From: Escherichia coli
Lineage (GTDB): Bacteria > Pseudomonadota > Gammaproteobacteria > Enterobacterales > Enterobacteriaceae
Length of the DNA: 64,000 nt
NCBI RefSeq assembly: GCF_013122565.1
Contig: NZ_CP053258.1
Reading direction: 5' to 3' (one strand)
Part shown: positions 1 to 64,000 of the stretch, one piece after another
How the letters are laid out: each line of letters opens with the position of its first letter
Position numbering within the stretch: the first letter of the stretch is position 1
The notes under the pieces: generated by a model
The model's input: the letters and a program-made list of their open reading frames with translations, nothing else
What the model was told of the DNA's origin: nothing
Databases searched by the model: none
Program-made: the position numbers and the translations under genes

Positions 1-376
1 GCTGGACAAGCGCAATAGGGAACTGGCTAAGGTCGGCAGAACCACTCACCCCCGCCAGATTCAGGCGTACGCCATCAATTAACACCAACACATGACTGGC
101 ATTTGTACCGCGAATAAAAATAGATGAGAGCTGACCTGAACCGCCGTTTTGGGTGATATCGACGCCCGGAAGACGGCGCAGCACATCATTGACCGAGGTC
201 GACTGCCAGCGGTCGATATCCTGACGCGTCACAACGGTGGTTGGTGCAAGCACAGTGCTGCGCGGCTGTTCAAAACGGTTAGCAGTAACGACGAGAGTAT
301 CCGGGCTGGTATCCTGTGCCCAAGCGGAAAAGGCTGTGACAGAACACGCCGTCAGCAGCGAAGCTTTTTTAATCAT
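1..376 (-). CDS. btuB: Vitamin B12/cobalamin outer-membrane transporter BtuB, N-terminal part; gene continues beyond the window start
   Basis: Reverse-strand translation from the ATG at about 376 reads [38 protein letters not shown]..., matching the BtuB signal peptide and TonB-box region as I recall them. The ORF-track entry 149..670 (+) is antisense to it. Confidence 0.9.
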
Positions 377-615
377 TGTAAAGCATCCACAATAGAAGAA
401 GGATGCCGCAGGTTTCATCAATATTACGCGATGATGAGAACCAGATGCGACGTTGGCCGGCAGGTCTTCGGGCTTGGAGGGGTATCTAAGATACTAAGAG
501 ATGATGACTTCCCACCGAATGGCAGTGTCCGCATAACGCAATCATCGCACCTTTCCTTACCGCTGCGCGTCAGCTCCAGATTCGCACTGGATTCCCTATT
601 AACTCACAGGACCGG
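377..615 (-). promoter_or_regulatory. btuB 5' leader carrying the cobalamin (B12) riboswitch
   Basis: A roughly 240-nt leader lies between the btuB ATG and the divergent trmA gene; the reverse-strand sequence agrees with the K-12 btuB leader as I recall it. Boundaries are approximate. Confidence 0.7.
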
Positions 616-744
616 CAAGTGGATGCTACAGGTTGTAACAAGTTACTGTCCAGACATAGCTCACAAATAGGAATTCATCAAGATCTGGACATCTGATGAG
701 CAATCCCTACAATCGCCGCGTACTTTAATTTTTCAGGATACATC

Positions 745-1845
745 ATGACCCCCGAACACCTTCCAACAGAACAGTATGAAGCGCAGTTAGCCGAAAAAGT
801 GGTACGTTTGCAAAGTATGATGGCACCGTTTTCTGACCTGGTTCCGGAAGTGTTTCGCTCGCCGGTCAGTCATTACCGGATGCGTGCGGAGTTCCGCATC
901 TGGCACGATGGCGATGACCTGTATCACATCATTTTCGATCAACAAACCAAAAGCCGTATCCGCGTGGATAGCTTCCCCGCCGCCAGTGAACTCATCAACC
1001 AGTTGATGACGGCGATGATTGCGGGTGTGCGTAATAATCCCGTTCTGCGCCACAAGTTGTTCCAGATTGATTACCTCACCACGCTGAGTAATCAGGCGGT
1101 GGTTTCCCTGCTGTACCATAAAAAGCTGGATGATGAGTGGCGTCAGGAAGCGGAAGCACTGCGCGATGCACTGCGCGCGCAGAATCTGAATGTGCATCTG
1201 ATTGGTCGGGCAACGAAAACCAAAATCGCGCTGGATCAAGATTACATCGACGAGCGTCTGCCGGTCGCAGGGAAAGAGATGATCTATCGTCAGGTAGAAA
1301 ACAGCTTTACCCAGCCGAACGCGGCGATGAATATTCAGATGCTGGAATGGGCGCTGGACGTAACCAAAGGCTCAAAAGGCGATTTACTGGAGCTGTACTG
1401 CGGCAACGGTAACTTTTCATTAGCGCTGGCGCGCAATTTTGATCGGGTATTAGCCACCGAAATCGCCAAACCGTCAGTCGCTGCCGCGCAATACAACATT
1501 GCCGCTAACCATATTGATAACGTACAAATTATTCGTATGGCGGCAGAAGAATTTACTCAGGCGATGAATGGCGTGCGCGAGTTTAACCGCCTGCAAGGGA
1601 TCGATTTAAAGAGTTATCAGTGCGAAACCATTTTTGTCGACCCACCGCGCAGCGGTCTGGACAGTGAAACCGAGAAAATGGTGCAGGCGTATCCACGTAT
1701 TCTGTATATCTCCTGCAATCCGGAAACGTTATGCAAGAATCTGGAAACATTAAGTCAGACGCACAAGGTCGAACGTCTGGCTCTGTTTGATCAGTTCCCC
1801 TACACGCACCATATGGAGTGCGGCGTATTACTGACCGCGAAGTAA
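745..1845 (+). CDS. trmA: tRNA (uracil54-C5)-methyltransferase
   Basis: 366-aa ORF recognised as K-12 TrmA ([19 protein letters not shown]...). Confidence 0.95.
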
Positions 1846-1850
1846 AACCC

Positions 1851-1876
1851 ATGCCGGATGCATCAGCATCCGGCAT
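1851..1876. terminator. Hairpin between convergent trmA and yijD, probable bidirectional terminator
   Basis: Inverted repeat gccggatgc-atca-gcatccggc lies immediately after the trmA stop and before the yijD stop. Confidence 0.55.
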
Positions 1877-1884
1877 GATTCCGA

Positions 1885-2244
1885 TTACTCAGCAACTTCC
1901 TGCTTACGGTTACGCATCTTCGCGCCAATCCAGAACACCATAATGACGGACAGTACTGCCGGGAAGAAGTTAGAGCCGATATCCGGATATTCCGCACGAA
2001 CTACCGTGCTGTACAGCAGTACGCCGAGAATAAAACAGGCAGCTGCCAGACCGGGCAAGCCTACCGGCATGGTGCGATTAAGATAACGTTGATGCAGGCA
2101 GTAAACCGTCAGCACCAGGGAAATAATCGGGAATACAGAAAATGGCACAATGGAGCTAAACAGCGCTGCGAAAGTACCATTAATCGATAAGCCAGCAACC
2201 AACGCCAGCAGCAGCGTACCTCTATCTTGATTTGCTTGTTTCAT
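1885..2244 (-). CDS. yijD: Inner-membrane protein YijD (DUF1422)
   Basis: 119-aa hydrophobic ORF at the conserved position between trmA and fabR. Confidence 0.9.
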
Positions 2245-2891
2245 TACTCGTCCTTCACATTTCCCGGAATAATTGCGGTTTTCTCTTGTTCACGGCGATA
2301 CCAGTAATAAGCCCCTTTCGAAATCATTCGCAGTTGCAGTACCAGTCGCTCTTCTAATTGCCGACGTTGTTCGACGCCGACGTCCAACGCCTCGGCACCC
2401 GCACTGAAGACAATTGTCACCATTGCTTCGGCTTGCGCTTCAGTAAACGCACGCGGCATATGGTTTTCGAGTTCCAGATAGTCCGCAAGTTCCGCAATGA
2501 AGTGCTGAATTTCACGCGCAACGGCAGCACGAAACGCAGCGGAGGTGCCGGAGCGTTCCCGCAATAATAACCGGAAGGCGTTAGGATTATTACCGATGAA
2601 CTCCATAAATGTGGAGACCGAGGTGCGGATCACACTCCCGCCTTTGGCGATACGCTGACGCGCCTGGCGCATGAGTTGGCGTAGCATTAAACCGCTCTCA
2701 TCAACCATGGTCAGACCCAGTTCGTCTACGTCGCGGAAATGCCGATAAAAAGAGGTGGGAGCAATGCCCGCTTCACGCGCCACTTCACGCAAACTCAAGC
2801 TGGCGAAGCTGCGTTCAGCACTTAATTGGCTAAATGCGGCTTCCACCAGCGAACGGCGGGTTTTTTCTTTTTGTTGCGCTCTTACGCCCAT
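2244..2891 (-). CDS. fabR: TetR-family repressor of unsaturated fatty-acid biosynthesis FabR
   Basis: ORF-track entry is 247 aa; the canonical 215-aa protein starts at [20 protein letters not shown], and the TetR HTH ([25 protein letters not shown]) is present. Confidence 0.9.
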
Positions 2892-3216
2892 CACGATGTC
2901 TGAATCCTTGCCAAAAGTACTGCTGGCACTATACCAGAGAATGAACATACTGGATTGCTCCAGTGTTGTGAATGAACGGTAACGCAATAAAACATATTTA
3001 CTGCAATTCTTTGGCCGGTTCTTTTACGTACATGCCGCTTAAACGGAGAGTATCGTCGATAAAAATCCAATAAAACGTTCATGTCAAAAGTAAGAAACAG
3101 ACAAAGCAAAGGCCGCTCACGATATAGCCAGATAAATGACGGGGATCAATTGGCTTACCCGCGATAAAATGTTACCATTCTGTTGCTTTTATGTATAAGA
3201 ACAGGTAAGCCCTACC

Positions 3217-4617
3217 ATGCCACATTCCTACGATTACGATGCCATAGTAATAGGTTCCGGCCCCGGCGGCGAAGGCGCTGCAATGGGCCTGGTTAAGCAA
3301 GGTGCGCGCGTCGCAGTTATCGAGCGTTATCAAAATGTTGGCGGCGGTTGCACCCACTGGGGCACCATCCCGTCGAAAGCTCTCCGTCACGCCGTCAGCC
3401 GCATTATAGAATTCAATCAAAACCCACTATACAGCGACCATTCCCGACTGCTCCGCTCTTCTTTTGCCGATATCCTTAACCATGCCGATAACGTGATTAA
3501 TCAACAAACGCGCATGCGTCAGGGATTTTACGAACGTAATCACTGTGAAATATTGCAGGGGAACGCTCGCTTTGTTGACGAGCATACGTTGGCGCTGGAT
3601 TGCCCGGACGGCAGCGTTGAAACACTAACCGCTGAAAAATTTGTTATTGCCTGCGGCTCTCGTCCATATCATCCAACAGATGTTGATTTCACCCATCCAC
3701 GCATTTACGACAGCGACTCAATTCTCAGCATGCACCACGAACCGCGCCATGTACTTATCTATGGTGCTGGAGTGATCGGCTGTGAATATGCGTCGATCTT
3801 CCGCGGTATGGATGTAAAAGTGGATCTGATCAACACCCGCGATCGCCTGCTGGCATTTCTCGATCAAGAGATGTCAGATTCTCTCTCCTATCACTTCTGG
3901 AACAGTGGCGTAGTGATTCGTCACAACGAAGAGTACGAGAAGATCGAAGGCTGTGACGACGGTGTGATCATGCATCTGAAGTCGGGTAAAAAACTGAAAG
4001 CTGACTGCCTGCTCTATGCCAACGGTCGCACCGGTAATACTGATTCGCTGGCGTTACAGAACATTGGGCTGGAAACTGACAGTCGCGGACAGCTGAAGGT
4101 CAACAGCATGTATCAGACCGCACAGCCGCACGTTTACGCGGTGGGCGACGTGATTGGTTATCCGAGCCTGGCATCAGCGGCCTATGACCAGGGGCGCATT
4201 GCCGCGCAGGCGCTGGTGAAAGGTGAAGCCACCGCACATCTGATTGAAGATATCCCTACCGGCATTTACACCATCCCGGAAATCAGCTCTGTGGGCAAAA
4301 CCGAACAGCAGCTGACCGCGATGAAAGTGCCATATGAAGTGGGCCGCGCCCAGTTCAAACATCTGGCACGTGCACAAATCGTCGGCATGAACGTGGGCAC
4401 GCTGAAAATTTTGTTCCATCGGGAAACAAAAGAGATTCTGGGCATTCACTGCTTTGGCGAGCGCGCTGCCGAAATTATTCATATCGGTCAGGCGATTATG
4501 GAACAGAAAGGTGGCGGCAACACTATTGAGTACTTCGTCAACACCACCTTTAACTACCCGACGATGGCGGAAGCCTATCGGGTAGCTGCGTTAAACGGTT
4601 TAAACCGCCTGTTTTAA
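3217..4617 (+). CDS. sthA: Soluble pyridine nucleotide transhydrogenase
   Basis: 466-aa ORF with FAD-binding GSGPGG motif ([16 protein letters not shown]) and the expected length. Confidence 0.95.
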
Positions 4618-5517
4618 CACTTTATCGAAATGGCCATCCATTCTTGCGCGGATGGCCTCTGCCAGCTGCTCATAGCGGCTGCGCAGCGGTGAGCCAGGAC
4701 GATAAACCAGGCCAATAGTGCGGCGTGGTTCCGGCTTAATGCACGGCAGATAAACAACCCCATCGCGTTTGCGTTCCGGCGGCACAGCCAGCGCTGGCAA
4801 TAAAGTGATCCCGCTACCTGCCGCCACCATGTTGCGCAGCGTCTCCAGGCTGGTCGCGCGGAAGTGTGTATCTTCATCCGCCCCGGCTTCAAAACAGAAA
4901 CCCATTGCCTGATCGCGCAAACAGTGACCATCTTCCAGCATCAGCAGTTTTTCCCCTGCCAGATCGGCCATCGGTACGCATTCGCGGTTCGCCCACGGGT
5001 GATCTTCATAGATAGCCAGCAACATTGGCTCATCAAACAACGGCACTTCAATGAATGCTTCGCTCTCTTTCACCAGCGCGAGGATCACGCAATCGAGTTT
5101 GCCGCTGTCCAGTTGCGCCAGTAACTGGTGGGTCTGTGCTTCATGCAGATACATTTCCAGCTTTGGAAAGGTCTGGTGCAGCATCGGGATAATATGCGGT
5201 AGCAGGTACGGTCCAACCGTGGGAATCAAACCAATATGCAGCGGTCCGGACATCGTCTCGCCCTGCTGGCTTGCCATCTCTTTAAGGACTTTCACCTCAC
5301 GCAGCACGGTACGCGCCTGATCCACCAGCAGCATTCCCGCCTGGGTGAACAACACTTTACGGCTGGTCCGCTCCAGCAACATCACGCCCAGCTCATCTTC
5401 CAGCTTACGAATTTGCCCGCTAAGCGTCGGCTGGCTAACGTGGCAGGAATCTGCTGCACGCCGAAAATGGCGGTGTTCAGCCAATGCCACCAGGTACTCA
5501 AGATCACGAATATTCAT
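4600..5517 (-). CDS. oxyR: LysR-family hydrogen-peroxide-responsive regulator OxyR
   Basis: Canonical 305-aa protein starting [40 protein letters not shown]; the ORF-track entry has a 10-aa N-terminal extension. The 3' end overlaps sthA convergently. Confidence 0.95.
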
Positions 5518-5612
5518 TATCCATCCTCCATCGCCACGATAGTTCATGGCGATAGGTAGAATAGCAATGAACGATTATCCCTATCAAGCATTCTGACTGA
5601 TAATTGCTCACA
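5518..5612. promoter_or_regulatory. Divergent oxyR/oxyS promoter region, expected to carry the OxyR binding site
   Basis: Intergenic region between the oxyR start and the oxyS 5' end; the site itself was not mapped base by base. Confidence 0.5.
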
Positions 5613-5729
5613 GAAACGGAGCGGCACCTCTTTTAACCCTTGAAGTCACTGCCCGTTTCGAGAGTTTCTCAACTCGAATAACTAAAGCCAACGTGAACTT
5701 TTGCGGATCTCCAGGATCCGCTTTTTTTT
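5613..5729 (+). ncRNA. oxyS: OxyS small regulatory RNA with intrinsic terminator
   Basis: Sequence gaaacggagcggcacctcttttaacccttgaagtcactgcccgtttcgagagtttctcaactcgaataactaaagccaacgtgaacttttgcggatctccaggatccgc followed by a T-run, agreeing with K-12 oxyS as I recall it; divergent from oxyR. Confidence 0.9.
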
Positions 5730-5770
5730 TTATTCTACAGGCCCACAACAAGAGAGCCTGATAGTAACGG

Positions 5771-7054
5771 TTACTCAATGCGATCTTTGACAATAAAGAA
5801 GTAACACAACGCCCCGGTGAACGTCACACAGGCCGCGATAACCAACGCCAGATTAAACGAGTGTGTGGTATCCACTACCCAACCGGTTACGATCGGAGCA
5901 AAGGAAGCAAAAACAAAACTGCCAAAGTTTTGAATCCCGGCGATGGAAGCCACTTTTGTTTCTGACACCATCACCTGCACCAGTCCCCATGCAGACGTTC
6001 CCGCGAAATGCACGCAGAATAGCGCCATTGAGATAAACGCTACCGCCTGAGCTGGCGAGGAAGATTGCACGACCAGCAACGTGCCTAATGCCGACATCAT
6101 CAAACCGCAGACAATAGCCGTTTTACGCGTCTTCGCCAGGTCGTAGCCTTTTTTCGCCAGTCGATCGACAACAATACCGTTTACCCACATCCCGACTGCC
6201 GCCGCGAGGAAAGGAATCGCCGCCACCCAACCGGTTTTCGCCAGACTGAAACCTTGCTCGGCCTGCAAATAACCGGGTAACCACGCGATGTAGAGCCAAC
6301 CGGTATAATTGACGCCAGAGAAACCTAAAATCATCCCCCAGGTTGTCCGATGCTTAAACAGCGCCAGCCACTCGCTAAATTGCAGCTGTGGACGCGGTTT
6401 AACCGGCGCGGAGAGATACGTCCGTTCTTCGTCAGTCAGGACAAACTGCGCCCGGTTGCGATACCACGCGTACCAACAGATCCCAACCAGAATCCCCGCC
6501 ACGCCGATGATGACGAACATCGTCCGCCAGCCCCATGCCAGCTGCATCAATACAAGAGCAGGAGGCGCGATAGCCTGACCGATAACGGTAGATGAGTTAA
6601 AAATCCCCAGCGCCGTGCCGCGTTCTTTTTGTGCATACCAGTCGGTGATCGACTTTACTCCCGCAGGCATAAATGGCGCTTCGCCAATACCCAGACCGAT
6701 ACGCATTAAAATAAAGTGGCTAAAAGAATTAACCATTCCTGTTAATGCCTGCATTAATGACCAGAATATTAAGCCTGCGCCTAAAACTATTCGTGGGCCA
6801 AAGCGGTCTAGCAAAATACCGGAAGGAAGTTGTGAAAAACCATAAGACAGAGAAAATGCAGAAAGCAAAAAACCAAACTCTGTCGCTGATAATCCTAACT
6901 CGCCACGAATCGCTTCGCCTGCCACGCTCAATGACGAACGGTCGAGAAAATTAACGATCCCCGCCATAAATAATAAAACCAGGGTCACTGTCTGAATACG
7001 ACGAATCCGTTGCGGTTTATTACCCGCAACACTGGTTGACACATCAACGTCCAT
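5771..7054 (-). CDS. MFS transporter, anion:cation symporter (ACS) family, sugar-acid type (DgoT/ExuT-like); accessory
   Basis: 427-aa hydrophobic ORF with multiple predicted TM segments and an N-terminal signature (LLFMAGIVNFLDRSSLSVAGEAIRGELGLSATEFGFLLSAFSLSYGFSQLPSGILLDRFGPR) typical of ACS-family sugar-acid transporters. Not part of the K-12 oxyR-argH interval as I recall it. Confidence 0.8.
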   Translation of the reverse strand: MDVDVSTSVAGNKPQRIRRIQTVTLVLLFMAGIVNFLDRSSLSVAGEAIRGELGLSATEFGFLLSAFSLSYGFSQLPSGILLDRFGPRIVLGAGLIFWSLMQALTGMVNSFSHFILMRIGLGIGEAPFMPAGVKSITDWYAQKERGTALGIFNSSTVIGQAIAPPALVLMQLAWGWRTMFVIIGVAGILVGICWYAWYRNRAQFVLTDEERTYLSAPVKPRPQLQFSEWLALFKHRTTWGMILGFSGVNYTGWLYIAWLPGYLQAEQGFSLAKTGWVAAIPFLAAAVGMWVNGIVVDRLAKKGYDLAKTRKTAIVCGLMMSALGTLLVVQSSSPAQAVAFISMALFCVHFAGTSAWGLVQVMVSETKVASIAGIQNFGSFVFASFAPIVTGWVVDTTHSFNLALVIAACVTFTGALCYFFIVKDRIE

Positions 7055-7120
7055 TTTTAGCTCCTTGAGCGGAATTAATCGATTTGATGACTATTCAGAA
7101 AATAATTAAGCGAACCGTTA

Positions 7121-8335
7121 TTACCAGTTCCACAATGTGCCATCTTCCAGTCGTGCGACGGGGAGATACGCCGGGTCATACGGATATTTCGCCGCCAGTT
7201 TCTCATCGAAAGAAATACCCAGCCCCGGTTCATCGCCTGGGTGCATATAACCTTCATCGAAGCGCCAGCTGTGCGGGAAGACTTCAAGCATTTGTTCGGA
7301 ATAGCCCATGTACTCCTGAACGCCAAAGTTTGGCACCCAGAGGTCAAAATGCAGCGCCGCCGCATGACAAACAGGCGATAAATCTGAAGGGCCATGCGAA
7401 CCGGTACGTACCTGATAAAGCGATGCAAAATCGGCAATCCGTCGCATCCCGGTAATGCCGCCTGCATGGGTAATCGTCGTGCGAATATAGTCAATCAGCT
7501 GCTCTTCGATTAACTGCTTGCAGTCCCAGATACTGTTAAACACTTCACCGACCGCAATCGGCGTCACGGTGTGCTGGCGAATCAGACGGAAACATTCCTG
7601 GTTCTCGGCAGGCGTAGGATCTTCCATCCAGAACAGGCGGTAATCCTCAATGCTCTTCCCAAAGCGCGCCGCTTCGATGGGGGTCAGGCGATGGTGCATG
7701 TCATGCAACAGATGTTCGTTAAAACCGAACTTATTACGCACCGCTTCAAATAACTTCGGCGTAAAATCGAGATACTTTTCTGAAGACCACAACTGCTCTT
7801 CTGGCCACAGGCCTTTGGTTGCCGGTTCATACGCCAGTCCTTTGCCCTTCGCCAGGCCATAAGTGGTTTGCATACCCGGTACACCACACTGCACACGAAT
7901 CGCCTTAAAGCCCATGTGCTGGTGCTTTGCATAGTCTTCAAGGACTTCATCAATCGTACGCCCGGTGGTGTGGCAATAAACCATCACGCCTTCACGAGAA
8001 GCACCACCAAGCAGTTGATACAATGGCATATTTGCCGCTTTAGCTTTGATATCCCACAACGCCATATCAATGGCAGAAATGGCTGACATCGTGACGGGGC
8101 CACGTCGCCAGTAAGCACCTTTATAAAAGAATTGCCAGATATCTTCGATACGGCTGGCATCGCGGCCAATTAGTTGTGGACAAAGATGATCTTTCAGATA
8201 AGAAGCGACCGACAATTCGCGACCATTTAACGTGGCATCTCCTAATCCACAAAGTCCGCTTTCAGTGGTTATTTTAAGCGTAACGAAATTACGCCCTGGG
8301 CAAGTAACAAAAACATCCGCAGCAATAATTTTCAT
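7121..8335 (-). CDS. Enolase-superfamily sugar-acid dehydratase, D-mannonate dehydratase (ManD)/RspA-like; accessory
   Basis: The ORF-track entry is 424 aa; the likely start is [43 protein letters not shown], preceded by an AGGAG Shine-Dalgarno, and this N-terminus closely resembles E. coli RspA and ManD-family enzymes. Confidence 0.8.
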
Positions 8336-8739
8336 TATTGCAATCTCCTGTGTTGTAAATAGACGTTTCAAACTTAATTTTACGCCTACTACCATACAAG
8401 AGAGAAAAAGCGATTATTCAACCGTGATCACATTAAAAACAAAAATTTCCATCGAGGAGAAAAAATACCCTCAAAAACCACCTGAATAATTAACCATTAT
8501 CGTTAAAACAACACGTTAAATAATCACATAACAAACTCCATTAATCATTAAAAATGGGCACAGCAATAGAAAATAATTATATTCAATTAATTAAAACATG
8601 CATTGGTTGATGTATTGAAAATATGATTTTTATGGGGGGGAGTGAAGGTAAAGAAGACACAATAATAAAAAGGAATATGACAAATAATGGTTCTGGTTGG
8701 ACGTTAAATTTAAGGTCACCAGAATGATGACAAATTTCT

Positions 8740-8797
8740 GCCTGATGCGGCGTAAACGCCTTATCCGCCTACGAAGTGTCGCACTTTGTAGGCGTGG
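8740..8797. repeat. REP (repetitive extragenic palindromic) element downstream of argH
   Basis: gcctgatgcggcgtaaacgccttatccgcctac followed by an inverted partner; typical E. coli REP consensus. Confidence 0.7.
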
Positions 8798-8833
8798 TAA
8801 ACTCCCCATTTTCAGGGGAGCAATATAAACAAA

Positions 8834-10207
8834 TTACTCTAACCGAGCCTGCGCAAAAGCAATTGCCTGCGCCACCTGCTGCGGTGAGACGCCGCCTTTT
8901 GCCGCACGCTTGTCGAGGCACGATTGTAGCGACAGAATCGGATAGACATCTTCGCCAATCACCTGACTGAATTTCTGCAACTCACTGAGTGGCAGATCTT
9001 CCAGCGGTTTGCCCTGACGAATGGCTTCCACCACCGCTTCACCCACAATATGGTGCGCCTCGCGGAAAGGTACGCCTTTCGCCACCAGGTAATCCGCCAG
9101 TTCGGTGGCGTTGGCGTAACCCTGCTGAGCCGCTTCCTGGCAACGTGGACGTTTCACCTGAATGCCGTCCAGCACCAGCGCCGCCATATGCAGGCAGTCC
9201 AGCCAAGTATCGAGCGCGTCGAACAGACCTTCTTTGTCTTCCTGCATATCTTTGTTGTAAGCCAGCGGCAAACCTTTCAGCGTCATCATCATGCCAGTTA
9301 ACGCGCCCTGCACCCGACCACATTTACCGCGAATCAGCTCCAGCGCATCCGGGTTTTTCTTCTGCGGCATTAATGATGAACCGGAAGTCACGCGGTCAGA
9401 AAGCTCCACAAACCCCGCTTCGCCGGTGTTAAAGAAAATCAGATCTTCAGCAAAACGCGACAGATGCACCATGCCGATAGCGGCAGCAGAAAGCAGTTCC
9501 AGCACGTGGTCACGGTCAGAAACGCTGTCGAGACTGTTACGGGTCGCTGAAGCAAAACCCAGCCAGCCAGCTAACTGTTCACGGTCGATTTCATAAGCCG
9601 TTCCCGCCAGCGCGCCACAGCCTAACGGACTGACATCCAGACGCTTAAGCGCATCCTGCAAACGGCTTTCATCACGCGCCAGCATCTCAACATAGGCCAG
9701 GCACCAGTGCGCGAACGTCACCGGCTGGGCGCGTTGCAGGTGAGTGTAACCTGGCATGACCGCGTCCTGATTGTTTTGTGCGGTTTCCACCAGCGCCGAT
9801 TGCAGCTGCCGGTTAGCCGTCAGCAACTCGCCAACGGTATCTTTGCACCACAGTTTCAGGTCTGTCGCTACCTGATCATTACGACTACGCCCGGTATGCA
9901 GCTTTTTGCCTAACTGGCCCACTTTGTCGATCAGTTTGCCTTCCACCCAGCTATGAATATCTTCGGCGTCGCTTTCGAGGATTTGTTGTGGCCTGGCGCG
10001 AACATCTTCCAGCAGCACGTTCAGCGCCTCTTCCAGTTGCGCCTGCTCTTCTGCGGTTAACACGCCGACCGTTACCAGGGCTTTGGACCAGGCCACAGAG
10101 CCAACAATATCCTGCTCCGCCAGACGGTAATCAAAGCGCAGTGAGTCGTTGAATTGTTTGAACCGTTGATCTGCTGCCTGGGTAAAACGCCCGCCCCAAA
10201 GTGCCAT
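8834..10207 (-). CDS. argH: Argininosuccinate lyase
   Basis: 457-aa [44 protein letters not shown]..., fumarate-lyase family. Confidence 0.95.
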
Positions 10208-10267
10208 AACTCTGTTTCCTTATTTTGAAATTCAATGCCGGAAAGCTGCGCCTCCGGCTAACAAAAC

Positions 10268-11044
10268 TTAAGCTAAAATCCGCGTACCCATCGGCATACC
10301 GTTAAACAGTGCCGGAAGCTGTTCCGCATGACGCCAGGAGGCGATATCTACCGGACGGCCCAACGTGCGCGCAGCATCCAGCGCCGCGTTCACTTTCACT
10401 ATCATGCCGTCAGTAATAATACCCTGCTCAATCAGTTGTTCTGCTTTCGCGGCGGTCATTTCGGCAATACGTTGCCCTTTGCCGTCGAGAATGCCACTGA
10501 CGTCGGAGAGCAAAATCAGATCCGCGCCCAGCGTTGCCGCCAGCGCCGTTGCCGCCTGATCGGCATTGACATTCATCAGTTGCCCTTCGTCTGTTACGCC
10601 AATGGAGCTGACCACCGGCAGATAACCGTTCTCCAGCAAGGTGTTGATAAGCTTAGGCGAACCTGGCTGCGCCAGTCCAACATGGCCTAACTCTTCATCA
10701 AGCTGGGTCACTTTGACGCTGTCGCCGTCACCGAGAAACAAACCTACGGCCGCAATCTGATGTTTCTTCGCCCATGCCAGCAGGGTTTTATTTGCCGTTC
10801 CCGCCAGTGCTCCGGTGATAATGTCTATCTGATCCGCAGGCGTCACCCGCAGGCCGTTTTTCTTTTTCACTGGCAGATTCAGCCCTTTCATCAGCTCATC
10901 CACCACGCAACCGCCGCCGTGGACAATCACCAGCGGACGCTGATGTGACTCACGATAATTCACCAGTGCGCTAAACAGACGTTCCAGCGCCTCTTCACTA
11001 TCCAGCAGTACGCCACCCAGTTTGATAATTAATGGATTCATCAT
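10268..11044 (-). CDS. argB: Acetylglutamate kinase
   Basis: Canonical 258-aa protein starting [24 protein letters not shown]; the ORF-track entry has an 11-aa extension. Confidence 0.95.
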
Positions 11045-11051
11045 TGCACCC

Positions 11052-12056
11052 TTAAATAAGAGACTGCGTTTCCGCATAGCCGAAACGAATATTGGCGCAC
11101 TGTACCGCTTGTGCCGCCGCGCCTTTCAGTAAGTTGTCTTCGGTCGCCACAATAATCAGATGCTCACCCTGAACGGCAAACCCGATATCGCAAAATGGCA
11201 GCCCAACGACATTTTTCAGCGCCGGAACGCCTTTGTCATACAGACGCACCAGCGGTTTATGGGCATACGCCTGCTGTAATGCCTGCGCCACTTGCGCCTG
11301 GCTCACGCCCGGTTTCAGGCGGCAGGTAATGGTTTCGAGAATGCCGCGCGGGAAATTGCCCAGATGCGGGGTGAAGATAACGTCAGCACCGAGGTGTGTG
11401 GCGATCTCTGGTTGATGGCGATGGGTAAAGACGCCATACGGTTGCAGGCTAACTTCACAAAAACTATTTGAAATCGCTGCCTTACGTCCTGCACCGCTCA
11501 CGCCGCTGGTGGCGTTGATCACTGGCCACTGATTGAGGTCAAGAAGATCGGCATCAATCAACGGTTTCAGCGCCAACTGTGCTGCCGTCGGATAACAGCC
11601 TGGTACCGCAATCAAATTCGCTTCTTTTAATTTATTACCGCACCACTCCGCCAGACCGTAGGCTGCCTGTTCCAGCAGTTCCGGGTATTGATGGGTAAAG
11701 CCGTAATATTTTTCATAGAAGGTGGCGTCGTTAACACGAAACGCGCCGGAAAGGTCGAACACCACGCAGCCCGCTTCAAGAAACTGCGGCGCTAAATCGT
11801 GGCTAACTTCATGGGCAGTGGCGAGAAACACCACGTCCACCCCTGGGCTAAACTCGCTGATATCCGACATCGGCTGCAACGGCAGATCAACGATGCCTTT
11901 TAGCTGCGGATGCAAATCGGAGATTAACTTTCCCGCATCATTGCTTTGCGCTGAAACAGTCAAAGCGGTTATGTTCATATGCGGATGGCGATTTACATAG
12001 GTCACTAGCTCTGCGCCAGCGTAGCCGCTGGCACCCACAATCAGCGTATTCAACAT
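11052..12056 (-). CDS. argC: N-acetyl-gamma-glutamyl-phosphate reductase
   Basis: 334-aa [46 protein letters not shown]... Confidence 0.95.
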
Positions 12057-12149
12057 CGGGGCTATTCACCTTCTTATGTCTGGTTGCCAGGTTAAACGTA
12101 AAACATTCACCTTACGGCTGGTGGGTTTTATTACGCTCAACGTTAGTGT

Positions 12150-12195
12150 ATTTTTATTCATAAATAATGCATGAATATTGATACTATCATGACCA
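12150..12195. promoter_or_regulatory. ARG boxes (ArgR operator) in the divergent argE / argCBH promoter region
   Basis: Sequence cataaataatgcatgaatattgatactatcatg between argC and argE resembles tandem ARG boxes (TnTGAATwwwwATTCAnw). Confidence 0.65.
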
Positions 12196-12209
12196 GAGGT
12201 GTGTCAACA

Positions 12210-13361
12210 ATGAAAAACAAATTACCGCCATTTATCGAGATTTACCGTGCTCTGATTGCCACACCTTCAATAAGCGCCACGGAAGAGGCACTCGATCAAA
12301 GCAATGCAGATTTAATCACTCTGCTGGCGGACTGGTTTAAAGATTTAGGCTTCAATGTGGAAGTGCAGCCTGTGCCAGGAACTCGCAACAAATTTAATAT
12401 GCTGGCCAGTTGCGGACAGGGGGCTGGCGGCTTGTTGCTGGCGGGGCATACCGATACGGTGCCATTTGATGACGGTCGCTGGACGCGCGATCCGTTTACA
12501 CTGACGGAGCATGACGGCAAGCTTTACGGCTTAGGCACCGCCGACATGAAAGGCTTTTTTGCGTTTATCCTCGATGCGCTACGCGATGTCGACGTTACGA
12601 AGCTTGCAAAACCGCTCTACATTCTGGCGACTGCCGATGAAGAAACCAGTATGGCCGGAGCGCGTTATTTTGCCGAAACTACCGCCCTGCGCCCGGATTG
12701 CGCCATCATTGGCGAACCGACGTCACTACAACCGGTACGCGCACATAAAGGTCATATCTCTAACGCCATCCGTATTCAGGGCCAGTCGGGGCACTCCAGC
12801 GATCCAGCACGCGGAGTTAACGCTATCGAACTAATGCACGACGCCATCGGGCATATTTTGCAATTGCGCGATAACCTGAAAGAACGTTATCACTACGAAG
12901 CGTTTACCGTGCCATACCCTACGCTCAACCTCGGGCATATTCACGGTGGCGACGCTTCTAACCGTATTTGCGCTTGCTGTGAGTTGCATATGGATATTCG
13001 TCCGCTGCCTGGCATGACACTCAATGAACTTAATGGTTTGCTCAACGATGCATTGGCTCCGGTGAGCGAACGCTGGCCGGGTCGTCTGACGGTCGACGAG
13101 CTGCATCCGCCGATCCCTGGCTATGAATGCCCACCGAATCATCAACTGGTTGAAGTGGTTGAGAAATTGCTCGGAGCAAAAACCGAAGTGGTGAATTACT
13201 GTACCGAAGCGCCGTTTATTCAAACGTTATGCCCGACGCTGGTTCTGGGGCCTGGCTCAATTAATCAGGCTCATCAGCCTGATGAATATCTGGAAACACG
13301 GTTTATCAAGCCCACCCGCGAACTGATAACCCAGGTAATTCACCATTTTTGCTGGCATTAA
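12210..13361 (+). CDS. argE: Acetylornithine deacetylase
   Basis: Canonical 383-aa protein starting [35 protein letters not shown]; the ORF-track entry has a 13-aa extension. Confidence 0.95.
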
Positions 13362-13362
13362 A

Positions 13363-13475
13363 ACGTAGGCCGGATAAGGCGCTCGCGCCGCATCCGGCAC
13401 TGTTGCCAAACGCCAGCGCTGCAATAATGTCGGATGCGATGCTTGCGCATCTTATCCGACCTACGCCTTTGGTGT
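13363..13475. repeat. REP/BIME element cluster between argE and ppc
   Basis: aggccggataaggcgctcgcgccgcatccggcac ... gtcggatgcgatgcttgcgcatcttatccgacctacgcc; paired REP palindromes. Confidence 0.7.
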
Positions 13476-13712
13476 TAATTGAGGCGATTTTTTAACATTC
13501 CCATAAGTTACGCTTATTTAAAGCGTCGTGAATTTAATGGCGTAAATTCCTGCTATTTATTCGTTTGCTGAAGCGATTTCGCAGCATTTGACGTCACCGC
13601 TTTTACGTGGCTTTATAAAAGACAACGAAAAGCAAAGCCCGAGCATATTCGCGCCAATGCGACGTGAAGGATACAGGGCTATCAAACGATAAGATGGGGT
13701 GTCTGGGGTAAT

Positions 13713-16364
13713 ATGAACGAACAATATTCCGCATTGCGTAGTAATGTCAGTATGCTCGGCAAAGTGCTGGGAGAAACCATCAAGGATGCGTTGGGAGAAC
13801 ACATTCTTGAACGCGTAGAAACTATCCGTAAGTTGTCCAAATCTTCACGCGCTGGCAATGATGCTAACCGCCAGGAGTTGCTCACCACCTTACAAAATTT
13901 GTCGAACGACGAGCTGCTGCCCGTTGCGCGTGCGTTTAGTCAGTTCCTGAACCTGGCCAACACCGCCGAGCAATACCACAGCATTTCGCCGAAAGGCGAA
14001 GCTGCCAGCAACCCGGAAGTGATCGCCCGCACCCTGCGTAAACTGAAAAACCAGCCGGAACTGAGCGAAGACACCATCAAAAAAGCAGTGGAATCGCTGT
14101 CGCTGGAACTGGTCCTCACGGCTCACCCAACCGAAATTACCCGTCGTACACTGATCCACAAAATGGTGGAAGTGAACGCCTGCTTAAAACAGCTCGATAA
14201 CAAAGATATCGCTGACTACGAACACAACCAGCTGATGCGTCGCCTGCGCCAGTTGATCGCCCAGTCATGGCATACCGATGAAATCCGTAAGCTGCGTCCA
14301 AGCCCGGTAGATGAAGCCAAATGGGGCTTTGCCGTAGTAGAAAACAGCCTGTGGCAAGGCGTACCGAATTACCTGCGCGAACTGAACGAACAACTGGAAG
14401 AGAACCTCGGCTACAAACTGCCCGTCGAATTTGTTCCGGTGCGTTTTACCTCGTGGATGGGCGGTGACCGCGACGGCAACCCAAACGTCACTGCCGATAT
14501 CACCCGCCACGTCCTGCTACTCAGCCGCTGGAAAGCCACCGATCTGTTCCTGAAAGATATTCAGGTTCTGGTTTCTGAACTGTCGATGGTTGAAGCGACC
14601 CCTGAACTGCTGGCGCTGGTTGGCGAAGAAGGTGCCGCAGAACCGTATCGCTATCTGATGAAAAACCTGCGTTCTCGCCTGATGGCGACACAGGCATGGC
14701 TGGAAGCGCGCCTGAAAGGCGAAGAACTGCCAAAACCAGAAGGCCTGCTGACACAAAACGAAGAACTGTGGGAACCGCTCTACGCTTGCTACCAGTCACT
14801 TCAGGCGTGTGGCATGGGTATTATCGCCAATGGCGATCTGCTCGACACCCTGCGCCGCGTGAAATGTTTCGGCGTACCGCTGGTCCGTATTGATATCCGT
14901 CAGGAGAGCACACGTCATACCGAAGCGCTGGGCGAGCTGACCCGCTACCTCGGTATCGGCGACTACGAAAGCTGGTCAGAGGCCGACAAACAGGCGTTCC
15001 TGATCCGCGAACTGAACTCCAAACGTCCGCTTCTGCCGCGCAACTGGCAACCAAGCGCCGAAACGCGCGAAGTGCTCGATACCTGCCAGGTGATTGCCGA
15101 AGCGCCGCAAGGCTCCATTGCCGCCTACGTGATCTCGATGGCGAAAACGCCGTCCGACGTGCTGGCTGTCCACCTGCTGCTGAAAGAAGCGGGTATCGGG
15201 TTTGCAATGCCGGTTGCTCCGCTGTTTGAAACCCTCGATGACCTGAACAACGCCAACGATGTCATGACCCAGCTGCTCAATATCGACTGGTATCGCGGCC
15301 TGATTCAGGGCAAACAGATGGTGATGATTGGCTATTCCGACTCAGCAAAAGATGCGGGCGTGATGGCAGCGTCCTGGGCGCAATATCAGGCACAGGATGC
15401 ATTAATCAAAACCTGCGAAAAAGCGGGTATTGAGCTGACGTTGTTCCACGGTCGCGGCGGTTCCATTGGTCGTGGCGGCGCACCTGCTCATGCGGCGCTG
15501 CTGTCACAACCGCCAGGAAGCCTGAAAGGTGGCCTGCGCGTGACTGAACAGGGCGAGATGATCCGCTTTAAATATGGTCTGCCAGAAATCACCGTCAGCA
15601 GCCTGTCGCTGTACACCGGGGCGATTCTGGAAGCCAACCTGCTGCCACCACCTGAGCCGAAAGAGAGCTGGCGTCGCATTATGGATGAACTGTCAGTCAT
15701 CTCCTGCGATCTCTACCGTGGCTACGTACGTGAAAACAAAGATTTTGTGCCTTACTTCCGCTCCGCTACGCCGGAACAAGAACTGGGCAAACTGCCGTTG
15801 GGTTCACGTCCGGCGAAACGTCGCCCAACCGGCGGCGTCGAGTCACTACGCGCCATTCCGTGGATCTTCGCCTGGACGCAAAACCGCCTGATGCTCCCCG
15901 CCTGGCTGGGTGCAGGAACAGCGCTGCAAAAAGTGGTCGAAGACGGCAAACAGAGCGAGCTGGAGGCTATGTGCCGCGATTGGCCATTCTTCTCGACGCG
16001 TCTCGGCATGCTGGAGATGGTCTTCGCCAAAGCAGATCTGTGGCTAGCGGAATACTATGACCAACGCCTGGTAGACAAAGCACTGTGGCCGTTAGGTAAA
16101 GAGTTACGCAATCTGCAAGAAGAAGACATCAAAGTGGTGCTGGCGATTGCCAACGATTCCCATCTGATGGCCGATCTGCCGTGGATTGCAGAGTCTATTC
16201 AGCTACGGAATATTTACACCGACCCGCTGAACGTATTGCAGGCCGAGTTGCTGCACCGCTCCCGCCAGGCAGAAAAAGAAGGCCAGGAACCGGATCCTCG
16301 CGTCGAACAAGCGTTAATGGTCACTATTGCCGGGATTGCGGCAGGTATGCGTAATACCGGCTAA
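13713..16364 (+). CDS. ppc: Phosphoenolpyruvate carboxylase
   Basis: 883-aa [44 protein letters not shown]... ending ...MRNTG. Confidence 0.97.
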
Positions 16365-16381
16365 TCTTCCTCTTCTGCAAA

Positions 16382-16410
16382 CCCTCGTGCTTTTGCGCGA
16401 GGGTTTTCTG
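16382..16410 (+). terminator. Probable intrinsic terminator of ppc
   Basis: Hairpin ccctcg-tgcttttgcg-cgaggg followed by ttttctg just after the ppc stop. Confidence 0.6.
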
Positions 16411-16546
16411 AAATACTTCTGTTCTAACACCCTCGTTTTCAATATATTTCTGTCTGCATTTTATTCAAATTCTGAATATACCTTCAGATATCCTTAAGGA
16501 ATTGTCGTTACATTCGGCGATATTTTTTTCAAGACAGGTTCTTACT

Positions 16547-18280
16547 ATGCATTCCACAGAAGTCCAGGCTAAACCCCTTTTTAGCTGGAAAGCCCTGGGT
16601 TGGGCACTGCTCTACTTTTGGTTTTTCTCTACTCTGCTACAGGCCATTATTTACATCAGTGGTTATAGTGGCACTAACGGCATTCGCGACTCGCTGTTAT
16701 TCAGTTCGCTGTGGTTGATCCCGGTATTTCTCTTTCCGAAGCGGATTAAAATCATTGCCGCAGTGATCGGCGTGGTGCTATGGGCGGCCTCTCTGGCGGC
16801 GCTGTGCTACTACGTCATCTACGGTCAGGAGTTCTCGCAGAGCGTTCTGTTTGTGATGTTTGAAACCAACACCAACGAAGCCAGCGAGTATTTAAGCCAG
16901 TATTTCAGCCTGAAAATTGTGCTTATCGCGCTGGCCTATACGGCGGTGGCTGTTCTGCTGTGGACACGCCTGCGCCCGGTCTATATTCCAAAGCCGTGGC
17001 GTTATGTTGTCTCTTTTGCCCTGCTTTATGGCTTGATTCTGCATCCGATCGCCATGAATACGTTTATCAAAAACAAGCCGTTTGAGAAAACGTTGGATAA
17101 CCTGGCCTCGCGTATGGAGCCTGCCGCACCGTGGCAATTCCTGACCGGCTATTATCAGTATCGTCAGCAACTAAACTCGCTAACAAAGCTACTGAATGAA
17201 AATAATGCCTTGCCGCCGCTGGCTAATTTCAAAGATGAATCGGGTAACGAACCGCGCACCTTAGTGCTGGTGATTGGCGAGTCAACCCAGCGTGGACGCA
17301 TGAGTCTGTACGGTTATCCGCGTGAAACCACGCCGGAGCTGGATGCGCTGCATAAAACCGATCCGAATCTAACCGTGTTTAATAACGTAGTTACGTCTCG
17401 TCCGTACACCATTGAAATCCTGCAACAGGCGCTGACCTTTGCCAATGAAAAGAACCCGGATCTGTATCTGACGCAGCCGTCGCTGATGAACATGATGAAA
17501 CAGGCGGGTTATAAAACCTTCTGGATCACCAACCAGCAGACGATGACCGCCCGCAATACCATGCTGACGGTATTTTCGCGCCAGACCGACAAGCAGTACT
17601 ACATGAACCAGCAACGTACGCAGAGTGCTCGTGAATACGACACTAACGTGCTGAAGCCGTTCCAGGAAGTGCTGAAGGACCCTGCGCCGAAGAAACTGAT
17701 CATTGTTCATCTGCTGGGTACGCATATCAAATACAAATACCGCTACCCGGAAAATCAGGGCAAGTTTGATGGCAATACCGATCATGTTCCGCCGGGATTA
17801 AACGCGGAAGAGCTGGAGTCATATAACGATTATGACAACGCTAACCTGTATAACGATCATGTGGTTGCCAGCCTGATTAAAGACTTTAAAGCAGCAGACC
17901 CGAACGGTTTCCTGGTTTACTTCTCTGACCACGGTGAAGAGGTTTACGACACGCCGCCTCATAAAACCCAGGGGCGTAATGAGGACAACCCGACGCGTCA
18001 TATGTACACCATTCCGTTCCTGCTGTGGACGTCGGAAAAATGGCAAGCGACTCATCCGCGTGATTTCTCGCAGGATGTTGATCGTAAATACAGCCTGGCG
18101 GAACTGATCCACACCTGGTCAGATTTGGCGGGCTTATCTTACGACGGTTACGATCCAACCCGTTCAGTGGTGAATCCGCAGTTCAAAGAAACTACCCGCT
18201 GGATTGGTAACCCGTATAAGAAAAACGCACTGATCGATTACGACACGCTGCCGTATGGCGATCAGGTGGGTAATCAGTAA
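16547..18280 (+). CDS. eptC: Phosphoethanolamine transferase EptC
   Basis: Canonical 577-aa protein starting MHSTEVQAKPLFSWKALGWALLYFW; N-terminal TM segments followed by a sulfatase-like domain. Confidence 0.93.
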   Translation: MHSTEVQAKPLFSWKALGWALLYFWFFSTLLQAIIYISGYSGTNGIRDSLLFSSLWLIPVFLFPKRIKIIAAVIGVVLWAASLAALCYYVIYGQEFSQSVLFVMFETNTNEASEYLSQYFSLKIVLIALAYTAVAVLLWTRLRPVYIPKPWRYVVSFALLYGLILHPIAMNTFIKNKPFEKTLDNLASRMEPAAPWQFLTGYYQYRQQLNSLTKLLNENNALPPLANFKDESGNEPRTLVLVIGESTQRGRMSLYGYPRETTPELDALHKTDPNLTVFNNVVTSRPYTIEILQQALTFANEKNPDLYLTQPSLMNMMKQAGYKTFWITNQQTMTARNTMLTVFSRQTDKQYYMNQQRTQSAREYDTNVLKPFQEVLKDPAPKKLIIVHLLGTHIKYKYRYPENQGKFDGNTDHVPPGLNAEELESYNDYDNANLYNDHVVASLIKDFKAADPNGFLVYFSDHGEEVYDTPPHKTQGRNEDNPTRHMYTIPFLLWTSEKWQATHPRDFSQDVDRKYSLAELIHTWSDLAGLSYDGYDPTRSVVNPQFKETTRWIGNPYKKNALIDYDTLPYGDQVGNQ

Positions 18281-18428
18281 ATGACCTATGTATCGCGTCT
18301 GGCGCTATTTGCCGGATGCGATACTGGCACAATGTTTACATCTCACTTCCATCAGGCCACACTTTTCAGGTGGCCTTTTTTCATAATGCCAGTTACTGTT
18401 TTCCCGTCTACATACCTAAGGGAATAAC

Positions 18429-19280
18429 ATGTATCACGACGTCAGCTATCTGCTCTCCCGCCTGATCAACGGCCCGCTGTCCCTGCGCCAGATTTACTTT
18501 GCAAGCAGTAACGGCCCGGTGCCCGATCTTGCGTATCAGGTCGATTTTCCACGACTGGAAATTGTGCTGGAAGGTGAGTTTGTTGATACCGGCGCTGGAG
18601 CAACGTTAGTTCCCGGCGATGTGCTGTACGTTCCCGCTGGTGGCTGGAATTTTCCACAATGGAAAACACCCGCGACCACCTTTAGCGTGCTGTTTGGCAA
18701 ACAGCAACTCGGCTTCAGCGTCGTGCAATGGGATGGCAAACAATATCAAAATCTGGCGAAGCAACACGTCGCCCGACGCGGCCCACGCATAGGTTCTTTT
18801 CTGCTACAAACGCTCAATGAAATGCAAATGCAGTCGCAGGAGCAGCAAACGGCAAGGCTTATCGTCGCCAGCCTGCTTAGCCACTGCCGCGATTTGCTTG
18901 GCAGCCAAATCCAGACCGCCTCACGCAGCCAGGCACTGTTCGAAGCTATTCGTGATTATATCGACGAACGCTACGCCTCCGCGCTTACCCGCGAATCTGT
19001 CGCACAGGCATTCTATATTTCACCAAACTATCTCTCGCACCTGTTTCAAAAAACGGGGGCCATTGGTTTTAACGAATACCTGAATCACACGCGACTGGAG
19101 CACGCCAAGACGTTATTGAAAGGCTATGACCTGAAGGTAAAAGAAGTGGCGCACGCCTGCGGCTTTGTCGACAGCAACTACTTCTGCCGTCTGTTTCGTA
19201 AAAACACCGAACGCTCGCCGTCGGAATATCGCCGGCAGTACCACAGCCAACTGACAGAAAAACCGACTACTCCAGAATAA
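18429..19280 (+). CDS. yijO: AraC-family transcriptional regulator YijO
   Basis: 283-aa ORF with a C-terminal AraC HTH (YISPNYLSHLFQKTGAIGFNEYLNHTRLEHAKTLL). Confidence 0.9.
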   Translation: MYHDVSYLLSRLINGPLSLRQIYFASSNGPVPDLAYQVDFPRLEIVLEGEFVDTGAGATLVPGDVLYVPAGGWNFPQWKTPATTFSVLFGKQQLGFSVVQWDGKQYQNLAKQHVARRGPRIGSFLLQTLNEMQMQSQEQQTARLIVASLLSHCRDLLGSQIQTASRSQALFEAIRDYIDERYASALTRESVAQAFYISPNYLSHLFQKTGAIGFNEYLNHTRLEHAKTLLKGYDLKVKEVAHACGFVDSNYFCRLFRKNTERSPSEYRRQYHSQLTEKPTTPE

Positions 19281-19608
19281 GATGGGTTTGCTGCGGCGCA
19301 GAAAGCACTTTGCGCACCGCGCTCATTACCCGCTGCGGCTCACGCAGGAATGCGTAGATGCTGCATTGCACATAGCGGCAATGTTCAAATCGCTCGGCAC
19401 CGGCAAGCTCGATATCCGTAATTAACAGCGCAACATCCGCCCGGCGGATATCCTCGTCCGCTAAACGATTCTCCGTTCCCAGCGCGCCCTGAGTTTCAAT
19501 GCTGATGACCCACTTCTCTAACTGGCACAACTTTTCCAGCCGTTCCGCCGCCATATAAGTATGCGCCACGCCGCTTACGCAGGCGGTTACTGCCACCAGG
19601 TATGCCAT
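19267..19608 (-). CDS. frwD: Fructose-like PTS EIIB component FrwD
   Basis: Canonical 113-aa protein MAYLVAVTACVSGVAHTYMAAERLEKLCQ...; paralogous to frwB at 22802..23122. Confidence 0.9.
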   Translation of the reverse strand: MAYLVAVTACVSGVAHTYMAAERLEKLCQLEKWVISIETQGALGTENRLADEDIRRADVALLITDIELAGAERFEHCRYVQCSIYAFLREPQRVMSAVRKVLSAPQQTHLILE

Positions 19609-19609
19609 T

Positions 19610-20488
19610 TTAACCTCCCACGGTAACCTGAAATCCGGCCCGTTCTGCCATTTCGCGCATCGTTGCCACATCAGCTGACGACGGCGCAGGCACCTCTTTC
19701 ATCGACCATGTTTTCCCCAGCAGGCGGTATTTCGGTTCGCCGTACTGATGAAACGGTAACAGATGGATCTGCCTGATATTCAGCGGGATCAGCACGTCCA
19801 GCGCCTGCTGCATATTCTCCCGGCTGAGCGTGAAACCAGGGATCAGCGGTAAACGCGGGATCACGTTGACACCCTCACTCACCAGCAAACGCAGATTCTC
19901 CACCACGCGTGGCAGGTTCATCTTCACCACATCCCGCGCCTGAGTCGCATCCATGATTTTTAAATCGAACAACACTTCATCGCACAATTTCGCCAGTGGT
20001 AACAGCTTGCTTGCTGGCGCGTCTCCGGCAGTTTCAATGGCGCATGACACCCCCCACAGCCGCAGTCGCTGTAAAAAACGGGTAGCAAACTCCGCCTGCA
20101 TTAACACTTCGCCGCCAGAAAGCGTGACGCCGCCGCCGGACGTGCGAAAGAAAATGTCATCTTTCATCACTTCCCGTTCCAGCGCGTCAAGGCTGATATC
20201 GCGACCAATCCGTTCAAACGCCCCGGAGGGGCATTCATCCGCATCACGCAAACATTTCGCACAGTGCAGACATTTCGCCTCTCTGCGTACCGTCTGGATT
20301 TTGCCGGAGATCGACTCCGGATTAGCACACCACGGGCAAAGATGCGGACAGCCTTTAAAAAAGACCACCGTACGAATGCCCTCACCGTCATTCAGTGAAT
20401 AACGCTGAATGTTGAAAATGCGCGCCACATCATTGCGGCGCGTTTCCACAACGTTACAGCTGATGCGCTGTCCGGCGGATGATGTCAT
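19610..20488 (-). CDS. pflC: Glycyl-radical enzyme activating protein (pyruvate formate-lyase 2 activase) PflC
   Basis: Radical-SAM CxxxCxxC motif (FFKGCPHLCPWCANPE); canonical 292-aa protein starting MTSSAGQRISCNVVETRR. Confidence 0.9.
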   Translation of the reverse strand: MTSSAGQRISCNVVETRRNDVARIFNIQRYSLNDGEGIRTVVFFKGCPHLCPWCANPESISGKIQTVRREAKCLHCAKCLRDADECPSGAFERIGRDISLDALEREVMKDDIFFRTSGGGVTLSGGEVLMQAEFATRFLQRLRLWGVSCAIETAGDAPASKLLPLAKLCDEVLFDLKIMDATQARDVVKMNLPRVVENLRLLVSEGVNVIPRLPLIPGFTLSRENMQQALDVLIPLNIRQIHLLPFHQYGEPKYRLLGKTWSMKEVPAPSSADVATMREMAERAGFQVTVGG

Positions 20489-22751
20489 CCTGGATCTCCT
20501 TCGACAGTTCGACAAAGAAGGCGCTGTATCCGGCAACGCGCACCACCAGCCCGGCATAATCTTGTGGGCGCTGTTGCGCTTCCCGCAACGTGTCGGCGTT
20601 CACCACGTTAAACTGAATATGTTGTAACTTAAGCTGGGTAAACGCCCGTAAGAAGTCGGCCAGTTTGCGTAATCCCGCTTCACCTTCCAGGGTCGCCGGA
20701 GTGAATTTCACGTTCAGCAACGTACCGTTAGACAGCAGTGTGTTATCGAGCTTACTGACTGACTTCAGTACCGCCGTTGGCCCTTGTGCGTCCTGGCCCA
20801 GCATGGGTGACAAGCCGCCGTCTGCCAGTTGTTCCCCGGCAAAACGACCGTCTGGCGTCGCACCAACCACCGATCCCAACGGGACGTGAGCAGAAACGGT
20901 ATACGATCCCGGCGTGAAGTAGCCGCCGCGCGGGTTCTGGTATTTTTCCACTTCTTTGCAGTAGTGGCGTAACAGTTCGGCGCTGATGTTATCCACCTCG
21001 TCGATATCGTTACCGTATTTCTCAAAGCGGTTAATTAAGCGAGCGCGGACTTTTTCGCCTTCTGGCGTTGCGAAGTTGGCTTTTAATACCGACAGCAATT
21101 CGTCAAAACTTAAACGCTGTTGATCAAAAACCATCCCTTTCAACGCATGGAGAGAATCGCTCAGGTTGGCGATACCGATCCCCTGTACGCCGGAGAAGTT
21201 ATAACGCGCGCCGCCATCGGTAATATCGCGGCCTTTTTCCAGACAATCGCTGATAAACGATGAGAGCAGCGGTACAGGTGCCCAGTCGCGATGGCCGATA
21301 TCACAAATATTGCTGCCCTCAACCATCAGGGTGATGTAGTGGCTGATCTTGGCGCGGATCTGCTCCAGTAAACCTTCATAAGTCAGCGCAGCATTGCCTT
21401 CATTTTCATGCAGGCAGATTTCCATCACTTTCAGCAGATTAAACATCGCGATGTCATGCAAGCCGTAGGTTCTGCCGGGAATAGATAATTCCACACAGCC
21501 CACTACGGAATAGTCGCGCGCATCTTCCAGCGAAACGCCACGGTTGAGGAACGCTGGCACCACCACTTCATCGTTAAAGATTTGCGGAATACCGGTGCCG
21601 AGGCGAATGGTTTCGGCGGTTTTCATCAGGAACGGCGTGTCGATCAAGGCGTTAGTGCGCACGCCGAGGTTCGGTTGCGGTAATTGCACGCTTTGATAAG
21701 CATCGAGGCAAAGGAATGAAAGCACGTTCACCGCGCTACGTCCGTTCTCGGTTAACCCGCCGAGCAGTGCGGTATAGCCGGTCGGGAAACCTGCGAAATA
21801 ACGCGCGCTGCTGGTGGAGCGCAACAGCACGATGTCGTTGCATTTCACCCATAAAGATTCGAGCAGTTCTTTCAGGAACGCCGGATCTTCGCCCTGGGTT
21901 AAAGATGCCTGATAGAACGGCAACATATACTGGTCGAAGCGCCCTAAAGACAGCGAACTGGCGTTGGATTCGTATTGCAGAATGATGTTCATGTACCAGA
22001 ATAACTGGCACGCCTGCCAGAACGTCTGCGGCTTATGTTGCGCGTTATGGCGGGAGATCTCCGCAATAGTCAGCAGCTCTTAGCGACGCTGGGCATCTGT
22101 GCAGTTTGCCGCCATCGTTTCCGCCAGTTCGGCGTAACGCAAAATGTGTTTCTGCGAGGCTTCCAGCAGTAACAGCGCTGCCTGATAAAAGTAATTCTCC
22201 GGCTGTTGCTGACAATGTTGCTGCATCTGCGCCACCAGCTCCCCCAGCCCGTGATTCAGCAGGCGCGGGTAATCAATAATAATGTGCCCCTGGCCTTTAT
22301 CCGTCTGGTTGATGCTGAAAATCTGCGTGCTGGTCGCGGCTTTTACTTCATCCGTCATCTGCCCGTTGATGAAATCTTTCATCGAACGTTTTTCCCAGTA
22401 CGGGAACAACTCTTCGCGGTAGATACGTTTATCTTCTTCGCTGATAGCAAAGCGGTCCTGCGGACGCGTCGGGAACTGGTCCAACTCTTTCAGCAGCCAG
22501 TAAGGATCCATTTCCGGCGACATAATCCCGGCGCGTGGTTTCACCGTGCGGTTACCGGCAATCAGTTCTTCATCACGAATCGAAATTTCAACATGTTCAA
22601 GGATATACGCTGTTGCTTTCGCCCGGCGCAATATCACCGGTTCGCCTTCGGTTTGCCGATGGCTGGCGGTATAAAGCAGCGCACGCTCCAGCGAGATTTC
22701 ACGGGTATTGGCAAACAGTGCAGTTTTGAGGCGAGAGATACGATTCGTCAT
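20454..22751 (-). pseudogene. pflD: pflD (glycyl-radical enzyme, formate acetyltransferase 2) interrupted by a single in-frame TAA stop
   Basis: ORFs 22080..22751 (223 aa, N-terminal) and 20454..21992 (512 aa, C-terminal) are in the same frame. Reading on past the TAA at 22080..22082 gives continuous protein-like sequence (ELLTIAEISRHNAQHKPQTFWQACQLFWYMNIILQ...). Total span of 766 codons matches the 765-aa full-length enzyme. Confidence 0.8.
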
Positions 22752-22801
22752 GAGGAACTCCTGTGGGAAAGCGAACCCGCCCTTGCGAGCGGGAGAAGAA
22801 C

Positions 22802-23122
22802 TTAAGCGGTTTGCGCCAGGTGAGCTTCAATTTTGCTCATAATGGCGTCAGCGCGTTTTACCGCGTCGCTGATGTTGACGCGCACAATGGTCTTGCCAGC
22901 AAAACGCTCTTCAAACTTGATGCCGATATCTTTGGTCAGAATCACCATATCGGCGCTCGCCACATCTTCCGCAGTCAGTTCGTTTTCCAGACCAATCGAG
23001 CCCTGGGTTTCTACTTTCACTTCCCAGCCTTTCGCTTTCGCGGCACTTTCCAGCGCCTCTGCCGCCATATAAGTATGGGCAACACCAGATGGACATGCGG
23101 TTACTGCAATAATTTTCGTCAT
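22802..23122 (-). CDS. frwB: Fructose-like PTS EIIB component FrwB
   Basis: 106-aa ORF MTKIIAVTACPSGVAHTYMAAEALESAAKAKGWEVKVETQG... Confidence 0.92.
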   Translation of the reverse strand: MTKIIAVTACPSGVAHTYMAAEALESAAKAKGWEVKVETQGSIGLENELTAEDVASADMVILTKDIGIKFEERFAGKTIVRVNISDAVKRADAIMSKIEAHLAQTA

Positions 23123-23136
23123 GGCTCGTTCCTCAA

Positions 23137-24216
23137 TTAATTAATTTCAAAATCCAAATCCAGGTCGTCTTCTTTTTCATCAGTAGAAGATCCATTTTTA
23201 CGCGCCAGACTTTTCAGCACGTTCACGCAGACTGCCGTCACAACCGCCCCGACAGCCACTGCTGCGATATAACCCAACTTACCTTCAACCACCGGCAGCA
23301 CAATCAGACCACCCCAGCCGGCATAGCACTGCGCACCGACCAGCGCCGCAGTTACTGCACCACAAACTGAACCGACCATGATGGAAGGAATAACACGCAG
23401 CGGATCGGCAGCGGCGAAAGGAATCGCCCCTTCAGTAACGCCAACGCACCCCATCACCAGCGCCGCTTTACCAGTTTCGCGCTCTTCTGCGGAGAAATTT
23501 TTACGACCAATCAGCGTCGCCAGCCCCATCCCCAGCGGCGGGATACAAATACCCACGGCAGCAATGGCCACCACGGTATAAACACCCTGAGCAACGCAAA
23601 TCAGCATGAAGGCATAGGCCACTTTGTTAACCGGACCGCCCATATCGAACGCCAGCATCAGACCCATGATCACCGCCAGCATAACAATGCTGCCCTGCTG
23701 CATCCCCTGAAGCCACTGAGTCAGGCTGTTGGTCAACGCCCCTACAGGCTCGCCCAAGCCCCACATCATGATGCCTGCGGTAATCAGTGTGCCGACGATA
23801 GGAATGATGAAGATAGGCATCACCGAGCGCAGAACTTTATGCACCGGAATTTTCTTCAGGTAATGCACCACGATGCCGCCGATAATCCCGGCGATCAGTG
23901 CACCAAAGAAGCCCGCACCAAAGCTGTTACCAACCCAGGCACCGATAGCGCACGGAGCCAGCGCAGAACGCTCTGCAATGGAGTAACCAATGTAAGCGGC
24001 GAGGAAAGGCACCATCAGCGTCAAACCCGCAACGCCGATATCAAACAGTTTTTTCAAATTCGGATCGGCTACGGCATTCGGCACTGCGCCTTTGCCATAC
24101 AACATGACGGAAACCGCCAGCAAAATACCGCCCGATACCACGAAGGGAATCATGTGTGAAACGCCCGTCATTAAGTGCTGACGGGTATTTTTCAGGATCT
24201 GCACCAACTCATTCAT
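23137..24216 (-). CDS. frwC: Fructose-like PTS EIIC permease FrwC
   Basis: Canonical 359-aa polytopic membrane protein starting MNELVQILKNTRQHLMTGVSHMIPFVVSGG; the ORF-track entry has a 7-aa extension. Confidence 0.92.
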   Translation of the reverse strand: MNELVQILKNTRQHLMTGVSHMIPFVVSGGILLAVSVMLYGKGAVPNAVADPNLKKLFDIGVAGLTLMVPFLAAYIGYSIAERSALAPCAIGAWVGNSFGAGFFGALIAGIIGGIVVHYLKKIPVHKVLRSVMPIFIIPIVGTLITAGIMMWGLGEPVGALTNSLTQWLQGMQQGSIVMLAVIMGLMLAFDMGGPVNKVAYAFMLICVAQGVYTVVAIAAVGICIPPLGMGLATLIGRKNFSAEERETGKAALVMGCVGVTEGAIPFAAADPLRVIPSIMVGSVCGAVTAALVGAQCYAGWGGLIVLPVVEGKLGYIAAVAVGAVVTAVCVNVLKSLARKNGSSTDEKEDDLDLDFEIN

Positions 24217-24524
24217 AAGCTGCTCCCGGGCTTGCAAAAGCCCATGTCCATATTTTTGATGGAGGAAACAATAGGCAATCGCAGGCGGAGCAAACAGTGG
24301 ATAAAAAGGCCATTTACTGGACTTTTGTAATATCAGTACAAAAATGCGATCCGCCTCATAACTTGCGATAAACCTGAAGCATGCCGCAAAACGGCGTCTT
24401 GTGAGACGCGTCGCAAATTGACGGTTACATTACATTTGTCCAGCTTTTGGCAGATTTGTCACATGGCAGGCCGTTGCCGTGCGCTCTTATCCTGTAAACA
24501 GAAAACCGTACCGGGAGAGAGGCA

Positions 24525-27026
24525 ATGGCCCTGATTGTGGAATTTATTTGTGAGCTACCTAACGGCGTACATGCGCGTCCGGCAAGCCACGTTGAAACGC
24601 TGTGTAATACTTTTTCATCTCAAATTGAGTGGCATAACCTGCGTACTGACCGTAAAGGCAACGCCAAAAGCGCCCTGGCGCTGATTGGCACCGATACACT
24701 GGTGGGCGATAACTGCCAGTTACTAATTTCCGGGGCCGACGAACAGGAAGCGCACCAGCGTTTAAGCCAATGGCTGCGCGATGAATTTCCCCACTGCGAC
24801 GCACCGCTGGCGGAAGTAAAATCTGACGAACTGGAACCACTGCCGGTTTCACTGACCAATCTGAATCCGCAAATTATCCGCGCCCGCACCGTGTGCAGCG
24901 GTAGCGCTGGCGGCATTCTGACGCCGATCTCTTCTTTAGATCTCAATGCGCTGGGTAATCTTCCTGCTGCCAAAGGCGTTGACGCCGAGCAATCCGCGCT
25001 GGAAAACGGTCTGACACTGGTGATGAAAAACATTGAGTTTCGTCTGCTCGATAGCGACGGTGCCACCAGCGCGATTCTGGAGGCTCACCGATCCCTGGCT
25101 GGCGATACTTCCCTGCGCGAACATTTACTGGCAGGCGTCAGCGCCGGATTAAGCTGCGCCGAAGCGATTGTCGCCAGCGCGAATCACTTTTGCGAAGAGT
25201 TTTCCCGTTCCAGCAGCAGCTACCTGCAAGAACGTGCCCTGGACGTACGCGACGTCTGCTTCCAGTTACTCCAGCAAATCTACGGTGAGCAACGCTTCCC
25301 GGCACCGGGCAAACTGACGCAGCCCGCCATTTGTATGGCTGATGAACTGACCCCCAGCCAGTTCCTCGAACTGGATAAAAATCACCTCAAAGGTCTGTTG
25401 CTGAAAAGTGGCGGCACCACATCGCATACGGTGATTCTTGCCCGTTCGTTCAACATTCCAACGCTGGTTGGTGTGGATATTGATGCCCTTACTCCGTGGC
25501 AGCATCAGACGATTTATATCGACGGCAACGCTGGGGCGATTGTGGTTGAGCCAGGGGAAGCCGTAGCCCGTTATTATCAGCAAGAAGCCCGCGTACAGGA
25601 CGCCCTGCGTGAGCAACAGCGTGTCTGGCTGACCCAACAAGCCCGTACCGCTGACGGTATCCGCATTGAAATTGCCGCTAACATCGCTCACTCCGTGGAA
25701 GCGCAGGCCGCATTCGGCAATGGTGCGGAAGGCGTTGGTTTGTTCCGCACTGAAATGCTCTATATGGATCGCACCAGTGCACCGGGCGAAAGCGAGCTGT
25801 ACAACATTTTTTGTCAGGCGCTGGAGTCTGCCAACGGACGCAGCATTATTGTGCGCACTATGGACATTGGCGGCGACAAACCCGTTGATTATCTAAACAT
25901 TCCCGCAGAGGCAAACCCGTTCCTCGGTTATCGCGCCGTGCGTATTTATGAAGAATACGCCTCGCTGTTCACCACACAACTACGGTCGATCCTGCGCGCC
26001 TCCGCTCACGGCAGCCTGAAAATCATGATCCCGATGATCTCTTCAATGGAAGAGATCTTATGGGTGAAAGAAAAACTGGCGGAAGCCAAACAGCAACTGC
26101 GTAACGAACACATTCCGTTTGATGAGAAGATCCAGCTCGGCATTATGCTGGAAGTGCCGTCGGTGATGTTCATCATCGATCAATGCTGCGAAGAGATTGA
26201 TTTCTTTAGTATTGGTAGTAATGACCTGACGCAATATCTGCTGGCGGTGGATCGCGATAACGCTAAGGTTACTCGTCACTATAACAGCCTGAATCCGGCA
26301 TTCCTGCGGGCGCTCGATTACGCCGTGCAGGCGGTGCATCGCCAGGGCAAATGGATTGGTCTGTGCGGTGAACTGGGAGCGAAAGGTTCCGTGCTGCCAT
26401 TGCTGGTCGGTTTAGGGCTGGATGAGCTGAGCATGAGCGCACCATCAATTCCGGCGGCGAAAGCGCGGATGGCGCAACTTGATAGCCGTGAGTGCCGCCA
26501 GTTGCTCAACCAGGCAATGGCCTGCCGTACTTCGCTGGAAGTGGAACACCTGCTGGCGCAATTCCGCATGACCCAACAGGACGCACCACTGGTCACCGCC
26601 GAGTGCATCACGCTGGAAAGCGACTGGCGCAGCAAAGAAGAAGTGCTCAAAGGCATGACCGATAACCTGCTGCTGGCAGGGCGCTGCCGCTATCCGCGTA
26701 AACTGGAAGCCGACTTGTGGGCGCGCGAGGCCGTTTTCTCTACCGGTCTGGGCTTTAGTTTTGCCATTCCACACAGCAAATCAGAACACATTGAGCAATC
26801 CACCATCAGTGTAACGCGTCTGCAAGCGCCGGTGCGCTGGGGCGATGATGAAGCACAATTCATCATTATATTAACCCTGAACAAACACGCTGCGGGCGAT
26901 CAGCATATGCGCATTTTCTCGCGCCTCGCTCGCCGCATCATGCACGAAGAATTCCGTAACGCGCTGGTTAACGCCGCCTCTGCCGACGCTATCGCCAGCC
27001 TGCTGCAACATGAACTGGAACTGTAA
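24525..27026 (+). CDS. ptsA: Multiphosphoryl transfer protein PtsA/FrwA (HPr-like, Enzyme I-like and EIIA-like domains)
   Basis: 833-aa ORF with HPr-like N-terminus ([14 protein letters not shown]), an Enzyme I core and an EIIA(Fru)-like C-terminus. Confidence 0.92.
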
Positions 27027-27037
27027 AAGGAAACATC

Positions 27038-27700
27038 ATGGAACTGTATCTGGACACCGCTAACGTCGCAGAAGTCGAACGTCTGGCACGCATATTCCCG
27101 ATTGCCGGGGTGACAACTAACCCGAGCATTATCGCTGCCAGCAAGGAGTCCATCTGGGAAGTGCTGCCGCGTCTGCAAAAAGCTATTGGTGATGAGGGCA
27201 TTCTGTTTGCTCAGACCATGAGCCGCGACGCGCAGGGGATGGTGGAAGAAGCGAAGCGCCTGCGCGACGCCATTCCGGGCATTGTGGTGAAAATCCCGGT
27301 GACTTCCGAAGGTCTGGCAGCAATTAAAATACTGAAAAAAGAGGGTATTACTACACTTGGCACCGCTGTATATAGCGCCGCACAAGGGTTATTAGCCGCA
27401 CTGGCAGGGGCAAAATACGTTGCTCCGTATGTTAACCGCGTAGATGCCCAGGGCGGAGACGGCATTCGTACGGTTCAGGAGCTGCAAGCGTTGTTAGAAA
27501 TGCATGCGCCAGAAAGCATGGTGCTGGCAGCCAGCTTTAAAACGCCGCGTCAGGCACTGGACTGTTTACTGGCAGGATGTGAATCCATCACCCTGCCCTT
27601 AGATGTAGCGCAACAAATGCTCAACACCCCTGCGGTAGAGTCAGCTATAGAGAAGTTCGAACACGACTGGAATGCCGCATTTGGCACTACTCATCTCTAA
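27038..27700 (+). CDS. fsaB: Fructose-6-phosphate aldolase 2
   Basis: 220-aa [44 protein letters not shown]..., transaldolase-like. Confidence 0.93.
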
Positions 27701-27710
27701 AGGAGCAATT

Positions 27711-28814
27711 ATGGACCGCATTATTCAATCACCGGGTAAATACATCCAGGGCGCTGATGTGATTAATCGTCTGGGCGAATACCTGAAGCCGCTGGCAGAA
27801 CGCTGGTTAGTGGTGGGTGACAAATTTGTTTTAGGTTTTGCTCAATCCACTGTCGAGAAAAGCTTTAAAGATGCTGGACTGGTAGTAGAAATTGCGCCGT
27901 TTGGCGGTGAATGTTCGCAAAATGAGATCGACCGTCTGCGTGGCATCGCGGAGACTGCGCAGTGTGGCGCAATTCTCGGTATCGGTGGCGGAAAAACCCT
28001 CGATACTGCCAAAGCACTGGCACATTTCATGGGTGTTCCGGTAGCGATCGCACCGACTATCGCCTCTACCGATGCACCGTGCAGCGCATTGTCTGTTATC
28101 TACACCGATGATGGTGAGTTTGACCGCTATCTACTGTTGCCAAATAACCCGAATATGGTCATTGTCGACACCAAAATCGTCGCTGGCGCTCCTGCACGTC
28201 TGTTAGCGGCGGGTATCGGCGATGCGCTGGCAACCTGGTTTGAAGCACGCGCCTGTTCCCGTAGCGGCGCTACCACTATGGCGGGCGGCAAGTGCACCCA
28301 GGCGGCGCTGGCACTGGCAGAACTGTGCTACAACACTCTGCTGGAAGAAGGCGAAAAAGCGATGCTTGCCGCCGAACAGCATGTAGTAACCCCTGCGCTG
28401 GAACGCGTGATTGAAGCGAACACCTATTTAAGCGGTGTTGGTTTTGAAAGCGGCGGACTGGCGGCGGCTCACGCGGTGCATAACGGCCTGACCGCTATCC
28501 CGGACGCGCATCACTATTATCACGGTGAAAAAGTGGCATTCGGTACGCTGACGCAGCTGGTACTGGAAAACGCGCCGGTTGAGGAAATCGAAACCGTAGC
28601 TGCACTTAGCCATGCGGTAGGTTTGCCAATAACTCTCGCTCAACTGGATATTAAAGAAGATGTCCCGGCGAAAATGCGAATTGTGGCAGAAGCGGCATGT
28701 GCAGAAGGTGAAACCATCCACAACATGCCTGGCGGCGCGACGCCAGATCAGGTTTACGCCGCTCTGCTGGTAGCCGACCAGTACGGTCAGCGTTTCCTGC
28801 AAGAGTGGGAATAA
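27711..28814 (+). CDS. gldA: Glycerol dehydrogenase
   Basis: Canonical 367-aa protein starting [39 protein letters not shown]; the ORF-track entry has a 13-aa extension. Confidence 0.93.
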
Positions 28815-28822
28815 CCTACTCC

Positions 28823-28847
28823 AAACTCCCGGCTTGTCCGGGAGTTT
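28823..28847 (+). terminator. Probable intrinsic terminator of gldA
   Basis: Hairpin aaactcccgg-cttgt-ccgggagttt immediately after the gldA stop. Confidence 0.55.
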
Positions 28848-28849
28848 GA

Positions 28850-28965
28850 ACGCAAAATTGCCTGATGCGCTACGCTTATCAGGCCTACGCAATCTCTGCA
28901 ATATATTGAATTTGCGTGCTTTTTAGGCCAGATAAGGCGTTCACGCCGCATCCGGCACTCTGTGC
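28850..28965. repeat. REP/BIME element between gldA and yijF
   Basis: gcctgatgcgctacgcttatcaggcctacg ... ggccagataaggcgttcacgccgcatccggcac; nearly the same unit recurs near 48330 and 62130. Confidence 0.75.
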
Positions 28966-29087
28966 CAGTAATCTGAAACTCCCACGTTGTTCAGGAGTTT
29001 TTTATCCGCTTCTGGACATTTTCTCTACAGAACAATCGTTATCCCGGAAGGTCGAATCTGTGACTCTTATTTTCACGGACGAAACAG

Positions 29088-29705
29088 ATGAAAGCTTCAC
29101 TGGTGCTGGTCAGCCTGCTAACGGCATTTACCAGCCACTCCTTAAAATCTCCCGCCGTTCCACCAACCGTGGTACAAATCCAGGCCAATACCAACCTTGC
29201 CATCGCAGACGGTGCCAGACAGCAAATTGGCAGCACGCTATTTTACGATCCGGCGTATATGCAGCTTACCTATCCTGGCGGTGATGTTCCGCAAGAACGC
29301 GGCGTATGTTCCGATGTGGTGATCCGCGCATTGCGCAGCCAGAAGGTCGATTTGCAGAAACTGGTGCACGAAGATATGGCGAAGAATTTTGCCGAGTACC
29401 CGCAAAAATGGCAGTTAAAGCGCCCGGACAGCAACATCGATCACCGTCGGGTGCCTAATCTGGAAACCTGGTTTACCCGCCACGATAAAACACGCCCCAT
29501 CAGCAAGAACCCCAGTGACTATCAAGCGGGCGATATTGTCTCCTGGCGATTAGATAACGGGCTGGCACATATTGGGGTGGTTTCAGATGGCTTCGCCCGC
29601 GACGGTACGCCGCTGGTGATACATAACATTGGCGCAGGTGCGCAGGAAGAAGATGTGCTGTTTAGCTGGCGGATGGTAGGGCATTATCGTTATTTTGTTA
29701 AATAA
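29088..29705 (+). CDS. yijF: Conserved protein YijF (DUF1287)
   Basis: 205-aa ORF with an N-terminal signal-like segment at the conserved position. Confidence 0.88.
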   Translation: MKASLVLVSLLTAFTSHSLKSPAVPPTVVQIQANTNLAIADGARQQIGSTLFYDPAYMQLTYPGGDVPQERGVCSDVVIRALRSQKVDLQKLVHEDMAKNFAEYPQKWQLKRPDSNIDHRRVPNLETWFTRHDKTRPISKNPSDYQAGDIVSWRLDNGLAHIGVVSDGFARDGTPLVIHNIGAGAQEEDVLFSWRMVGHYRYFVK

Positions 29706-29731
29706 GCGATCGCCCCACATGAAGAAAAAAT

Positions 29732-30637
29732 TCAGATCCTTTTTACACTGACGGCTTCTTTTTTCTTACGGCTCACCAGCGCCAGTGCCAGCACAATCAG
29801 CACAATACCGCTACCTTCAACGGCCCCCGGATTCTCGCCGAGCAGCCACCAGGAAAAGAGTACGCCGCAAACGGGAACGGCCAGTGTGCTTAAGCTGGCA
29901 ATACTGGCAGGCAAGTTCTTCAATACAAACAACCATAAGCTCCACGCCAACGCCGTCGCCAGAATCGCACTGTAGGCCAGCGCCCAGAACACAGTGGGCT
30001 GCCAGTCAATTTCACGTTGCGGCACCAGTAAAGCGACCACACTCATCACCAGCGCCGCATAGAGCATCTGCCAGGATGTTAACGACAATAAATCCACGCG
30101 CGGATGACGGGCATACAGACGTTTAGCAACAATCGCGCTCGCCCCCCAACTAACACCAGAGAGGATTGCCAGCATGGCACTTTTCATCGAAGAGAAATCG
30201 AGTTGCCACGGTTGCAACACCAAAAATAAGCCGAAAGCGGCAATCAGAATCGCGAAATATTGCCCACGTCGCAGGCGTTCACCGAGAAACAACGCGGCGA
30301 AAATCACCACCCAGAACGGCATGGTATAGCTCAGGATCGCCACCTTTCCCGCTCCGCCGCTGACCAGCGCCCACTGCGCCAGGCCAACCATCCCACAGGT
30401 TTGTAACAGCGCAATGGCTAAGGTGTATTTAAACGGCGTCGGGCGCATTCCGCGACCACGTAATAAAAGGACGATGAATAAAACGAGAGCGCCGAAAATG
30501 CAGCGTAAGGCGGTAAAGTCGAAGGCACCGATGTAGCTGGTGACTTGCTTCATGAAAATCCAGCTATAACTCCAGATAAGTGTGAGCACAACCAGGCCAC
30601 TGATTGCCAGTGGGTTGCTCTTTCCTGCGGCAGACAT
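29732..30637 (-). CDS. yijE: EamA/DMT-family inner-membrane transporter YijE
   Basis: Canonical 301-aa protein starting [30 protein letters not shown]; the ORF-track entry has an 11-aa extension. Confidence 0.9.
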
Positions 30638-30730
30638 GAGAGATCCAGTGTGTAGTTTTCCTGTGGACACTATACGCCGGTAAAGAAACTTCAGCGACTG
30701 CCTGAAAGACAGTCGCTGAAGAAGGTCAGA

Positions 30731-32965
<2,235 letters not shown>

Positions 32966-33239
32966 TTATAATTGAATTAATCCACGGATGCGATAGTTGA
33001 GATCTTACATATTGTTGGTTAAAGAGATGTAGATCAAATTGATCGTAATTAAGCTTTTTTGATTATGTCCGAATTCGGACAAATGCTTTATAAAAAAGGG
33101 TTTTAGCTTCATATCCTTCAAGTAATGAGGGAGAAAACAAGGCTGACAACCTTATTTTCCCGCCCTCATTTCGAGGCAGCATTTTGTGCTCTGTTTAAAA
33201 TTTGTGATCACTGTGTGATTTTCACAAAAGCCACACTAT

Positions 33240-34133
<894 letters not shown>

Positions 34134-34186
34134 TTACCTCATCAATCGCTTGTTGTTATATGTTGTGTTGTGCACATCTATCCATT

Positions 34187-34210
34187 TAGACGTCCAGATG
34201 TAAAGATGAA
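34187..34210. promoter_or_regulatory. Tandem MetJ boxes in the metF promoter
   Basis: agacgtcc-agatgtaa-agatgaag: three consecutive 8-bp repeats matching the met-box consensus AGACGTCT, upstream of metF. Confidence 0.55.
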
Positions 34211-34542
34211 GGAAAAGCCGAAGGGCGTCAACCGAAAAATGACCACTGATGGTGAGGAAATATCAGGGAAGTTGAAATTTTTTCATCTGAAGAAAAAAAC
34301 AGGGATACCAATGTTCAGTATGAGGTGAATATTGGGAAAATGCTGACGTTATTAATTTTATATTTATTTAAATGATGATTCATTCTGATTTATTTACTTA
34401 AAAAATGAATTATATTTTCAAATAAAACAAAAAGATACTTTAAGCCTCTCCGGCCTCCTCGCTTTTAATTTTGAACCACTTCAAACAAATAATAAATTCC
34501 TAAGAATTAAGTTGCAGACAAATTATACATCCCTCACGATAA

Positions 34543-34580
34543 GTAGAACGTTCTAGTAGAACGTTCTACTTATATAAATA
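34543..34580 (+). promoter_or_regulatory. Tandem perfect 12-bp palindromes (TAGAACGTTCTA x2) overlapping a -10-like TATAAAT; putative LacI-type operator and promoter for the EIICB operon
   Basis: gtagaacgttctag-tagaacgttctac at about 34543..34569, 55 to 80 bp upstream of the EIICB start, followed by tatataaat. The palindrome has the central CG and AACGTT core typical of LacI/GalR-family operators. Confidence 0.55.
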
Positions 34581-34623
34581 ATCGTTCTTGCGCAGTCATC
34601 TGCGCTATTCGGGGGAAATCAGC

Positions 34624-36123
34624 ATGGGTCTGATATCGAGTGTCGTAAAATCACTTTCTAAACTGTCGATGATTGGTCGCGCGCTGATGCTGCCAATTTC
34701 GCTTCTGCCTGCCGCCGGGTTGTTGCTGGCGTTCGGCGATAAATTCCACATGCCGTTGATGATGAATGCCGGCGGTATCATTTTTGATAACTTGCCGATG
34801 CTTTTTGCTATCGGTTCTGCCGTGGGACTGGCTTCAGAATCGGGTATTGCGGCGCTATCCGCAGCTGTATCCGTCTTTGTCACTAATATCACCATCGGTA
34901 CTGTCCTTGGCATCACACCAGAGATGGCCGGGCAAGGCGGTAAATATGCGATGGTGGTGGGGATCCCAACGCTGCAAATGGGCGTCTTCGGCGGCCTGAT
35001 ATGCGGGGTTCTGGCGGCGTGGTGTTACAACCGTTTTCATACCATGCAATTACCAGAATTCCTTGGCTTTTTCTCCGGCAAACGCTTCGTGGCTATCGCG
35101 ACGGCTTTTCTTTCCTTCATCCTTGGCTTGTTACTGCCCTATGTCTGGCAACATATTCAGTCGGGAATCGATGCCCTATCAGTTATCGTCAATGGTGATA
35201 ACCAGGCGGCATCGACCTTTATTTTTGGTGTGACAGAACGTGCGCTCATTCCGCTTGGCCTGCACCACATCTGGTATCCATCGTTCTGGTACTCTTTTGG
35301 TGATTACACCACCCAGGCAGGCCAAATGATCCACGGTGACCAAACAATTTGGTTCAAAATGCTGGAAGAAGGTGTGAAATCGTTCAGTAGCGACAGCTAC
35401 CATAACGCGGGTAAGTTTTTACAGGGCGAGTTCCCGCTCATGCTGTTCGCGCTGCCTGCGGCGTGTCTGGCGATGTACCATGAAGCACACACCAAAAATA
35501 AGAAAATTGCCGCCGGTATTCTGTTCTCTGCCGCATTAACCTGTTTCCTGACAGGTATTACAGAACCCGTTGAATTTACCTTTATTTTCGTGGCACCGGT
35601 ACTGTACGTATTCAACGCGATAATGGCTGGCCTCTCCTATATGGCGATGTATCTGCTCCATGCCCATATTGCAAAATCCTTCTCGGCAGGGCTTATCGAT
35701 TATATTTCGTTTGGCATCCTGCCATCATTTAACGGCTACGAAACCAACTTCCTGAGTGCCATTATTGTTGGCGTACCGATGGCGATTATCTATTACTTCA
35801 CTTTCCGCTTTGTTATTCGCCGTTTTGATGTGAAAACACCGGGTCGAGCCGAAAGCACCGTATCCGCTAACGATAAAACCGATGATGAACTGGCTACGGA
35901 AATTATCAGTCTGCTGGGCGGCCAACAAAATATCTCTTCCGTCGCATCCTGCATAACACGCCTGCGTCTGGAAGTGGCAGATAAGGATGTAGTTGATAAA
36001 GATGGACTGAACAATGTCGGTGCTCGTGGTGTGGTTTTTGTCGGCGATAACGGCATTCAGGTGATTTTTGGCGCACGTGCACAATTTATCGCGCAAACCA
36101 TGTCGACGATGATTGGCAAATAG
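34624..36123 (+). CDS. PTS glucose-family EIICB component, sugar specificity unknown; accessory
   Basis: About 499 aa from MGLISSVVKSLSKLSMIGRALMLPISLLPAAGLLLAFGD, preceded by a GGGGGA Shine-Dalgarno. A PtsG/MalX-like EIIC domain is followed by a C-terminal EIIB domain with the phosphorylatable Cys motif SCITRLRLEV. The ORF-track start at 34588 is probably too far upstream. No EIIA gene is adjacent. Confidence 0.85.
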   Translation: MGLISSVVKSLSKLSMIGRALMLPISLLPAAGLLLAFGDKFHMPLMMNAGGIIFDNLPMLFAIGSAVGLASESGIAALSAAVSVFVTNITIGTVLGITPEMAGQGGKYAMVVGIPTLQMGVFGGLICGVLAAWCYNRFHTMQLPEFLGFFSGKRFVAIATAFLSFILGLLLPYVWQHIQSGIDALSVIVNGDNQAASTFIFGVTERALIPLGLHHIWYPSFWYSFGDYTTQAGQMIHGDQTIWFKMLEEGVKSFSSDSYHNAGKFLQGEFPLMLFALPAACLAMYHEAHTKNKKIAAGILFSAALTCFLTGITEPVEFTFIFVAPVLYVFNAIMAGLSYMAMYLLHAHIAKSFSAGLIDYISFGILPSFNGYETNFLSAIIVGVPMAIIYYFTFRFVIRRFDVKTPGRAESTVSANDKTDDELATEIISLLGGQQNISSVASCITRLRLEVADKDVVDKDGLNNVGARGVVFVGDNGIQVIFGARAQFIAQTMSTMIGK

Positions 36124-36196
36124 TCATAAGATTACGCTTTGTTGGAGGTTCTGGTCCCTGACTGGAACCTTCGTACTTATTGTTCAGGGAGTGAAG

Positions 36197-37213
36197 TTGA
36201 AGAAAGTCAGCATAATTGATGTTGCCAAAAGCGCAGGAGTCTCGGTCTCTACTGTGTCGCTGGTCCTGCGCCAGAAAGGCAAAATTTCCGAGGCAACCAT
36301 CGAGAAAGTTCATGCTGCCATTACTGAGCTTGGCTACGTGCATAATGTTGCCGCCGCCAATTTACGCTCCAACACTTCAAATCTTATCGGTCTGATTTTA
36401 CGTGATTTTAGCGATAGCTTTTCCATCAAAGTGATGGCAAGTATTGTTCAGGAACTGGAAGCACAAGGATATATGGTTTTCCTCGGGCAACCACAGAACG
36501 AGCATGAACATCTTGAACGCTGTTTGCTTTCCTTCAAGCAACAAGGTGTTGCCGGAGTGATTTATCTGGCTTCCGATGCGCAGCGTGAAACCTTACCCGC
36601 GCTGATTCGCCAGTGCCCTCTTCCTCTTGTCGTCGCCTCACAATCCCCCATCAAAGATGAATGCAATCTGGTATTGCGCGACAACCAGCAGGCGGCAAGC
36701 CTTGCCACGCGTTATTTAATTGAGCGTGGACATCGTTACATTGCCTACCTCGGCGGCAGAGAAAGCGATCTTATCCGCCAACAGCGACTGGTGGGTTTTC
36801 GCCAGACCCTGGCAAAATTCGGTATTGCCAGTCGTGACGAGTTCACGCCAGCCTGTGACGATGATACATACGCCGCCAGCATGGCCACGCGCCAGTTGCT
36901 GGAGAATAACAATGCCATCACCGCCCTACTCTGCCATTCGCCCGAGGCCATGATTGGCGGTATCAACGGCATACATCAGGTGGGGCGCACCGTCGGGAGA
37001 GACATCTTTCTGACCCAGCAGGTGGCGCTAATTGGTTTTGAAGATATGCTGCACATCAATCTGACCTCGCCCGTTTTCACCTATGTCTCTTCCGCCAGTG
37101 AAGAAACCGGACGCCAGGCTGCTAATCTAATAATCCGCAAGTTAAAAGACCCGGAGCTGCAAATTCAAAGAATTGCGCTTTCCGGGCAACTGGTAGTGCG
37201 GGAATCGGCGTAA
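36197..37213 (+). CDS. LacI-family transcriptional regulator; accessory
   Basis: The N-terminal HTH (KKVSIIDVAKSAGVSVSTVSLVLRQKGKIS) is the LacI/GalR signature, followed by a periplasmic-binding-protein-like sugar-binding domain. The likely start is TTG or GTG at 36191..36197 after AGGGAG, giving about 338 aa; the ORF-track start at 36113 overlaps the EIICB gene. Confidence 0.8.
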   Translation: MKKVSIIDVAKSAGVSVSTVSLVLRQKGKISEATIEKVHAAITELGYVHNVAAANLRSNTSNLIGLILRDFSDSFSIKVMASIVQELEAQGYMVFLGQPQNEHEHLERCLLSFKQQGVAGVIYLASDAQRETLPALIRQCPLPLVVASQSPIKDECNLVLRDNQQAASLATRYLIERGHRYIAYLGGRESDLIRQQRLVGFRQTLAKFGIASRDEFTPACDDDTYAASMATRQLLENNNAITALLCHSPEAMIGGINGIHQVGRTVGRDIFLTQQVALIGFEDMLHINLTSPVFTYVSSASEETGRQAANLIIRKLKDPELQIQRIALSGQLVVRESA

Positions 37214-37336
37214 TTATTTCTGCCAGTCTCCGTCTTTAGCCGGCGGTCATCGCCACAACTGCACTGATGGATATGGTATTCTTTCGAGTATCTTTGCGGG
37301 CACTAACGCCAGGAGTATCGCCATGAGAATGGCGCG

Positions 37337-38818
37337 ATGAACACAGGGAATTTCGAGTCGATACAAATCATACTCGACGCGCAAGAGTGGCGTAGCCTGC
37401 CGCTGCATCTGCGTCTGTATCACGCTTTTCGCCAATTGGTGATTTCCGGCGCGTTGTCTGATGGCGCAAAGCTGCCGTCCGCTCGCGCACTGGCCCAGCA
37501 ACTTGGTCTTTCCAGAGATACCGTCGAAAATGCCTATTCCCAGCTTCAGCGCGACGGTTTTATGACCCGCAGGCAGGGAGCCGGGAGTTTCGCCAGCCGC
37601 CAGGGGATCCCGCAAATTCAGGGGCAGCACGCTCAGCCCCCCTCGCCCGGACAAGCACCGGCATTAACCGCCCGCTGGCAGCCGATTGCCGATCGCGCCG
37701 TCTCTTTCGATGCCCGCCAGATGCAGACCTTTACGCTTGGCCTGCCGGAAACGCGAAACTTCCCGCTAAACATTTGGCAGAACTTTTCCCGCCAGATCCA
37801 ACGTGAGCAGGCGCATACGCTGATGTTAAATAGCGATCCGCAGGGCGAGCCGGAGCTGCGCCAGCAAATTGCGCATTACCTTAATTTTGAACGCGGCGCG
37901 AAGGTAGATGCAGAGCAGATTGTGATTGTCAGCGGCGCACGGCAGGCGTTCTGGCTGTGCGGGCAACTGCTGGCAGAGGCCGGGCAATCAGTGGCGATGG
38001 AAAATCCAGGCTATCCCGGCGCGCGTCAGGCGTTTTCTGCCGCACAGCTTAATCTTCTTCCCGTTGAAGTGGATGACGCCGGGATCCGGGTGGATAAACT
38101 GCCGCCCGCACCGCTGGTTTACGTCACGCCGTCGCACCAGTTTCCTTCTGGTCATTTGCTCACGCTGGCGCGCCGTCACGCCCTGATTGCCTGGGCACAG
38201 GCGCACAATGCGTGGATTATTGAAGACGACTACGACAGCGAATTTCACTACACCAGCGCGCCCGTCGCCTGTCTGCAAGGGTTAGACTGCGAGCAACGCA
38301 CCCTGTATGTCGGCACTTTCAGCAAAACGCTCTATCCTGGTTTGCGCATTGGTTATCTGGTGGTGCCTGCCTCGCTGGCTGCGCACTTTGCCGCCGCACG
38401 TAATTTGCTTGATGGCGCAACGCCTGCGTTATCCCAACTGACGCTGGCGCGATTTATCGAGTCCGGTCATTTTGCCGCCCATATTCGCACCATGCGCAAT
38501 ATGTACGCGGTGCGACAGGCGAGCCTTGCAGAGGCTATTCATCAGCACTTAAGTGAATGGGTCACGCCAGTGGTGACATCCGGTGGATTACAAATGCCCT
38601 GCTGGCTGCATGAAGATGTTGATGAGCAACAGACGCTGAACGCGGCGCGCCGCGCCGGGTTAAATATCGCCGGGATGCGCCAGTTCTGGCTGACGCACCC
38701 CGCGCCCGCGGGCTGGCTGCTGGGATTCGCCGCCTTTACCCCCTACGAAATTGAGCAGGGAGTCAAGCGTCTGCGGGCTGCATTATGCGCTGAAAACGTG
38801 CGCCCAGCCGGGTCATAA
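37337..38818 (+). CDS. MocR/GabR-family transcriptional regulator (GntR HTH fused to a PLP aminotransferase-like domain); accessory
   Basis: 493 aa. The N-terminal winged HTH (LYHAFRQLVISGALSDGAKLPSARALAQQLGLSRDTVENAYSQLQRDGF) is followed by a long aminotransferase class I/II-like domain. Confidence 0.8.
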   Translation: MNTGNFESIQIILDAQEWRSLPLHLRLYHAFRQLVISGALSDGAKLPSARALAQQLGLSRDTVENAYSQLQRDGFMTRRQGAGSFASRQGIPQIQGQHAQPPSPGQAPALTARWQPIADRAVSFDARQMQTFTLGLPETRNFPLNIWQNFSRQIQREQAHTLMLNSDPQGEPELRQQIAHYLNFERGAKVDAEQIVIVSGARQAFWLCGQLLAEAGQSVAMENPGYPGARQAFSAAQLNLLPVEVDDAGIRVDKLPPAPLVYVTPSHQFPSGHLLTLARRHALIAWAQAHNAWIIEDDYDSEFHYTSAPVACLQGLDCEQRTLYVGTFSKTLYPGLRIGYLVVPASLAAHFAAARNLLDGATPALSQLTLARFIESGHFAAHIRTMRNMYAVRQASLAEAIHQHLSEWVTPVVTSGGLQMPCWLHEDVDEQQTLNAARRAGLNIAGMRQFWLTHPAPAGWLLGFAAFTPYEIEQGVKRLRAALCAENVRPAGS

Positions 38819-39869
38819 TCTCATACGGGATGGTGTCGCAGGCAGCCGCAACCTCTTCCAGCGTCTGGCCTGTGCCAATAAACTCCACCTTATCGCCCGC
38901 CGTCGGCGTGACGGCGCTGGCATCGACCATAAAGCTGTCCATACACACCCGCCCCAACACCGGTAACCGCACCCCGCGCCAGCATACGCCCGCCGGAGGA
39001 CGCATATTTCGCGGAACGCCATCCGCGTAACCCGCGGATATCGTGGCGATACGCAGCGGACGCGTGGCGGTAACCGTGCTGCCGTAGCCAACTGGCGTTC
39101 CGGCCGGAACATCCTGCACGCGCAGTATGGTCAGCGTCAGCGTAAAGACCGGTTTTAACGGCCTGGAAAACCACGGCTGGGTGACGCCAAACAGCGCAAT
39201 CCCCGGACGGCAGAGATCTTCCCGCCAGCCCGAGTGCAAAAACATCCCGCAGGAGTTCGCCAGCGAAAATCGGCTGCTGGGGAAAACCGTTTTTGCCTGC
39301 TGAAGTCGCGCGTGTTGCGCCATATTTAACGCATGATCCGGCCTGTCGGCGTTCGCCAGATGGCTGATGATATAATCCGGCGCAGGCCAGTTACGCTCAC
39401 GAAAAATCGCCGCCAGACGCATCAGTTGTTGCGACATCACGCCCAGCCGCGACATCCCGGAATCGAGCTGAATCATCACCGCACGCCGCTGCTGGCGCGT
39501 TTCCAGTAACGTAAGCCACGCCATCACCTGGTCTACGGAATTGAGCAATGGCGTGATCTGCTGCGCGTAACAAAATGCCATCGCCTCCGGCATAACCCCA
39601 TTAAGCACCACCACCCGCGCATCAGCGGGCAAGCATTTACGCAGCGCCACACCTTCAGAAAGCTGCGCGACAAAAAAGATCCGGCAGTTCGCCGCATACA
39701 GGGCGGGAGCAATCGCCTCCGCCCCCAGACCATAGGCATTCGCCTTCAACACCGCGCCACATTGCGCACGGGCAGCATGGCGGGCCAGGGTGCGATAATT
39801 TTCGACAATGGCGGCGAGATTGACGCACATAACGCCGCACGCCGCCTGAATTTCAGCAAGAGTTATCAT
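38763..39869 (-). CDS. Alanine racemase-family PLP enzyme (fold type III); accessory
   Basis: 368 aa. Contains the PLP-lysine motif [11 protein letters not shown] near the N-terminus and an Alr-like C-terminal beta domain. Overlaps the MocR 3' end by about 56 bp (convergent) and the downstream SHMT-like gene by 4 bp. Confidence 0.8.
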
Positions 39870-41104
39870 TGATAAGGCAACGGATAGCGGTTGGTTAGTT
39901 GTATTACTTTTTGCTCAATATCGGCGCAAATGTCTGCAATATCTGACGCGTTAATGGCCAGAATGATTTCACTTATCCAGTCAGCAATAAGCGCAAAGTC
40001 ATCCGCCTGCATCCCACGCGTGGTGCAGGCCGCGCTGCCAATACGAACGCCGGAGGTAATCGACGGCGGCTGCGGATCGCCCGGCAGGGTGTTTTTATTA
40101 ACCGTGATCCCCGCCAGTTCGAGAAAATACTCTACCTGTGCGCCGGTTAACCCCTGCGGGCGCAGGTCGATAATCCCCAGATGGCAATCGGTGCCGCCCG
40201 TTAACAGCGTCAGACCGCGCTGCGCCAGTTGCTGGCACATCGCCTGCGCATTGTCGATGACCTGCCCGGCATAACGTTTAAATTCCGGTTGTAATGCCTC
40301 GCCAAGCGCCACCGCTTTCGCCGCGATAACGTGCATCAACGGCCCGCCCTGCAAACCGGGAAAGATGGCGCTGTCGATTTTTTTCGCAAGCCGGGCGTCG
40401 TTGGTGAGGATCATGCCGCCGCGCGGCCCGCGCAACGTTTTATGCGTGGTGGTGGTGACCACATCAGCATACGCCAGCGGCGAAGGGAAACAGCCGCCCG
40501 CCACCAGCCCGGCAAAGTGCGCCATATCCACCAGCAAAATGGCGCCCACGGCATCGGCAATGCGGCGAAAACGGGCAAAATCATAGCGGCGTGGATAAGC
40601 CGATCCTCCGGCAATAATCAACCGTGGGCGCTCACGCAGCGCGATCATCTCGACTTCATCCATATCAATCAGGCCACTATGGGCATCGACGCCATAGTGA
40701 AAAGCGTTAAACCATTTGCCAGATTGATTGACCGGCGAACCGTGCGTGAGATGCCCGCCGCATTGCAGGCTCATGCCAAGAATTTTGTCGCCGGGTTTCA
40801 GCAACGCCAGATAGACCGCCTGATTCGCCTGGCTGCCGGAGTGAGGCTGCACATTGACGTAACGTGCGCCAAAGAGTTGCTGGGCGCGGGTTATCGCCAG
40901 CATCTCAACCTCATCAATAAACTTACAGCCGCCGTAGTAGCGATGCTGGTAATAACCTTCGGCGTATTTATTGGTTAACACCGACCCCTGCGCCGCGAGA
41001 ACAGCGGGGCTTACGAAATTCTCCGAGGCAATCAGTTCCAGCGACTACTGCTGGCGCTGTTGCTCCTGGTTAATCAATGCAAAAAGTGGATCGTTATTTA
41101 TCAT
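39866..41104 (-). pseudogene. Serine hydroxymethyltransferase (GlyA)-like PLP enzyme with an in-frame amber stop at codon 20
   Basis: Reverse-strand translation from ATG at about 41104 gives [50 protein letters not shown]..., then continues through the SHMT signatures HSGSQAN and [16 protein letters not shown]. The TAG is at about 41045..41047 where GlyA has Glu. The ORF-track entry is only the 371-aa reinitiation product from GTG at 40981. Confidence 0.75.
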
Positions 41105-41337
41105 GCGCTTCCCCCGAAAATTCATCATGCGATGATTTTCGCAGGGAAAACGTCGCCCGCACCCTGCCACTTTTTAGAATGAGCGCAGACCACCTATGTC
41201 GTTTTACTTAAAAGAAGAGGGAAGAAGGCTCCAGGCATCTCCATATGCGATTCTGGTTGGTAATACATCATATTCCAGCTGCTCTTATCTGCCTACGTTA
41301 TTGCATAGGCAGAATAAGGCAGCCTCAATACGTACTT

Positions 41338-42891
41338 TTACTTGATATATTTCACGCGCATACCGTTGATCTGTTCATCCGTGATGGTGTTACCCGCTTT
41401 GAAGTAATCAACCACGGCGTGATAAACGTAATAACCGCCCGTTGTGTTACGCGCTTTCCCTTCGGTAAAGGCGGTAAAACCATCTCCACCATCAGCAAGG
41501 AAACTCTGGGTGGCAATAGAATAAACTGTCGCATCTTCAATGGGTTTGCCATTCAGAGTCAGTGTGATTACCCGCTGACCAACCGGCTTGCTGCTGTCGT
41601 ACTTCATTTCCAGGCCTTTCGATACCTGTAAAACGCCATTACTTAAACTTGCGCCGTGTTCCATCAAACTGCGTAATTGTTTCCCTGTGAGATCCATCGT
41701 CACCAGTTCGTTGGGGAACGGGAAGGTACTGATGACGCCGCCCATCGTAATCGCCCCTGCGGGGATCTCATTGCGAATACCGCCAGAGTTGGTTAAGGCT
41801 ATTTGGGTGTTTTTACCCGCCGCTACCAGTAAAGCGTCAGCCGCCAGGTTCCCGAGGGAAGCCGATTCACCATAGGCACGTTTTAATTCAACCGGCGATT
41901 GCGCCACCGTTTGTTGCACCACTTCATCAAGCTTTTTATTCCAGCCGTCGATCACCTGTTTTGTTTGCGGATCGGGCTTCCACTCGTCGGCGTAAATGGT
42001 TTTCAGCTCGAAGTTTTTCACCGTAAAATCATGCGGCTTCTCTTTGTAGTCGAGGACCAGTTTGCCCACATCAATCCCGCCGCTGTCAGTGGAGAGGATG
42101 AGCGTATTGCCGACTTTAATCGGTTCCGGCGTACCCACATGTGCATGTCCGGTGATCAAAATATCCAGCCCTTTCACCTGACTTGCCGTCTGAATATCTT
42201 TATCCAGTGCGCGACGCACATCGGTCCCTCCCATACTGGACTGGCGGGCCGGAACACCTTCATGGATCAGGGCGACGGTCAAATCAACCTTGCCTTTAAG
42301 TTCATCGATATAACGTTGTAGCCATTTAATTTCATCGCGCGCTTCAATACCCACGCGCGTGGCAGCAGATACCGTATCGTTGAAAGCAAATACTCCGTGC
42401 AAACCTATAACGCCTATTTTCACGCCGTCTTTTTCGATGATGGTATATGGCTTATCCCAGAATGATTTACTGCTGTTCTGATAAAAAACATTGCCCTGCA
42501 CAATAGGGAATTTTGCCTGACTCAACTGTAATAATGTGTTGTCCCAGCCGTGGTCAAATTCATGGTTGCCTATCGTGACGGCATCAAACGGCATAGTATT
42601 CATAATATCGATAATAGCCTTACCTTTGGTCAGGCTGCTGATATATGGCCCGGTAAAATAATCACCCGCATCAAAAAACCATGTCGCTTTATTTTTTGCT
42701 TTTTCTTGCTTAACCAGCGTAGTGATATTTGCCCAGCCGCCAATATCCCGTTTACCGTCAGCGATCCACGGCACTTTATAAGGCTCGACATGCGCATGGA
42801 GGTCGTTGGTATAAATGATGGTGACATCTTTGGCGCAAGCCCAGAACGGCAATGTTAATGCGATACCCGCAGCAAGTATTTTAATTTTCAT
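41338..42891 (-). CDS. Secreted metallophosphoesterase / 5'-nucleotidase-family protein (UshA/CpdB-like); accessory
   Basis: 517 aa with an N-terminal signal peptide ([20 protein letters not shown]) and calcineurin-like phosphoesterase motifs ([36 protein letters not shown]), followed by a C-terminal 5'-nucleotidase-type domain. Confidence 0.8.
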
Positions 42892-43023
42892 AAATAGTCC
42901 CTTTCAGTGATTTAAAGGATTGCTACATTACGTTCTGAAAGAGTTATTTATGTGAGAGTAATCACATCCGCAGGGGATAGTTGCCGGACAAAATCAACGA
43001 CCTTGTGAAATCGTTGGTGATAT

Positions 43024-44154
43024 ATGTCAACTCTGTTTACGATTAATGCCTGCAAGTCGTTTGGTTGCCGTAATTTAGGGCAACCAACATCGACAGATTA
43101 CAGCTGGCCAGACTATCGACTGGGTTATCCGGCACTGCACTGTCGGGCATGTGGAAGTTACCCGCCGTTGTTTGACGAACAGCAATTTCGTGACTGGTTG
43201 TCAGTTCACTTATCTACTTTTGCAACTGAGAAAGGTCATTTCTGCCCGGTATGTTATGGCACAAAGACGATTTGTTATGGCCACAATCCACAGGGGTCGC
43301 AACGCATTCAATGTCGTAACTGCAAAAAAGTCTGGACACCTAAACAATATCAGAAAGAAATAACGCCTCCTGAAATAATCGAAACGGTTGCTCTTCTGGT
43401 GCCATTTCAGGGAGCCAGCAATGGGCAGAAACTGTATGTTTTAATCAGTTTTGATGCTCTTCGCGGTAATATTCTTCATCTTTCTACTAATTACACGCAG
43501 CATCAGGCTGGAGAAAGTCTGCATTATCGATACAGAGGAAATGCAGAACCAGAGTTACACGAGAGTAATATTGTACAACGCGTTGATATGCGCGAAGCAC
43601 AATTTCTACGCCGCAGTCAGTTTGATGAAATTCAGTATGGCAGCGCAGCGCTCAAACGCAATGCTAAAGGTATTATTCTGCGTCCGGTTATCACTGCACA
43701 CGGGCATTTCAGAGTACTGAATATTTTATTCCCTACAGTAAAAACACATGTAATTTCACACGAGTGTTTTTTAAGAGGTGCCATTATTACGGCATGGGCT
43801 GATCTGTTTCGCCAACAGCAAGGTGAAATTTGGTTTATTGAAGAGGAAATAGCTGACTATACCGATAATATGCCCTGGAGTTTTCAGGGAACAACATATC
43901 ACGGCTGGTGGAAAAATCAGTGGCAACTTTGGGGTCAGGGCAAAAATCGTAAAATGGTATGTGCATTAACAGGCGGAAATAACAGCAAAGCTGAAATGCT
44001 CTCTTTCGCAACCAGCAGACATTTTATCGACTGGCTACATAAACAAGCAGTATTTACTCACAGCACCCCGCTTTCCGCAGGGCGCGTTACGCAAATACTG
44101 CTTTCTCTGGCTCAGGATTACAACAACTGCGCCAGCCGGTTGATATCCGACTGA
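43024..44154 (+). CDS. Cys-rich protein with two N-terminal zinc-ribbon motifs (IS1 InsA-like finger), rest unknown; accessory
   Basis: 376 aa. Motifs C-x5-C...HC-x2-C and CPVC...GSQRIQCRNCKKVW; the latter resembles the IS1 InsA zinc-finger region (from memory). The last 12 codons overlap the metL 3' end on the opposite strand. Confidence 0.6.
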   Translation: MSTLFTINACKSFGCRNLGQPTSTDYSWPDYRLGYPALHCRACGSYPPLFDEQQFRDWLSVHLSTFATEKGHFCPVCYGTKTICYGHNPQGSQRIQCRNCKKVWTPKQYQKEITPPEIIETVALLVPFQGASNGQKLYVLISFDALRGNILHLSTNYTQHQAGESLHYRYRGNAEPELHESNIVQRVDMREAQFLRRSQFDEIQYGSAALKRNAKGIILRPVITAHGHFRVLNILFPTVKTHVISHECFLRGAIITAWADLFRQQQGEIWFIEEEIADYTDNMPWSFQGTTYHGWWKNQWQLWGQGKNRKMVCALTGGNNSKAEMLSFATSRHFIDWLHKQAVFTHSTPLSAGRVTQILLSLAQDYNNCASRLISD

Positions 44155-46550
44155 ATCGCCCCGGCGGTGACATCGCGCCCTGCGCCTGGTCCGCGGATCA
44201 CCAGAGGGTTATCGCGATACCAGCGGCTTTCGATGGCAAAGACGTTATCGCACGGCAGCAGTGATGCCAGCGGATGATCTTCACGCACCGCTTCCACGCC
44301 CACACGCGCTTTGCCGTTGGCATCGAAACGCGCCACGTAGCGCAGCACCAGCCCCATTTCGCGGGCCGCTTCCAGCCGTTGCAACATCTGCTCGTTGAGT
44401 TCATCGCCGTTTTCAAAGAAATGGTCGATGCTACCGCCTTCGCAATGGGCAGGCACCAGCGATTCCACGCGCACCTGATCCGGTTCGATGTCGTAACCCG
44501 CTTCACGCGCCAGAATCACCAGCTTGCGCATTACGTCTTTGCCGGAGAGGTCGTCACGCGGATCAGGCTCGGTTAAGCCCTGCTGCCACGCCTGATCCAC
44601 CAGCTCGGTAAACGGCACGCTACCGTCGAATTGCAGGAACAGCCAGGAGAGCGTGCCGGAGAAGATCCCACTGATCGACAAAATAGTATCGCCGCTGTCG
44701 ATCAGATCGCGCACGGTGTGGTTGATCGGCAAGCCCGCGCCGACGGTAGCGTTGTACAGCCAGTGACGCCCGGTTTTTTCGAAGGCGTCGTGGATCTGGC
44801 GATATTTATTGCTGTCGCTGGCTCCTGCCAGTTTGTTGGCGCTAATGACGTGGAAACCGTGGCTGGCGAAATCGAGATACTGGTCAGCAAGCTGCTGGCT
44901 GGCGGTAACGTCCAGCACCACTAAATCATCATACGGATGGGCGCGCATCCACAGGAACAGCGACTCTTCATCCTGCTCAACCGCTTCATCGTTGAAGAAG
45001 GCTAACGCGCGGCTGGCGTCCAGCCCGTCATAACTCAACAGGCTGCGGCGGCTGTCCACCACGCCTGCCAGCACAAATTCAAAGCCGGTACGTGCCGAAA
45101 GCGTGCTCTGCTCACGGGCGAACAGTTCCAGCCAGCGGGAACCGATATTGCCCTTGCCGAACAATACCAGGCCGATGCGTTTTTCCGCGCGGAAGACGGA
45201 CTGATGCAGCCCCTGAATCAGGCTTTCGGTCGGGCCGGTGCGCAGAACTGCCACCAGGCTGATGCCGTCATCGGACTGCCAGGTAAACTCGACCGGCTGG
45301 CCTTTCAGTTGCTGCCAGAAGCGGTGGCAATGCAGCGGGTTACGGGTGACACCCGCCCCGACCATCGCCACCAGCGCCAACCCCTGACGCAGGCGCAGCT
45401 CGCCAGGTAATCCCGCTTCGTCTAGGATTTTCAGCGCACTGTCGGCCACTTCTGAGGTGTAGCAAAATTGCAGCAACTGGCGATCGTTATGCACGCCAAC
45501 CGCCAGTGGGCGCACCTGCGCGCGTTTCAGGATCTGGTCGATCTCTTTATGCGCCAGTTTGAAATCCTGGCTGGCGGGCACCTGAAACTCAATCAAGCAG
45601 ACATCGTCGTGGCTGGTGACAATACGCGCACCAGTACCGGAGGCCAGCACGCGTTCAATGCGCGTGGAACCTTGATCCGGCGTGTAGCTACAGCGCAGTT
45701 GCAGGTCAATTTCGCTGCCTGATACCGGCTGTAAAGTACGGGCGTGGAGAACCGGAGCCGCCAGACGCGCCAGTTCGCTGGCTTCATCCAGACGCAGCAA
45801 CGGCAACAGGCAGGCATCTTTCACTTTACGCGGGTCGGCACTGTATACCCCGGCGACGTCGCTCCAGATGGTTACACGAGAAACACCCGCCAGCGCACCG
45901 ATTTGTGTCGCGGAGTAGTCGGAACCGTTACGCCCCAGCAGCACCGTTTCACCGGCGTTGTTACGGCTGATAAACCCGGTCACCACCAGACGTTTACCCG
46001 GATGTTGTACCAGTAGCTGTTGCAGCAACGGGTAAGAAAGCCCTTCATCAACCTGCGGCTGCGCAGCGCGTTCAGCGCGTAAAAACTCGCGGGCATCAAG
46101 CCAGGCCGCTGGCAGCCCTTGTTGATTAAGTACCGCAGACATCAGGCGCGCCGACCACACTTCACCATGGCCCACCACTTCCGCATACACCGCATCGTTA
46201 ATACCGCTGTCGAGCAGCGCCGCCAGGCGCTCAAGATCGCTGACAAAAGCGCTAATGAGGCTATCGGCTTCTTCAGCGGGTAGCAGACCGCTAATCAGAT
46301 CGCACTGATAGCGACGCAGCGTTTGTTGAACCTGATGCGCAGAGAGACGATCGGTCTGGCTTAGTTTCAACCAGTTAATCAACTGGTTAGTGGTGCTACC
46401 AGCGGCGGAAACCACCATCATATCGTCAGGCTGAGAGTACTCCGCCATAATGCCCGCGACACGCAAATAACACTTCACATCAGCCAGACTACTGCCACCA
46501 AATTTATGCAGTTGACGACCTTTCGCCCCTGCCTGCGCAATCACACTCAT
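44118..46550 (-). CDS. metL: Bifunctional aspartokinase II / homoserine dehydrogenase II
   Basis: 810-aa ORF MSVIAQAGAKGRQLHKFGGSSLADVKCYLRVAGIMAEYSQ... ending ...INRLAQLL. Confidence 0.96.
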   Translation of the reverse strand: MSVIAQAGAKGRQLHKFGGSSLADVKCYLRVAGIMAEYSQPDDMMVVSAAGSTTNQLINWLKLSQTDRLSAHQVQQTLRRYQCDLISGLLPAEEADSLISAFVSDLERLAALLDSGINDAVYAEVVGHGEVWSARLMSAVLNQQGLPAAWLDAREFLRAERAAQPQVDEGLSYPLLQQLLVQHPGKRLVVTGFISRNNAGETVLLGRNGSDYSATQIGALAGVSRVTIWSDVAGVYSADPRKVKDACLLPLLRLDEASELARLAAPVLHARTLQPVSGSEIDLQLRCSYTPDQGSTRIERVLASGTGARIVTSHDDVCLIEFQVPASQDFKLAHKEIDQILKRAQVRPLAVGVHNDRQLLQFCYTSEVADSALKILDEAGLPGELRLRQGLALVAMVGAGVTRNPLHCHRFWQQLKGQPVEFTWQSDDGISLVAVLRTGPTESLIQGLHQSVFRAEKRIGLVLFGKGNIGSRWLELFAREQSTLSARTGFEFVLAGVVDSRRSLLSYDGLDASRALAFFNDEAVEQDEESLFLWMRAHPYDDLVVLDVTASQQLADQYLDFASHGFHVISANKLAGASDSNKYRQIHDAFEKTGRHWLYNATVGAGLPINHTVRDLIDSGDTILSISGIFSGTLSWLFLQFDGSVPFTELVDQAWQQGLTEPDPRDDLSGKDVMRKLVILAREAGYDIEPDQVRVESLVPAHCEGGSIDHFFENGDELNEQMLQRLEAAREMGLVLRYVARFDANGKARVGVEAVREDHPLASLLPCDNVFAIESRWYRDNPLVIRGPGAGRDVTAGAIQSDINRLAQLL

Positions 46551-46552
46551 TT

Positions 46553-47713
46553 TTACCCCTTGTTTGCAGCCCGGAAGCCATTTTCCAGGTCGGCAATTAA
46601 ATCTTCGCCATCTTCAATACCGGTGGAGATACGCAGCAGCGTCTCGGAGATCCCGGCGGCAGCACGCGCTTCTGGTGCCATGCCTGCATGTGTCATGGTT
46701 GCGGCGTGAGAGATTAAACTTTCCACTCCCCCTAATGATTCCGCCAGCGTAAACAACGACAGCCCGCCCAGGAAACGACGCAGCGTCTGCTCATCGCCAT
46801 CCAGTTCAAAACTCAACATTGCGCCAAAGCCTTTTTGCTGACGCGCGGCAATTTCATGCCCCTGATTTTCCGGCAGCGACGGGTGATACAGTTTTTTCAC
46901 CAACGGCTGGGTTTGCAGATATTTCACAATCGCCTGCGCGTTACGCTGGGCCAGCTCCATACGCGGCACCAGCGTTCGCAACCCGCGTAGCAGCAGATAG
47001 CTGTCAAACGCGCCACCCGTCACGCCAATATTGTTTGCCCACCAGGCAAGTTCAGTGACAACGTCCGGGTCTTTAGCAATCACCACGCCGGCCACCACGT
47101 CTGAGTGACCGTTCAGATATTTCGTGCATGAATGCAACACCAGATCGGCACCTAATGCCAGCGGATTTTGTAATGCCGGGCTTAAGAAGGTGTTATCCAC
47201 CACGCTCACCGCCCCGACTTCCCTTGCCAGATGGCAGATTTTCGCAATATCCACGACGCGTAACAATGGATTACTTGGGCTTTCTACCAGTACCAGTTTG
47301 GGTTTTTCTGCCAGCGCTGCCCGTAATGCCTGTTCATCGCCTTGATCAACAAACAACACGCGATAGCAACCACGTTTCGCCAGGCTGTCGAACAGGCGAT
47401 AGCTACCGCCGTAGCAGTCGTGTGGCGCAACCAGCAGATCGCCAGGTTTCAAAAAGACGGTCGTTACCAGGTGAATCGCGGACATGCCGGTATTAGTAAG
47501 TACGGCACCAGCACCGCCTTCCAGTTCTGCCAGCGCACGCTGAACCACATCGCGCGTTGGGTTGCCGCGACGCGAGTAATCATGCACGCGCGGTTCATTA
47601 AATCCGGTAAAGTTATAGGTACTGGAAAGATGGATGGGTGGGACAACGCAACCATACTGTTCGTCGTCATTTAACCCGCTACGCACTGCGATGGTGGCCT
47701 GTTTACGCGTCAT
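46553..47713 (-). CDS. metB: Cystathionine gamma-synthase
   Basis: Canonical 386-aa protein starting MTRKQATIAVRSGLNDDEQYGCVVPPIHLSSTYNF; the ORF-track entry has a 59-aa extension. Confidence 0.95.
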   Translation of the reverse strand: MTRKQATIAVRSGLNDDEQYGCVVPPIHLSSTYNFTGFNEPRVHDYSRRGNPTRDVVQRALAELEGGAGAVLTNTGMSAIHLVTTVFLKPGDLLVAPHDCYGGSYRLFDSLAKRGCYRVLFVDQGDEQALRAALAEKPKLVLVESPSNPLLRVVDIAKICHLAREVGAVSVVDNTFLSPALQNPLALGADLVLHSCTKYLNGHSDVVAGVVIAKDPDVVTELAWWANNIGVTGGAFDSYLLLRGLRTLVPRMELAQRNAQAIVKYLQTQPLVKKLYHPSLPENQGHEIAARQQKGFGAMLSFELDGDEQTLRRFLGGLSLFTLAESLGGVESLISHAATMTHAGMAPEARAAAGISETLLRISTGIEDGEDLIADLENGFRAANKG

Positions 47714-47776
47714 GTGATGAAGTTCCCTGGGCTTGGTCGGTGAAATGTCAGGCACCAGAGTAAACATTGTGTTAAT

Positions 47777-47808
47777 GGACGTCAATACATCTGGACATCT
47801 AAACTTCT
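47777..47808. promoter_or_regulatory. MetJ boxes in the divergent metB / metJ promoter region
   Basis: ggacgtca-atacatct-ggacatct-aaacttct: tandem 8-bp met-box-like repeats between metB and metJ. Confidence 0.55.
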
Positions 47809-47989
47809 TTGCGTATAGATTGAGCAAATCCCAAATAGCCGTTAAAATTATATGCATTATCACGCCGACAGGTGCATTACACGATGTCACGGTAGCGCCT
47901 GTACGGTAAACTATGCGGGTTTACAGCCAGTGCCCACATTTACTGTGTGGTCTGGTCTCAATTTATTGACGAAGAGGATTAAGTATCTC

Positions 47990-48307
47990 ATGGCTGAATG
48001 GAGCGGCGAATATATCAGCCCATACGCTGAGCACGGCAAGAAGAGTGAACAAGTCAAAAAGATTACGGTTTCCATTCCTCTTAAGGTGTTAAAAATCCTC
48101 ACCGATGAACGCACGCGTCGTCAGGTGAACAACCTGCGTCACGCGACCAACAGCGAGCTGCTGTGCGAAGCGTTTCTGCATGCCTTTACCGGGCAACCTT
48201 TGCCGGATGATGCCGATCTGCGTAAAGAGCGCAGCGACGAAATCCCGGAAGCGGCAAAAGAGATCATGCGTGAGATGGGGATTAACCCGGAGACGTGGGA
48301 ATACTAA
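47990..48307 (+). CDS. metJ: Methionine repressor MetJ
   Basis: Canonical 105-aa protein [105 protein letters not shown]. Confidence 0.96.
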
Positions 48308-48324
48308 AGCGGAAAAGAGCGGCG

Positions 48325-48440
48325 CGGAGTGGAATCGCCTGATGCGCTACGCTTATCAGGCCTACGTCATATTGCAATTTATTGAATTTGCACGAACTTG
48401 TAGGCCGGATAAGGCGTTCACGCCGCATCCGGCATAAACA
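48325..48440. repeat. REP/BIME element downstream of metJ
   Basis: gcctgatgcgctacgcttatcaggcctacg ... gtaggccggataaggcgttcacgccgcatccggcat. Confidence 0.75.
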
Positions 48441-48490
48441 ACGAGCACGTTGTCTGCGACCCACCGCTTTTTATACATGGACGTTTAACG

Positions 48491-49099
48491 ATGAAATACA
48501 GGCTACTGATCCTCAGTCTGCTGGTTTCTGTGCCTGCATTTGCCTGGCAACCACAAACCGGCGACATCATCTTTCAGATCTCTCGCTCATCGCAAAGTAA
48601 AGCGATCCAACTGGCGACCCATTCCGATTACAGCCACACCGGTATGCTGGTGATACGCAACAAAAAGCCCTACGTTTTTGAAGCGGTCGGCCCGGTGAAA
48701 TACACCCCGCTCAAGCAGTGGATCGCCCATGGTGAAAAGGGCAAATACGTTGTTCGCCGCGTTGAAGGCGGACTGAGTGTTGAACAACAGCAAAAACTGG
48801 CGCAAACGGCAAAACGTTATCTCGGCAAACCGTACGATTTCAGCTTCTCATGGAGCGACGATCGCCAGTACTGTTCGGAAGTGGTGTGGAAGGTTTACCA
48901 GAATGCGCTGGGAATGCGCGTGGGCGAACAGCAAAAGTTGAAAGAGTTCGACCTTAGTAACCCGCTGGTTCAGGCAAAGCTCAAAGAACGCTACGGCAAA
49001 AATATTCCGCTTGAGGAAACGGTGGTCTCACCACAAGCCGTTTTCGATGCGCCACAACTCACCACGGTTGCCAAAGAGTGGCCGCTGTTTTCCTGGTGA
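48491..49099 (+). CDS. yiiX: YiiX, putative lipid-binding hydrolase (DUF830, permuted papain-like fold)
   Basis: 202-aa ORF with a signal peptide (MKYRLLILSLLVSVPAFAWQP) at the conserved position. Confidence 0.9.
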   Translation: MKYRLLILSLLVSVPAFAWQPQTGDIIFQISRSSQSKAIQLATHSDYSHTGMLVIRNKKPYVFEAVGPVKYTPLKQWIAHGEKGKYVVRRVEGGLSVEQQQKLAQTAKRYLGKPYDFSFSWSDDRQYCSEVVWKVYQNALGMRVGEQQKLKEFDLSNPLVQAKLKERYGKNIPLEETVVSPQAVFDAPQLTTVAKEWPLFSW

Positions 49100-49119
49100 T
49101 ACGACCAAAATTCAGGCAC

Positions 49120-49147
49120 AAAAAAAGCGCCGTGCGGCGCTTTTTTC
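49120..49147. terminator. Bidirectional terminator hairpin between yiiX and rpmE
   Basis: aaaaaaagcgccg-tgc-ggcgcttttttt: a GC stem flanked by A-run and T-run. Confidence 0.7.
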
Positions 49148-49159
49148 GGAAATCCGGTC

Positions 49160-49411
<252 letters not shown>

Positions 49412-49415
49412 CTAA

Positions 49416-51773
<2,358 letters not shown>

Positions 51774-51928
51774 ACCGCTCACGATGCGAGGCGGATCGAA
51801 AAATTCAATATTCATCACACTTTTCATGAAAATTCTGTAACCGTTTTCACGCGCTATCTGCTAAAAATGTTGCCGATGTGAAGTAAACATGGATGTAGTA
51901 CGCCTGACGTGCCAGGCGAGGAGTGAGT

Positions 51929-52954
51929 GTGAAAGCGAAGAAGCAGGAAACTGCCGCGACCATGAAAGACGTTGCCCTCAAGGCAAAAGTCTCTACAGCG
52001 ACTGTCTCCCGAGCATTAATGAATCCCGATAAAGTCTCCCAGGCCACCCGTAATCGGGTTGAAAAAGCGGCCCGGGAAGTGGGTTATTTACCGCAGCCTA
52101 TGGGGCGCAACGTCAAGCGTAATGAATCCCGCACCATTCTGGTGATTGTCCCGGATATCTGCGATCCCTTCTTTAGCGAAATTATTCGCGGTATCGAAGT
52201 TACGGCGGCAAATCACGGATATCTGGTGCTGATTGGCGACTGTGCGCATCAAAATCAGCAAGAAAAAACCTTTATCGATTTGATCATCACCAAGCAAATT
52301 GATGGCATGTTGCTGCTGGGTTCAAGGCTGCCGTTTGATGCCAGCATTGAGGAACAGCGTAATCTGCCGCCGATGGTGATGGCGAACGAATTTGCACCGG
52401 AACTGGAGCTGCCTACCGTTCATATCGACAATCTGACCGCCGCATTTGATGCAGTAAATTATTTATATGAGCAAGGGCATAAACGGATTGGCTGTATAGC
52501 CGGTCCCGAAGAGATGCCGCTTTGTCACTACCGCCTGCAAGGCTACGTTCAGGCGCTGCGTCGCTGCGGCATTATGGTTGATCCGCAATACATCGCCCGT
52601 GGCGACTTCACCTTCGAAGCCGGAAGCAGAGCAATGCAGCAGCTACTTGATCTTCCACAACCGCCTACTGCTGTCTTCTGCCATAGCGATGTGATGGCGC
52701 TCGGCGCACTTTCTCAGGCAAAACGTCAGGGGCTGAAAGTCCCGGAAGACCTTTCCATAATCGGTTTTGATAACATTGACCTGACGCAATTTTGTGATCC
52801 GCCGCTGACAACCATCGCGCAGCCACGTTACGAAATCGGTCGGGAAGCTATGCTGTTATTGCTTGATCAAATGCAGGGGCAACACGTTGGCAGTGGCTCT
52901 CGTTTAATGGACTGCGAACTTATCATCCGGGGATCAACACGCGCGTTACCTTAA
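51929..52954 (+). CDS. cytR: LacI-family nucleoside regulon repressor CytR
   Basis: 341-aa protein from the GTG start (MKAKKQETAATMKDVALKAKVSTATVSRALMNPDKVS...). Confidence 0.93.
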   Translation: MKAKKQETAATMKDVALKAKVSTATVSRALMNPDKVSQATRNRVEKAAREVGYLPQPMGRNVKRNESRTILVIVPDICDPFFSEIIRGIEVTAANHGYLVLIGDCAHQNQQEKTFIDLIITKQIDGMLLLGSRLPFDASIEEQRNLPPMVMANEFAPELELPTVHIDNLTAAFDAVNYLYEQGHKRIGCIAGPEEMPLCHYRLQGYVQALRRCGIMVDPQYIARGDFTFEAGSRAMQQLLDLPQPPTAVFCHSDVMALGALSQAKRQGLKVPEDLSIIGFDNIDLTQFCDPPLTTIAQPRYEIGREAMLLLLDQMQGQHVGSGSRLMDCELIIRGSTRALP

Positions 52955-53045
52955 AGTAAACCTTTAAGACTGCCGTGACTGGTCAAAGGCCCGCCGCTTA
53001 AGTAACATGGCGGGCTGACGAACGAATAAATACAGCGAAACGATA

Positions 53046-54005
53046 GTGGCACAACGAGATTATGTACGCCGCAGCCAACCGGCACCTTCGCGGCGAAAAA
53101 AGAGCACCTCACGGAAAAAGCAACGAAATCTGCCTGCGGTTTCTCCCGCTATGGTCGCTATTGCTGCCGCCGTTCTTGTGACCTTTATCGGTGGTCTGTA
53201 CTTCATTACGCATCACAAGAAAGAAGAGTCCGAGACGCTGCAAAGCCAGAAAGTGACCGGAAACGGACTACCACCAAAACCAGAAGAACGCTGGCGCTAC
53301 ATTAAAGAGCTGGAAAGCCGCCAGCCGGGTGTGCGTGCGCCCACAGAACCTTCTGCCGGTGGTGAAGTGAAAACGCCGGAGCAACTGACACCAGAACAAC
53401 GTCAGCTTCTTGAACAAATGCAGGCTGATATGCGCCAGCAGCCAACGCAGCTGGTTGAAGTTCCGTGGAATGAACAGACGCCGGAACAGCGTCAGCAAAC
53501 GCTACAGCGCCAGCGTCAGGCGCAGCAATTAGCGGAACAGCAACGTCTGGCTCAGCAGTCGCGTACGACTGAACAAAGCTGGCAGCAGCAGACGCGTACG
53601 TCGCAAGCCGCGCCGGTACAGGCGCAACCGCGCCAGTCTAAACCGGCTTCTACTCAGCAGCCTTACCAGGATCTGCTGCAAACCCCTGCGCACACCACCG
53701 CGCAGTCGAAGCCGCAGCAAGCTGCGCCAGTTGCTCGTGCCGCTGACGCGCCAAAACCGACGGCGGAGAAAAAAGACGAACGCCGCTGGATGGTGCAGTG
53801 CGGTTCGTTCAGAGGCGCGGAACAGGCTGAGACGGTACGTGCTCAGCTGGCGTTCGAAGGATTTGACTCGAAAATCACCACCAACAATGGCTGGAATCGT
53901 GTGGTCATTGGCCCGGTGAAAGGCAAAGAGAACGCAGACAGCACCCTCAATCGGTTGAAGATGGCGGGTCATACAAACTGCATTCGGCTCGCCGCCGGGG
54001 GTTGA
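53046..54005 (+). CDS. ftsN: Cell division protein FtsN
   Basis: 319-aa ORF MAQRDYVRRSQPAPSRRKKSTSRKKQRNLPAVSPAMVAIAAAVLV... with a Q/P-rich linker and a C-terminal SPOR domain. Confidence 0.95.
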   Translation: MAQRDYVRRSQPAPSRRKKSTSRKKQRNLPAVSPAMVAIAAAVLVTFIGGLYFITHHKKEESETLQSQKVTGNGLPPKPEERWRYIKELESRQPGVRAPTEPSAGGEVKTPEQLTPEQRQLLEQMQADMRQQPTQLVEVPWNEQTPEQRQQTLQRQRQAQQLAEQQRLAQQSRTTEQSWQQQTRTSQAAPVQAQPRQSKPASTQQPYQDLLQTPAHTTAQSKPQQAAPVARAADAPKPTAEKKDERRWMVQCGSFRGAEQAETVRAQLAFEGFDSKITTNNGWNRVVIGPVKGKENADSTLNRLKMAGHTNCIRLAAGG

Positions 54006-54032
54006 AACCCTCAAAATCCCCCCCATCTATAA
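54002..54032 (+). promoter_or_regulatory. Heat-shock sigma-32 promoter of hslVU
   Basis: ttgaaaccctcaaaatcccccccatctataa: -35 TTGAAA and a CCCCAT-type -10, as expected for the RpoH-dependent hslVU promoter; overlaps the ftsN stop. Confidence 0.6.
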
Positions 54033-54097
54033 TTGCATTATGCCCCGTACTTTTGTACGGGGTTTGTACTCTGTATTCGTAACCAAGGGGTCAGCTC

Positions 54098-54628
54098 GTG
54101 ACAACTATAGTAAGCGTACGCCGTAACGGCCATGTGGTCATCGCTGGTGATGGTCAGGCCACGTTGGGCAATACCGTAATGAAAGGCAACGTGAAAAAGG
54201 TCCGCCGTCTGTACAACGACAAAGTCATCGCGGGCTTTGCGGGCGGTACTGCGGATGCTTTTACGCTGTTCGAACTGTTTGAACGTAAACTGGAAATGCA
54301 TCAGGGCCATCTGGTCAAAGCCGCCGTTGAGCTGGCAAAAGACTGGCGTACCGATCGCATGCTGCGCAAACTTGAAGCACTGCTGGCAGTCGCGGATGAA
54401 ACCGCTTCGCTTATCATCACCGGTAACGGTGACGTGGTGCAGCCAGAAAACGATCTTATTGCTATCGGCTCCGGCGGCCCTTACGCCCAGGCTGCGGCGC
54501 GCGCACTGTTAGAAAATACTGAACTGAGTGCTCGTGAAATTGCTGAAAAGGCGTTGGATATTGCAGGCGATATTTGCATCTATACCAACCATTTCCACAC
54601 CATCGAAGAATTAAGCTACAAAGCGTAA
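54098..54628 (+). CDS. hslV: ATP-dependent protease subunit HslV
   Basis: 176-aa [53 protein letters not shown]... Confidence 0.97.
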
Positions 54629-54637
54629 GGATCTCCC

Positions 54638-55969
54638 ATGTCTGAAATGACCCCACGCGAAATCGTCAGCGAACTGGATAAGCACATCATCGGCCAGGAC
54701 AACGCCAAGCGTTCTGTGGCGATTGCTCTGCGTAACCGCTGGCGTCGCATGCAGCTCAACGAAGAGCTGCGCCATGAAGTGACCCCGAAAAATATCCTGA
54801 TGATCGGCCCGACCGGTGTCGGTAAAACTGAAATCGCCCGTCGTCTGGCTAAGCTGGCGAATGCGCCGTTCATCAAAGTTGAAGCGACCAAATTCACCGA
54901 GGTGGGCTATGTCGGTAAGGAAGTGGATTCTATTATTCGCGATCTGACCGATGCTGCCGTGAAAATGGTACGCGTCCAGGCTATCGAGAAAAACCGTTAT
55001 CGCGCTGAAGAACTGGCAGAAGAACGTATTCTCGACGTGCTGATCCCACCGGCTAAAAACAACTGGGGACAGACCGAACAGCAGCAGGAACCGTCCGCTG
55101 CTCGTCAGGCATTCCGCAAAAAACTGCGTGAAGGCCAGCTTGATGACAAAGAAATCGAGATCGATCTTGCCGCAGCACCGATGGGCGTTGAAATTATGGC
55201 TCCTCCGGGCATGGAAGAGATGACCAGCCAGCTGCAGTCCATGTTCCAGAACCTGGGCGGTCAGAAGCAAAAAGCGCGTAAGCTGAAAATCAAAGACGCC
55301 ATGAAGCTGCTGATTGAAGAAGAAGCGGCGAAACTGGTGAACCCGGAAGAGCTGAAGCAAGACGCTATCGACGCTGTTGAGCAGCACGGGATCGTGTTTA
55401 TCGACGAAATCGACAAAATCTGTAAGCGCGGCGAGTCTTCCGGTCCGGATGTTTCTCGTGAAGGTGTTCAGCGTGACCTGCTGCCGCTGGTAGAAGGTTG
55501 CACCGTTTCCACCAAACACGGGATGGTCAAAACTGACCACATTCTGTTTATCGCTTCTGGCGCGTTCCAGATTGCGAAACCGTCTGACCTGATCCCGGAA
55601 CTGCAAGGTCGTCTGCCAATCCGCGTTGAACTGCAGGCACTGACCACCAGCGACTTCGAGCGTATTCTGACCGAGCCGAATGCCTCTATCACCGTGCAGT
55701 ACAAAGCACTGATGGCGACTGAAGGCGTAAATATCGAGTTTACCGACTCCGGTATTAAACGCATCGCGGAAGCGGCATGGCAGGTGAACGAATCTACCGA
55801 AAACATCGGTGCTCGTCGTTTACACACTGTTCTGGAGCGTTTAATGGAAGAGATTTCCTACGACGCCAGCGATTTAAGCGGTCAAAATATCACTATTGAC
55901 GCAGATTATGTGAGCAAACATCTGGATGCGTTGGTGGCAGATGAAGATCTGAGCCGTTTTATCCTATAA
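54638..55969 (+). CDS. hslU: ATP-dependent protease ATPase subunit HslU
   Basis: 443-aa [43 protein letters not shown]... with Walker [16 protein letters not shown]. Confidence 0.97.
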
Positions 55970-56035
55970 TCGCGTTCAATCATTTTCATCATTGTTTGAT
56001 GGGGCTGAAAGGCCCCATTTTTATTGGCGCGTATT

Positions 56036-56962
56036 ATGACTGAACAACAAATTAGCCGAACTCAGGCGTGGCTGGAAAGTTTACGACCTAAAACCCTCCC
56101 CCTCGCCTTTGCTGCAATTATCGTCGGGACAGCGCTGGCATGGTGGCAAGGTCACTTCGATCCGCTGGTCGCCCTGCTGGCACTGATTACCGCCGGGCTA
56201 TTACAGATCCTTTCTAACCTCGCCAATGATTACGGCGATGCGGTAAAAGGCAGCGATAAACCTGACCGCATTGGGCCGCTACGCGGCATGCAAAAAGGGG
56301 TCATTACCCAGCAAGAGATGAAACGGGCGCTCATTATTACCGTCGTGCTCATCTGTCTATCCGGGCTGGCACTGGTTGCAGTGGCATGCCATACGCTGGC
56401 CGATTTTGTCGGTTTCCTGATTCTTGGCGGGTTGTCGATCATTGCCGCTATCACCTACACCGTGGGCAATCGTCCTTATGGTTATATCGGTCTGGGTGAT
56501 ATTTCCGTACTGGTTTTCTTTGGCTGGTTGAGTGTCATGGGGAGCTGGTATTTACAGGCTCATACATTGATTCCGGCACTGATCCTTCCGGCGACCGCAT
56601 GCGGCCTGCTGGCAACGGCAGTACTGAATATTAATAACCTGCGTGATATCAATAGCGACCGCGAAAACGGCAAAAACACGCTGGTGGTGCGCTTAGGTGA
56701 AGTGAACGCGCGTCGTTACCATGCCTGCCTGCTGATGGGCTCTCTGGTGTGTCTGGCGCTGTTTAATCTCTTTTCGCTGCATAGCCTGTGGGGCTGGCTG
56801 TTCCTGCTGGCGGCACCGTTGCTGGTGAAGCAAGCCCGTTATGTGATGCGGGAAATGGACCCGGTGGCGATGCGACCAATGCTGGAACGCACTGTCAAGG
56901 GGGCGTTACTGACTAACCTGCTGTTTGTTTTAGGGATATTCCTAAGCCAGTGGGCAGCATAA
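56036..56962 (+). CDS. menA: 1,4-dihydroxy-2-naphthoate octaprenyltransferase
   Basis: Canonical 308-aa membrane protein starting MTEQQISRTQAWLESLRPKTLPLAFAAIIVG; UbiA-family motif NDYGD present. Confidence 0.93.
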   Translation: MTEQQISRTQAWLESLRPKTLPLAFAAIIVGTALAWWQGHFDPLVALLALITAGLLQILSNLANDYGDAVKGSDKPDRIGPLRGMQKGVITQQEMKRALIITVVLICLSGLALVAVACHTLADFVGFLILGGLSIIAAITYTVGNRPYGYIGLGDISVLVFFGWLSVMGSWYLQAHTLIPALILPATACGLLATAVLNINNLRDINSDRENGKNTLVVRLGEVNARRYHACLLMGSLVCLALFNLFSLHSLWGWLFLLAAPLLVKQARYVMREMDPVAMRPMLERTVKGALLTNLLFVLGIFLSQWAA

Positions 56963-57054
56963 CTGACAAATATCAATTAACAATTGATGATTTTGCCAAC
57001 AGCCCACATAGCGCGATATACTGAAAATTCTCGCAGCAACTGAATGTTAAGCCT

Positions 57055-57540
57055 ATGAAATACGATACTTCCGAGCTTTGTGACATCTATCAAGAAGATG
57101 TTAACGTCGTGGAACCGCTGTTCTCCAACTTTGGCGGACGGGCGTCGTTTGGCGGACAAATAATCACGGTAAAATGTTTCGAGGACAACGGGTTGCTGTA
57201 CGATCTGCTCGAACAGAATGGCCGTGGTCGTGTTCTTGTCGTCGATGGCGGTGGTTCTGTTCGTCGCGCACTGGTCGATGCTGAACTGGCGAGTCTGGCA
57301 GTACAAAATGAATGGGAAGGTCTGGTCATTTACGGCGCGGTGCGTCAGGTAGATGACCTGGAAGAGCTGGATATCGGCATCCAGGCGATGGCGGCAATTC
57401 CGGTTGGTGCCGCTGGCGAAGGCATTGGCGAAAGCGATGTCCGCGTCAATTTTGGCGGTGTTACCTTCTTCTCCGGCGACCATCTTTATGCCGACAATAC
57501 CGGGATTATTCTTTCAGAAGATCCGCTGGATATTGAATAA
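57055..57540 (+). CDS. rraA: Ribonuclease E inhibitor RraA
   Basis: 161-aa [70 protein letters not shown]... Confidence 0.95.
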
Positions 57541-57556
57541 GTATCTGCCATGCGTT

Positions 57557-57583
57557 AAAAGGGGAATTAAATTCCCCTTTTTT
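57557..57583 (+). terminator. Intrinsic terminator after rraA
   Basis: aaaaggggaat-taa-attccccttttttat: perfect stem followed by a T-run. Confidence 0.65.
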
Positions 57584-57587
57584 ATAC

Positions 57588-58274
57588 ATGGACGTATTCA
57601 TGCAGAATATTATTCTTTTATTTATATATTTATCACTTATAGTCGTTAACCATTTCCGCTACAAATTTCTTTTATCTGGCAACGCGGGTGAAATGATTTT
57701 ATATTTTGCTAACGTATTTTTTAACCCACTTGCCGTATCATTTATTATCGCCACAATCATCTGTATAACGATAAAAAAAAGAAGCAGCCGTAGCTTTATT
57801 CGCGGCACTTGTTGGTTAATGGGATTATTTCTTATCTATAGCAGCTATACGGTGTGGGAACGACACAGCACATGGGATTATACTTTCCCGGGGCCAGGTA
57901 TCACCGTCACGGTTCCGAGCAAACAGTGGGTTACCAATATAGTAGAACAAGGCCCCACCCTGGTGACTCGGGATGCCCATGCTATTTTAGCTATTGTTGC
58001 CTTCTCACAAAATGAACTCGGTGTGCATTCAATCGAGGAGCTTACCGCGACTCAAAACGGAACTGCAGAAATGCATATTTGTGATGTTCAGGGATTTACC
58101 TGTGTTTATCAGGAAGAACTGCAAACAATGAGTGATGGTAAAACAAGACATGCTATTTTCATGACTCTACTGGATAACACTAATTTGATACAACTGGTCG
58201 CAGCCATCGACCAAGATTATTTGGACGAATATCAAGAAGAAGTAATGAAAATGATGCTTTCTGCCCGTCAATGA
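57588..58274 (+). CDS. Hypothetical membrane-anchored protein, paralog 1 (three predicted N-terminal TM segments plus a roughly 140-aa probably periplasmic domain); accessory
   Basis: AT-rich ORF of 224 to 228 aa; the start is either ATG 57588 (MDVFMQNI) or ATG 57600 (MQNIILLF). N-terminal hydrophobic segments with K/R-rich loops are followed by a soluble domain with a conserved Cys pair (C-x7-C, HICDVQGFTCVYQ). No recognisable family. Confidence 0.6.
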   Translation: MDVFMQNIILLFIYLSLIVVNHFRYKFLLSGNAGEMILYFANVFFNPLAVSFIIATIICITIKKRSSRSFIRGTCWLMGLFLIYSSYTVWERHSTWDYTFPGPGITVTVPSKQWVTNIVEQGPTLVTRDAHAILAIVAFSQNELGVHSIEELTATQNGTAEMHICDVQGFTCVYQEELQTMSDGKTRHAIFMTLLDNTNLIQLVAAIDQDYLDEYQEEVMKMMLSARQ

Positions 58275-58306
58275 TCTGATGTGCATATTAATAATAAGGG
58301 ATTGAT

Positions 58307-59023
58307 ATGAGATACGTTATCTTATTAATACTATGGTTAATAACTGCTTTTCTTAGTCATCTTCAGCACAGCAACCTACTATCTGGAGATCCTGGCATGG
58401 TTGGCGAGTATATCGGTTCAGTATTTCTGGGGCCGTTATTACTTCCCGTGCTTGTGTCAGGTATTCTGTGCGCATTCACTAAAAAAACGCGTAACTGCGC
58501 CAGTTTTACTCGCGGGTGCTGCTGGGTATTGGGAGTCCTGCTTTTATCCAACGTCGGCAATACGTTTCGTATGTTCACCCCGTGGCAATATACGTTTGAG
58601 AATGCCGCTATTTCCGTGACTGTCCCGAACCGACACTGGAATACGGTTTCCATTCGTACAGATAAAACCATTGATATAAGAAGTGAAGATAATAGCGTCT
58701 TTATTTCTGCTTTCCGCCTGCCCGCAGGACGTAGCGCCGATGACTCGCTGGAAGAGTTAAAGAAGATGCAGCGAGACAATCTCAAGGATCAATACAATGA
58801 AGAAACCTTCCAGTTTCATGATTGTCATGCCAAACATTTCACCTGTAAGTATCAGGATGTGTTGATAAATTTTGATGGTCAGCAGAAGAGAACCATCAGT
58901 GTTTATCTTGAAGACACCCCCAGAGCTGTGGGGATCATTGCATTAATGGAGCCAGATACGGTAGATAAATATCGCCAACAGGCGATGGAGATTATGTTGT
59001 CTGCTAAAAATGCAGTGAAGTAA
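58307..59023 (+). CDS. Hypothetical membrane-anchored protein, paralog 2; accessory
   Basis: 238-aa ORF MRYVILLILWLITAFLSHLQHSNLLSGDPGMVGEYIGSVF... Shares with paralog 1 the motifs LLSG-x-G, F-x-RG-x-CW, W-x-YTF, I(S/T)VTVP, FTC-x-YQ and M-x-MLSA (about 30% identity by eye). Confidence 0.6.
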   Translation: MRYVILLILWLITAFLSHLQHSNLLSGDPGMVGEYIGSVFLGPLLLPVLVSGILCAFTKKTRNCASFTRGCCWVLGVLLLSNVGNTFRMFTPWQYTFENAAISVTVPNRHWNTVSIRTDKTIDIRSEDNSVFISAFRLPAGRSADDSLEELKKMQRDNLKDQYNEETFQFHDCHAKHFTCKYQDVLINFDGQQKRTISVYLEDTPRAVGIIALMEPDTVDKYRQQAMEIMLSAKNAVK

Positions 59024-59060
59024 AAATAAGGCGCCTTGCGGCGCCTCTGCGTGGAAGAGA

Positions 59061-62108
<3,048 letters not shown>

Positions 62109-62109
62109 T

Positions 62110-62250
62110 GTCAGGCACCTGAATCGATTGCCTGATGCTGATCGCCTGATGCGACGCTTACGCGTCTTATCAGGCCTACGAGCCAATGCCATTTTGTGTA
62201 GGCGGGATAAGGCGTTCACGCCGCATCCGGCATCACGCAGACTCTGAAAC
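62110..62250. repeat. REP/BIME element cluster between glpK and glpX
   Basis: gcctgatgctgatcgcctgatgcgacgcttacgcgtcttatcaggcctacg ... gtaggcgggataaggcgttcacgccgcatccggcat. Confidence 0.75.
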
Positions 62251-62337
62251 CGTGCGGGGGCAACCCCGCACACATCAATAATCCCGCCCTTCCCCTGTGC
62301 TACACTTCGCGCCATTCCTTACTGCTTAGAGTTTGCT

Positions 62338-63348
62338 ATGAGACGAGAACTTGCCATCGAATTTTCCCGCGTCACCGAATCAGCGGCGCTGGCTGGCTAC
62401 AAATGGTTAGGACGCGGCGATAAAAACACCGCGGACGGCGCGGCGGTAAACGCCATGCGTATTATGCTCAACCAGGTCAACATTGACGGCACCATCGTCA
62501 TTGGTGAAGGTGAAATCGACGAAGCACCGATGCTCTACATTGGTGAAAAAGTCGGTACTGGTCGCGGCGACGCGGTAGATATTGCTGTTGATCCGATTGA
62601 AGGCACGCGCATGACGGCGATGGGCCAGGCTAACGCGCTGGCGGTGCTGGCAGTAGGCGATAAAGGCTGTTTCCTCAACGCGCCAGATATGTATATGGAG
62701 AAGCTGATCGTCGGACCGGGAGCCAAAGGCACCATTGATCTGAACCTGCCGCTGGCGGATAACCTGCGCAATGTTGCGGCGGCGCTCGGCAAACCGTTGA
62801 GCGAACTGACGGTAACGATTCTGGCTAAACCACGTCACGATGCCGTTATCGCTGAAATGCAGCAACTCGGCGTACGCGTATTTGCTATTCCGGATGGCGA
62901 CGTTGCGGCCTCAATTCTCACCTGTATGCCAGACAGCGAAGTTGACGTGCTGTACGGTATTGGTGGCGCGCCGGAAGGCGTAGTTTCTGCGGCGGTGATC
63001 CGCGCATTAGATGGCGACATGAACGGTCGTCTGCTGGCGCGTCATGACGTCAAAGGCGACAACGAAGAGAATCGTCGCATTGGCGAGCAGGAGCTGGCAC
63101 GCTGCAAAGCGATGGGCATCGAAGCCGGTAAAGTATTGCGCCTGGGCGATATGGCGCGCAGCGATAACGTCATCTTCTCTGCCACCGGTATTACCAAAGG
63201 CGATCTGCTGGAAGGCATTAGCCGCAAAGGCAATATCGCGACTACCGAAACGCTGCTGATCCGCGGCAAGTCACGCACCATTCGCCGCATTCAGTCCATC
63301 CACTATCTGGATCGCAAAGACCCGGAAATGCAGGTGCACATCCTCTGA
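62338..63348 (+). CDS. glpX: Fructose-1,6-bisphosphatase class II
   Basis: 336-aa ORF MRRELAIEFSRVTESAALAGYKWLGRGDKNTADGAAVNAMR... Confidence 0.96.
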   Translation: MRRELAIEFSRVTESAALAGYKWLGRGDKNTADGAAVNAMRIMLNQVNIDGTIVIGEGEIDEAPMLYIGEKVGTGRGDAVDIAVDPIEGTRMTAMGQANALAVLAVGDKGCFLNAPDMYMEKLIVGPGAKGTIDLNLPLADNLRNVAAALGKPLSELTVTILAKPRHDAVIAEMQQLGVRVFAIPDGDVAASILTCMPDSEVDVLYGIGGAPEGVVSAAVIRALDGDMNGRLLARHDVKGDNEENRRIGEQELARCKAMGIEAGKVLRLGDMARSDNVIFSATGITKGDLLEGISRKGNIATTETLLIRGKSRTIRRIQSIHYLDRKDPEMQVHIL

Positions 63349-63370
63349 TTGATTTGATCGATTGAGCCTT

Positions 63371-63397
63371 CCAGTCCTTCGGGACTGGAATTTTTTT
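63371..63397 (+). terminator. Intrinsic terminator after glpX
   Basis: ccagtcc-ttcgg-gactgg followed by aattttttt. Confidence 0.7.
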
Positions 63398-63444
63398 GTT
63401 CGGAGAACGAAGATAAGGCAAGTCAATCAAAACAGGAGAAAAAC

Positions 63445-64000
63445 ATGGCTGATTGGGTAACAGGCAAAGTCACTAAAGTGCAGAACTGGACCGACGCCCT
63501 GTTTAGTCTCACCGTTCACGCCCCCGTGCTTCCGTTTACCGCCGGGCAATTCACCAAGCTTGGCCTTGAAATCGACGGCGAACGCGTCCAGCGCGCCTAC
63601 TCCTATGTTAACTCGCCCGATAATCCCGATCTGGAGTTTTACCTGGTCACCGTCCCCGATGGCAAATTAAGCCCACGATTGGCGGCACTGAAACCAGGCG
63701 ATGAAGTGCAGGTGGTTAGCGAAGCAGCTGGCTTCTTTGTTCTGGATGAAGTACCAGATTGCGAAACGCTATGGATGCTGGCAACCGGTACAGCGATTGG
63801 CCCTTATTTATCGATTCTGCAACTAGGCAAAGATTTAGATCGCTTCAAAAATCTGGTCCTGGTTCACGCCGCACGTTATGCCGCCGACTTAAGCTATTTG
63901 CCACTGATGCAAGAACTGGAAAAACGCTACGAAGGCAAACTGCGCATTCAGACGGTGGTCAGTCGGGAAACGGCAGCGGGGTCGCTCACCGGACGGATAC
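63445..64000 (+). CDS. fpr: Ferredoxin/flavodoxin-NADP+ reductase, N-terminal part; gene truncated by the window end
   Basis: Translation from the ATG at about 63445, after an AGGAG Shine-Dalgarno, gives MADWVTGKVTKVQNWTDALFSLTVHAPVLPFTAGQFTKLGLEIDGERVQRAYSYVNSPDNPDLEFYLV... and runs to the window end. Confidence 0.93.
   Translation, partial: MADWVTGKVTKVQNWTDALFSLTVHAPVLPFTAGQFTKLGLEIDGERVQRAYSYVNSPDNPDLEFYLVTVPDGKLSPRLAALKPGDEVQVVSEAAGFFVLDEVPDCETLWMLATGTAIGPYLSILQLGKDLDRFKNLVLVHAARYAADLSYLPLMQELEKRYEGKLRIQTVVSRETAAGSLTGRI

Follow-up and report, generated by a model that had tools for sequence, protein, structure and literature searches.

The two minus-strand genes between oxyS and argH in the E. 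coli DNA analysed here (a stretch of 64 kb, hereafter the window) encode a dehydratase of the ManD subgroup and an ACS-family MFS transporter. This cassette is an ordinary accessory catabolic module and has long resided between argH and oxyS in Escherichia. With moderate confidence we explain it as a bicistronic operon which would represent a module of two genes detached from the enterobacterial rsp sugar-acid cluster, serve the import and dehydration of mannonate and respond to RspR and CRP. As a part of this explanation, and with the same moderate confidence, about two thirds of the sampled E. coli, K-12 among them, are taken to have lost the cassette. In literature searches no published report on this manD-transporter pair was found.

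The segment was delimited by BLAST of the window against K-12. Homology ends at window position 5729 and restarts at 8834, the argH stop codon, and the presence/absence segment 5730..8833 comprises 3,104 bp in the window versus 54 bp in K-12. These boundaries are exactly those given in a preliminary description of this DNA, which had also stated that K-12 lacks the two genes. The site is indeed empty in K-12 and in O157:H7; the MG1655 annotation places the end of argH at 4158223 and the start of oxyS at 4158278, with no gene between. The region contains the following features:

5613..5722, plus strand: intact oxyS small RNA (Rfam RF00035, 139.5 bits at a gathering score of 75, model positions 1-110)
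5703..5731, plus strand: intrinsic terminator of oxyS, hairpin 5703-5721 and run of T (terminator scan, RNA folds)
5732..5770, minus strand: 3' region past the transporter stop, hairpin CAGGCTCTCTTGTTGTGGGCCTG followed by an A run, same sequence in CFT073
5771..7054, minus strand: ACS-family (DgoT-like) MFS organic-anion/H+ symporter, 427 aa (ORF; identical to WP_000382169.1)
7055..7120, minus strand: spacer of 66 nt separating the two cassette genes, AAGGAG 7 nt ahead of the transporter ATG
7121..8335, minus strand: manD, D-mannonate dehydratase of the enolase superfamily, ManD subgroup, 404 aa, paralogue of RspA (profile and identity)
8371..8376, minus strand: candidate -10 hexamer TAAGTT, 17 nt after TTGTAT, proposed from the sequence and by analogy to the mapped rspA promoter
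8389..8400, minus strand: CTTGTATGGTAG box, operator/-35 element of the rsp cluster, overlapping the RspR-protected region of K-12 rspA
8426..8432, minus strand: TGTGATC, CRP half-site 26 nt upstream of the TTGTATGGTAG box, spacing fixed in nearly all 28 sites
8499..8518, minus strand: conserved upstream block TAACGTGTTGTTTTAACGAT, near-invariant from E. coli to Citrobacter sp. R56, in diverging AT-rich DNA
8690..8800, minus strand: REP/BIME-type palindromic element downstream of argH, strong fold (z = -5.1)
8802..8820, minus strand: hairpin CTCCCCTGAAAATGGGGAG and TTTACC just past the argH stop, a weak terminator candidate (fold)
8834..10207, minus strand: argH, upstream of the cassette on the same strand (ORF and homologous-locus annotation)

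Both cassette genes (manD 8335..7121, transporter 7054..5771) are convergent with oxyS, and the transporter stop codon follows the T run of oxyS at about 40 nt, the distance reported before. They are the only two ORFs with family matches in the segment, and no credible small ORF was detected in the AT-rich DNA upstream of manD. The ORF list also bears out that genes for a regulator, a kinase or an aldolase are absent from 5730-8833, as had been claimed. Since no promoter box was found in the 66-nt spacer by a promoter-like site scan and by inspection of the sequence, the two genes probably share one transcript. RefSeq already labels them manD and MFS transporter. Family and structure matches are in agreement with the identities proposed earlier, a ManD/RspA-like dehydratase and an ACS-family MFS transporter. 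The G+C content is 34% in the upstream DNA, 50-51% in the cassette coding sequences and 52% in the window.

The longest dehydratase ORF extends over 7121-8395, and RefSeq annotates 404 aa. Translation most likely begins with the ATG at 8335 (MKIIAAD..., AGGAG 8 nt upstream). Residues 1-404 matched the equivalog model NF043051 (ManoateDhtManD) with 732.2 bits (cut-off 550), and the profile NF011654 scored 806.6 bits (cut-off 430). The closest solved structures are those of CFT073 RspA (4IL2) and of a Pectobacterium ManD (4E4F). In the Novosphingobium ManD the Mg2+ ligands are reportedly D210, E236 and E262, with the Tyr-Arg dyad Y159 and R147 as base and the histidine H212 as acid. The Asp/Glu/Glu ligands, the dyad and the His acid catalyst of the subgroup are all present in the cassette enzyme; R147, Y159, D212, H214, E238 and E264 are invariant across all 16 aligned ManD/RspA sequences, and H314 is conserved as well. 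The high-efficiency ManDs of Novosphingobium (2QJJ) and Caulobacter belong to the same subgroup and align over the full length (E about 1e-183), but the cassette ManD groups with the RspA type (4IL2, 4E4F) and not with these enzymes of the glucuronate pathway. In the tree it forms its own clade, apart from every rsp-locus RspA protein, at 91.8% identity to E. coli RspA. RspA-type ManDs are said to be of low efficiency, with a kcat/KM of about 10-100 M-1 s-1, and a physiological role is said not to have been found for them. Furthermore, E. coli already possesses UxuA (uxuAB, UxuR/ExuR), which catalyses the reaction assigned to ManD but has an unrelated fold and family (TIGR00695). Given the reported low efficiency and the presence of UxuA, plain mannonate catabolism by the cassette may be redundant.

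The transporter is 100% identical to a protein of strain A5, and Pfam PF07690 (MFS) was matched on the identical protein. Its best NCBIfam match, TIGR00893 (2A0114), reached 275.8 bits and thus stayed under the cut-off of 395. Hence, it is a divergent ACS member, and the substrate of DgoT cannot be carried over to it. E. coli DgoT, the D-galactonate:H+ symporter, gave the best solved-structure match (6E9N, also 6E9O; E 8e-58, residues 13-424), yet it is only distantly similar. The equivalents of DgoT D46, R47, R126 and E133 are kept, with LDR, GEAP and MR at the aligned positions of 6E9N. In DgoT these four residues reportedly serve proton coupling and substrate binding, with a protonatable Asp and Glu and an Arg that binds the carboxylate. 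Further ACS-family MFS transporters of E. coli are ExuT, GudP, GarP, LgoT and RhmT. A large protein search yielded nothing but near-identical orthologues from enterobacteria, which carry the name MFS transporter, and one automatic label of L-galactonate transporter; among the protein-search and NCBIfam matches there was no characterised orthologue or equivalog model which fixes the substrate. Two loci with proteins of 42-43% identity (L023 and L024), which lack ManD, RspB and YdfI neighbours, were too remote for a substrate clue.

The gene neighbourhoods of the orthologues connect the transporter with acid sugars. In Lelliottia, Siccibacter, Pluralibacter, Raoultella, Citrobacter, Atlantibacter and Enterobacter, orthologues of 82-89% identity adjoin the rsp-locus ManD. 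These clusters are located between ynfC-speG-ynfA and ydfG and also hold RspB, YdfJ, YdfI and RspR, some of them in addition UxaC and a GPH symporter. RspB is an L-gulonate 5-dehydrogenase and YdfI a fructuronate reductase. In Rouxiella the gene after an orthologue of 71% identity encodes UxuA (TIGR00695, 644 bits), and a UxuR/ExuR-like regulator is encoded divergently. This pairing supports a tie of the transporter to mannonate dehydration. The chemistry suggested in the preliminary description, in which an imported aldonate would be converted to 2-keto-3-deoxygluconate and passed to the core KdgK/Eda pathway, fits the ManD family, the catalytic residues and the Rouxiella UxuA pairing.

The same neighbourhoods are compatible with another cargo. 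The operon could import L-gulonate or another aldonate or uronate and provide extra uptake and an additional last step for the RspB/YdfI/RspA-UxuA route. In most genera the transporter stands beside rspB, ydfI and a second transporter gene, ydfJ, and the neighbouring uxaC and GPH symporter genes in some genera make several acid sugars possible. The promoter box shared with rspAB implies co-regulation. Moreover, a cryptic L-gulonate pathway through RspB has reportedly been described in CFT073, and this strain carries the cassette. In Escherichia and Rouxiella, however, the transporter is paired with a mannonate dehydratase alone, either ManD or UxuA, which is a minimal set for mannonate and not for gulonate. 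We regard a different cargo as rather unlikely and prefer mannonate.

In comparison with rspAB of E. coli K-12, the cassette has the same catalytic residues in its ManD and the TGTGATC-N26-TTGTATGGTAG promoter signature in common. The two systems differ in site (ynfA-Qin versus argH-oxyS), in the partner of the dehydratase (the dehydrogenase RspB versus the transporter), in the left RspR half-site, which the cassette lacks, in the separate clade of its ManD and in distribution, with 34% of the strains for the cassette and a core status for rspR. RspA of K-12, the "starvation-sensing protein", is a dehydratase of the ManD subgroup, and the repressor of rspAB is RspR (YdfH).

The relation of the cassette promoter to the rsp cluster was found only by comparing homologous promoters. 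The CTTGTATGGTAGT element, conserved at rsp-cluster promoters across genera, is matched exactly at 8400..8389, some 55 nt upstream of the manD start codon, and the CTTGTATGGTAG box at this position is the sole match in the window with one mismatch allowed. In the fetched loci the 11-mer of the box occurs at 28 promoters of rsp-cluster genes from 18 loci, the promoters of K-12-type rspA and of this cassette among them; 16 of these 28 sites lack the ATAC left half. The box is invariant in four Escherichia alleles and Citrobacter, while the flanking bases vary. The putative CRP site has a perfect left half, TGTGATC, and a right half, TTGAA, with two of five matches to the TGTGA-N6-TCACA consensus; the right half at K-12 rspAp is equally weak. 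No convincing match to KdgR or UxuR/ExuR operators was seen in the cassette promoter when it was compared by eye with the consensus sequences.

RspR recognizes the palindrome ATACnnGTAT; at rspA, which it represses, it has a footprint of 31 bp with ATACTTGTAT at its centre (PMC8249747). Sites for RspR and for CRP at rspAp are taken as established (bioRxiv 10.1101/2025.05.13.653802). For the published palindrome ATACNNGTAT, no match with up to one mismatch was detected in 8336-8833. The cassette site reads TCTCTTGTAT and keeps only the right half-site, the left ATAC being changed to TCTC. Given this loss, binding of RspR at the cassette promoter may be weak or absent. Nevertheless, rspR is a core gene (5,416 of 5,426 genomes), and together with the rsp-type promoter signature this makes control in trans by RspR and CRP likely. 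The statement that the cassette has no cognate regulator is thus correct in cis, but it overlooks an rspA-type promoter with a CRP half-site and a box overlapping the RspR footprint, and a core rspR. Similarly, the long AT-rich upstream region, formerly proposed as control DNA, looks regulatory over about 200 bp, but a part of it is the REP element beside argH. The sole RNA-family match in this upstream DNA was a sub-threshold one to the REP-derived RNA naRNA4 (8690-8770, 30.8 bits).

On this basis the following course is proposed. Transcription would start about 40 nt upstream of manD at the rspA-type promoter. cAMP-CRP would probably activate it via the TGTGATC site, and the core GntR-family repressor RspR (YdfH) would probably repress it in trans via the CTTGTATGGTAG box. 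The ACS-family symporter would import an acid sugar together with protons, most likely D-mannonate or an aldonate which core enzymes turn into D-mannonate. ManD would dehydrate D-mannonate to 2-keto-3-deoxy-D-gluconate, to be consumed by the core enzymes KdgK and Eda.

The cassette was found in 1,862 of 5,426 complete E. coli genomes (34%). According to the match lists, carriers are the uropathogen CFT073, the probiotic Nissle 1917 and APEC O78; K-12 and O157:H7 lack it. With roughly two thirds of the genomes, K-12 included, lacking the pair, the accessory status in E. coli assumed earlier holds. The notion of an inserted cassette is not supported. E. whittamii, Escherichia sp. E1V33 and Escherichia sp. 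MOD1-EC7003 have the cassette in the same position, the dS of the cassette tracks that of the flanking argH and oxyR and of sthA across Escherichia lineages (0.15-0.39), and no integrase, IS, tRNA or flanking repeats were found at the segment. The K-12 state is probably a loss of the cassette; this direction of change rests on the dS values and on the three other Escherichia lineages.

It is improbable that the cassette is a cryptic relic of silent or useless genes persisting by drift. Such a relic would agree with the reported lack of a role for low-efficiency ManDs and the redundancy with UxuA, with the absence of the pair from two thirds of the E. coli genomes and with two cases of decay, a 276-bp in-frame deletion in the transporter gene of ST648 and a decayed same-site cassette in Citrobacter sp. 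R56 in which manD is only a stub. In contrast, dN/dS is 0.01-0.03 for manD and 0-0.04 for the transporter gene, over dS values that reach 0.36, which indicates purifying selection on both genes. The motifs of the promoter do not vary, and among the 1,869 genomes that gave any match, 1,862 retain 80% or more of the transporter gene.

A recently acquired horizontal island beside oxyS is disfavoured, and we consider it very improbable. The patchy presence in about a third of the genomes, the AT-rich upstream DNA and the separate clade of the cassette ManD, which is no recent copy of E. coli rspA, could be explained in this way. The shared site in three other Escherichia lineages with dS values like those of argH, oxyR and sthA, the coding G+C near that of the window and the absent marks of mobility speak against it. 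So does the difference of 1-2.5% among the E. coli cassette alleles, which is like that of core genes.

The sequence 5518-5729, which includes oxyS, is 100% identical to K-12. No canonical intrinsic terminator was detected on the minus strand between the transporter stop and oxyS by terminator scan and fold; folds of both strands showed that on the minus strand the oxyS hairpin precedes CAAAAGTT and lacks a U tract. In K-12 a canonical argH terminator lies in the 54-bp spacer, and in the window the hairpin CTCCCCTGAAAATGGGGAG stands in its place. Antisense or read-through effects on oxyS, as raised in the preliminary description, and read-through into oxyR may occur. That the main effect of the cassette is regulatory, with transcription running antisense through oxyS and sense into oxyR and coupling sugar acids to OxyR/OxyS, is nonetheless the least probable of the alternatives: the missing minus-strand terminator, the K-12 argH terminator, the position of oxyR downstream on the same strand and the conservation of the 3' region in CFT073 would suit it, but RNA polymerase might be halted or paused at two hairpins, including the oxyS terminator in reverse, termination by Rho could also occur, and the identity of oxyS and its flanks with and without the cassette gives no sign of co-adaptation. 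A wider and quite doubtful speculation is that RspR controls a second, unlinked operon in a third of the strains, CFT073 and Nissle 1917 among them; for want of a terminator of its own, this operon, once induced by a host sugar acid at low glucose, would be read antisense to oxyS and sense into oxyR and so would link carbon source to peroxide response in a strain-specific manner.

Returning to the operon of the rsp type which we prefer, its practical value is modest, and it opens no long-standing question. The transporter, an uncharacterised ACS-family member, can be assigned D-mannonate as a concrete substrate hypothesis from its association with either ManD or UxuA. The locus is also a clean case of an old presence/absence polymorphism which could pass for a recent insertion. 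From work in K-12, where repression was demonstrated at rspA (PMC8249747), RspR was described as a regulator with a single target. This view rests on a strain without the cassette, in which genomic SELEX could not have detected the cassette site; from the conserved box a second target is predicted in many clinical and probiotic strains. CFT073 has two enzymes of the ManD subgroup, and single rspA knock-outs in this strain may be masked by the cassette paralogue as well as by UxuA. As ArgH of CFT073 is c4919, the cassette probably corresponds to c4920 and c4921 in this strain.

The two genes are located on the minus strand between oxyS and argH. The following features were found in and next to this interval:

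5613-5722, plus strand, OxyS (Rfam, 139.5 bits)
5703-5721, followed by a run of T, plus strand, oxyS terminator (terminator scan)
7054..5771, minus strand, MFS transporter gene (open reading frame, 427 aa)
longest open reading frame from 8395, likely start ATG 8335, minus strand, dehydratase gene manD (404 aa)

The true start of manD is most likely ATG 8335 (MKIIAAD..., AGGAG upstream), and the resulting 404 aa correspond to the RefSeq annotation. In a BLAST comparison with K-12, collinearity reaches position 5729 and restarts at 8834, the argH stop codon; 3,104 bp of the window stand in place of 54 bp in K-12. In the MG1655 annotation, argH and oxyS are directly adjacent. The two-gene cassette observed between them in the preliminary description was confirmed. 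Both genes are separated by 66 nt with an own ribosome-binding site. No promoter-like site was found in this spacer, hence a single transcript of manD and transporter gene is likely. No regulator, kinase or aldolase gene was found in the interval by the ORF survey.

With a coverage of at least 80% as presence call, the transporter gene was detected in 1,862 of 5,426 complete E. coli genomes, each time on the chromosome. The whole cassette was found in 1,860 genomes of this set. Among the carriers are Nissle 1917, APEC O78, an ST648 strain and CFT073 (401 of 404 ManD and 425 of 427 transporter residues match the window; manD there is probably c4920). The site is empty in K-12 and O157:H7. Thus, the pair is accessory and missing in K-12, as had been assumed. 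The E. coli alleles group at about 99.4%, 98.9% and 97.5% identity to the window. In E. coli ST648 (NZ_CP008697.1; locus L029, 2532-3539) the transporter gene has 1,008 bp compared to 1,284 bp; an in-frame internal 276-bp deletion leaves 335 aa, and manD is unaffected. The same transporter coverage of 81% is seen in one more genome, H101.

The wider search covered one genome per GTDB species. Escherichia sp. E1V33, E. whittamii and Escherichia sp. MOD1-EC7003 carry the transporter in the same place, between argH and oxyR, as does Citrobacter sp. R56, where only a stub of manD is left. The divergence from the window was as follows (flanks: argH, oxyR, sthA):

Escherichia sp. E1V33: dS manD 0.12, MFS 0.26, flanks 0.29-0.31
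E. whittamii: dS manD 0.36, MFS 0.25, flanks 0.29-0.39
Escherichia sp. MOD1-EC7003: dS MFS 0.15, flanks 0.15-0.22

The dN/dS of the cassette is 0.01-0.04, its coding G+C is 50-51%, and neither repeats at its flanks nor IS elements or integrases were found. The shared site, dS, dN/dS and lack of repeats, IS elements and integrases argue that the cassette is an old resident of the argH-oxyS spacer, maintained by selection. The term "inserted" could not be upheld: the site is shared with three other Escherichia, dS is near that of the flanks, and there are no marks of mobility. For the empty state of K-12, we infer that loss is more likely than an ancestral absence. The Citrobacter sp. R56 locus (L020, 7207-8000) has the same site and the same promoter box. 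Of manD, about 40 codons from the N-terminus and 20 from the C-terminus remain, and the rsp-type promoter now fronts the transporter gene alone.

The assignment of the dehydratase as ManD/RspA-like proved correct. It reaches 732 bits with the NCBIfam ManD equivalog model (cut-off 550). Among solved structures, those nearest to it are the RspA of CFT073 (4IL2) and a Pectobacterium ManD (4E4F). The Mg2+ ligands D212, E238 and E264 are kept, as are His214 and the pair of Tyr159 and Arg147; all are invariant in 16 aligned sequences. The enzyme shares 91.8% identity with its paralogue, E. coli RspA. Ten alignment positions distinguish the cassette clade from every rsp-locus enzyme; two of these, Q156 and L161, are on either side of Tyr159. 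The transporter had been described as a member of the ACS family. Its best solved relative, the D-galactonate:H+ symporter DgoT (6E9N, E 8e-58), is in accordance with this, but with TIGR00893, the model of the ACS family, the transporter stays under the curated threshold (275.8 vs 395). Equivalents of the acidic and arginine residues that serve proton coupling and carboxylate binding in DgoT are conserved. No characterised orthologue of the transporter was found by protein search.

Transporter orthologues with 82-89% identity adjoin a ManD in seven other genera (Lelliottia, Siccibacter, Pluralibacter, Raoultella, Citrobacter, Atlantibacter and Enterobacter), there within a larger cluster. Its other members were identified by NCBIfam and BLAST:

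RspB, Zn-dependent oxidoreductase (PRK10083)
YdfJ, MHS-family transporter
YdfI, fructuronate reductase-like
UxaC and a GPH symporter, in some genera only
GntR regulator, 228 aa, 82-85% identical to K-12 RspR (YdfH)
YnfC, SpeG, YnfA and YdfG, flanking genes

This cluster is the rsp locus. In K-12 its order is ydfG-rspR-ydfZ-ydfI-ydfJ-[Qin prophage]-rspB-rspA-ynfA, and unlike the clusters of the other genera it contains no ACS-type transporter. The Escherichia cassette corresponds to the rspA-plus-transporter portion of the rsp cluster at a different chromosomal place. In neighbour-joining trees the clade of the cassette ManDs lies outside all rsp-locus enzymes, with RspA of E. coli among the latter; recent copying from E. 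coli rspA was therefore rejected as the origin of manD. In contrast, the transporter nests among the enterobacterial orthologues. In the K-12 rsp locus (L026, 5454-8286) ydfJ and ydfI are on the rspAB strand and parted from rspAB by the Qin prophage only, whereas rspA, MFS, rspB, ydfJ and ydfI are uninterrupted in Lelliottia (L013, 6767-13381). This suggests one ancestral operon split by Qin.

The kinship extends to the promoter. RspR of K-12 represses rspAB, its sole target in that strain; its footprint at the rspA promoter is 31 bp long, with ATACTTGTAT in the centre (Shimada et al., PMC8249747). The SELEX experiment was performed with K-12 and could not reveal the cassette as a target. RspR and CRP sites at rspAp are taken as known in a 2026 preprint (bioRxiv 10.1101/2025.05.13.653802). 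Promoter alignment gave the same architecture for the cassette and the K-12-type rspA promoter:

rspA promoter: TGTGATCAC...CATACTTGTATGGTAGTAG
cassette promoter: TGTGATCAC...CTCTCTTGTATGGTAGTAG

Among the fetched loci, 28 promoters contain the 11-mer TTGTATGGTAG; some clusters carry it two or three times, before transporter, ManD and ydfI genes, and TGTGATC is found 26 nt upstream of it in nearly all 28 sites. In the 64-kb window the 11-mer was found once, even with one mismatch allowed; the K-12 ydfG-ydfJ region contains no similar box with up to two mismatches. The full published RspR box was not found in the cassette promoter by sequence search, as the left half of the palindrome, ATAC, reads TCTC. 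ATAC is also missing from 16 of the 28 sites; hence, the conserved element is CTTGTATGGTAGT rather than the palindrome. A candidate RspR-bound sequence within 8360-8460 is CTTGTATGGTAG. Upstream of the cassette, three blocks vary hardly or not at all between E. coli and Citrobacter, with diverging DNA around them:

block 1: TGTGATCA
block 2: TCTTGTATGGTAGTAGG
block 3, farther upstream: TAACGTGTTrTTTTAAyGAT

The conserved block at 8499-8518 (minus strand), TAACGTGTTGTTTTAACGAT, precedes the predicted manD promoter by about 140 nt. It contains a direct TAACG...TAACG repeat and hardly varies between E. coli and Citrobacter sp. R56. A site for an unidentified repressor near -100 was reported for K-12 rspAp (bioRxiv 10.1101/2025.05.13.653802); no obvious sequence match between both was found. 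Conservation of the promoter elements suggests that the operon would be controlled in trans by RspR and cAMP-CRP. The proposed lack of a cognate regulator is right in cis, but the promoter is of rspA type and 5,416 of 5,426 genomes contain rspR.

The minimal gene pair, the ManD-family assignment and a gene pairing in Rouxiella badensis point to D-mannonate import, followed by dehydration to 2-keto-3-deoxygluconate, as the simplest function. In Rouxiella badensis, UxuA (TIGR00695, 644 bits), a D-mannonate dehydratase unrelated to ManD, comes after a 71%-identical transporter in place of ManD, and a UxuR/ExuR-like regulator is divergent. L-gulonate or another aldonate or uronate as cargo of the same operon is a less probable, though serious, alternative to D-mannonate. 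The usual neighbours of the transporter, rspB and ydfI, keep L-gulonate and related aldonates among the candidates. RspA-type ManDs are reportedly of low efficiency and without established physiological role, and CFT073 is said to possess a cryptic L-gulonate pathway. A mere relic is very unlikely in view of the strong purifying selection, despite some decay (ST648 transporter deletion, Citrobacter manD stub). In general, the preliminary interpretation is partly supported. The cassette is already annotated, strain-variable and belongs to a known type of module for sugar-acid catabolism; its rsp-cluster kinship, the candidate trans-acting regulator, the substrate hypothesis and its age are new.

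OxyS and its flanks are 100% identical in strains with and without the cassette. The 54-bp spacer of K-12 holds a canonical terminator for argH, placed back to back with that of oxyS. In the window, by contrast, a weaker hairpin (8820..8802, tail TTTACC) and then a REP element come after argH. The transporter stop codon is followed only by a hairpin with an A run, then by the reversed oxyS hairpin and CAAAAGTT. No terminator-like site was predicted on the minus strand between transporter gene and oxyS by terminator scan and folds. Possible read-through from the transporter gene would be antisense to oxyS and, because oxyR is downstream on the same strand, sense to oxyR.

Further segments of the neighbourhood vary. 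A different accessory pair, an M20 aminoacylase and a citrate-proton symporter (pseudogene in O157:H7), lies between fabR and sthA in O157:H7 (L002, 763-3288) and in CFT073 (L030, 896-3421); window and K-12 are without it. Together with the cassette, the btuB-argH neighbourhood thus has several independent presence/absence segments. Between metF and metL, about 9.8 kb (34278-44116) compare with only about 200 bp in K-12. They encode a glucose-type PTS IIBC, a MalI-like LacI regulator, a MocR/PdxR-like regulator, alanine-racemase-like, serine hydroxymethyltransferase-like (371 aa) and UshA/5'-nucleotidase-like proteins, and a protein of 376 aa that matches no NCBIfam model. Between rraA and zapB, about 1.5 kb (57539-59064; K-12 about 90 bp) contain ORFs 57588-58274 (228 aa) and 58307-59023 (238 aa), both with no NCBIfam match. 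The 15 kb at 9000-24000 have a best match of only 98.4% among the 5,426 complete E. coli genomes, whereas individual window genes reach 99-100% with different strains; the region is thus a mosaic or from a poorly sampled lineage. A cobalamin riboswitch (442-631, minus strand) precedes btuB, which is the expected arrangement in this neighbourhood.

Follow-up and report, generated by a model that had tools for sequence, protein, structure and literature searches.

The dehydratase gene manD of the Escherichia coli chromosome analysed here is preceded by about 400 bp of AT-rich DNA, located at positions 8336–8739 of the window (the whole stretch of 64,000 nucleotides under analysis). In RefSeq, manD and the adjacent MFS transporter gene are annotated, and no feature is recorded within the AT-rich gap. 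This raises the question of what the DNA in front of manD does: whether it encodes a small protein or a small RNA, whether it is a promoter silenced by H-NS, or whether it holds a specific regulatory site for the downstream genes.

Genomic setting of the AT-rich region

The limits of the islet that contains the region were set by comparison with the K-12 chromosome. The surrounding features are as follows.

4600–5547, minus strand: oxyR
5613–5722, plus strand: OxyS (Rfam, 139.5 bits)
5730–8833, minus strand: accessory islet of 3.1 kb, comprising manD, the MFS transporter gene and the upstream region (K-12 comparison)
8834–10207, minus strand: argH, with argB, argC and argE next in order

Homology to K-12 ends at 5729 and restarts at 8834. 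In K-12, 54 bp separate the argH stop from the OxyS terminator; 5730–8833 has taken their place and is thus a replacement rather than a simple insertion. Both OxyS and a cobalamin riboswitch (442–631, minus strand, 87 bits), presumably upstream of btuB, were found at the expected places, which confirms a K-12-like backbone. The first 24 kb of the window show 98.3% identity to the best-matching complete E. coli genome. No literature on the argH–oxyS manD–MFS islet was found.

The upstream region of the islet is present in 1868 of 5426 complete E. coli genomes (approximately 34%). Every carrier genome, without exception, has one copy of the AT-rich stretch, which is chromosomal and lies beside manD, and a distant blastn search within E. 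coli likewise showed a single copy per genome and no paralogues. Absence of the islet from K-12 and its presence in about one-third of the species support the horizontal acquisition suggested in the initial annotation of this DNA.

The argH–oxyS spacer is a variable spot, with 54 bp in K-12, 3.1 kb in the window and about 9 kb more in approximately 134 of the 5426 genomes. In this second islet class (e.g. locus L004, NZ_CP116136.1, 4708800–4730000), the extra DNA is located between argH and the manD upstream region and carries genes for an araD-like epimerase, a DeoR-family regulator, a sugar ABC transporter, an L-ribulose-5-phosphate 3-epimerase and an FGGY kinase. At locus L089 (NZ_CP173554.1, strain 98203) the upstream region is intact and manD is annotated as a truncated pseudogene; decay of the islet is thus under way in some lineages at least.

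The GC content of 8336–8739 is 30.2% compared with 52.4% for the whole window, which corresponds to 69.8% AT over 404 bp. Only 0.05% of all 404-bp segments are as low in GC, and the minimum of the 64 kb falls within this stretch. Its limits are exactly the manD start codon on one side and a REP element (8740–8793) on the other. It contains 13 A/T tracts of at least 4 nt and several short inverted repeats, the best palindrome being that at 8725–8691. These data bear out the earlier description of the stretch as AT-rich, non-coding DNA upstream of the dehydratase gene with A/T tracts and short inverted repeats. Further stretches of very low GC content in the window, again for 404-bp segments, are 34040–34729 (minimum 0.31) and 57437–57890 (minimum 0.35).

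The downstream genes

Two genes on the minus strand follow the AT-rich region.

7121–8335, minus strand: manD, D-mannonate dehydratase of the enolase superfamily, rspA paralogue (NCBIfam, RefSeq)
5771–7054, minus strand: MFS transporter gene, D-galactonate transporter type (TIGR00893, E = 5.5e-82)

The manD product reaches 732 bits with the NCBIfam ManD equivalog model (cut-off 550) and is 91.8% identical to RspA of K-12; the closest solved structure is also an RspA (4IL2). In the ORF list manD extends to an ATG at 8395. The ATG at 8335–8333 (minus strand) is the real start, because it is preceded by AGGAG (8349–8345), gives a canonical terminus and agrees with the RefSeq annotation. The two genes are separated by 66 bp, in which neither a second operator core nor a promoter-like site was found; for this reason manD and the MFS transporter gene are probably co-transcribed. 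Orthologues of the transporter (84–89% identity) occur within the rsp clusters of Enterobacter, Pluralibacter, Raoultella and Lelliottia. The two islet classes differ by only approximately 4% at the third codon positions of manD and the MFS gene.

Coding potential of the AT-rich region

All ORFs of at least 15 codons were checked against 11 other alleles, and four were searched in Pfam. The ORF of 85 amino acids at 8232–8489 on the plus strand, already regarded as spurious in the initial annotation, overlaps the manD start in antisense orientation and is without a match in Pfam. The two ORFs that are the largest within the gap, of 34 amino acids at 8623–8727 (plus strand) and of 59 amino acids at 8630–8809 (minus strand), are intact in the window allele only and broken in 11 of 11 others. 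Both allele-specific ORFs owe their existence to a C7 run at approximately 8636–8642, which is peculiar to the window allele; the others read CACTCCCC or CTCTCCCC at this place. The other ORFs have 16–43 codons and mostly GTG or TTG starts.

That a small protein is encoded in the gap is hardly credible on these data. There are ORFs of 16–59 codons to choose from, and one of 43 codons with a TTG start (8697–8828, plus strand) is intact in the nine standard alleles compared. However, the two largest exist by virtue of the C7 run, no Pfam threshold was reached, and the others lack an ATG or a ribosome binding site, overlap the REP element and are broken in the variant class. No plausible ORF is conserved, as had been assumed from the letters alone.

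The proximal 100 bp and the rspA promoter

The regulation of rspA, the paralogue of manD, has been studied experimentally in K-12. YdfH, a regulator of the GntR family that was renamed RspR, gave a single genomic SELEX peak in K-12 (Shimada et al., PMC8249747). Its DNase I footprint at rspA covers 31 bp and is centred on the palindrome ATACnnGTAT; the transcriptional start of rspA was mapped 30 nt upstream of the ATG, and mutation of rspR derepressed rspAB (PMC8249747). With the start mapped there, TTGTAT becomes the −35 and TAGATT the −10 hexamer of K-12 rspA, and the footprint includes TATACTTGTATGGTAGTAG. A second study assigned CRP as activator and YdfH as repressor of rspA, both with high-evidence sites (Ireland et al., PMC7567609); of the two halves of the CRP site, the upstream TGTGA is perfect and the downstream one poor (PMC7567609). 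Both sites were also seen in a recent preprint, together with an unidentified repressor near −100 (bioRxiv 10.1101/2025.05.13.653802).

Judged by alignment, the proximal approximately 100 bp in front of manD (8336–8435) is a homologue of this promoter. The following elements were assigned.

8336–8365, minus strand: predicted 5′ leader of about 30 nt, with AGGAG (8349–8345) as ribosome binding site
8371–8376, minus strand: predicted −10 hexamer TAAGTT, aligning with TAGATT of K-12 rspA
8389–8400, minus strand: operator core CTTGTATGGTAG, the counterpart of the right half of the region that RspR protects at rspA
8414–8435, minus strand: CRP-like site TAATGTGATCACGGTTGAATAA, with TGTGA at 8432–8428 and its centre at about −60

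The TGTGA of the CRP half-site TGTGATCAC begins 33 nt upstream of TTGTAT, and the downstream half of the CRP site has two of the five consensus bases. Both TGTGATCAC and CTTGTATGGTAGTAG are identical in K-12 rspA and equally spaced. The core matches at 12 of 12 positions (8400–8389) and is overlapped by the −35 hexamer TTGTAT (8399–8394). It is part of the stretch CTTGTATGGTAGTAGG at 8400–8385, 33 nt past TGTGA, and is the single match to CTTGTATGGTAG in the 64 kb even with one mismatch allowed. TTGTAT and TAAGTT are spaced by 17 bp, followed by about 30 nt to the ATG. The predicted manD start site was placed by alignment to K-12 rspA and its mapped start. Across 30 alleles the leader hardly varies. 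A scan with the sigma-70 consensus yielded only two plus-strand sites, which is not above chance; it misses the rspA-type module because the −35 hexamer is weak.

At the position of the RspR box, the window reads TCTCTTGTAT: the right arm GTAT is intact, and the left arm is TCTC instead of ATAC (one of four bases). Among the 30 alleles compared, out of roughly 1,870 islet alleles, TCTC is fixed in 30 of 30, so that none of them carries the published palindrome ATACnnGTAT, and a GntR-type dimer may bind such a site weakly or not at all. The 12-bp core is invariant in the same 30 alleles, although it doubles as the −35 region and its conservation by itself is no proof of RspR binding.

For a quantitative comparison, an operator weight matrix was built from the 78 other rsp loci. 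With 11.6 bits, the window site ranks first of approximately 128,000 positions (runner-up −4.3 bits, background mean −69 bits). This score is lower than that of every rspA-type site (minimum 17.1, median 46) and lies within the range of sites lacking the ATAC arm, 1.5–25 bits. The unrecognised regulatory site for the cassette that had been considered possible earlier would be this unannotated rspA-type module, with its CRP half-site and RspR-protected core.

Predicted RspR sites in rsp clusters of other bacteria

When each bacterial species, represented by one genome, was scanned with the ManD protein, 80 loci were obtained, ranging from Escherichia to Budvicia; nearly all of them are rsp clusters with rspA, rspB, ydfI, rspR and ydfG. 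In the rsp loci an invariant ACTTGTATGGTAGT is found approximately 55–85 nt before the ATG, with TGTGATC farther upstream. The core without its leading C, TTGTATGGTAG, was found 90 times, in 78 of the 80 Enterobacterales rsp loci, and 80 of these 90 related sites have a TGTGA that starts 33 or 34 nt in front of TTGTAT; in the window the distance is 33 nt.

Sites of this kind are not confined to rspA. Six loci, representing at least four genera, have GTATGGTAG-type sites some 35 nt in front of rspR (L009, L026, L030, L032, L035, L040). Furthermore, the arm-less core (T/C)CTTGTATGGTAGT is conserved amid diverged flanks in front of the MFS orthologue (three genera), ydfI (four loci) and other transporter genes.

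GTATGGTAG-type sites at the MFS gene: L005, L015, L070
GTATGGTAG-type sites at ydfI: L026, L027, L069, L073

The sites near rspR, ydfI and transporter genes suggest an autoregulation and an RspR regulon that would extend beyond the single K-12 target. Because they are conserved amid diverged flanks at MFS, ydfI and transporter promoters, the sites lacking the ATAC arm appear to be genuine, and the window site can be regarded as a putative member of this arm-less class rather than as a ruined site.

These comparisons also bear on a competing view, according to which the RspR core in front of manD is a decayed relic that has lost its ATAC arm and has left the promoter under the control of CRP alone or constitutive. 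The TCTC left arm in all alleles and a matrix score under that of all rspA-type sites would fit such a decay, as would the loss of the GATC-containing flank of rspA-type promoters. However, the 12-bp core does not vary in 30 alleles, and the arm-less form recurs at MFS and ydfI genes of several genera with its surroundings diverged. We consider a relic rather unlikely, and prefer an RspR site of the arm-less type. The regulator itself would be at hand: rspR is present in 5417 of the 5426 E. coli genomes, and RspR is therefore available in trans.

Block A and the distal 300 bp

Comparison of the consensus sequences of the two islet classes divided the region into segments of very different conservation. 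Identity is 95–100% for 8336–8459, which includes the rspA-type module, falls to 50–65% for 8460–8499, returns to 95% for 8500–8539 (block A) and is 40–65% for 8540–8700. The constraint on block A is deduced from two lineages, and a short gene-conversion patch would look alike.

8453–8473, minus strand: small hairpin GAGGG / TCCTC, located in the variable spacer (alifold consensus; weak)
8500–8539, minus strand: block A, 40 bp, reading GGAGTTTGTTATGTGATTATTTAACGTGTTGTTTTAACGA
8540–8689, minus strand: distal AT-rich filler, 40–65% identity between classes and 92–97% within the standard class

Within block A there are two TTTAACG direct repeats 13 bp apart and a second perfect TGTGA (8528–8524), located 96 bp upstream of the proximal one. 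When it was compared by eye with consensus sequences for CRP, DeoR, KdgR, UxuR/ExuR, ArcA, Fis, IHF, ArgR and the LacI family, only the CRP half-site fitted. Neither a promoter nor an Rfam match was found in block A, and a metagenome scan for diverged versions returned 20 contigs, each of which falls into one of the two E. coli islet classes. Block A probably binds a further factor or a second CRP dimer.

Two other descriptions of block A were discarded. As a 96-bp tandem duplicate of the proximal unit, it gave a local alignment no better than shuffles (p = 0.34). A long-range inverted repeat formed with 8426–8410 scored 17; the best repeat of shuffled sequences averages 24.

On its downstream side, block A is immediately followed by a short hypervariable patch (8480–8499), GAT[A/G][A/G]T[G/A][G/A][T/C]TAAT, with seven polymorphic columns among standard alleles. 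In two alleles this interval reads ATGGTAGT, which is RspR-core-like, probably by chance. In the small hairpin at 8453–8473, a G.U pair is replaced by A-U in the variant islet class. The distal filler (8540–8689) showed no conserved ORF, Rfam match or conserved fold.

The initial annotation had also raised the possibility of a small RNA. Rfam searches at permissive thresholds with 20 kb, 551 bp and 201 bp of sequence gave only a sub-threshold REP-like naRNA4 hit at the distal edge, and no promoter–terminator pair for a small RNA was found in the stretch. A small RNA or a long structured leader could, for example, start from the perfect TATAAT at 8581–8576 and run through block A. Indeed, the 245-nt sense RNA 8580–8336 folds better than shuffled sequences (z = −2.9) with an alifold consensus of −45 kcal/mol, and TATAAT or TATGAT is kept in both islet classes. 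Such a transcript would have to do without a usable −35 or extended −10 element, an intrinsic terminator and an Rfam family, though. Its long-range helix consists of invariant bases and therefore shows no covariation, shuffled sequences on average score higher than the inverted repeat on which the helix is built, and the distal 200 bp yield no consensus fold. An RNA of this kind is improbable, and the suggestion was not sustained.

AT content and H-NS

H-NS prefers AT-rich DNA with A/T tracts. On the basis of its composition alone, the AT-rich part may plausibly be bound by H-NS. A xenogeneic promoter whose 70% AT tract nucleates an H-NS filament, so that manD–MFS is silenced with or without a specific regulator, would fit the most AT-rich spot of the 64 kb (69.8% over 404 bp), its many A/T tracts and its horizontal acquisition. 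On the other hand, the high-affinity motif of Lang, TCGATAAATT, occurs twice with at most two mismatches, compared with 1.3 ± 1.1 in shuffles of the same composition, and AT-richness alone leaves the near-perfect conservation of the rspA-type module and of block A unexplained. As the principal explanation, H-NS silencing is conceivable but, in our judgement, somewhat doubtful; it is compatible with the RspR/CRP model and the two are not mutually exclusive.

REP debris and the argH terminator

The distal edge of the region contains repeat elements, which were assigned as follows.

8691–8725, no strand: palindrome TTCTGGTGAC...GTCCAACCAGAA, the best inverted repeat, reached by 1.6% of dinucleotide shuffles
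8740–8793, no strand: REP element with the canonical sequence GCCTGATGCGGCGTAAACGCCTTATCCGCCTAC and a hairpin at 8766–8794
8797–8821, minus strand: hairpin GCTCCCCTGAAAATGGGGAG followed by TTTAC, read from the sequence

Some alleles have a 13-nt deletion in the REP element. The sequence 8770–8690 aligns to the full-length two-hairpin naRNA4/REP325 model with 30.8 bits (gathering threshold 59.5), and the palindrome 8725–8691 is probably a decayed second REP hairpin. The hairpin at 8821–8797 is a probable argH terminator, replacing the different hairpin of K-12. Another REP cluster, between argE and the next gene (13368–13461), is stronger than 8690–8770 and reaches 59.2 bits with naRNA4 (REP325-like; gathering threshold 59.5).

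A model for the control of manD

We infer the manD start site as well as the binding of RspR, CRP and H-NS from sequence. The explanation that we favour, and hold to be rather probable, is that the stretch is the non-coding control region of an acquired manD–MFS operon with an rspA-type CRP/RspR promoter. On its own this promoter would be weak, and it would depend on cAMP–CRP because its −35 hexamer, TTGTAT, is weak; cAMP–CRP bound near −60 would activate it. RspR, supplied in trans from the core genome, would bind over the −35 region and block RNA polymerase. A sugar-acid ligand would release RspR, so that manD–MFS would be induced when glucose is absent. Block A would add a further factor or a second CRP dimer, and H-NS would coat the AT-rich upstream DNA.

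Going further, RspR might have a second, unlinked target in the manD–MFS islet of about one-third of E. coli, with block A binding an additional factor, either a second CRP dimer phased by 96 bp or a new sugar-acid regulator. This extension is tentative, and we regard it as possible rather than likely. If it is true, a borrowed promoter has been given an additional layer of strain-specific control, the description of RspR as a single-target regulator applies only to K-12-like strains, and an acquired islet has joined a resident regulon by bringing the cognate promoter with it. For an unannotated accessory operon, the analysis provides a concrete regulatory model, with predicted CRP activation and RspR repression in trans, and in block A a short, well-defined candidate for a new cis-element.

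Comparison with known systems

The promoter is of a known type and otherwise ordinary, accompanied by REP debris; it is no new kind of element and leaves general views as they are. The novelty is modest and consists of the assignment of an unannotated promoter to the RspR/CRP type and of the conserved 40-bp block A.

At the distal edge, the closest relative is REP325/naRNA4. The full two-hairpin model aligns and hairpin 1 is a canonical REP, whereas the window has a single unit instead of a six-unit array, its second hairpin is AT-enriched and imperfect, and the score is half the gathering threshold. With acquired promoters bound by H-NS, the region shares composition, acquisition history and A/T tracts, but it shows no motif enrichment beyond composition.

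Of the known systems, the rspAB promoter of K-12 comes nearest. It has the same TGTGATCAC and CTTGTATGGTAGTAG with the same spacing, the same TTGTAT −35 hexamer and −10 type and a leader of about 30 nt, and the gene downstream is a 92%-identical ManD/RspA paralogue. The two promoters differ in the left arm of the operator (ATAC in rspA, TCTC in the window) and in the conserved TTTTTGATCATTAT flank, which has been replaced in the window. The spacer between −35 and −10 is 18 bp in K-12 and 17 bp here; upstream, K-12 has the terminator of the preceding gene where the window has 300 bp of AT-rich DNA with block A. Moreover, the regulator gene is unlinked in the window, and the operon partner is the MFS transporter gene instead of rspB.

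A further resemblance is to the arm-less promoters in rsp clusters of Enterobacter, Pluralibacter, Raoultella, Lelliottia and Klebsiella (L005, L015, L070, L027, L055, L069, L071, L073), themselves candidates from sequence. Common to them and the window promoter are the core (T/C)CTTGTATGGTAGT with no ATAC arm, a left flank rich in pyrimidines and the range of operator scores, and TGTGATC often lies 33 nt upstream. These promoters are found within a complete rsp cluster beside rspR, whereas the window promoter belongs to an isolated two-gene islet at another chromosomal position. By its predicted operator, the manD promoter is best filed with this arm-less group of rsp-cluster promoters.

Follow-up and report, generated by a model that had tools for sequence, protein, structure and literature searches.

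A single in-frame TAA codon interrupts pflD within an otherwise intact operon of an Escherichia coli strain

The pflD reading frame and its operon

The window—the whole stretch of 64,000 nucleotides analysed here, from Escherichia coli contig NZ_CP053258.1—contains the pflD locus in the gene order annotated for this species, with frwC, frwB, pflD, pflC and frwD on one strand, ptsA-fsaB-gldA diverging from them, and yijO, eptC and ppc beyond (Table 1). A preliminary description of this DNA had reported pflC and the frw genes as intact, and at the sequence level this was borne out: pflC, frwD, frwB, frwC and ptsA-fsaB-gldA all have the lengths of their O157:H7 references. The activase gene pflC, which shares 35 nt with the end of pflD and carries its own AAGGAG Shine-Dalgarno sequence, is free of stops and differs from its O157:H7 counterpart by eight synonymous and four missense changes. 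More broadly, 16 of 16 flanking genes between argB and katG aligned without gaps to the O157:H7 annotation and contained no internal stops, their differences being mostly synonymous.

Table 1 Coordinates of the pflD locus and of other features in the window
Feature	Position	Strand	Basis or remark
pflD pseudogene: 765-codon frame of a PFL2-type glycyl-radical enzyme with one interruption	20454..22751	minus	Translation; NF007437 match; gap-free alignment to annotated pflD of O157:H7 TR01 and ATCC 8739
In-frame TAA, pflD codon 224; ancestral codon GAA (Glu), G>T transversion at 22082	22080..22082	minus	Sequence; orthologue comparison
pflD N-terminal fragment, 223 codons; sole product expected from normal translation	22083..22751 (ORF 22080..22751)	minus	ORF list; part of PF02901 only; lacks Cys419 and Gly741
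pflD C-terminal 512-codon ORF from ATG254; has Cys419 (GCVE) and RVAGY (Gly741), no Shine-Dalgarno	20454..21992	minus	ORF list; motif positions; start context
pflC, glycyl-radical activase, intact	19610..20488	minus	NF007483, 628.5 bits (cut-off 326)
frwD (PTS EIIB-like), intact, last in operon	19267..19608	minus	
frwB (PTS EIIB-like), intact, directly upstream of pflD	22802..23122	minus	
frwC (PTS EIIC), intact, first in operon	23137..24216	minus	
ptsA(frwA)-fsaB-gldA, divergent, all intact	24525..28814	plus	
Two genes annotated in matching genomes as MFS transporter and D-mannonate dehydratase ManD	5771..8395	minus	Between OxyS/oxyR and argH
Island between metF and metL	~37300..41100		
Island: MocR/PdxR-like regulator	37337..38818		
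Island: alanine-racemase homologue	38763..39869	minus	
Island: accessory serine-hydroxymethyltransferase (SHMT) homologue	39866..41104	minus	In-frame TAG at 41047..41045, codon 20
Cobalamin riboswitch (btuB leader)	442..631	minus	Rfam, above gathering score
OxyS	5613..5722	plus	Rfam, above gathering score
ES036 sRNA	48358..48399	minus	Rfam, above gathering score
L31 leader	49379..49431	minus	Rfam, above gathering score
ClpQY promoter element	54043..54100	plus	Rfam, above gathering score

Single-frame translation of 22751..20454 yielded 766 codons with exactly two stops, one at codon 224 and the other at the natural end of the gene (codon 766). Around the internal stop the minus strand reads GAT GCC CAG CGT CGC TAA GAG CTG CTG ACT, with the TAA at 22082..22080. 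The N- and C-terminal open reading frames on its two sides are in phase (22751-21992 = 759 = 253 x 3), and this two-ORF layout is not a chance pattern of open frames. We thus recovered what had been described before, namely one in-frame TAA in a 765-codon frame that is otherwise open and two ORFs that share a frame, and we reproduced exactly the earlier translation across the stop.

When Glu224 was restored in silico, the frame matched NF007437, the NCBIfam PflD equivalog, over residues 1-765 of 765 with 1724.9 bits (cut-off 1109), as well as TIGR01774, the PFL2/glycerol-dehydratase subfamily of glycyl-radical enzymes, with 1346.3 bits (cut-off 678.2). The active-site cysteine, Cys419, lies in a GCVE motif (residues 418-421) and the radical glycine, Gly741, in RVAGY (residues 738-742); both fall past the stop, and the C-terminal fragment carries PF01228. 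Hence the locus has the hallmarks of the PflD family in its sequence—a full-length profile match, the cysteine together with the glycyl-radical motif (RVxG), and an adjoining radical-SAM activase—and the uninterrupted frame that a functional PflD needs is broken by the TAA at codon 224. As judged from these features, the locus is a pseudogene of the PflD family rather than a functional member of it.

Divergence from O157:H7 is mosaic over 22802..28814. In frwB, ptsA, fsaB and gldA, 3-4% of the nucleotides are changed, nearly always synonymously, against ~1-2% in ppc, argB/C/E, yijO, pflC, frwC and katG; this pattern points to a recombination boundary close to pflD. On a larger scale, the source strain is unusually far from all complete RefSeq E. 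coli genomes (best identity 98.2-98.5% over 10-25-kb stretches), and the best matches change from segment to segment, among them O157:H7 and isolates from baboon, frog, bear and pig. Part of the window between positions 1 and 10500 is accessory, probably the two-gene MFS/ManD segment; this region was covered over at least 80% of its length in only 1,865 of 5,425 matching genomes. The five Rfam matches (Table 1) occupy their expected E. coli positions, none of them near pflD.

Origin, authenticity and age of the stop

To place the stop among other alleles, we compared pflD across strains, as the preliminary description had recommended. Codon 224 is GAA in O157:H7 TR01, GCA_052983875.1 and ATCC 8739, and equally in L002, L005 and L006 (GCA_014331115.1), three assemblies to which we return below. 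Since the intact alleles have GAA at this position, the lesion amounts to one G>T transversion without any indel, in keeping with the earlier reading of a point nonsense mutation as opposed to a frameshift or an insertion.

The surrounding sequence is that of a common allele. In a search with 198 nt around the stop, many complete genomes, among them ATCC 8739 and strain C, matched at all but two positions; relative to ATCC 8739 these two mismatches correspond to H187Y and E224*. Because the patch is otherwise near-identical in strains with an intact gene, the TAA arose on a pre-existing intact pflD haplotype. Two synonymous SNPs beside the stop, at codons 218 and 225, are private to the window. 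We also considered whether a cluster of missense differences (H187Y, S216N and E238Q) reflects decay after inactivation and rejected this, given that N216 and Q238 belong to the common haplotype of intact alleles (ATCC 8739). Of separate interest, this part of pflD (~22040..22350, nt ~400-712 of the gene) is a diversity hotspot in E. coli: the 198-nt patch matched 3,892 genomes at 95-99% identity and 1,504 at 90-95%.

Finished genomes do contain single-base errors and the TAA allele is known from one strain only, so the true codon might be GAA and pflD intact. We therefore looked for the allele in other data. The exact 223-residue pflD product was found in an assembly built directly from sequencing run SRR11451224 (Logan assembly), in which one contig corresponds to window positions 16080..28751 and is identical at 12,672 of 12,672 bases, TAA included. 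Among 5,426 complete E. coli genomes, by comparison, the best match reaches ~98.2% identity over the pflD neighbourhood and 98.8% over pflD. Because perfect identity over 12.7 kb stands against ~98.2% for the best complete genome, we take SRR11451224 to derive from the same strain or clone; a literature search returned no paper on this run. The stop is thus present in the SRR11451224 reads and is not the product of a single assembler. Independence of that library from the source genome is less certain: the run may be the very read set from which the source genome was built or polished, which would make the confirmation independent of the assembler and not of the library.

Two further points speak against an artefact. 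First, the change is a substitution outside homopolymers, not a typical long-read type of error. Second, the deposited record itself seems to lack a PflD protein. Between accessions QJU26033 (yijO) and QJU26038 (ptsA) there is room for four proteins only, which fits frwD, pflC, frwB and frwC (argH being QJU26027), and the source GenBank record lists no product for either pflD fragment. The accession gap and the missing products suggest that pflD was already annotated as a pseudogene by the depositors, and hence that the stop is in the deposited sequence. Taken with the T found inside 12.7 kb of perfect identity, these points make a sequencing or assembly error very unlikely, and with it the sense codon at 22080..22082 that had been named as the finding to overturn the initial interpretation.

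The allele appears to be confined to this strain. A 41-mer combining the canonical context with the TAA (designed such that a megablast seed needs the T) was found in 0 of 5,426 complete E. coli genomes, and so was a 41-mer of the window's own haplotype, the latter excluding the exact haplotype only, given the SNPs at codons 218 and 225. With the same restriction to the exact haplotype, a 37-mer of the window's own sequence was absent from species-representative genomes, and the exact window pflD haplotype was absent from the metagenome collection. These searches tested the absence of the TAA by exact words in two sequence contexts, such that a TAA on a third haplotype would escape them. At the protein level, repaired PflD (E224) had no exact match on record, and exact searches with YijO, PflC and FrwC led only to GCA_052983875.1, which shares YijO and PflC, shows 98.6% identity and carries pflD intact.

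Within the frame, we saw no trace of decay. By the Nei-Gojobori method, dN/dS between the window pflD and three intact alleles (O157:H7 TR01, GCA_052983875.1 and ATCC 8739) was 0.021-0.041, compared with 0.021-0.043 among intact alleles; for codons 225-765, the 541 codons now left untranslated, it was 0.009-0.029 against the intact alleles. Relaxed constraint 3' of the stop was therefore not seen, dN/dS being at the intact baseline, and a search of the pflD frame found no second internal stop or indel. Because dN/dS is at the level of intact genes, a second lesion is missing and the flanking genes are intact, the loss of pflD appears to be recent, as had been proposed from the sequence at the outset; the allele's count of 0 among 5,426 genomes supports the same view. 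Inactivation would accordingly make up a negligible share of the history of the lineage, an estimate based on dN/dS.

Lesions in other strains bear on whether the loss of PflD was positively selected, for example by sparing the cell a costly or toxic reaction in its niche. An independent nonsense mutation, Q221* (CAG to TAG), sits three codons upstream in the isolate assembly GCA_014331115.1 (L006, JACFDZ010000016.1), on an O157-like allele with only three differences from TR01 pflD, and in ~30 of the 5,426 complete genomes 20% or more of pflD is missing. Selection is nevertheless an unlikely explanation. The closeness of the two nonsense codons is an ascertainment effect, as our search for other lesions could return only breaks upstream of codon 254. 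Two further candidates, a 1-bp deletion in L002 and a 26-bp deletion in L005, are doubtful: the two alleles are otherwise identical to each other, and they come from run or metagenome assemblies at the same gap-prone region and may be artefacts. Moreover, more than 99% of the complete genomes keep at least 80% of pflD, which is under strong purifying selection (dN/dS ~0.02), and in a laboratory study under standard conditions (PMC12416847) a missense change in pflD was carried along as a neutral passenger, in line with a gene that cells can do without outside its niche.

Apparent pflD deletions of 130-290 bp in five metagenome scaffolds (L003, L004, L008, L009 and L010) were rejected, as they proved to be 100-N scaffolding gaps. 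All five gaps fall exactly in the diversity hotspot, where co-occurring strains presumably break the assembly.

The window holds a second private in-frame stop, in the SHMT homologue of the metF-metL island (Table 1). Its TAG derives from the CAG of relatives by a C>T transition, and the 412-codon frame is otherwise intact. A G>T mutator acting behind both nonsense codons was thus rejected, the two changes sharing no signature. Among 5,426 complete E. coli genomes, only three carry the island (~95% identity); its SHMT gene has a different internal stop in 2013C-4282 and WL297 and is intact in RMDEC465, so that it seems to be decaying independently in several strains.

Translation at the stop and predicted consequences

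We are highly confident in the following account: a genuine, strain-specific and very recent G>T change converted Glu224 (GAA) of pflD into an ochre stop, leaving a non-functional product of 223 out of 765 residues and a pseudogene in place of the gene. Translation would end after residue 223, and the resulting polypeptide would comprise part of the PFL-like domain without most of the barrel. Because Cys419 and Gly741 both lie past the stop, this product is expected to be a dead enzyme.

That conclusion would not hold if the stop were bypassed, either by natural readthrough or by an ochre-suppressor tRNA encoded elsewhere, often enough to yield useful amounts of full-length PflD. The remaining frame and the whole operon are intact, as bypass would have it, and a very young pseudogene predicts the intact frame equally well. 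Both release factors recognise TAA, which leaks less than any other stop codon in E. coli, and a G directly after it makes for a strong termination context. The pflD stop, a TAA followed by G, should accordingly be an efficient terminator. No tRNA gene occurs in the window, to which our search for suppressor tRNAs was confined, and the rest of the genome could harbour one. With no other genome among the 5,426 carrying the stop, there has been no opportunity for a recoding signal to evolve there, and its flanks are ordinary intact-allele sequence. Low-level readthrough, raised in the preliminary description as the alternative to recent loss, hence found no positive support, with an efficient TAA-G context and a stop private to one strain, and we regard bypass as highly improbable.

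A different way to rescue activity would be an enzyme in two pieces, in which the 223-residue N-terminal fragment associates with a 512-residue fragment re-initiated at ATG254 to form an active glycyl-radical enzyme. ATG254 is the only canonical in-frame restart codon in pflD, it lies 87 nt past the stop, and the 512-codon ORF that it opens contains both Cys419 and Gly741. However, the 18 nt 5' of ATG254 (TGCCAGTTATTCTGGTAC) hold no Shine-Dalgarno sequence, and residues 224-253 would be missing from both fragments. The allele, moreover, is private, and we saw no natural family split at this position, apparent splits being independent lesions or 100-N gaps. We consider a two-piece enzyme barely conceivable. 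By the same token, it is exceedingly improbable that the pathway as a whole remains alive, be it through ochre suppression (a suppressor tRNA or unusually high readthrough) or through a two-piece enzyme, and that the strain still uses 1,5-anhydromannitol anaerobically.

Returning to pflD as a recent pseudogene, its loss can be related to a known reaction of this oxygen-sensitive enzyme of sugar breakdown. As outlined in a passage of the review PMC12441222, which draws on Ma et al. (JACS 2024), a PTS phosphorylates 1,5-anhydromannitol and PflD cleaves the resulting 1,5-anhydromannitol-6-phosphate to 1-deoxyfructose-6-phosphate; the same passage has the paralogue YbiW do likewise for 1,5-anhydroglucitol-6-phosphate. 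From this review and general knowledge, ptsA, fsaB and gldA are presumed to be partners in the PflD pathway, and from gene context and general knowledge FsaB and GldA probably process the PflD product. Anaerobic use of 1,5-anhydromannitol has most likely been lost in this strain, with the genes for the PTS, the activase and the downstream enzymes still intact. We accordingly predict that the strain would be unable to ferment this sugar via the radical-mediated glycolysis pathway described in 2024.

The lesion may also reach beyond pflD. From the stop to pflC, some 1.6 kb of the mRNA would go untranslated, and through Rho-dependent polarity both pflC and frwD may then be expressed at a lower level. 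A C-rich, G-poor stretch (C/G ~1.8 in 78-nt windows) located 350-510 nt past the stop is compatible with Rho loading, such that polarity on these two genes is plausible.

With its PTS, activase, aldolase and dehydrogenase genes all intact, the strain would lend itself as a natural pflD-null for tests of the pathway. More generally, it illustrates the sporadic loss, through single-base events, of accessory pathways for anaerobic sugar use in E. coli. Beyond correct annotation, the loss of pflD probably matters little.

Comparison with known systems

The closest known system is the E. coli enzyme itself, PflD (YijL) with its activase PflC, encoded in the frwCB-pflDC-frwD operon. The window resembles it in gene order (as in O157:H7 and ATCC 8739), in the full-length equivalog match, in the cysteine and glycine motifs and in the neighbouring PflC. 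It differs in that the window copy is broken at codon 224 and is predicted to be unable to make the enzyme, and in carrying H187Y relative to the nearest haplotype.

With programmed recoding—selenocysteine insertion at UGA, or conserved leaky stops—the locus shares an in-frame stop within an intact, conserved frame. Unlike such cases, the pflD codon is TAA and not TGA or TAG, and its flanks match those of sense-codon alleles, arguing against a dedicated recoding element. Neither of the signs by which recoding is recognised was found: orthologues do not conserve the stop (both sequence contexts searched gave 0 of 5,426 complete E. coli genomes), and in place of a cis element or a leaky UGA or UAG there is TAA followed by G, with only one other base in 198 nt differing from ATCC 8739.

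The best likeness is to the strain-specific nonsense pseudogenes that are commonplace in E. coli and that PGAP annotates as 'internal stop'. Like them, the pflD allele arose by a one-base change from a sense codon, has intact neighbours, has undergone no secondary decay and is private to its strain. A literature search found no paper on pflD pseudogenes in E. coli. The allele is an ordinary young nonsense pseudogene in a well-known locus, and what is new is the allele itself only; it differs from its kind in nothing of substance, the one point of note being that the function of PflD was identified only in 2024.

Follow-up and report, generated by a model that had tools for sequence, protein, structure and literature searches.

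REPs are short, non-coding, imperfectly palindromic repeats of 30-40 nt, with a GTAG/CTAC tetranucleotide conserved at the foot, that occur in hundreds of copies dispersed over each genome, and REP/BIME elements have been known since 1984. BIME-1 elements, also called RIB or RIP elements, were reportedly described in 1993, by Boccard and Prentki and by Oppenheim et al., and gyrase-binding BIME-2 elements reportedly by Espeli and Boccard in 1997, whereas the BIME-2 and atypical BIME classes are said to belong to the Gilson/Bachellier classification. In the classification summarized by Ton-Hoang et al., a BIME-1 consists of a single pair of y and z1 units separated by L, a long and conserved linker in which an IHF site is often present, a BIME-2 consists of y and z2 units with a short S linker in tandem copies, and atypical BIMEs are chimeric between these two classes (PMC3333891). 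The functions assigned to the family include protection of upstream mRNA from 3' exonucleases, attenuation of transcription, binding of IHF to L linkers and of gyrase to BIME-2, and mobilization by TnpA-REP (PMC3333891, PMC6379681).

We investigated the REP content of a 64,000-nucleotide stretch of an E. coli chromosome (hereafter, the window), which extends from btuB to glpX in the orientation opposite to that of K-12 MG1655 (4164014 down to 4113917) and is ~98% identical to it. Three segments of the window, blocks A, B and C, have no K-12 counterpart; these are presumably the three accessory blocks distinguished in an earlier, sequence-only reading of the same DNA, which had reported near-identical BIMEs at three intergenic sites and none flanking the blocks. 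Our analysis shows that the reported elements are genuine, that the inventory was incomplete, and that five of seven REP-bearing sites, including one at the edge of an accessory block, differ between the window and K-12.

The REP units were identified with a covariance model built from 11 aligned units (9 from the window and 2 from K-12) on the standard REP hairpin and run with the filters off. The classical long REP consensus, with 3 mismatches allowed, recovered only the Y unit downstream of glpK (0 matches in 100 shuffles) and missed the short Y and the Z forms, so half-motif searches and the covariance model were used instead. The RefSeq record of K-12 contains no annotated REP features in this region, and therefore K-12 was scanned with the covariance model as well. 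In the window, the scan yielded 9 intact REP units at 5 intergenic sites and 1 head remnant (Table 1), and all nine intact units were extragenic when mapped onto the K-12 gene table. The three sites of the sequence-only reading were thus an undercount, to which the scan added the argE-ppc pair, the argH edge of block A and the eptC-yijO remnant. The E-values at the three original sites ranged from 2e-9 to 4e-14, but the nine units had trained the model, so that these scores are not independent evidence; the informative part is the absence of further matches, with no other convincing REP in the window, including the interiors of blocks B and C.

Table 1. REP units, associated features and accessory blocks of the window, with the state of each REP-bearing site in the window and in K-12
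Site	Feature	Position	Strand	Score (bits)	Description	Site in window	Site in K-12
oxyS-argH	Block A	5730-8833			MFS transporter and ManD-type dehydratase		
argH edge	REP and truncated partner	8740-8797	+	46.8	3' of argH, at the argH-proximal edge of block A; unit at ~8740-8772 GCCTGATGCGGCGTAAACGCCTTATCCGCCTAC, 15-nt linker, truncated inverted tail GTAGGCGTGG ending at 8797	REP within block A	none
argE-ppc	Z unit of head-to-head pair (pair, ~13365-13464)	~13365-13398	-	60.8		1 pair	3 tandem pairs
argE-ppc	Long variant of head-to-head pair	~13429-13464	+	50.5			
eptC-yijO	REP head remnant	18311-18321	+	13.1 (not significant)	GCCGGATGCGA	head remnant only	full BIME
gldA-yijF	Y unit	28860-28888	+	45.4	short 29-nt form GCCTGATGCGCTACGCTTATCAGGCCTAC, 44 nt past the gldA stop	predicted BIME-1	predicted BIME-1
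gldA-yijF	L linker	28889-28922			34 nt		
gldA-yijF	IHF-like core in L linker	28899-28911	-		ATTCAATATATTG		
gldA-yijF	Z unit	28923-28956	-	54.2	slightly decayed, tail TTAGGCCAGATAAGG		
metF-metL	Block B	34278-44116			PTS IIBC component, MalI-like and MocR-like regulators; further ORFs: alanine racemase-like, SHMT-like, 5'-nucleotidase, 376-aa ORF	no REP, block B present	single REP
metJ-yiiX	Y unit	48337-48365	+	43.2	short form, identical to the gldA Y unit, 29 nt past the metJ stop	predicted BIME-1	predicted BIME-1
metJ-yiiX	L linker	48366-48399			34 nt		
metJ-yiiX	IHF-like core in L linker	48375-48387	-		ATTCAATAAATTG		
metJ-yiiX	Z unit	48400-48433	-	60.3			
rraA-zapB	Block C	57539-59064			two ORFs		
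glpK-glpX	Partial duplicated REP head	62130-62143	+		GCCTGATGC TGATC, with the head itself at 62130-62138; precedes the full Y unit, in a segment missing from K-12	full BIME	one degenerate unit
glpK-glpX	Y unit	62144-62179	+	51.5	long 36-nt form, 35 nt past the glpK stop		
glpK-glpX	Linker	62180-62197			18 nt, tail-to-tail, GAGCCAATGCCATTTTGT; no IHF-like core		
glpK-glpX	Z unit	62198-62231	-	56.8	33/34 identical to the metJ Z unit		

Several weaker candidates were rejected. Two weak model matches (874-907 and 50889-50945) were not REP-like on inspection and apparently occurred by chance, and the segments AGGCCCAC and GCCTGATAG at the left edge of block A (5730-5770), which resemble REP by eye, had no covariance-model match. 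Another weak match (1850-1877) is short and perfectly palindromic (CATGCCGGATGC ATCA GCATCCGGCATG) and has only the GCCGGATGC head in common with REP; it maps by K-12 coordinates to the gap between the convergent genes yijD and trmA, its model score is not significant, and it could represent either a bidirectional terminator or what is left of a head-to-head REP pair.

The elements downstream of gldA, metJ and glpK are almost certainly BIMEs built from units of the E. coli REP (palindromic unit) family. The Y units of the gldA and metJ sites are identical, and the three Z units are 0-2 bases off GCCGGATGCGGCGTGAACGCCTTATCCGGCCTAC. An alignment of all 11 units gives a single consensus of 36 columns, in which 9 units keep the CTAC foot, and 96.9% of the stem cells form standard pairs, compared to 30-42% when the partner is slid; double-sided changes are found at four pairs, one of which, T-A versus G-C, distinguishes Y from Z units. 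The predicted RNA folds are more stable than those of shuffled sequences (z from -3.8 to -5.4). Queries containing the BIMEs matched at least 131,582 and at least 165,063 places, in 5,425 of the 5,426 complete E. coli genomes, with medians of at least 21 and at least 31 places per genome. We found neither of the two results that would speak against membership, a single-copy sequence or one devoid of the GTAG/CTAC foot and hairpin.

All three repeats that had been reported at about 28850, 48330 and 62130 are therefore real, with the right coordinates and far beyond chance; they follow gldA, metJ and glpK as described (stop codons end at 28815, 48307 and 62108, with the gene order of K-12), and the designation as ordinary E. 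coli BIMEs is correct by sequence, hairpin and copy number. The statement that the units are near-identical holds for the REP arms and for the gldA and metJ pair, but not for the glpK element as a whole, which is 70-72% identical overall to the gldA or metJ element, and the glpK Y unit, whose inner stem is 7 nt longer, disagrees with the consensus string that had been offered, with the variable positions (c/a)(t/c).

Judged by sequence, the gldA-yijF and metJ-yiiX elements appear to be single-copy BIME-1 (RIB/RIP) elements, with a tentative z1 label assigned by the linker context. Each of the two (28860-28956 and 48337-48433) is composed of Y (+) followed by Z (-), in a single copy per locus, and the whole elements are 87% identical, with 34-nt linkers that are alike and match the consensus of the Rfam family ES036, which itself corresponds to the L linker and a GTAGGCC tail. 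At each of its 34 positions, the metJ Z unit agrees with GCCGGATGCGGCGTGAACGCCTTATCCGGCCTACGA, the REP consensus published for E. coli (PMC12306157). ATTCAANNNNTTG is present in both L linkers and deviates from the IHF core WATCAANNNNTTR by a single mismatch; given that there are 53 one-mismatch matches to this core in the window, the IHF-like motif is weak evidence when taken by itself. K-12 has an identical metJ-yiiX element, whereas the gldA-yijF element differs from its K-12 counterpart by two substitutions and a 1-nt deletion, with one substitution falling in the Z unit and the deletion just beyond its tail.

The glpK-glpX element is of a different kind. Its Y unit is an exact match to the classical Stern consensus, with a stem 7 nt longer than in the other two elements (GCGACGCTTACGCGTC versus GCGCTACGC), and its linker is 16 nt shorter than, and unrelated to, L. 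The 18-nt non-L linker, the lack of an IHF-like core and the long Y unit depart from the features of BIME-1. The short linker is that of a BIME-2, yet there is only a single pair, and the Z subtype is the one found in the predicted BIME-1 copies. By its sequence, the element would be neither BIME-1 nor a clean BIME-2, and is probably best called an atypical BIME. At least three structural alleles exist at the glpK-glpX site, and the allele of the window is present in 447 of 5,426 genomes, so that the glpK BIME is itself accessory. This polymorphism provides a natural test of the effect of a BIME on expression within the glpFKX operon.

The same covariance model detected 13 units at five sites in the syntenic region of K-12; across both strains, there are seven REP-bearing sites, five of which differ in presence or copy number, and only the gldA-yijF and metJ-yiiX sites retain the same arrangement (Table 1). 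The elements turn over quickly between strains, in agreement with the published observation that strains differ in the number of BIMEs at a given locus (PMC3333891) and with the title of a work cited in PMC1525189 (its reference 17), in which BIMEs are called a major source of intergenic polymorphism. At eptC-yijO, where K-12 has a complete two-unit BIME (4148429-4148512), ~73 nt are missing in the window, and the BIME-less allele is present in further strains too. Separately, we observed that this gap runs almost exactly from within one REP head to just beyond the other, which looks like excision of a whole hairpin. The region is thus a compact illustration of fast BIME turnover between strains.

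The accessory blocks themselves show several further features. Block B is rare, with 7 of the 5,426 complete E. coli genomes carrying its metF junction; a nested segment (37250-41250), encoding the MocR-like regulator and the alanine racemase-like and SHMT-like proteins, occurs in 3 genomes only, at ~95% identity, and is missing from the shorter block B of strain UTME-7. At the metL end of block B, the 376-aa ORF (43024-44154, +) shares ~37 nt with the 3' end of metL; Pfam and PADLOC gave no match to it, and an IS1-type zinc-binding N-terminus matched only weakly, below the threshold. Block C was found in 657 of 5,426 genomes, and its two ORFs (57588-58274, +, 228 aa, and 58307-59023, +, 238 aa) are labeled hypothetical proteins in RefSeq; neither matches anything in Pfam or PADLOC, and the first has no match in NCBIfam either. 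The accessory blocks diverge more from the database strains than the flanking core does: the best database match is 96.5% for the edge of block A (8400-9000) and 97.4% for block C (57400-59200), compared to ~99% for the core at gldA. This higher divergence suggests either a lineage that is scarce among the complete genomes or older block alleles.

The sequence-only reading held that no REP flanks the accessory blocks, that the BIMEs mark core intergenic regions and that REP-mediated insertion of the blocks is accordingly disfavored. The first of these statements is borne out at the junctions of blocks B and C in the window and fails at block A, where the argH-edge REP lies inside the block, 36-93 bp from the argH junction (8833/8834), which is the very result that the reading itself had named as its refutation. 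The REP was kept in 4 of 4 sampled carriers of block A, and the argH junction region together with the REP was found in 1717 of 5426 genomes, with all others aligning only from 8834 onward; thus, this REP occurs only with block A, and K-12 has an unrelated 54-bp spacer without a REP at argH. The second statement does not stand either, given that an accessory block includes the argH REP and that the glpK BIME is confined to a minority of genomes. As for the third, its premise is wrong at block A, although we found no positive evidence for REP-mediated insertion of the blocks, which remains unsupported. The elements matter little in themselves, and the value of these results is corrective: the first inventory was incomplete, and the notion that BIMEs mark the core and avoid island junctions should not guide the interpretation of the three accessory blocks.

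The opposite proposal, that REPs served as hot spots of recombination or insertion that brought in the blocks, via REP-targeting insertion sequences, TnpA-REP cleavage or REP-REP recombination, is quite unlikely in this region. REPs are targets of IS1397 and IS621 as well as recombination sites, and the loops of E. coli that are specific to a strain show an association with BIMEs (PMC1525189), which makes an association between REPs and blocks unsurprising here. The presence of a REP with a truncated partner at the argH-proximal edge of block A, and only with the block, fits this proposal, but the REP is on one side of the block only, and the truncated unit ends 36 nt from the breakpoint. Similarly, the K-12 allele of the block B site includes a REP (4132346-4132381), but it is located mid-way along the 200-bp stretch whose place is taken by block B, at distances of 78 and 87 nt from the breakpoints, so that breakpoints and REP ends do not coincide at any of these junctions; block C has no REP in the window or in the K-12 allele. 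Furthermore, no insertion sequence or flanking direct repeats were seen at the variable sites, and at the sites of blocks A and B, one segment appears to have been exchanged for an unrelated one, in contrast to a clean insertion. Three sites are, in any case, too few for statistics.

A broader version of this idea would make REP/BIME sites preferred places of remodeling, at which ongoing turnover through TnpA-REP or REP recombination also gives rise to gains and losses of accessory genes and alters operon polarity. The 5 of 7 REP-bearing spacers that differ, the 2 of 3 block sites that carry a REP in one allele and, for operon polarity, the BIME between glpK and glpX in 8% of strains can be cited as its basis; we consider it unlikely.

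With respect to function, the three BIMEs are located between co-directional genes, 29-44 nt past the upstream stop codon, with Y first and the inverted Z second on the sense strand. A simple scan detected no canonical intrinsic terminator and no promoter in the gldA-yijF, metJ-yiiX and glpK-glpX spacers, and the promoter and terminator scans over four spacers returned nothing useful; in the absence of a canonical terminator in the three spacers, read-through into yijF, yiiX and glpX is plausible. By analogy with published work on the family, TnpA-REP (RAYT) would spread and reshuffle such elements on single-stranded DNA. Once transcribed in the 3' end of the upstream gene, the hairpins could slow 3'-to-5' exonucleases or attenuate transcription, and could thereby tune how strongly gldA, metJ and glpK are expressed compared with yijF, yiiX and glpX, while the L linker might recruit IHF.

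It is very unlikely that the elements are instead small-RNA genes, of the Rfam family ES036/CssrF or naRNA4-like, and not passive repeats. The ES036 model does exceed its gathering score at 48358-48399 (-), with 39.6 versus 37.6 bits, and falls just under it at 28881-28923 (-), with 34.8 bits, but its consensus is merely the L linker of BIME-1 with the GTAGGCC tail and would hence match any BIME-1, and the strand of the matches is antisense to gldA and metJ. The matches to naRNA4, a REP-derived family of nucleoid-associated RNA, are far under the threshold (32.7 versus 59.5 bits). According to one study, nearly 80% of the REPs in E. coli undergo transcription (PMC4550694); the gldA-yijF and metJ-yiiX spacers showed no promoter-like site, and a literature search with the term 'ES036' returned grant numbers only. 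ES036 (RF02751), although annotated as an sRNA, should match BIME-1 copies in general, and the hits here may represent repeat DNA and not separate sRNA genes.

Finally, the view that the elements are gene-specific terminator or attenuator hairpins, alike by convergence rather than as copies of a mobile repeat, can point to the stable fold just 3' of a gene in each case and to the further hairpins that flank the elements (for example, 28820-28850 and 62252-62275), but it is next to impossible to maintain, being already ruled out by the tens of copies per genome and the gain and loss of whole units between strains, in addition to which the identity exceeds what a shared fold needs (Y identical between loci, Z at 32-34 of 34 positions), no T-run follows any element, and the terminator scan was empty.

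The REP/BIME identity of the elements, which we favor, is already known biology. The consensus of RF02751 (ES036/CssrF) coincides with the L linker of BIME-1 and the adjoining REP tail, and naRNA4 (RF02564) is derived from a REP cluster; the difference is that both are RNA-family labels placed on repeat DNA. No TnpA-REP (RAYT) gene was found within the 64-kb window, including a scan of the block ORFs; in K-12, this gene is yafM, located elsewhere on the chromosome. With REPIN/RAYT systems, the elements share the inverted REP doublets, the conserved GTAG foot, the intergenic location and the variability of number and linker between strains (PMC3333891, PMC2817692), the difference being that the window has no RAYT gene of its own and the link to the transposase comes from the literature. 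The similarity to BIME-2 and atypical BIMEs lies in the long Y unit and short tail-to-tail linker at glpK-glpX and in the head-to-head pair at argE-ppc, amplified three times in tandem in K-12; both vary between strains, as the descriptions of these classes say. However, the glpK-glpX element has one pair instead of a tandem array, its Z subtype is that of the two elements with an L linker, and a partial head is present in addition. As in BIME-1 (RIB/RIP), the gldA and metJ elements have one Y and an inverted Z, tail to tail, with a 34-nt L linker, at the 3' end of a transcription unit, and, apart from the slightly decayed Z tail of the gldA copy, nothing of substance sets them apart from that class.

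Follow-up and report, generated by a model that had tools for sequence, protein, structure and literature searches.

In the window, i.e., the entire stretch of 64,000 nucleotides of Escherichia coli DNA that was analysed, a variable interval is flanked on its left by metF (33240-34130, minus strand) and on its right by metL (44118-46550, minus strand). The spacing between the two genes amounts to 9,987 bp, whereas it is only 348 bp in K-12 MG1655, such that K-12 does not possess an equally large interval. In a blastn comparison of the locus with K-12 and three E. coli variants, homology to K-12 ends at 34277, 147 bp upstream of metF, and is picked up again at 44117. The 147 bp beside metF (34131..34277), an upstream region common to K-12 and other genera, constitute the left edge of the interval and are the only portion of the K-12 spacer kept in all occupied loci. 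The extra 9,839 bp (34278..44116) have no counterpart in K-12 and are made up of three cassettes, A, B, and C. A previous sequence-only reading, which had noted an accessory stretch of about 10 kb, relative to K-12, between metF and metL and had named the families of seven genes within it, is confirmed on both points, all seven genes being present and correctly assigned.

Cassette A begins with a PTS EIICB gene of the glucose family (34624..36123, plus strand; 499 aa), which lacks an EIIA domain and was assigned by profile scores and motifs: GITEPVEF and CITRLR are both found, and the score with the NCBIfam model TIGR02002 is 563 bits at a cutoff of 592, all other sugar-specific models remaining below their cutoffs as well. 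It is followed by a LacI-family repressor gene of the MalI subfamily (36197..37213, plus strand; 338 aa; NF007449, 324 bits at a cutoff of 310), which is labelled malI by RefSeq in all eight E. coli carriers. Upstream of the PTS gene lies a perfect palindrome of 35 bp (34539..34573) with 17-nt arms, 100% complementary, around a 1-nt centre, in which two TAGAACGTTCTA boxes can be read directly. The palindrome is kept at this place in E. coli, E. whittamii, Klebsiella spallanzanii, and Kluyvera intermedia, and it is a candidate operator, to which the MalI-like repressor would bind. Identity of the PTS/MalI genes to those of Klebsiella and Kluyvera at fourfold-degenerate sites is 0.43-0.52, and this divergence, together with the conserved operator, suggests that cassette A is old. 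It probably constitutes a self-contained sugar uptake system, with a Crr-dependent EIICB of the glucose family under its own repressor.

This organization is most similar to that of malI-malX in K-12, with which it shares a MalI-subfamily repressor, a glucose-family EIICB dependent on Crr, and a palindromic operator, the core of which, AACGTT, is that of the K-12 MalI box. There are, however, differences: the genes in the window are co-directional rather than divergent, a gene for a MalY-like enzyme is absent from cassette A, and the best-scoring model for the EIICB is the GlcB-type glucose model and not MalX (563 vs 320 bits), with no curated cutoff being reached.

Cassette B contains a gene for a PLP-dependent transcription factor of the MocR family (37337..38818, plus strand; 493 aa), which is PdxR-like (NF052282, 435 bits at a cutoff of 320) and is equal in length and 89% identical to its Salmonella ortholog. 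Its 3' end overlaps by 56 nt with a convergent gene for a cytoplasmic alanine racemase paralog (alr; 38763..39869, minus strand; 368 aa; TIGR00492, 237 bits at a cutoff of 168), the nearest relatives of which are confined to E. coli and Salmonella ('alanine racemase 3', 83%), the next ones reaching at most 49% identity. The start of alr in turn overlaps by 4 nt with the stop of a serine hydroxymethyltransferase (SHMT) paralog (39866..41104, minus strand; NF000586, 556 bits). The latter is a pseudogene, as translation of its 412-codon frame reveals an in-frame TAG (amber) at codon 20 (CTA on the plus strand, 41045-41047); the sequence-only reading had thus identified the family correctly, but not the state of the gene, its 371-aa frame being the part downstream of this codon. 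Salmonella and E. coli RMDEC465 have an intact frame of 412 aa, whereas the SHMT genes of E. coli 2013C-4282 and WL297 carry a stop codon different from that in the window, and in Escherichia sp. MOD1-EC7003 a deletion scar is all that remains of the cassette. Because of the amber codon here, the other nonsense codon elsewhere, and the scar, cassette B is regarded as decaying in this strain and as undergoing repeated loss in E. coli. The amber codon itself could reflect an error in sequencing or be suppressed in the strain; otherwise, given its early position, it would probably lower expression of the translationally coupled alr too.

Directly upstream of the SHMT gene, a conserved leader and operator region of the putative SHMT-alr operon (41105..41195, minus strand) exhibits GTGG-type direct repeats and a predicted stem-loop covering the RBS, the stem-loop showing little covariation among four sequences. 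Conservation between the window, two further E. coli, Salmonella, and a metagenome relative of 75% identity extends from the SHMT ATG over about 90-110 bp of upstream sequence and not farther. The MocR factor would be expected to control the second SHMT and the second alanine racemase. Concerning the spread of the cassette, identity at fourfold-degenerate sites is 0.68-0.73 to Salmonella (flanks 0.49-0.59) and 0.87-0.93 to E. coli 2013C-4282 (flanks 0.77-0.83). As these values exceed those of the flanks in both comparisons, cassette B appears to have spread laterally.

The combination of a MocR factor scoring above the PdxR cutoff, a neighbouring SHMT-family gene, and upstream direct repeats of the GTGG type resembles the PdxR/MocR regulons described by Suvorova & Rodionov 2016 (PMC5320631), among which GlyA-family genes are frequent. 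Unlike those regulons, cassette B contains neither pdxST nor pdxK, has an alanine racemase as partner, and has a regulator that is convergent with, not divergent from, its presumed target operon; the cassette is absent from LT2 and K-12, genomes analysed in that study. From the PdxR-like score of the regulator, PdxR being a PLP sensor, and from the frequent GlyA-family members of PdxR regulons elsewhere, it might be supposed that cassette B serves as a reserve or resistance module, with PLP-responsive spare copies of the PLP enzymes inactivated by 2-aminoacrylate or by antimetabolites of the cycloserine or haloalanine type. In Salmonella, Alr/DadX and GlyA are targets of 2-aminoacrylate according to the account of Flynn & Downs 2013 given in PMC12172467 and PMC5320631. 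We regard this role as unlikely: its support is purely associative, the cassette is repeatedly being lost in E. coli, and no feature conferring insensitivity to inhibitors was identified. A catabolic role of SHMT and racemase, e.g., on alpha-methylserine or D-serine, is equally compatible with the gene content. Handling of alpha-methylserine by an SHMT-type enzyme corresponds to EC 2.1.2.7.

Cassette C consists of two divergently transcribed genes. The first encodes a periplasmic 5'-nucleotidase/metallophosphoesterase with a signal peptide (41338..42891, minus strand; 517 aa), which is about 98% identical to PDB 3IVD/3IVE, an entry titled 'Nucleotidase'; the second encodes a Cys-rich protein of 376 aa (43024..44154, plus strand) and extends by 37 nt into the 3' end of metL. 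The centre of the promoter region between them is occupied by a perfect CRP consensus site, TGTGAGAGTAATCACA (42951..42966), the sole match in the 64-kb window (0.02 expected), which occupies the identical place in some 30 related loci. An intergenic alignment of 16 loci from more than 10 genera revealed a conserved palindrome, CAACGA-N10-TCGTTG (42995..43016), immediately before the start of the 376-aa gene; it was also flagged as a hairpin.

Citrobacter, Klebsiella, Kosakonia, Phytobacter, Superficieibacter, Kluyvera, Pseudocitrobacter, Salmonella, and E. whittamii share the order metF, nucleotidase gene, 376-aa gene, metL, and the nucleotidases at this site are 87-98% identical across Enterobacteriaceae. 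At fourfold-degenerate sites, the nucleotidase gene shows identities of 0.41-0.52 to Salmonella, Klebsiella, and Citrobacter, the flanking core genes 0.49-0.64; these between-genus values are near saturation and only roughly suggest that cassette C is as old as the core genes. Due to the synteny across genera and the core-like divergence, cassette C is considered the ancestral occupant of the site in Enterobacteriaceae and K-12 the derived, deleted state, the pair having probably been deleted by K-12 along with roughly two thirds of all E. coli. The earlier description of the interval as an accessory island holds relative to K-12, but the word island is misleading for a locus with an ancestral nucleotidase/Zn-ribbon pair.

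The site has been listed as genomic region GR 31 of ExPEC (E. coli BEN2908, CFT073, UTI89, and related strains; PMC12928451), which possesses the same core nucleotidase (ORF 431 there) and the adjacent 376-aa gene. In B2 strains, a Tsx channel and two more nucleotidases are added (also PMC12928451). In place of these additions, the window has cassettes A and B, whereas neither a PTS nor a MocR cassette is present in GR 31. ORF 431 is presumably c4898 of CFT073 and the protein of PDB 3IVD. With regard to whether the gene set was already known, as had been asked earlier, the site and the structure of the nucleotidase were.

Wherever the flanks of a B-bearing locus are known, the nucleotidase gene is immediately followed, on the same strand, by SHMT-alr. 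As no strong intrinsic terminator was found after the nucleotidase gene either, the three genes might be thought to form a single MocR-controlled operon in which, e.g., a phospho-compound loses its phosphate in the periplasm and the amino acid thus freed is processed by SHMT and Alr. Such a unit of B and C is nevertheless rather improbable: around 99.8% of the C-bearing E. coli genomes lack B, as does every C-bearing locus examined in Citrobacter, Klebsiella, and Kluyvera; B possesses its own conserved leader of about 100 bp, separated from the nucleotidase gene by an unconserved gap; at synonymous sites B is younger than C; and C is intact while B decays.

Among 5,426 complete E. coli genomes, cassette C is present in 1,844 (34%), cassette A in eight, and cassette B in three, and none carries all three. 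Outside E. coli, cassette A occupies the corresponding locus of Klebsiella and Kluyvera, and cassette B is present in some Salmonella; the variants found at the metF-metL site are C only, A with C, and B with C plus extra genes. The sequence-only reading had ventured a single pathway for a sugar-amino-acid or nucleotide-linked conjugate, which would be imported by the PTS, trimmed by the nucleotidase, and processed in its amino-acid part by SHMT and Alr. The seven genes are indeed adjacent in the window, and no characterised operator or annotated operon directly contradicts this idea. It is, however, largely refuted by the distribution, and we consider it very improbable, because the cassettes occur separately or in other combinations, the PTS pair of Kluyvera is situated on the opposite side of the core, adjoining metL, the divergence histories differ, each cassette has a separate regulator and a conserved control region, and one of the PLP enzymes is a pseudogene here. 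The fallback offered in the same reading, independent acquisitions, essentially matches the data. The metF-metL interval is thus quite probably a long-lived variable locus with three functionally independent cassettes, neither inserted en bloc nor serving one pathway.

The 376-aa protein comprises two Cys4 zinc ribbons and an RNase H-like domain of the DDE-transposase fold. Its N-terminal zinc ribbon is of the InsA or IS1-IS1595 type, with weak sequence matches, and its C-terminal fold is that of DDE transposases and integrases; with the IS1 transposase model it reaches 22 bits at a cutoff of 100. Unlike IS1 (InsA/InsAB'), the gene is single-copy and syntenic, without inverted repeats or frameshift architecture, and no conserved DDE triad was found in the protein family. 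A transposase-fold gene at the metL edge might point to a mobile genomic island of the classical kind that entered the metL 3' end en bloc, possibly moved by this very gene, the more so as clusters of nucleotidase, 376-aa, and Tsx genes exist elsewhere on the chromosome in Enterobacter, and some E. coli and Citrobacter possess a second copy. This explanation has very little probability in view of the missing triad, the synteny of the pair in more than 10 genera with core-gene-like divergence, and the extension of the reading frame into metL, which leaves no element end beyond it; neither flanking (terminal) direct or inverted repeats nor an integrase, a tRNA, or an Rfam match was found at the interval.

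In five of six subfamilies checked, relatives of the 376-aa protein (down to about 20% identity) flank 5'-nucleotidase genes or genes like NupC, NupG, PNP, and DeoB, whereas no nucleoside genes are situated near the remote subfamily L053. On account of these neighbours and of the RNase H/DDE fold without a triad, the protein is probably a domesticated IS1-like transposase acting as a regulator, in this case of the nucleotidase with which it is divergently paired. The nucleotidase, under CRP control, would dephosphorylate external nucleotides and make nucleosides available for uptake. Such nucleotide scavenging is suggested by the match to 3IVD/3IVE, the B2 neighbours (Tsx and two nucleotidases), and the conserved, unique CRP site. 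Functional theme and central CRP site recall the CytR/CRP-controlled scavenging genes of E. coli (tsx, nupC, nupG, udp, deo, cdd), and NupC, NupG, nucleoside phosphorylase, DeoB-like, and nucleotidase genes flank the relatives of the 376-aa gene; the presumed regulator, however, is unrelated to CytR, a LacI-family protein. The most interesting part of the locus is this protein, apparently transposase-derived, in the neighbourhood of genes for the scavenging of nucleotides and nucleosides.

According to the ORF map of the window, metF (33240-34130) is separated from metL (44118-46550) by seven genes; both lie on the minus strand, as does katG (30731-32950), and metB is situated downstream of metL. 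In K-12 MG1655, the metL-metF distance amounts to 348 bp. Since homology to K-12 stops at 34277 and restarts at 44117 (blastn, window vs K-12), the window contains 9,839 bp of extra DNA without K-12 counterpart, which agrees with the sequence-only reading that the interval is strongly enlarged. The flanks exhibit 97-98% identity to K-12 and 98.5% to the best match among complete E. coli genomes, so that the window would stem from a lineage of E. coli, or of a very near relative, with no near representative among these genomes. Of the K-12 spacer, only the metF-adjacent 147 bp are common to the occupied loci. Its metL-proximal 200 bp (L004, the K-12 locus, 6270-6469) have no match in occupied loci and contain, by our own reading of the sequence, a REP-like palindrome, GCCGGATTAAGCGTTTACGACGAATCCGGC.

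All of the gene families named from the sequence were upheld by NCBIfam; the 376-aa Cys-rich protein with two zinc ribbons has no family match. The seven genes constitute no pathway. They fall into three mutually independent cassettes, the rarest one in decay, at a variable locus of ancient origin: cassette A (a Glc-family PTS EIICB and a MalI-like repressor), cassette B (a MocR/PdxR-like factor with paralogs of SHMT and Alr), and cassette C (a periplasmic 5'-nucleotidase and the 376-aa protein). When each segment was searched separately against 5,426 complete E. coli genomes, cassette C was found in 1,844 of them (34%), cassette A in eight, cassette B in three, and A+B+C, i.e., most of the entire interval, in none. 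This separate distribution speaks against the idea of the sequence-only reading that the seven genes might serve the uptake and breakdown of a single sugar-amino-acid or nucleotide-linked conjugate.

Among annotated E. coli, the combinations seen between metF and metL are C alone, A+C, and a hypothetical gene with B and C, followed by two further nucleotidases and Tsx. Compared to an A+C strain, the window has 37215-41337 inserted between the stop codons of the MalI-like gene and the nucleotidase. In strain UTME-7, a REP-like sequence is likewise found where A and C adjoin (L002 5716-5787). The interval metL..metF is known as genomic region GR 31 of ExPEC strains, where it carries Tsx and three UshA-like ORFs, and nucleoside processing was proposed for it by its authors (PMC12928451). 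What is new is the gene combination at an already described site, the component genes each being annotated elsewhere. Literature searches for metL-metF islands, 'alanine racemase 3', c4896-c4899, and domesticated IS1 together with nucleoside yielded only this paper on BEN2908 (PMC12928451). Other cargo at metF-metL comprises a LysR regulator in Kluyvera and K. spallanzanii (L047 13933-15277, L038 6885-7805), adjoined in Kluyvera by a carboxymuconolactone-decarboxylase-family gene, an MscS-like channel and a 332-aa protein without family in Salmonella (L006 3592-5450), and a 324-aa protein without family in some E. coli loci (L001 2983-3957).

Concerning a mobile island, patchy presence and an empty site are indeed found, the latter being represented by the 348-bp spacer of K-12, and 66% of E. 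coli are without cassette C. There is, however, no integrase among the seven genes, and 33000-45000 contains neither tRNA nor Rfam elements, the flanks being metF and metL. No direct or terminal inverted repeats were detected at the borders, and a repeat search of 34000-44300 gave just short pairs at chance level. GC content was considered as a sign of foreign origin for cassette B and rejected (0.56-0.60, no higher than in neighbouring metL or katG). Scans for promoter and terminator consensus sequences gave matches no commoner than in shuffled sequence. As outgroup genera carry cassette C, the empty site is the derived state.

The history of cassette C was studied by scanning one genome per bacterial species with the 376-aa family, which resulted in 36 loci, in which the window proteins were placed by tblastn. 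The order metF, nucleotidase, 376-aa gene, metL-metB is found in Citrobacter (more than eight species), Kosakonia, Phytobacter, Superficieibacter, Kluyvera, and Pseudocitrobacter, and equally in Klebsiella pneumoniae, K. oxytoca, K. spallanzanii, Salmonella arizonae, and E. whittamii. Between genera, the nucleotidase exhibits 87-98% identity, as do metF and metL, and its fourfold-site identity (fourfold-degenerate positions) to the Salmonella, Klebsiella, and Citrobacter orthologs is 0.41-0.52, compared to 0.49-0.64 for flanking core genes. Since the order is common across genera and the divergence is core-like, these sequence comparisons point to vertical descent of cassette C with loss in K-12-like lineages. 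The "island" view is inverted: K-12 represents the deleted state, and the reference strain is the one without a conserved nucleotidase module.

The nucleotidase carries an N-terminal signal sequence, Metallophos and 5_nucleotid_C domains, and the motifs DLHAH, GDYF, GNHEFD, and GHAH of UshA-like metallophosphoesterases, and its NCBIfam class is UshA/YfkN-like 5'-nucleotidase. Across residues 19-517 it is about 98% identical to PDB 3IVD/3IVE, which we take to be c4898 of E. coli CFT073 with bound uridine and cytidine. Second clusters of nucleotidase and 376-aa gene, situated away from metL together with Tsx and one or two further nucleotidase paralogs, exist in Enterobacter, Citrobacter sp. wls619, E. 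coli SCPM-O-B-8794, and Escherichia sp. MOD1-EC7003 (loci L019, L021, L022, L039-L043), such that some genomes possess two copies of the cluster.

In cassette A, the translated EIICB contains GITEPVEF, with the GITE motif of the EIIC domain, and CITRLR, with the phosphorylatable Cys of the EIIB domain, and aligns over its full length to TIGR02002 and NF008301. A sugar could not be assigned, the best score (563 bits, glcB) remaining below the cutoff of 592 and those of the nag, ptsG, and malX models being below cutoff as well. As the protein is without EIIA domain, it presumably depends on Crr. The repressor next to it is MalI-like and of the LacI family (NF007449, 324 bits vs cutoff 310). The PTS gene is preceded by a candidate operator at 34539-34573, a perfect palindrome whose arms measure 17 nt and which contains two TAGAACGTTCTA boxes; it is conserved in three genera, preceding the PTS orthologs of E. 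coli, E. whittamii, K. spallanzanii, and Kluyvera intermedia. The gap that separates the PTS gene from the MalI-like gene holds a hairpin with a 14-bp stem and without T-rich tail (36143-36173). The pair occupies the gap between metF and nucleotidase in K. spallanzanii and that between the 376-aa gene and metL in Kluyvera. Its fourfold-site identity to Klebsiella and Kluyvera (0.43-0.52) is as low as that of core genes, which argues for an old, sporadically kept two-gene unit. It is not accompanied by any catabolic enzyme, the neighbours in Kluyvera and Klebsiella being a LysR regulator and a carboxymuconolactone-decarboxylase-family gene.

Cassette B consists of a MocR/PdxR factor (NF052282, 435 bits vs cutoff 320) with a GntR-type wHTH match at residues 21-89 and an aminotransferase-fold domain with the PLP-lysine motif FSKT, an Alr paralog (TIGR00492, 237 bits vs cutoff 168) with the PLP-lysine motif, and an SHMT paralog (NF000586, 556 bits vs cutoff 335, matched over its full length) with the catalytic-lysine motif TTTTHKTL and approximately 55% identity to K-12 GlyA. 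The family assignment of the SHMT-like gene thus stands; its reading frame does not, because a TAG (41045-41047) occupies codon 20 of 412, where the Salmonella and RMDEC465 orthologs have Gln, and the 371-aa ORF of the sequence-only reading is the remainder past this stop. Strains 2013C-4282 and WL297 have Gln at codon 20 and another nonsense codon (RYAG*VID), and in RMDEC465 and Salmonella the cassette is intact. Escherichia sp. MOD1-EC7003 shows a deletion scar (L015 7725-7860), in which the SHMT 5' end directly adjoins the sole remnant of MocR, 136 bp from its 5' end.

The Alr paralog has near relatives in no other taxa than E. coli (93-95%) and, under the name 'alanine racemase 3', Salmonella enterica (83%); beyond these, Alr homologs reach at most 49%, are mostly alphaproteobacterial and without SHMT neighbour, and give no functional lead. 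The SHMT paralog is present in Salmonella serovars including Typhi and Dublin, and the next homologs, at 62-69% identity, appear to be housekeeping GlyA of alpha- and betaproteobacteria and Xenorhabdus. The Salmonella order is metL, MscS-like gene, 332-aa gene, 374-aa homolog, nucleotidase > SHMT (intact, 412 aa) > Alr, < MocR, metF, such that the placement of cassette B relative to its neighbours is identical to that in the window. Fourfold-site identity between window and Salmonella is 0.68-0.73 in the B genes and 0.49-0.59 in flanking genes; between window and E. coli 2013C-4282 it is 0.87-0.93 and 0.77-0.83, respectively. Because these values exceed those of the flanks, cassette B moved between lineages after their split.

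Around 100 bp upstream of SHMT (41105-41195, minus strand) are kept in all four available versions and the sequence farther upstream has diverged, such that cassette B has its own control region. This leader exhibits GTGG-type direct repeats and a predicted stem-loop over the Shine-Dalgarno sequence, with weak covariation among only four sequences. A pdx gene of the pdxST or pdxK type is present in cassette B neither in E. coli nor in Salmonella, the neighbours of the regulator being SHMT and Alr. PdxR-type regulons with GlyA-family genes are predicted in other bacteria (PMC5320631), and 2-aminoacrylate is known to damage Alr as well as GlyA (PMC12172467, PMC5320631); on these grounds, cassette B might, speculatively, provide 'spare PLP enzymes'. 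No description of a MocR-SHMT-Alr cassette was found in the literature.

The 376-aa protein is annotated as 'cytoplasmic protein', and its near homologs are restricted to Enterobacteriaceae. Pfam and PDB searches with it gave only weak zinc-finger noise, and an exhaustive profile search found around 50 full-length remote relatives of 400-570 aa. AF2 on an alignment of 21 sequences from Enterobacteriaceae only was unusable (pLDDT 43), and a good model needed the remote relatives to be added (pLDDT 93, pTM 0.93); this model predicts an N-terminal zinc ribbon and a fold of the RNase H-like transposase/integrase type. Among the Foldseek AFDB matches, many remote relatives bear the name 'IS1 family transposase' or 'InsA N-terminal zinc ribbon', and the second zinc ribbon matches IS1/IS1595 models weakly. 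There are differences from IS1 transposases: the IS1 model NF033558 scores 22 bits vs a cutoff of 100, the match being confined to the zinc ribbon (residues 74-123), and the gene is without inverted repeats, single-copy, and syntenic in more than ten genera. A conserved DDE triad is missing, as the RNase H-like domain is without any conserved Asp in the 55-sequence family alignment; the conserved polar residues are T121, N156, Y168, R197, H228, H246, E/D247, and R251. An active transposase was therefore rejected, there being no conserved Asp in 55 members, no inverted repeats, and synteny across genera.

Alleles of the 376-aa gene diverge strongly within E. coli (43024-44154 vs L001, the 2013C-4282 locus, 9725-10852: 74% aa and 0.53 fourfold-site identity), the nucleotidase adjoining the divergent allele being 98% identical to that of 2013C-4282. 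Between genera, the protein shows 57-63% identity and is far more divergent than its neighbours (87-95%).

In Enterobacteriaceae as well as in the remote relative P0369, the 376-aa gene is divergent from a 5'-nucleotidase. For two other relatives, the divergent neighbours are a nucleoside phosphorylase together with a DeoB-like gene and a NupG-like symporter (P0379) or together with a transporter of the NupC family (P0376). For a further subfamily (approximately 20-25% identity), a metagenome scan with the subfamily alignment gave five loci, and in all four informative ones a 5'-nucleotidase gene lies directly upstream on the same strand; one subfamily has no nucleotidase or nucleoside neighbours. 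In the locus of a remote relative (L056 43-7428), the nucleotidase and the transposase-like gene follow two GH92-family glycosidase ORFs, all of them on one strand.

The 132-bp spacer between nucleotidase and 376-aa gene (42892-43023) is strikingly conserved across genera in which synonymous sites are near-saturated, and contains an invariant TTACGTTCTGAAAG and the palindrome CAACGA-N10-TCGTTG. Midway in it lies a perfect CRP consensus site, TGTGA-N6-TCACA (42951-42966), which is the only match in the 64-kb window (0.02 expected) and recurs at equal position in around 30 enterobacterial loci. A remote relative likewise has such a site in its divergent region (L048 4082-4097). Fold, gene context, and the conserved intergenic footprint together suggest a transposase-derived regulator, which would control nucleotide and nucleoside scavenging genes alongside CRP. 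In a tentative reading, to which we give slightly less than an even chance, the family as a whole would constitute undescribed domesticated IS1-like transposases with two zinc ribbons and an RNase H-like domain whose DDE triad was lost; across Gammaproteobacteria, its members would, together with CRP, be devoted to genes of nucleotide and nucleoside scavenging (5'-nucleotidases, Tsx, NupC/NupG, nucleoside phosphorylases), either as transcription regulators or as nucleoside sensors.

As originally posed, the finding carries low weight, being another cassette combination at a known variable site of E. coli with one dead enzyme. The MocR-SHMT-Alr cassette is a clean case of a unit that was gained laterally and then decayed repeatedly and independently. 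To our knowledge, few domesticated-transposase regulators are known in bacteria, and the 376-aa protein is a good candidate for one and a lead worth following: a third of E. coli genomes carry its gene, ExPEC included, as do Salmonella, Klebsiella, and Citrobacter, under an annotation that says just 'cytoplasmic protein'.

Follow-up and report, generated by a model that had tools for sequence, protein, structure and literature searches.

Tandem overlapping palindromes upstream of an EIICB permease gene as putative operators of a MalI-like repressor in a two-gene cassette of Enterobacterales

Which protein, if any, recognizes the two identical palindromes that stand side by side upstream of an EIICB PTS permease gene in this stretch of Escherichia coli DNA? 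In the window, that is, the whole 64-kb stretch that was analysed, the 12-bp palindrome TAGAACGTTCTA occurs exactly twice, at 34544-34555 and 34557-34568, with the single base G34556 between the copies, and the description of the two palindromes as exact and adjacent in the first-pass annotation was correct. The second-best match to TAGAACGTTCTA in the window, located within a gene, already deviates at two positions. A repeat search returned a 13-nt direct repeat (34542-34554 and 34555-34567) with a spacing of 13. The sequence from 34539 to 34573 reads ATAAGTAGAACGTTCTA-G-TAGAACGTTCTACTTAT, and its two arms of 17 nt (34539-34555 and 34557-34573) are 100% complementary around G34556, which results in a perfect palindrome of 35 bp. 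The element can be described as two 16-bp LacI-type sites that have 3 bp in common and whose centres are 13 bp apart. The putative operator O1, AGTAGAACGTTCTAGT (34542-34557), is palindromic at 14 of its 16 positions, with the central CG at 34549/34550, and the putative operator O2, AGTAGAACGTTCTACT (34555-34570), is a perfect 16-bp palindrome with the central CG at 34562/34563. Both have the form of LacI/GalR operators, which are even palindromes, about 14-20 bp long and centred on CG, and on the PWM built from the conserved sites described below they score 27.2 and 28.8 bits, respectively. Their centres lie 74.5 (O1) and 61.5 bp (O2) upstream of the EIICB ATG (34624), and the palindromes abut the sequence tatataaat (34571-34579), both in line with the earlier description. 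The gene upstream is metF (33240-34130, minus strand), followed by an AT-rich stretch of 350 bp. Also the AT-richness of the metF-EIICB intergenic region could be reproduced (GC 0.27 for 34278-34541 compared to 0.52 for the whole window), and the region contains no ORF of at least 60 aa, except one that is antisense to metF.

A palindrome of this size is not unusual by itself. Perfect palindromes of at least 12 bp were observed 16 times in the window, compared to about 20 expected from Markov simulations. As single palindromes of this kind are as common as expected, a lone one would be weak evidence, and the significance of the element lies in the adjacent second copy, which is identical, and in its conservation throughout the 78 orthologous promoters that could be read, 76 of which are unique.

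The EIICB gene (34624-36123, plus strand) encodes a glucose-family PTS permease of 499 aa without an EIIA domain. Its best NCBIfam match is TIGR02002 (glcB) with 563 bits, below the cutoff of 592, and the PtsG/GlcB-like product is 33% identical to MalX of E. coli K-12. The same CDS has been annotated by RefSeq in strain UTME-7. The predicted ribosome-binding site GGGGGA is found at 34611-34616 (plus strand), and nearly all orthologues present GGGGGAA 7-8 nt before the ATG. As had been noticed at first pass, a LacI-family regulator is encoded directly downstream (36197-37213, plus strand), so that a cognate gene for a LacI/GalR operator exists at the locus. This putative repressor of 338 aa, a paralogue of MalI, scores 325 bits with NF007449 (cutoff 310) and matches Pfam models PF00356 and PF13377. 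In 24 orthologues with 73-97% identity, the residues of the helix-turn-helix (HTH) and of the hinge are invariant. Wherever upstream DNA was available, the regulator gene was preceded by the same EIICB gene (86-99% identity).

An alignment of regulator orthologues was scanned against one genome per species, which led to 80 loci. These were found in Escherichia, Kluyvera, Enterobacter, Lelliottia, Leclercia, Kosakonia, Citrobacter and Phytobacter, and also in Klebsiella spallanzanii, Serratia rubidaea, Pantoea, Erwinia, Mixta, Izhakiella and Shimwellia. The double AACGTT element was present in 78 of 78 readable upstream regions (76 unique), the gap between the two AACGTT cores was exactly 7 bases and the centre spacing 13 bp in every one of them, and no orthologue with a single site was encountered among these regions. 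The locus therefore has the form of an overlapping double site of the 13-bp type, in which the same motif occurs twice at an exact distance. Within the 76 unique sequences, positions ±1, 2, 3, 5 and 6 of both sites are near-invariant, site 2 alone showing exceptions, a single substitution at +1 and another at +5. Position ±4 is variable (G/A/T in the left half, C/A/T in the right half). The junction base shared by both sites is C in 70 cases, G in 4 and A in 2, and it sets which half is the perfect site; in 56 of the 76 it is the O1 position that contains the perfect palindrome AGTAGAACGTTCTACT. Symmetric flanks are kept out to ±10 (TAAGTAGAAC) and the outer half-sites are as well conserved as the inner ones. 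The orthologue consensus is CACGATA-AGTAGAACGTTCTACTAAAACGTTCTACT-TACAATAAC, and DNA outside of the conserved flanks diverges. A site that is kept upstream of orthologous targets while its surroundings diverge is the phylogenetic footprint expected for a LacI/GalR operator, and the invariance of the HTH and hinge residues of the regulator matches the invariance of the operator core.

The chromosomal position of the two genes differs by genus; they are located between metF and metL, between folD and cysS (Enterobacter group) or at other sites. As the cassette occupies different chromosomal places and the site is always present, we consider the double site to be part of a mobile two-gene module, in which transporter, repressor and a control region of about 170 bp move as one small cassette between chromosomal sites. 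In the loci with inspected flanks, no catabolic enzyme was linked to the cassette. It is present in 8 of 5426 complete E. coli genomes and is common in the Enterobacter/Lelliottia group. Besides EIICB and the regulator gene, the metF-metL island of the window (34278-44154) includes a UshA-like 5'-nucleotidase (41338-42891) and a 376-aa protein (43024-44154) for which there was no NCBIfam match. Relative to E. coli UTME-7, an insertion of 4123 bp (37215-41337; GC 0.58) is located exactly between the regulator gene and the 5'-nucleotidase-like gene. Within it lie the gene for a MocR/PdxR-like regulator (37337-38818) and, both on the minus strand, an alanine-racemase-like gene (38763-39869) and a serine hydroxymethyltransferase-like ORF (39866-40981), the latter shortened by about 39 residues at its N-terminus.

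Such surroundings offer other candidates for the binding protein. An odd palindrome of 13 bp, GTTCTA-N-TAGAAC, lies between the two CG centres and might be recognized by a MocR/GntR-type regulator, and the MocR-like regulator is encoded 2.8 kb downstream; alternatively, the palindromes could belong to the MetJ boxes of metF, the upstream neighbour, which possesses tandem CG-centred MetJ-box repeats. We see hardly any chance for either. The gene for the MocR-like regulator lies within the insertion, which is absent from UTME-7, although the element of that strain is identical, and no counterpart of the insertion was found in other loci with inspected flanks. The equal conservation of outer and inner half-sites also speaks against a protein that would read the inner ones. 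The element occurs in folD-cysS loci, far away from metF, AGAACGTTCT is out of the 8-bp register of met boxes and no met box (AGACGTCT-like, with up to two mismatches) was detected at 34542-34570. The MetJ operator of metF, AGACGTCC AGATGTAA AGATGAAG (34180-34211), is intact and lies in the intergenic part shared with K-12, separate from the island. MetJ boxes were thus rejected as the identity of the sites, given the 330 bp between them and the true metF boxes and the loci in which the element has no metF beside it.

The regulator encoded next to EIICB leads to a comparison with MalI of E. coli K-12, with which it has 37% identity. Both regulators pass the NCBIfam model for the MalI subfamily, both have the identical recognition helix GVSVSTVSLVL and both are associated with a glucose-family EIICB PTS permease as target. 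The hinge helices differ, being NVAAANLR in the cassette regulator and NRQASALR in K-12 MalI. MalI operators in the malI-malX intergenic region of K-12 are GATAAAACGTTTTATC and GATAAAACGTTTTACC, reportedly placed by Lloyd et al. in 2010 at positions -24 to -9 at malX and +3 to +18 at malI. They share with the cassette sites the 16-bp palindrome with the core TA-N-AACGTT-N-TA, whereas they differ at ±4 (A in K-12, G in the cassette), ±7 and ±8. Each K-12 promoter has one operator, whereas the cassette has two overlapping sites, and the mal genes are divergent and include malY, whereas the cassette genes are co-directional and come without an enzyme gene. MalI has been reported to bind a 16-bp target at the malX and malI promoters and to repress through such targets (PMC5543585). 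It regulates its own gene, and the same is proposed here for the cassette regulator.

Could, then, these sites be bound mainly by another member of the LacI family, above all by MalI from the chromosomal malXY system, while the adjacent regulator serves other targets? The identical recognition helices would allow it, the left half of site 2 is in most orthologues TAAAAC, which is a MalI half-site, K-12 MalI operators reach 10.8-15.2 bits on the cassette PWM, and RefSeq calls the cassette regulator gene malI. However, with 18-29 bits the cassette's own sites clearly outscore the MalI operators, from which they are distinguished by G at ±4 and G at ±7, and the hinge-helix residues are not the same. 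Moreover, the double site travels strictly with the cassette regulator in every context examined, and no other candidate targets of this regulator were found nearby when the fetched loci were scanned with the PWM. We therefore judge it unlikely that MalI is the main binding protein, and cross-talk by MalI as a secondary effect is possible. A K-12-type malI is present in 5414 of the 5426 E. coli genomes as compared to 8 for the cassette, which indicates that MalI and the cassette regulator are paralogues and not orthologues, and the two almost certainly coexist in cassette-bearing genomes. Also, the cassette regulator is not the orthologue of b1620 and its target is not a divergent malX/malY pair. 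The RefSeq name malI ("Mal regulon transcriptional regulator MalI", for example in NZ_CP169029.1) looks like a systematic over-annotation derived from a subfamily-level model. A regulator publicly labelled "MalI" would thus be a paralogue which, judging from the sequences, can be assigned to a different, PtsG-like PTS permease.

Taken together, we consider it very probable that the palindromes form a tandem pair of overlapping operators, O1 and O2, which are bound by dimers of the MalI-like repressor encoded downstream. This assignment is based on the sequence and its conservation, on the exclusive linkage to the cassette and on the likeness to MalI in both operator and recognition helix. The LacI/GalR-type double operator suggested in the first-pass annotation is well supported by the MalI-subfamily regulator at the locus, by the recognition helix and operator core in common with K-12 MalI and by the co-occurrence of element and regulator in 78 of 78 cases. 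In this way, an uncharacterised regulator found widely among Enterobacterales is given a confident operator assignment, which can be tested.

The exclusive linkage of the sites to the cassette was apparent at several scales. The search for further copies proposed at first pass covered the window, the fetched loci and metagenomes; none turned up in the window and the related loci. On the PWM, on which true cassette sites score 18-29 bits, nothing else in the window exceeded 10.7 bits, and no other hits of at least 14 bits were found within about 4 to 6 kb on either side in the fetched loci. When metagenome contigs were scanned for the exact 16-mer AGTAGAACGTTCTACT, at least 120 stretches were obtained. 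At least 45 of them were double sites and, among the matches listed, all those with enough flank adjoin EIICB and regulator genes, including cassettes with regulators that are just 66-71% identical. At least 75 of the listed metagenome matches were single 16-mer sites in unrelated contexts (GC 0.22-0.71) in which neither gene is present.

Two other recurrences of these sequences were noted. In human-gut metagenome contigs of about 43% GC, AGTAGAACGTTCTACT recurs within the apparently coding sequence CGAACTGTAATCTCTGTAGA-AGTAGAACGTTCTACT-GTACCGCC, which is unrelated to the cassette; among the matches listed this type is represented by L083, L101 and L105 and by about 30 other metagenome loci. 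Eukaryotic heat-shock elements are arrays of nGAAnnTTCn, and all literature matches to the exact string TAGAACGTTCTAGAAC were papers on synthetic HSF1-binding sites or eukaryotic heat-shock elements. Bacteria are not known to possess an HSF, and we regard this likeness as a coincidence of sequence, since a LacI-type site is indicated both by the pattern of conservation and by the regulator linked to it.

The position of the promoter was studied with respect to the two sites. A consensus promoter scan of the region did not return any sigma-70 promoter on the plus strand, and two weaker candidates were considered, both of which score about 5-6 bits in the window. The upstream candidate, P_up, consists of the -35-like TTGCAG (34512-34517, plus strand) and the -10-like CACGAT (34535-34540, plus strand) with a 17-bp spacer. 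Its TTGC is near-invariant at a fixed distance from the operators in the 76 unique sequences and is preceded by a conserved A/T-rich stretch similar to GAAAATTAAG; in the -10-like block, conservation is highest for the A in position 2 and the T in position 6. With a sigma-70 PWM, TTGCRS-17-CACGAT scored at least 4 bits in 97% of the unique orthologues, and it was the sole sigma-70 configuration that scored consistently. The predicted start of P_up is near 34547, inside O1, and O2 would then span about +9 to +24. The downstream candidate, P_down, uses the -10-like TATATAAATAAT (34571-34582, plus strand), which contains tatataaat, with O2 in the spacer and O1 at the -35 position. A -10-like hexamer follows O2 in 58% of the orthologues compared to 18% of shuffled controls, and it is TACAAT in 29 of 77, but no match to a -35 was found for P_down. 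The -10-like tatataaat noticed at first pass is thus one candidate, and by its sequence TTGCAG-17-CACGAT appears at least as good a promoter candidate. Either candidate promoter would place the sites within the footprint of the polymerase. The CG of CACGAT, located 12-13 bp further upstream, was also inspected by eye as the centre of a third operator and discarded, as no motif-like half-site surrounds it.

If P_up is used, the palindromes are transcribed, and they could conceivably act as RNA, folding into an extended hairpin in the 5'-UTR through which the stability of the mRNA, its translation or attenuation would be controlled. Indeed, the predicted start falls inside O1, and the segment 34536-34623 transcribed from P_up folds at -33.4 kcal/mol (z = -5.8). 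However, substitutions at ±4 of site 2 are not compensated, with A opposite C in 38 of the 76 unique sequences, and the 35-bp perfect palindrome is limited to few Escherichia-like sequences. The invariant central AACGTT with TA at ±5/6 is characteristic of a site for a protein, the palindromes are not followed by a T-run, and neither a predicted terminator nor an Rfam match was obtained. With no compensatory changes either, the element does not have the properties of a terminator or a structured RNA, and we regard an action as RNA as very unlikely. The -10-like element behind O2 is followed after 6-8 nt by a small GC-rich hairpin in the 5'-leader, GCGCAG-tcat-CTGCGC (34590-34605, plus strand). 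This hairpin is found at the same place in most orthologues with varying stems (GCGC/GCGC, GCAC/GTGC or AGCGCC/GGCGCT), and it may serve as a 5'-terminal stabilising hairpin if P_down is used.

Further upstream, the inverted repeat TTTGAA-CCAC-TTCAAA (34470-34485) resembles a site for regulators of the FNR/CRP family and is conserved in location (block 34465-34500). The block precedes the operators by about 70-80 bp and in most genera reads GGTTAATTnTCGATCAACTTCAAAgAATCAC; in Kluyvera a different palindrome stands in its place. When the repeat is compared to the FNR consensus TTGAT-N4-ATCAA, 8 of 10 positions agree. From its centre to the predicted start of P_up, the distance is 69.5 bp in Escherichia and 80.5 bp in most other genera, a difference of 11 bp or about one helical turn. 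A CRP site was sought in this upstream region as well, but the CRP PWM found nothing conserved, and the best candidate is FNR-like rather than CRP-like.

Between EIICB and the regulator gene, which are always on the same strand, the gap amounts to 60-134 bp across the loci, and no operator-like site was detected in it with the PWM. In the window, the gap contains a stem-loop (36143-36173, plus strand) of 14 pairs, G-U pairs included, with a 3-nt loop. Nearly all orthologues have a stem of 10-14 bp at this intercistronic place, differing in sequence and often followed by a short T-rich tract. RNAalifold on a MAFFT alignment of the gap gave no consensus structure, with the stems out of register, and the hairpins were taken from folds of the individual sequences. 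The stem-loop of the window does not fit the terminator consensus, and no clear terminator was found between the genes. The regulator gene is preceded by the ribosome-binding site CAGGGAG and begins with TTG (36185-36199, plus strand); TTCAGGGAG is near-invariant, and the start is TTG almost everywhere and GTG in a few cases. By its sequence features, this layout fits co-transcription with reduced output of the regulator and therefore negative autoregulation, provided that the hairpin is read through, as we infer. The conserved hairpin together with the ribosome-binding site and TTG start suggests differential expression of transporter and repressor. Alternatively, the hairpin might terminate transcription, and the regulator would then need a promoter of its own, without autoregulation.

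For the control of the cassette, we infer binding, promoter position, inducer and hairpin read-through and propose the following course of events. As long as inducer is absent, the repressor would occupy a stretch of about 29 bp, which lies directly after TTGCAG-17-CACGAT and directly before the second -10-like element TATATAAAT. As it sits between both -10 candidates, RNA polymerase would be excluded under either promoter. The inducer would be a sugar or sugar-phosphate, presumably the substrate or product of EIICB, which would release the repressor, and the EIICB-regulator transcript could then be made. The intercistronic hairpin and the TTG start would keep the synthesis of the regulator low and thereby close a negative autoregulatory loop. 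Otherwise, this would be ordinary local regulation of a sugar operon, of a kind already known. Mildly unusual are the strict invariance of the 13-bp overlap, the fusion to a 35-bp palindrome and the conserved upstream block.

Overlapping operators at this distance have been described before. In LacI-family regulons, the distances between sites peak at 13, 22 and 32 bp, and overlapping sites about 13 bp apart, which occur upstream of 110 operons, have been retained in some groups of orthologues (Ravcheev et al., 2014; PMC4052901). For E. coli GntR, the 13-bp double site at gntKU is functional, and the simultaneous occupancy of sites spaced by 13 bp was considered hard to reconcile with known structures (PMC4052901). 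The cassette shares with this class the conserved spacing of exactly 13 bp, whereas it differs in regulator and target, in the apparently obligatory pairing of the sites and, in the window, in their fusion to a 35-bp palindrome. It is an unusually clean example of such a double operator, the perfect 35-bp palindrome of this genome included. The invariant overlap might mean that two LacI-type dimers must bind jointly, with the two sites forming one composite quasi-palindromic site of about 33 bp, a proposal that we put forward tentatively and consider rather doubtful. Joint binding could involve distortion of the DNA or binding to different faces; the alternative is that the two sites are independent or mutually exclusive. 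If joint binding is true, the cassette would offer a small natural model system of the 13-bp arrangement, which was flagged as structurally unexplained by Ravcheev et al. (PMC4052901).

The same work may already contain the cassette under another name. In the entry of its supplement, the RegPrecise regulog PtsR (Ent638_0983, Enterobacter sp. 638) is given as a LacI-family regulator of the Enterobacteriales under 'Sugar utilization' with one regulon (PMC4052901 supplement), and the "2" in this entry is taken to be the number of sites. The name suggests a PTS target, and PtsR is, as far as the entry goes, a computational one for one genome. Literature searches did not find a paper mentioning the locus tag Ent638_0983, and a cluster look-up did not show a member from Enterobacter sp. 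638. In two complete genomes, those of E. hormaechei and Leclercia, the cassette is located at about 1.1-1.2 Mb, which is compatible with the gene number 983, and going by its supplementary entry the PtsR regulog probably describes the same system as the cassette.
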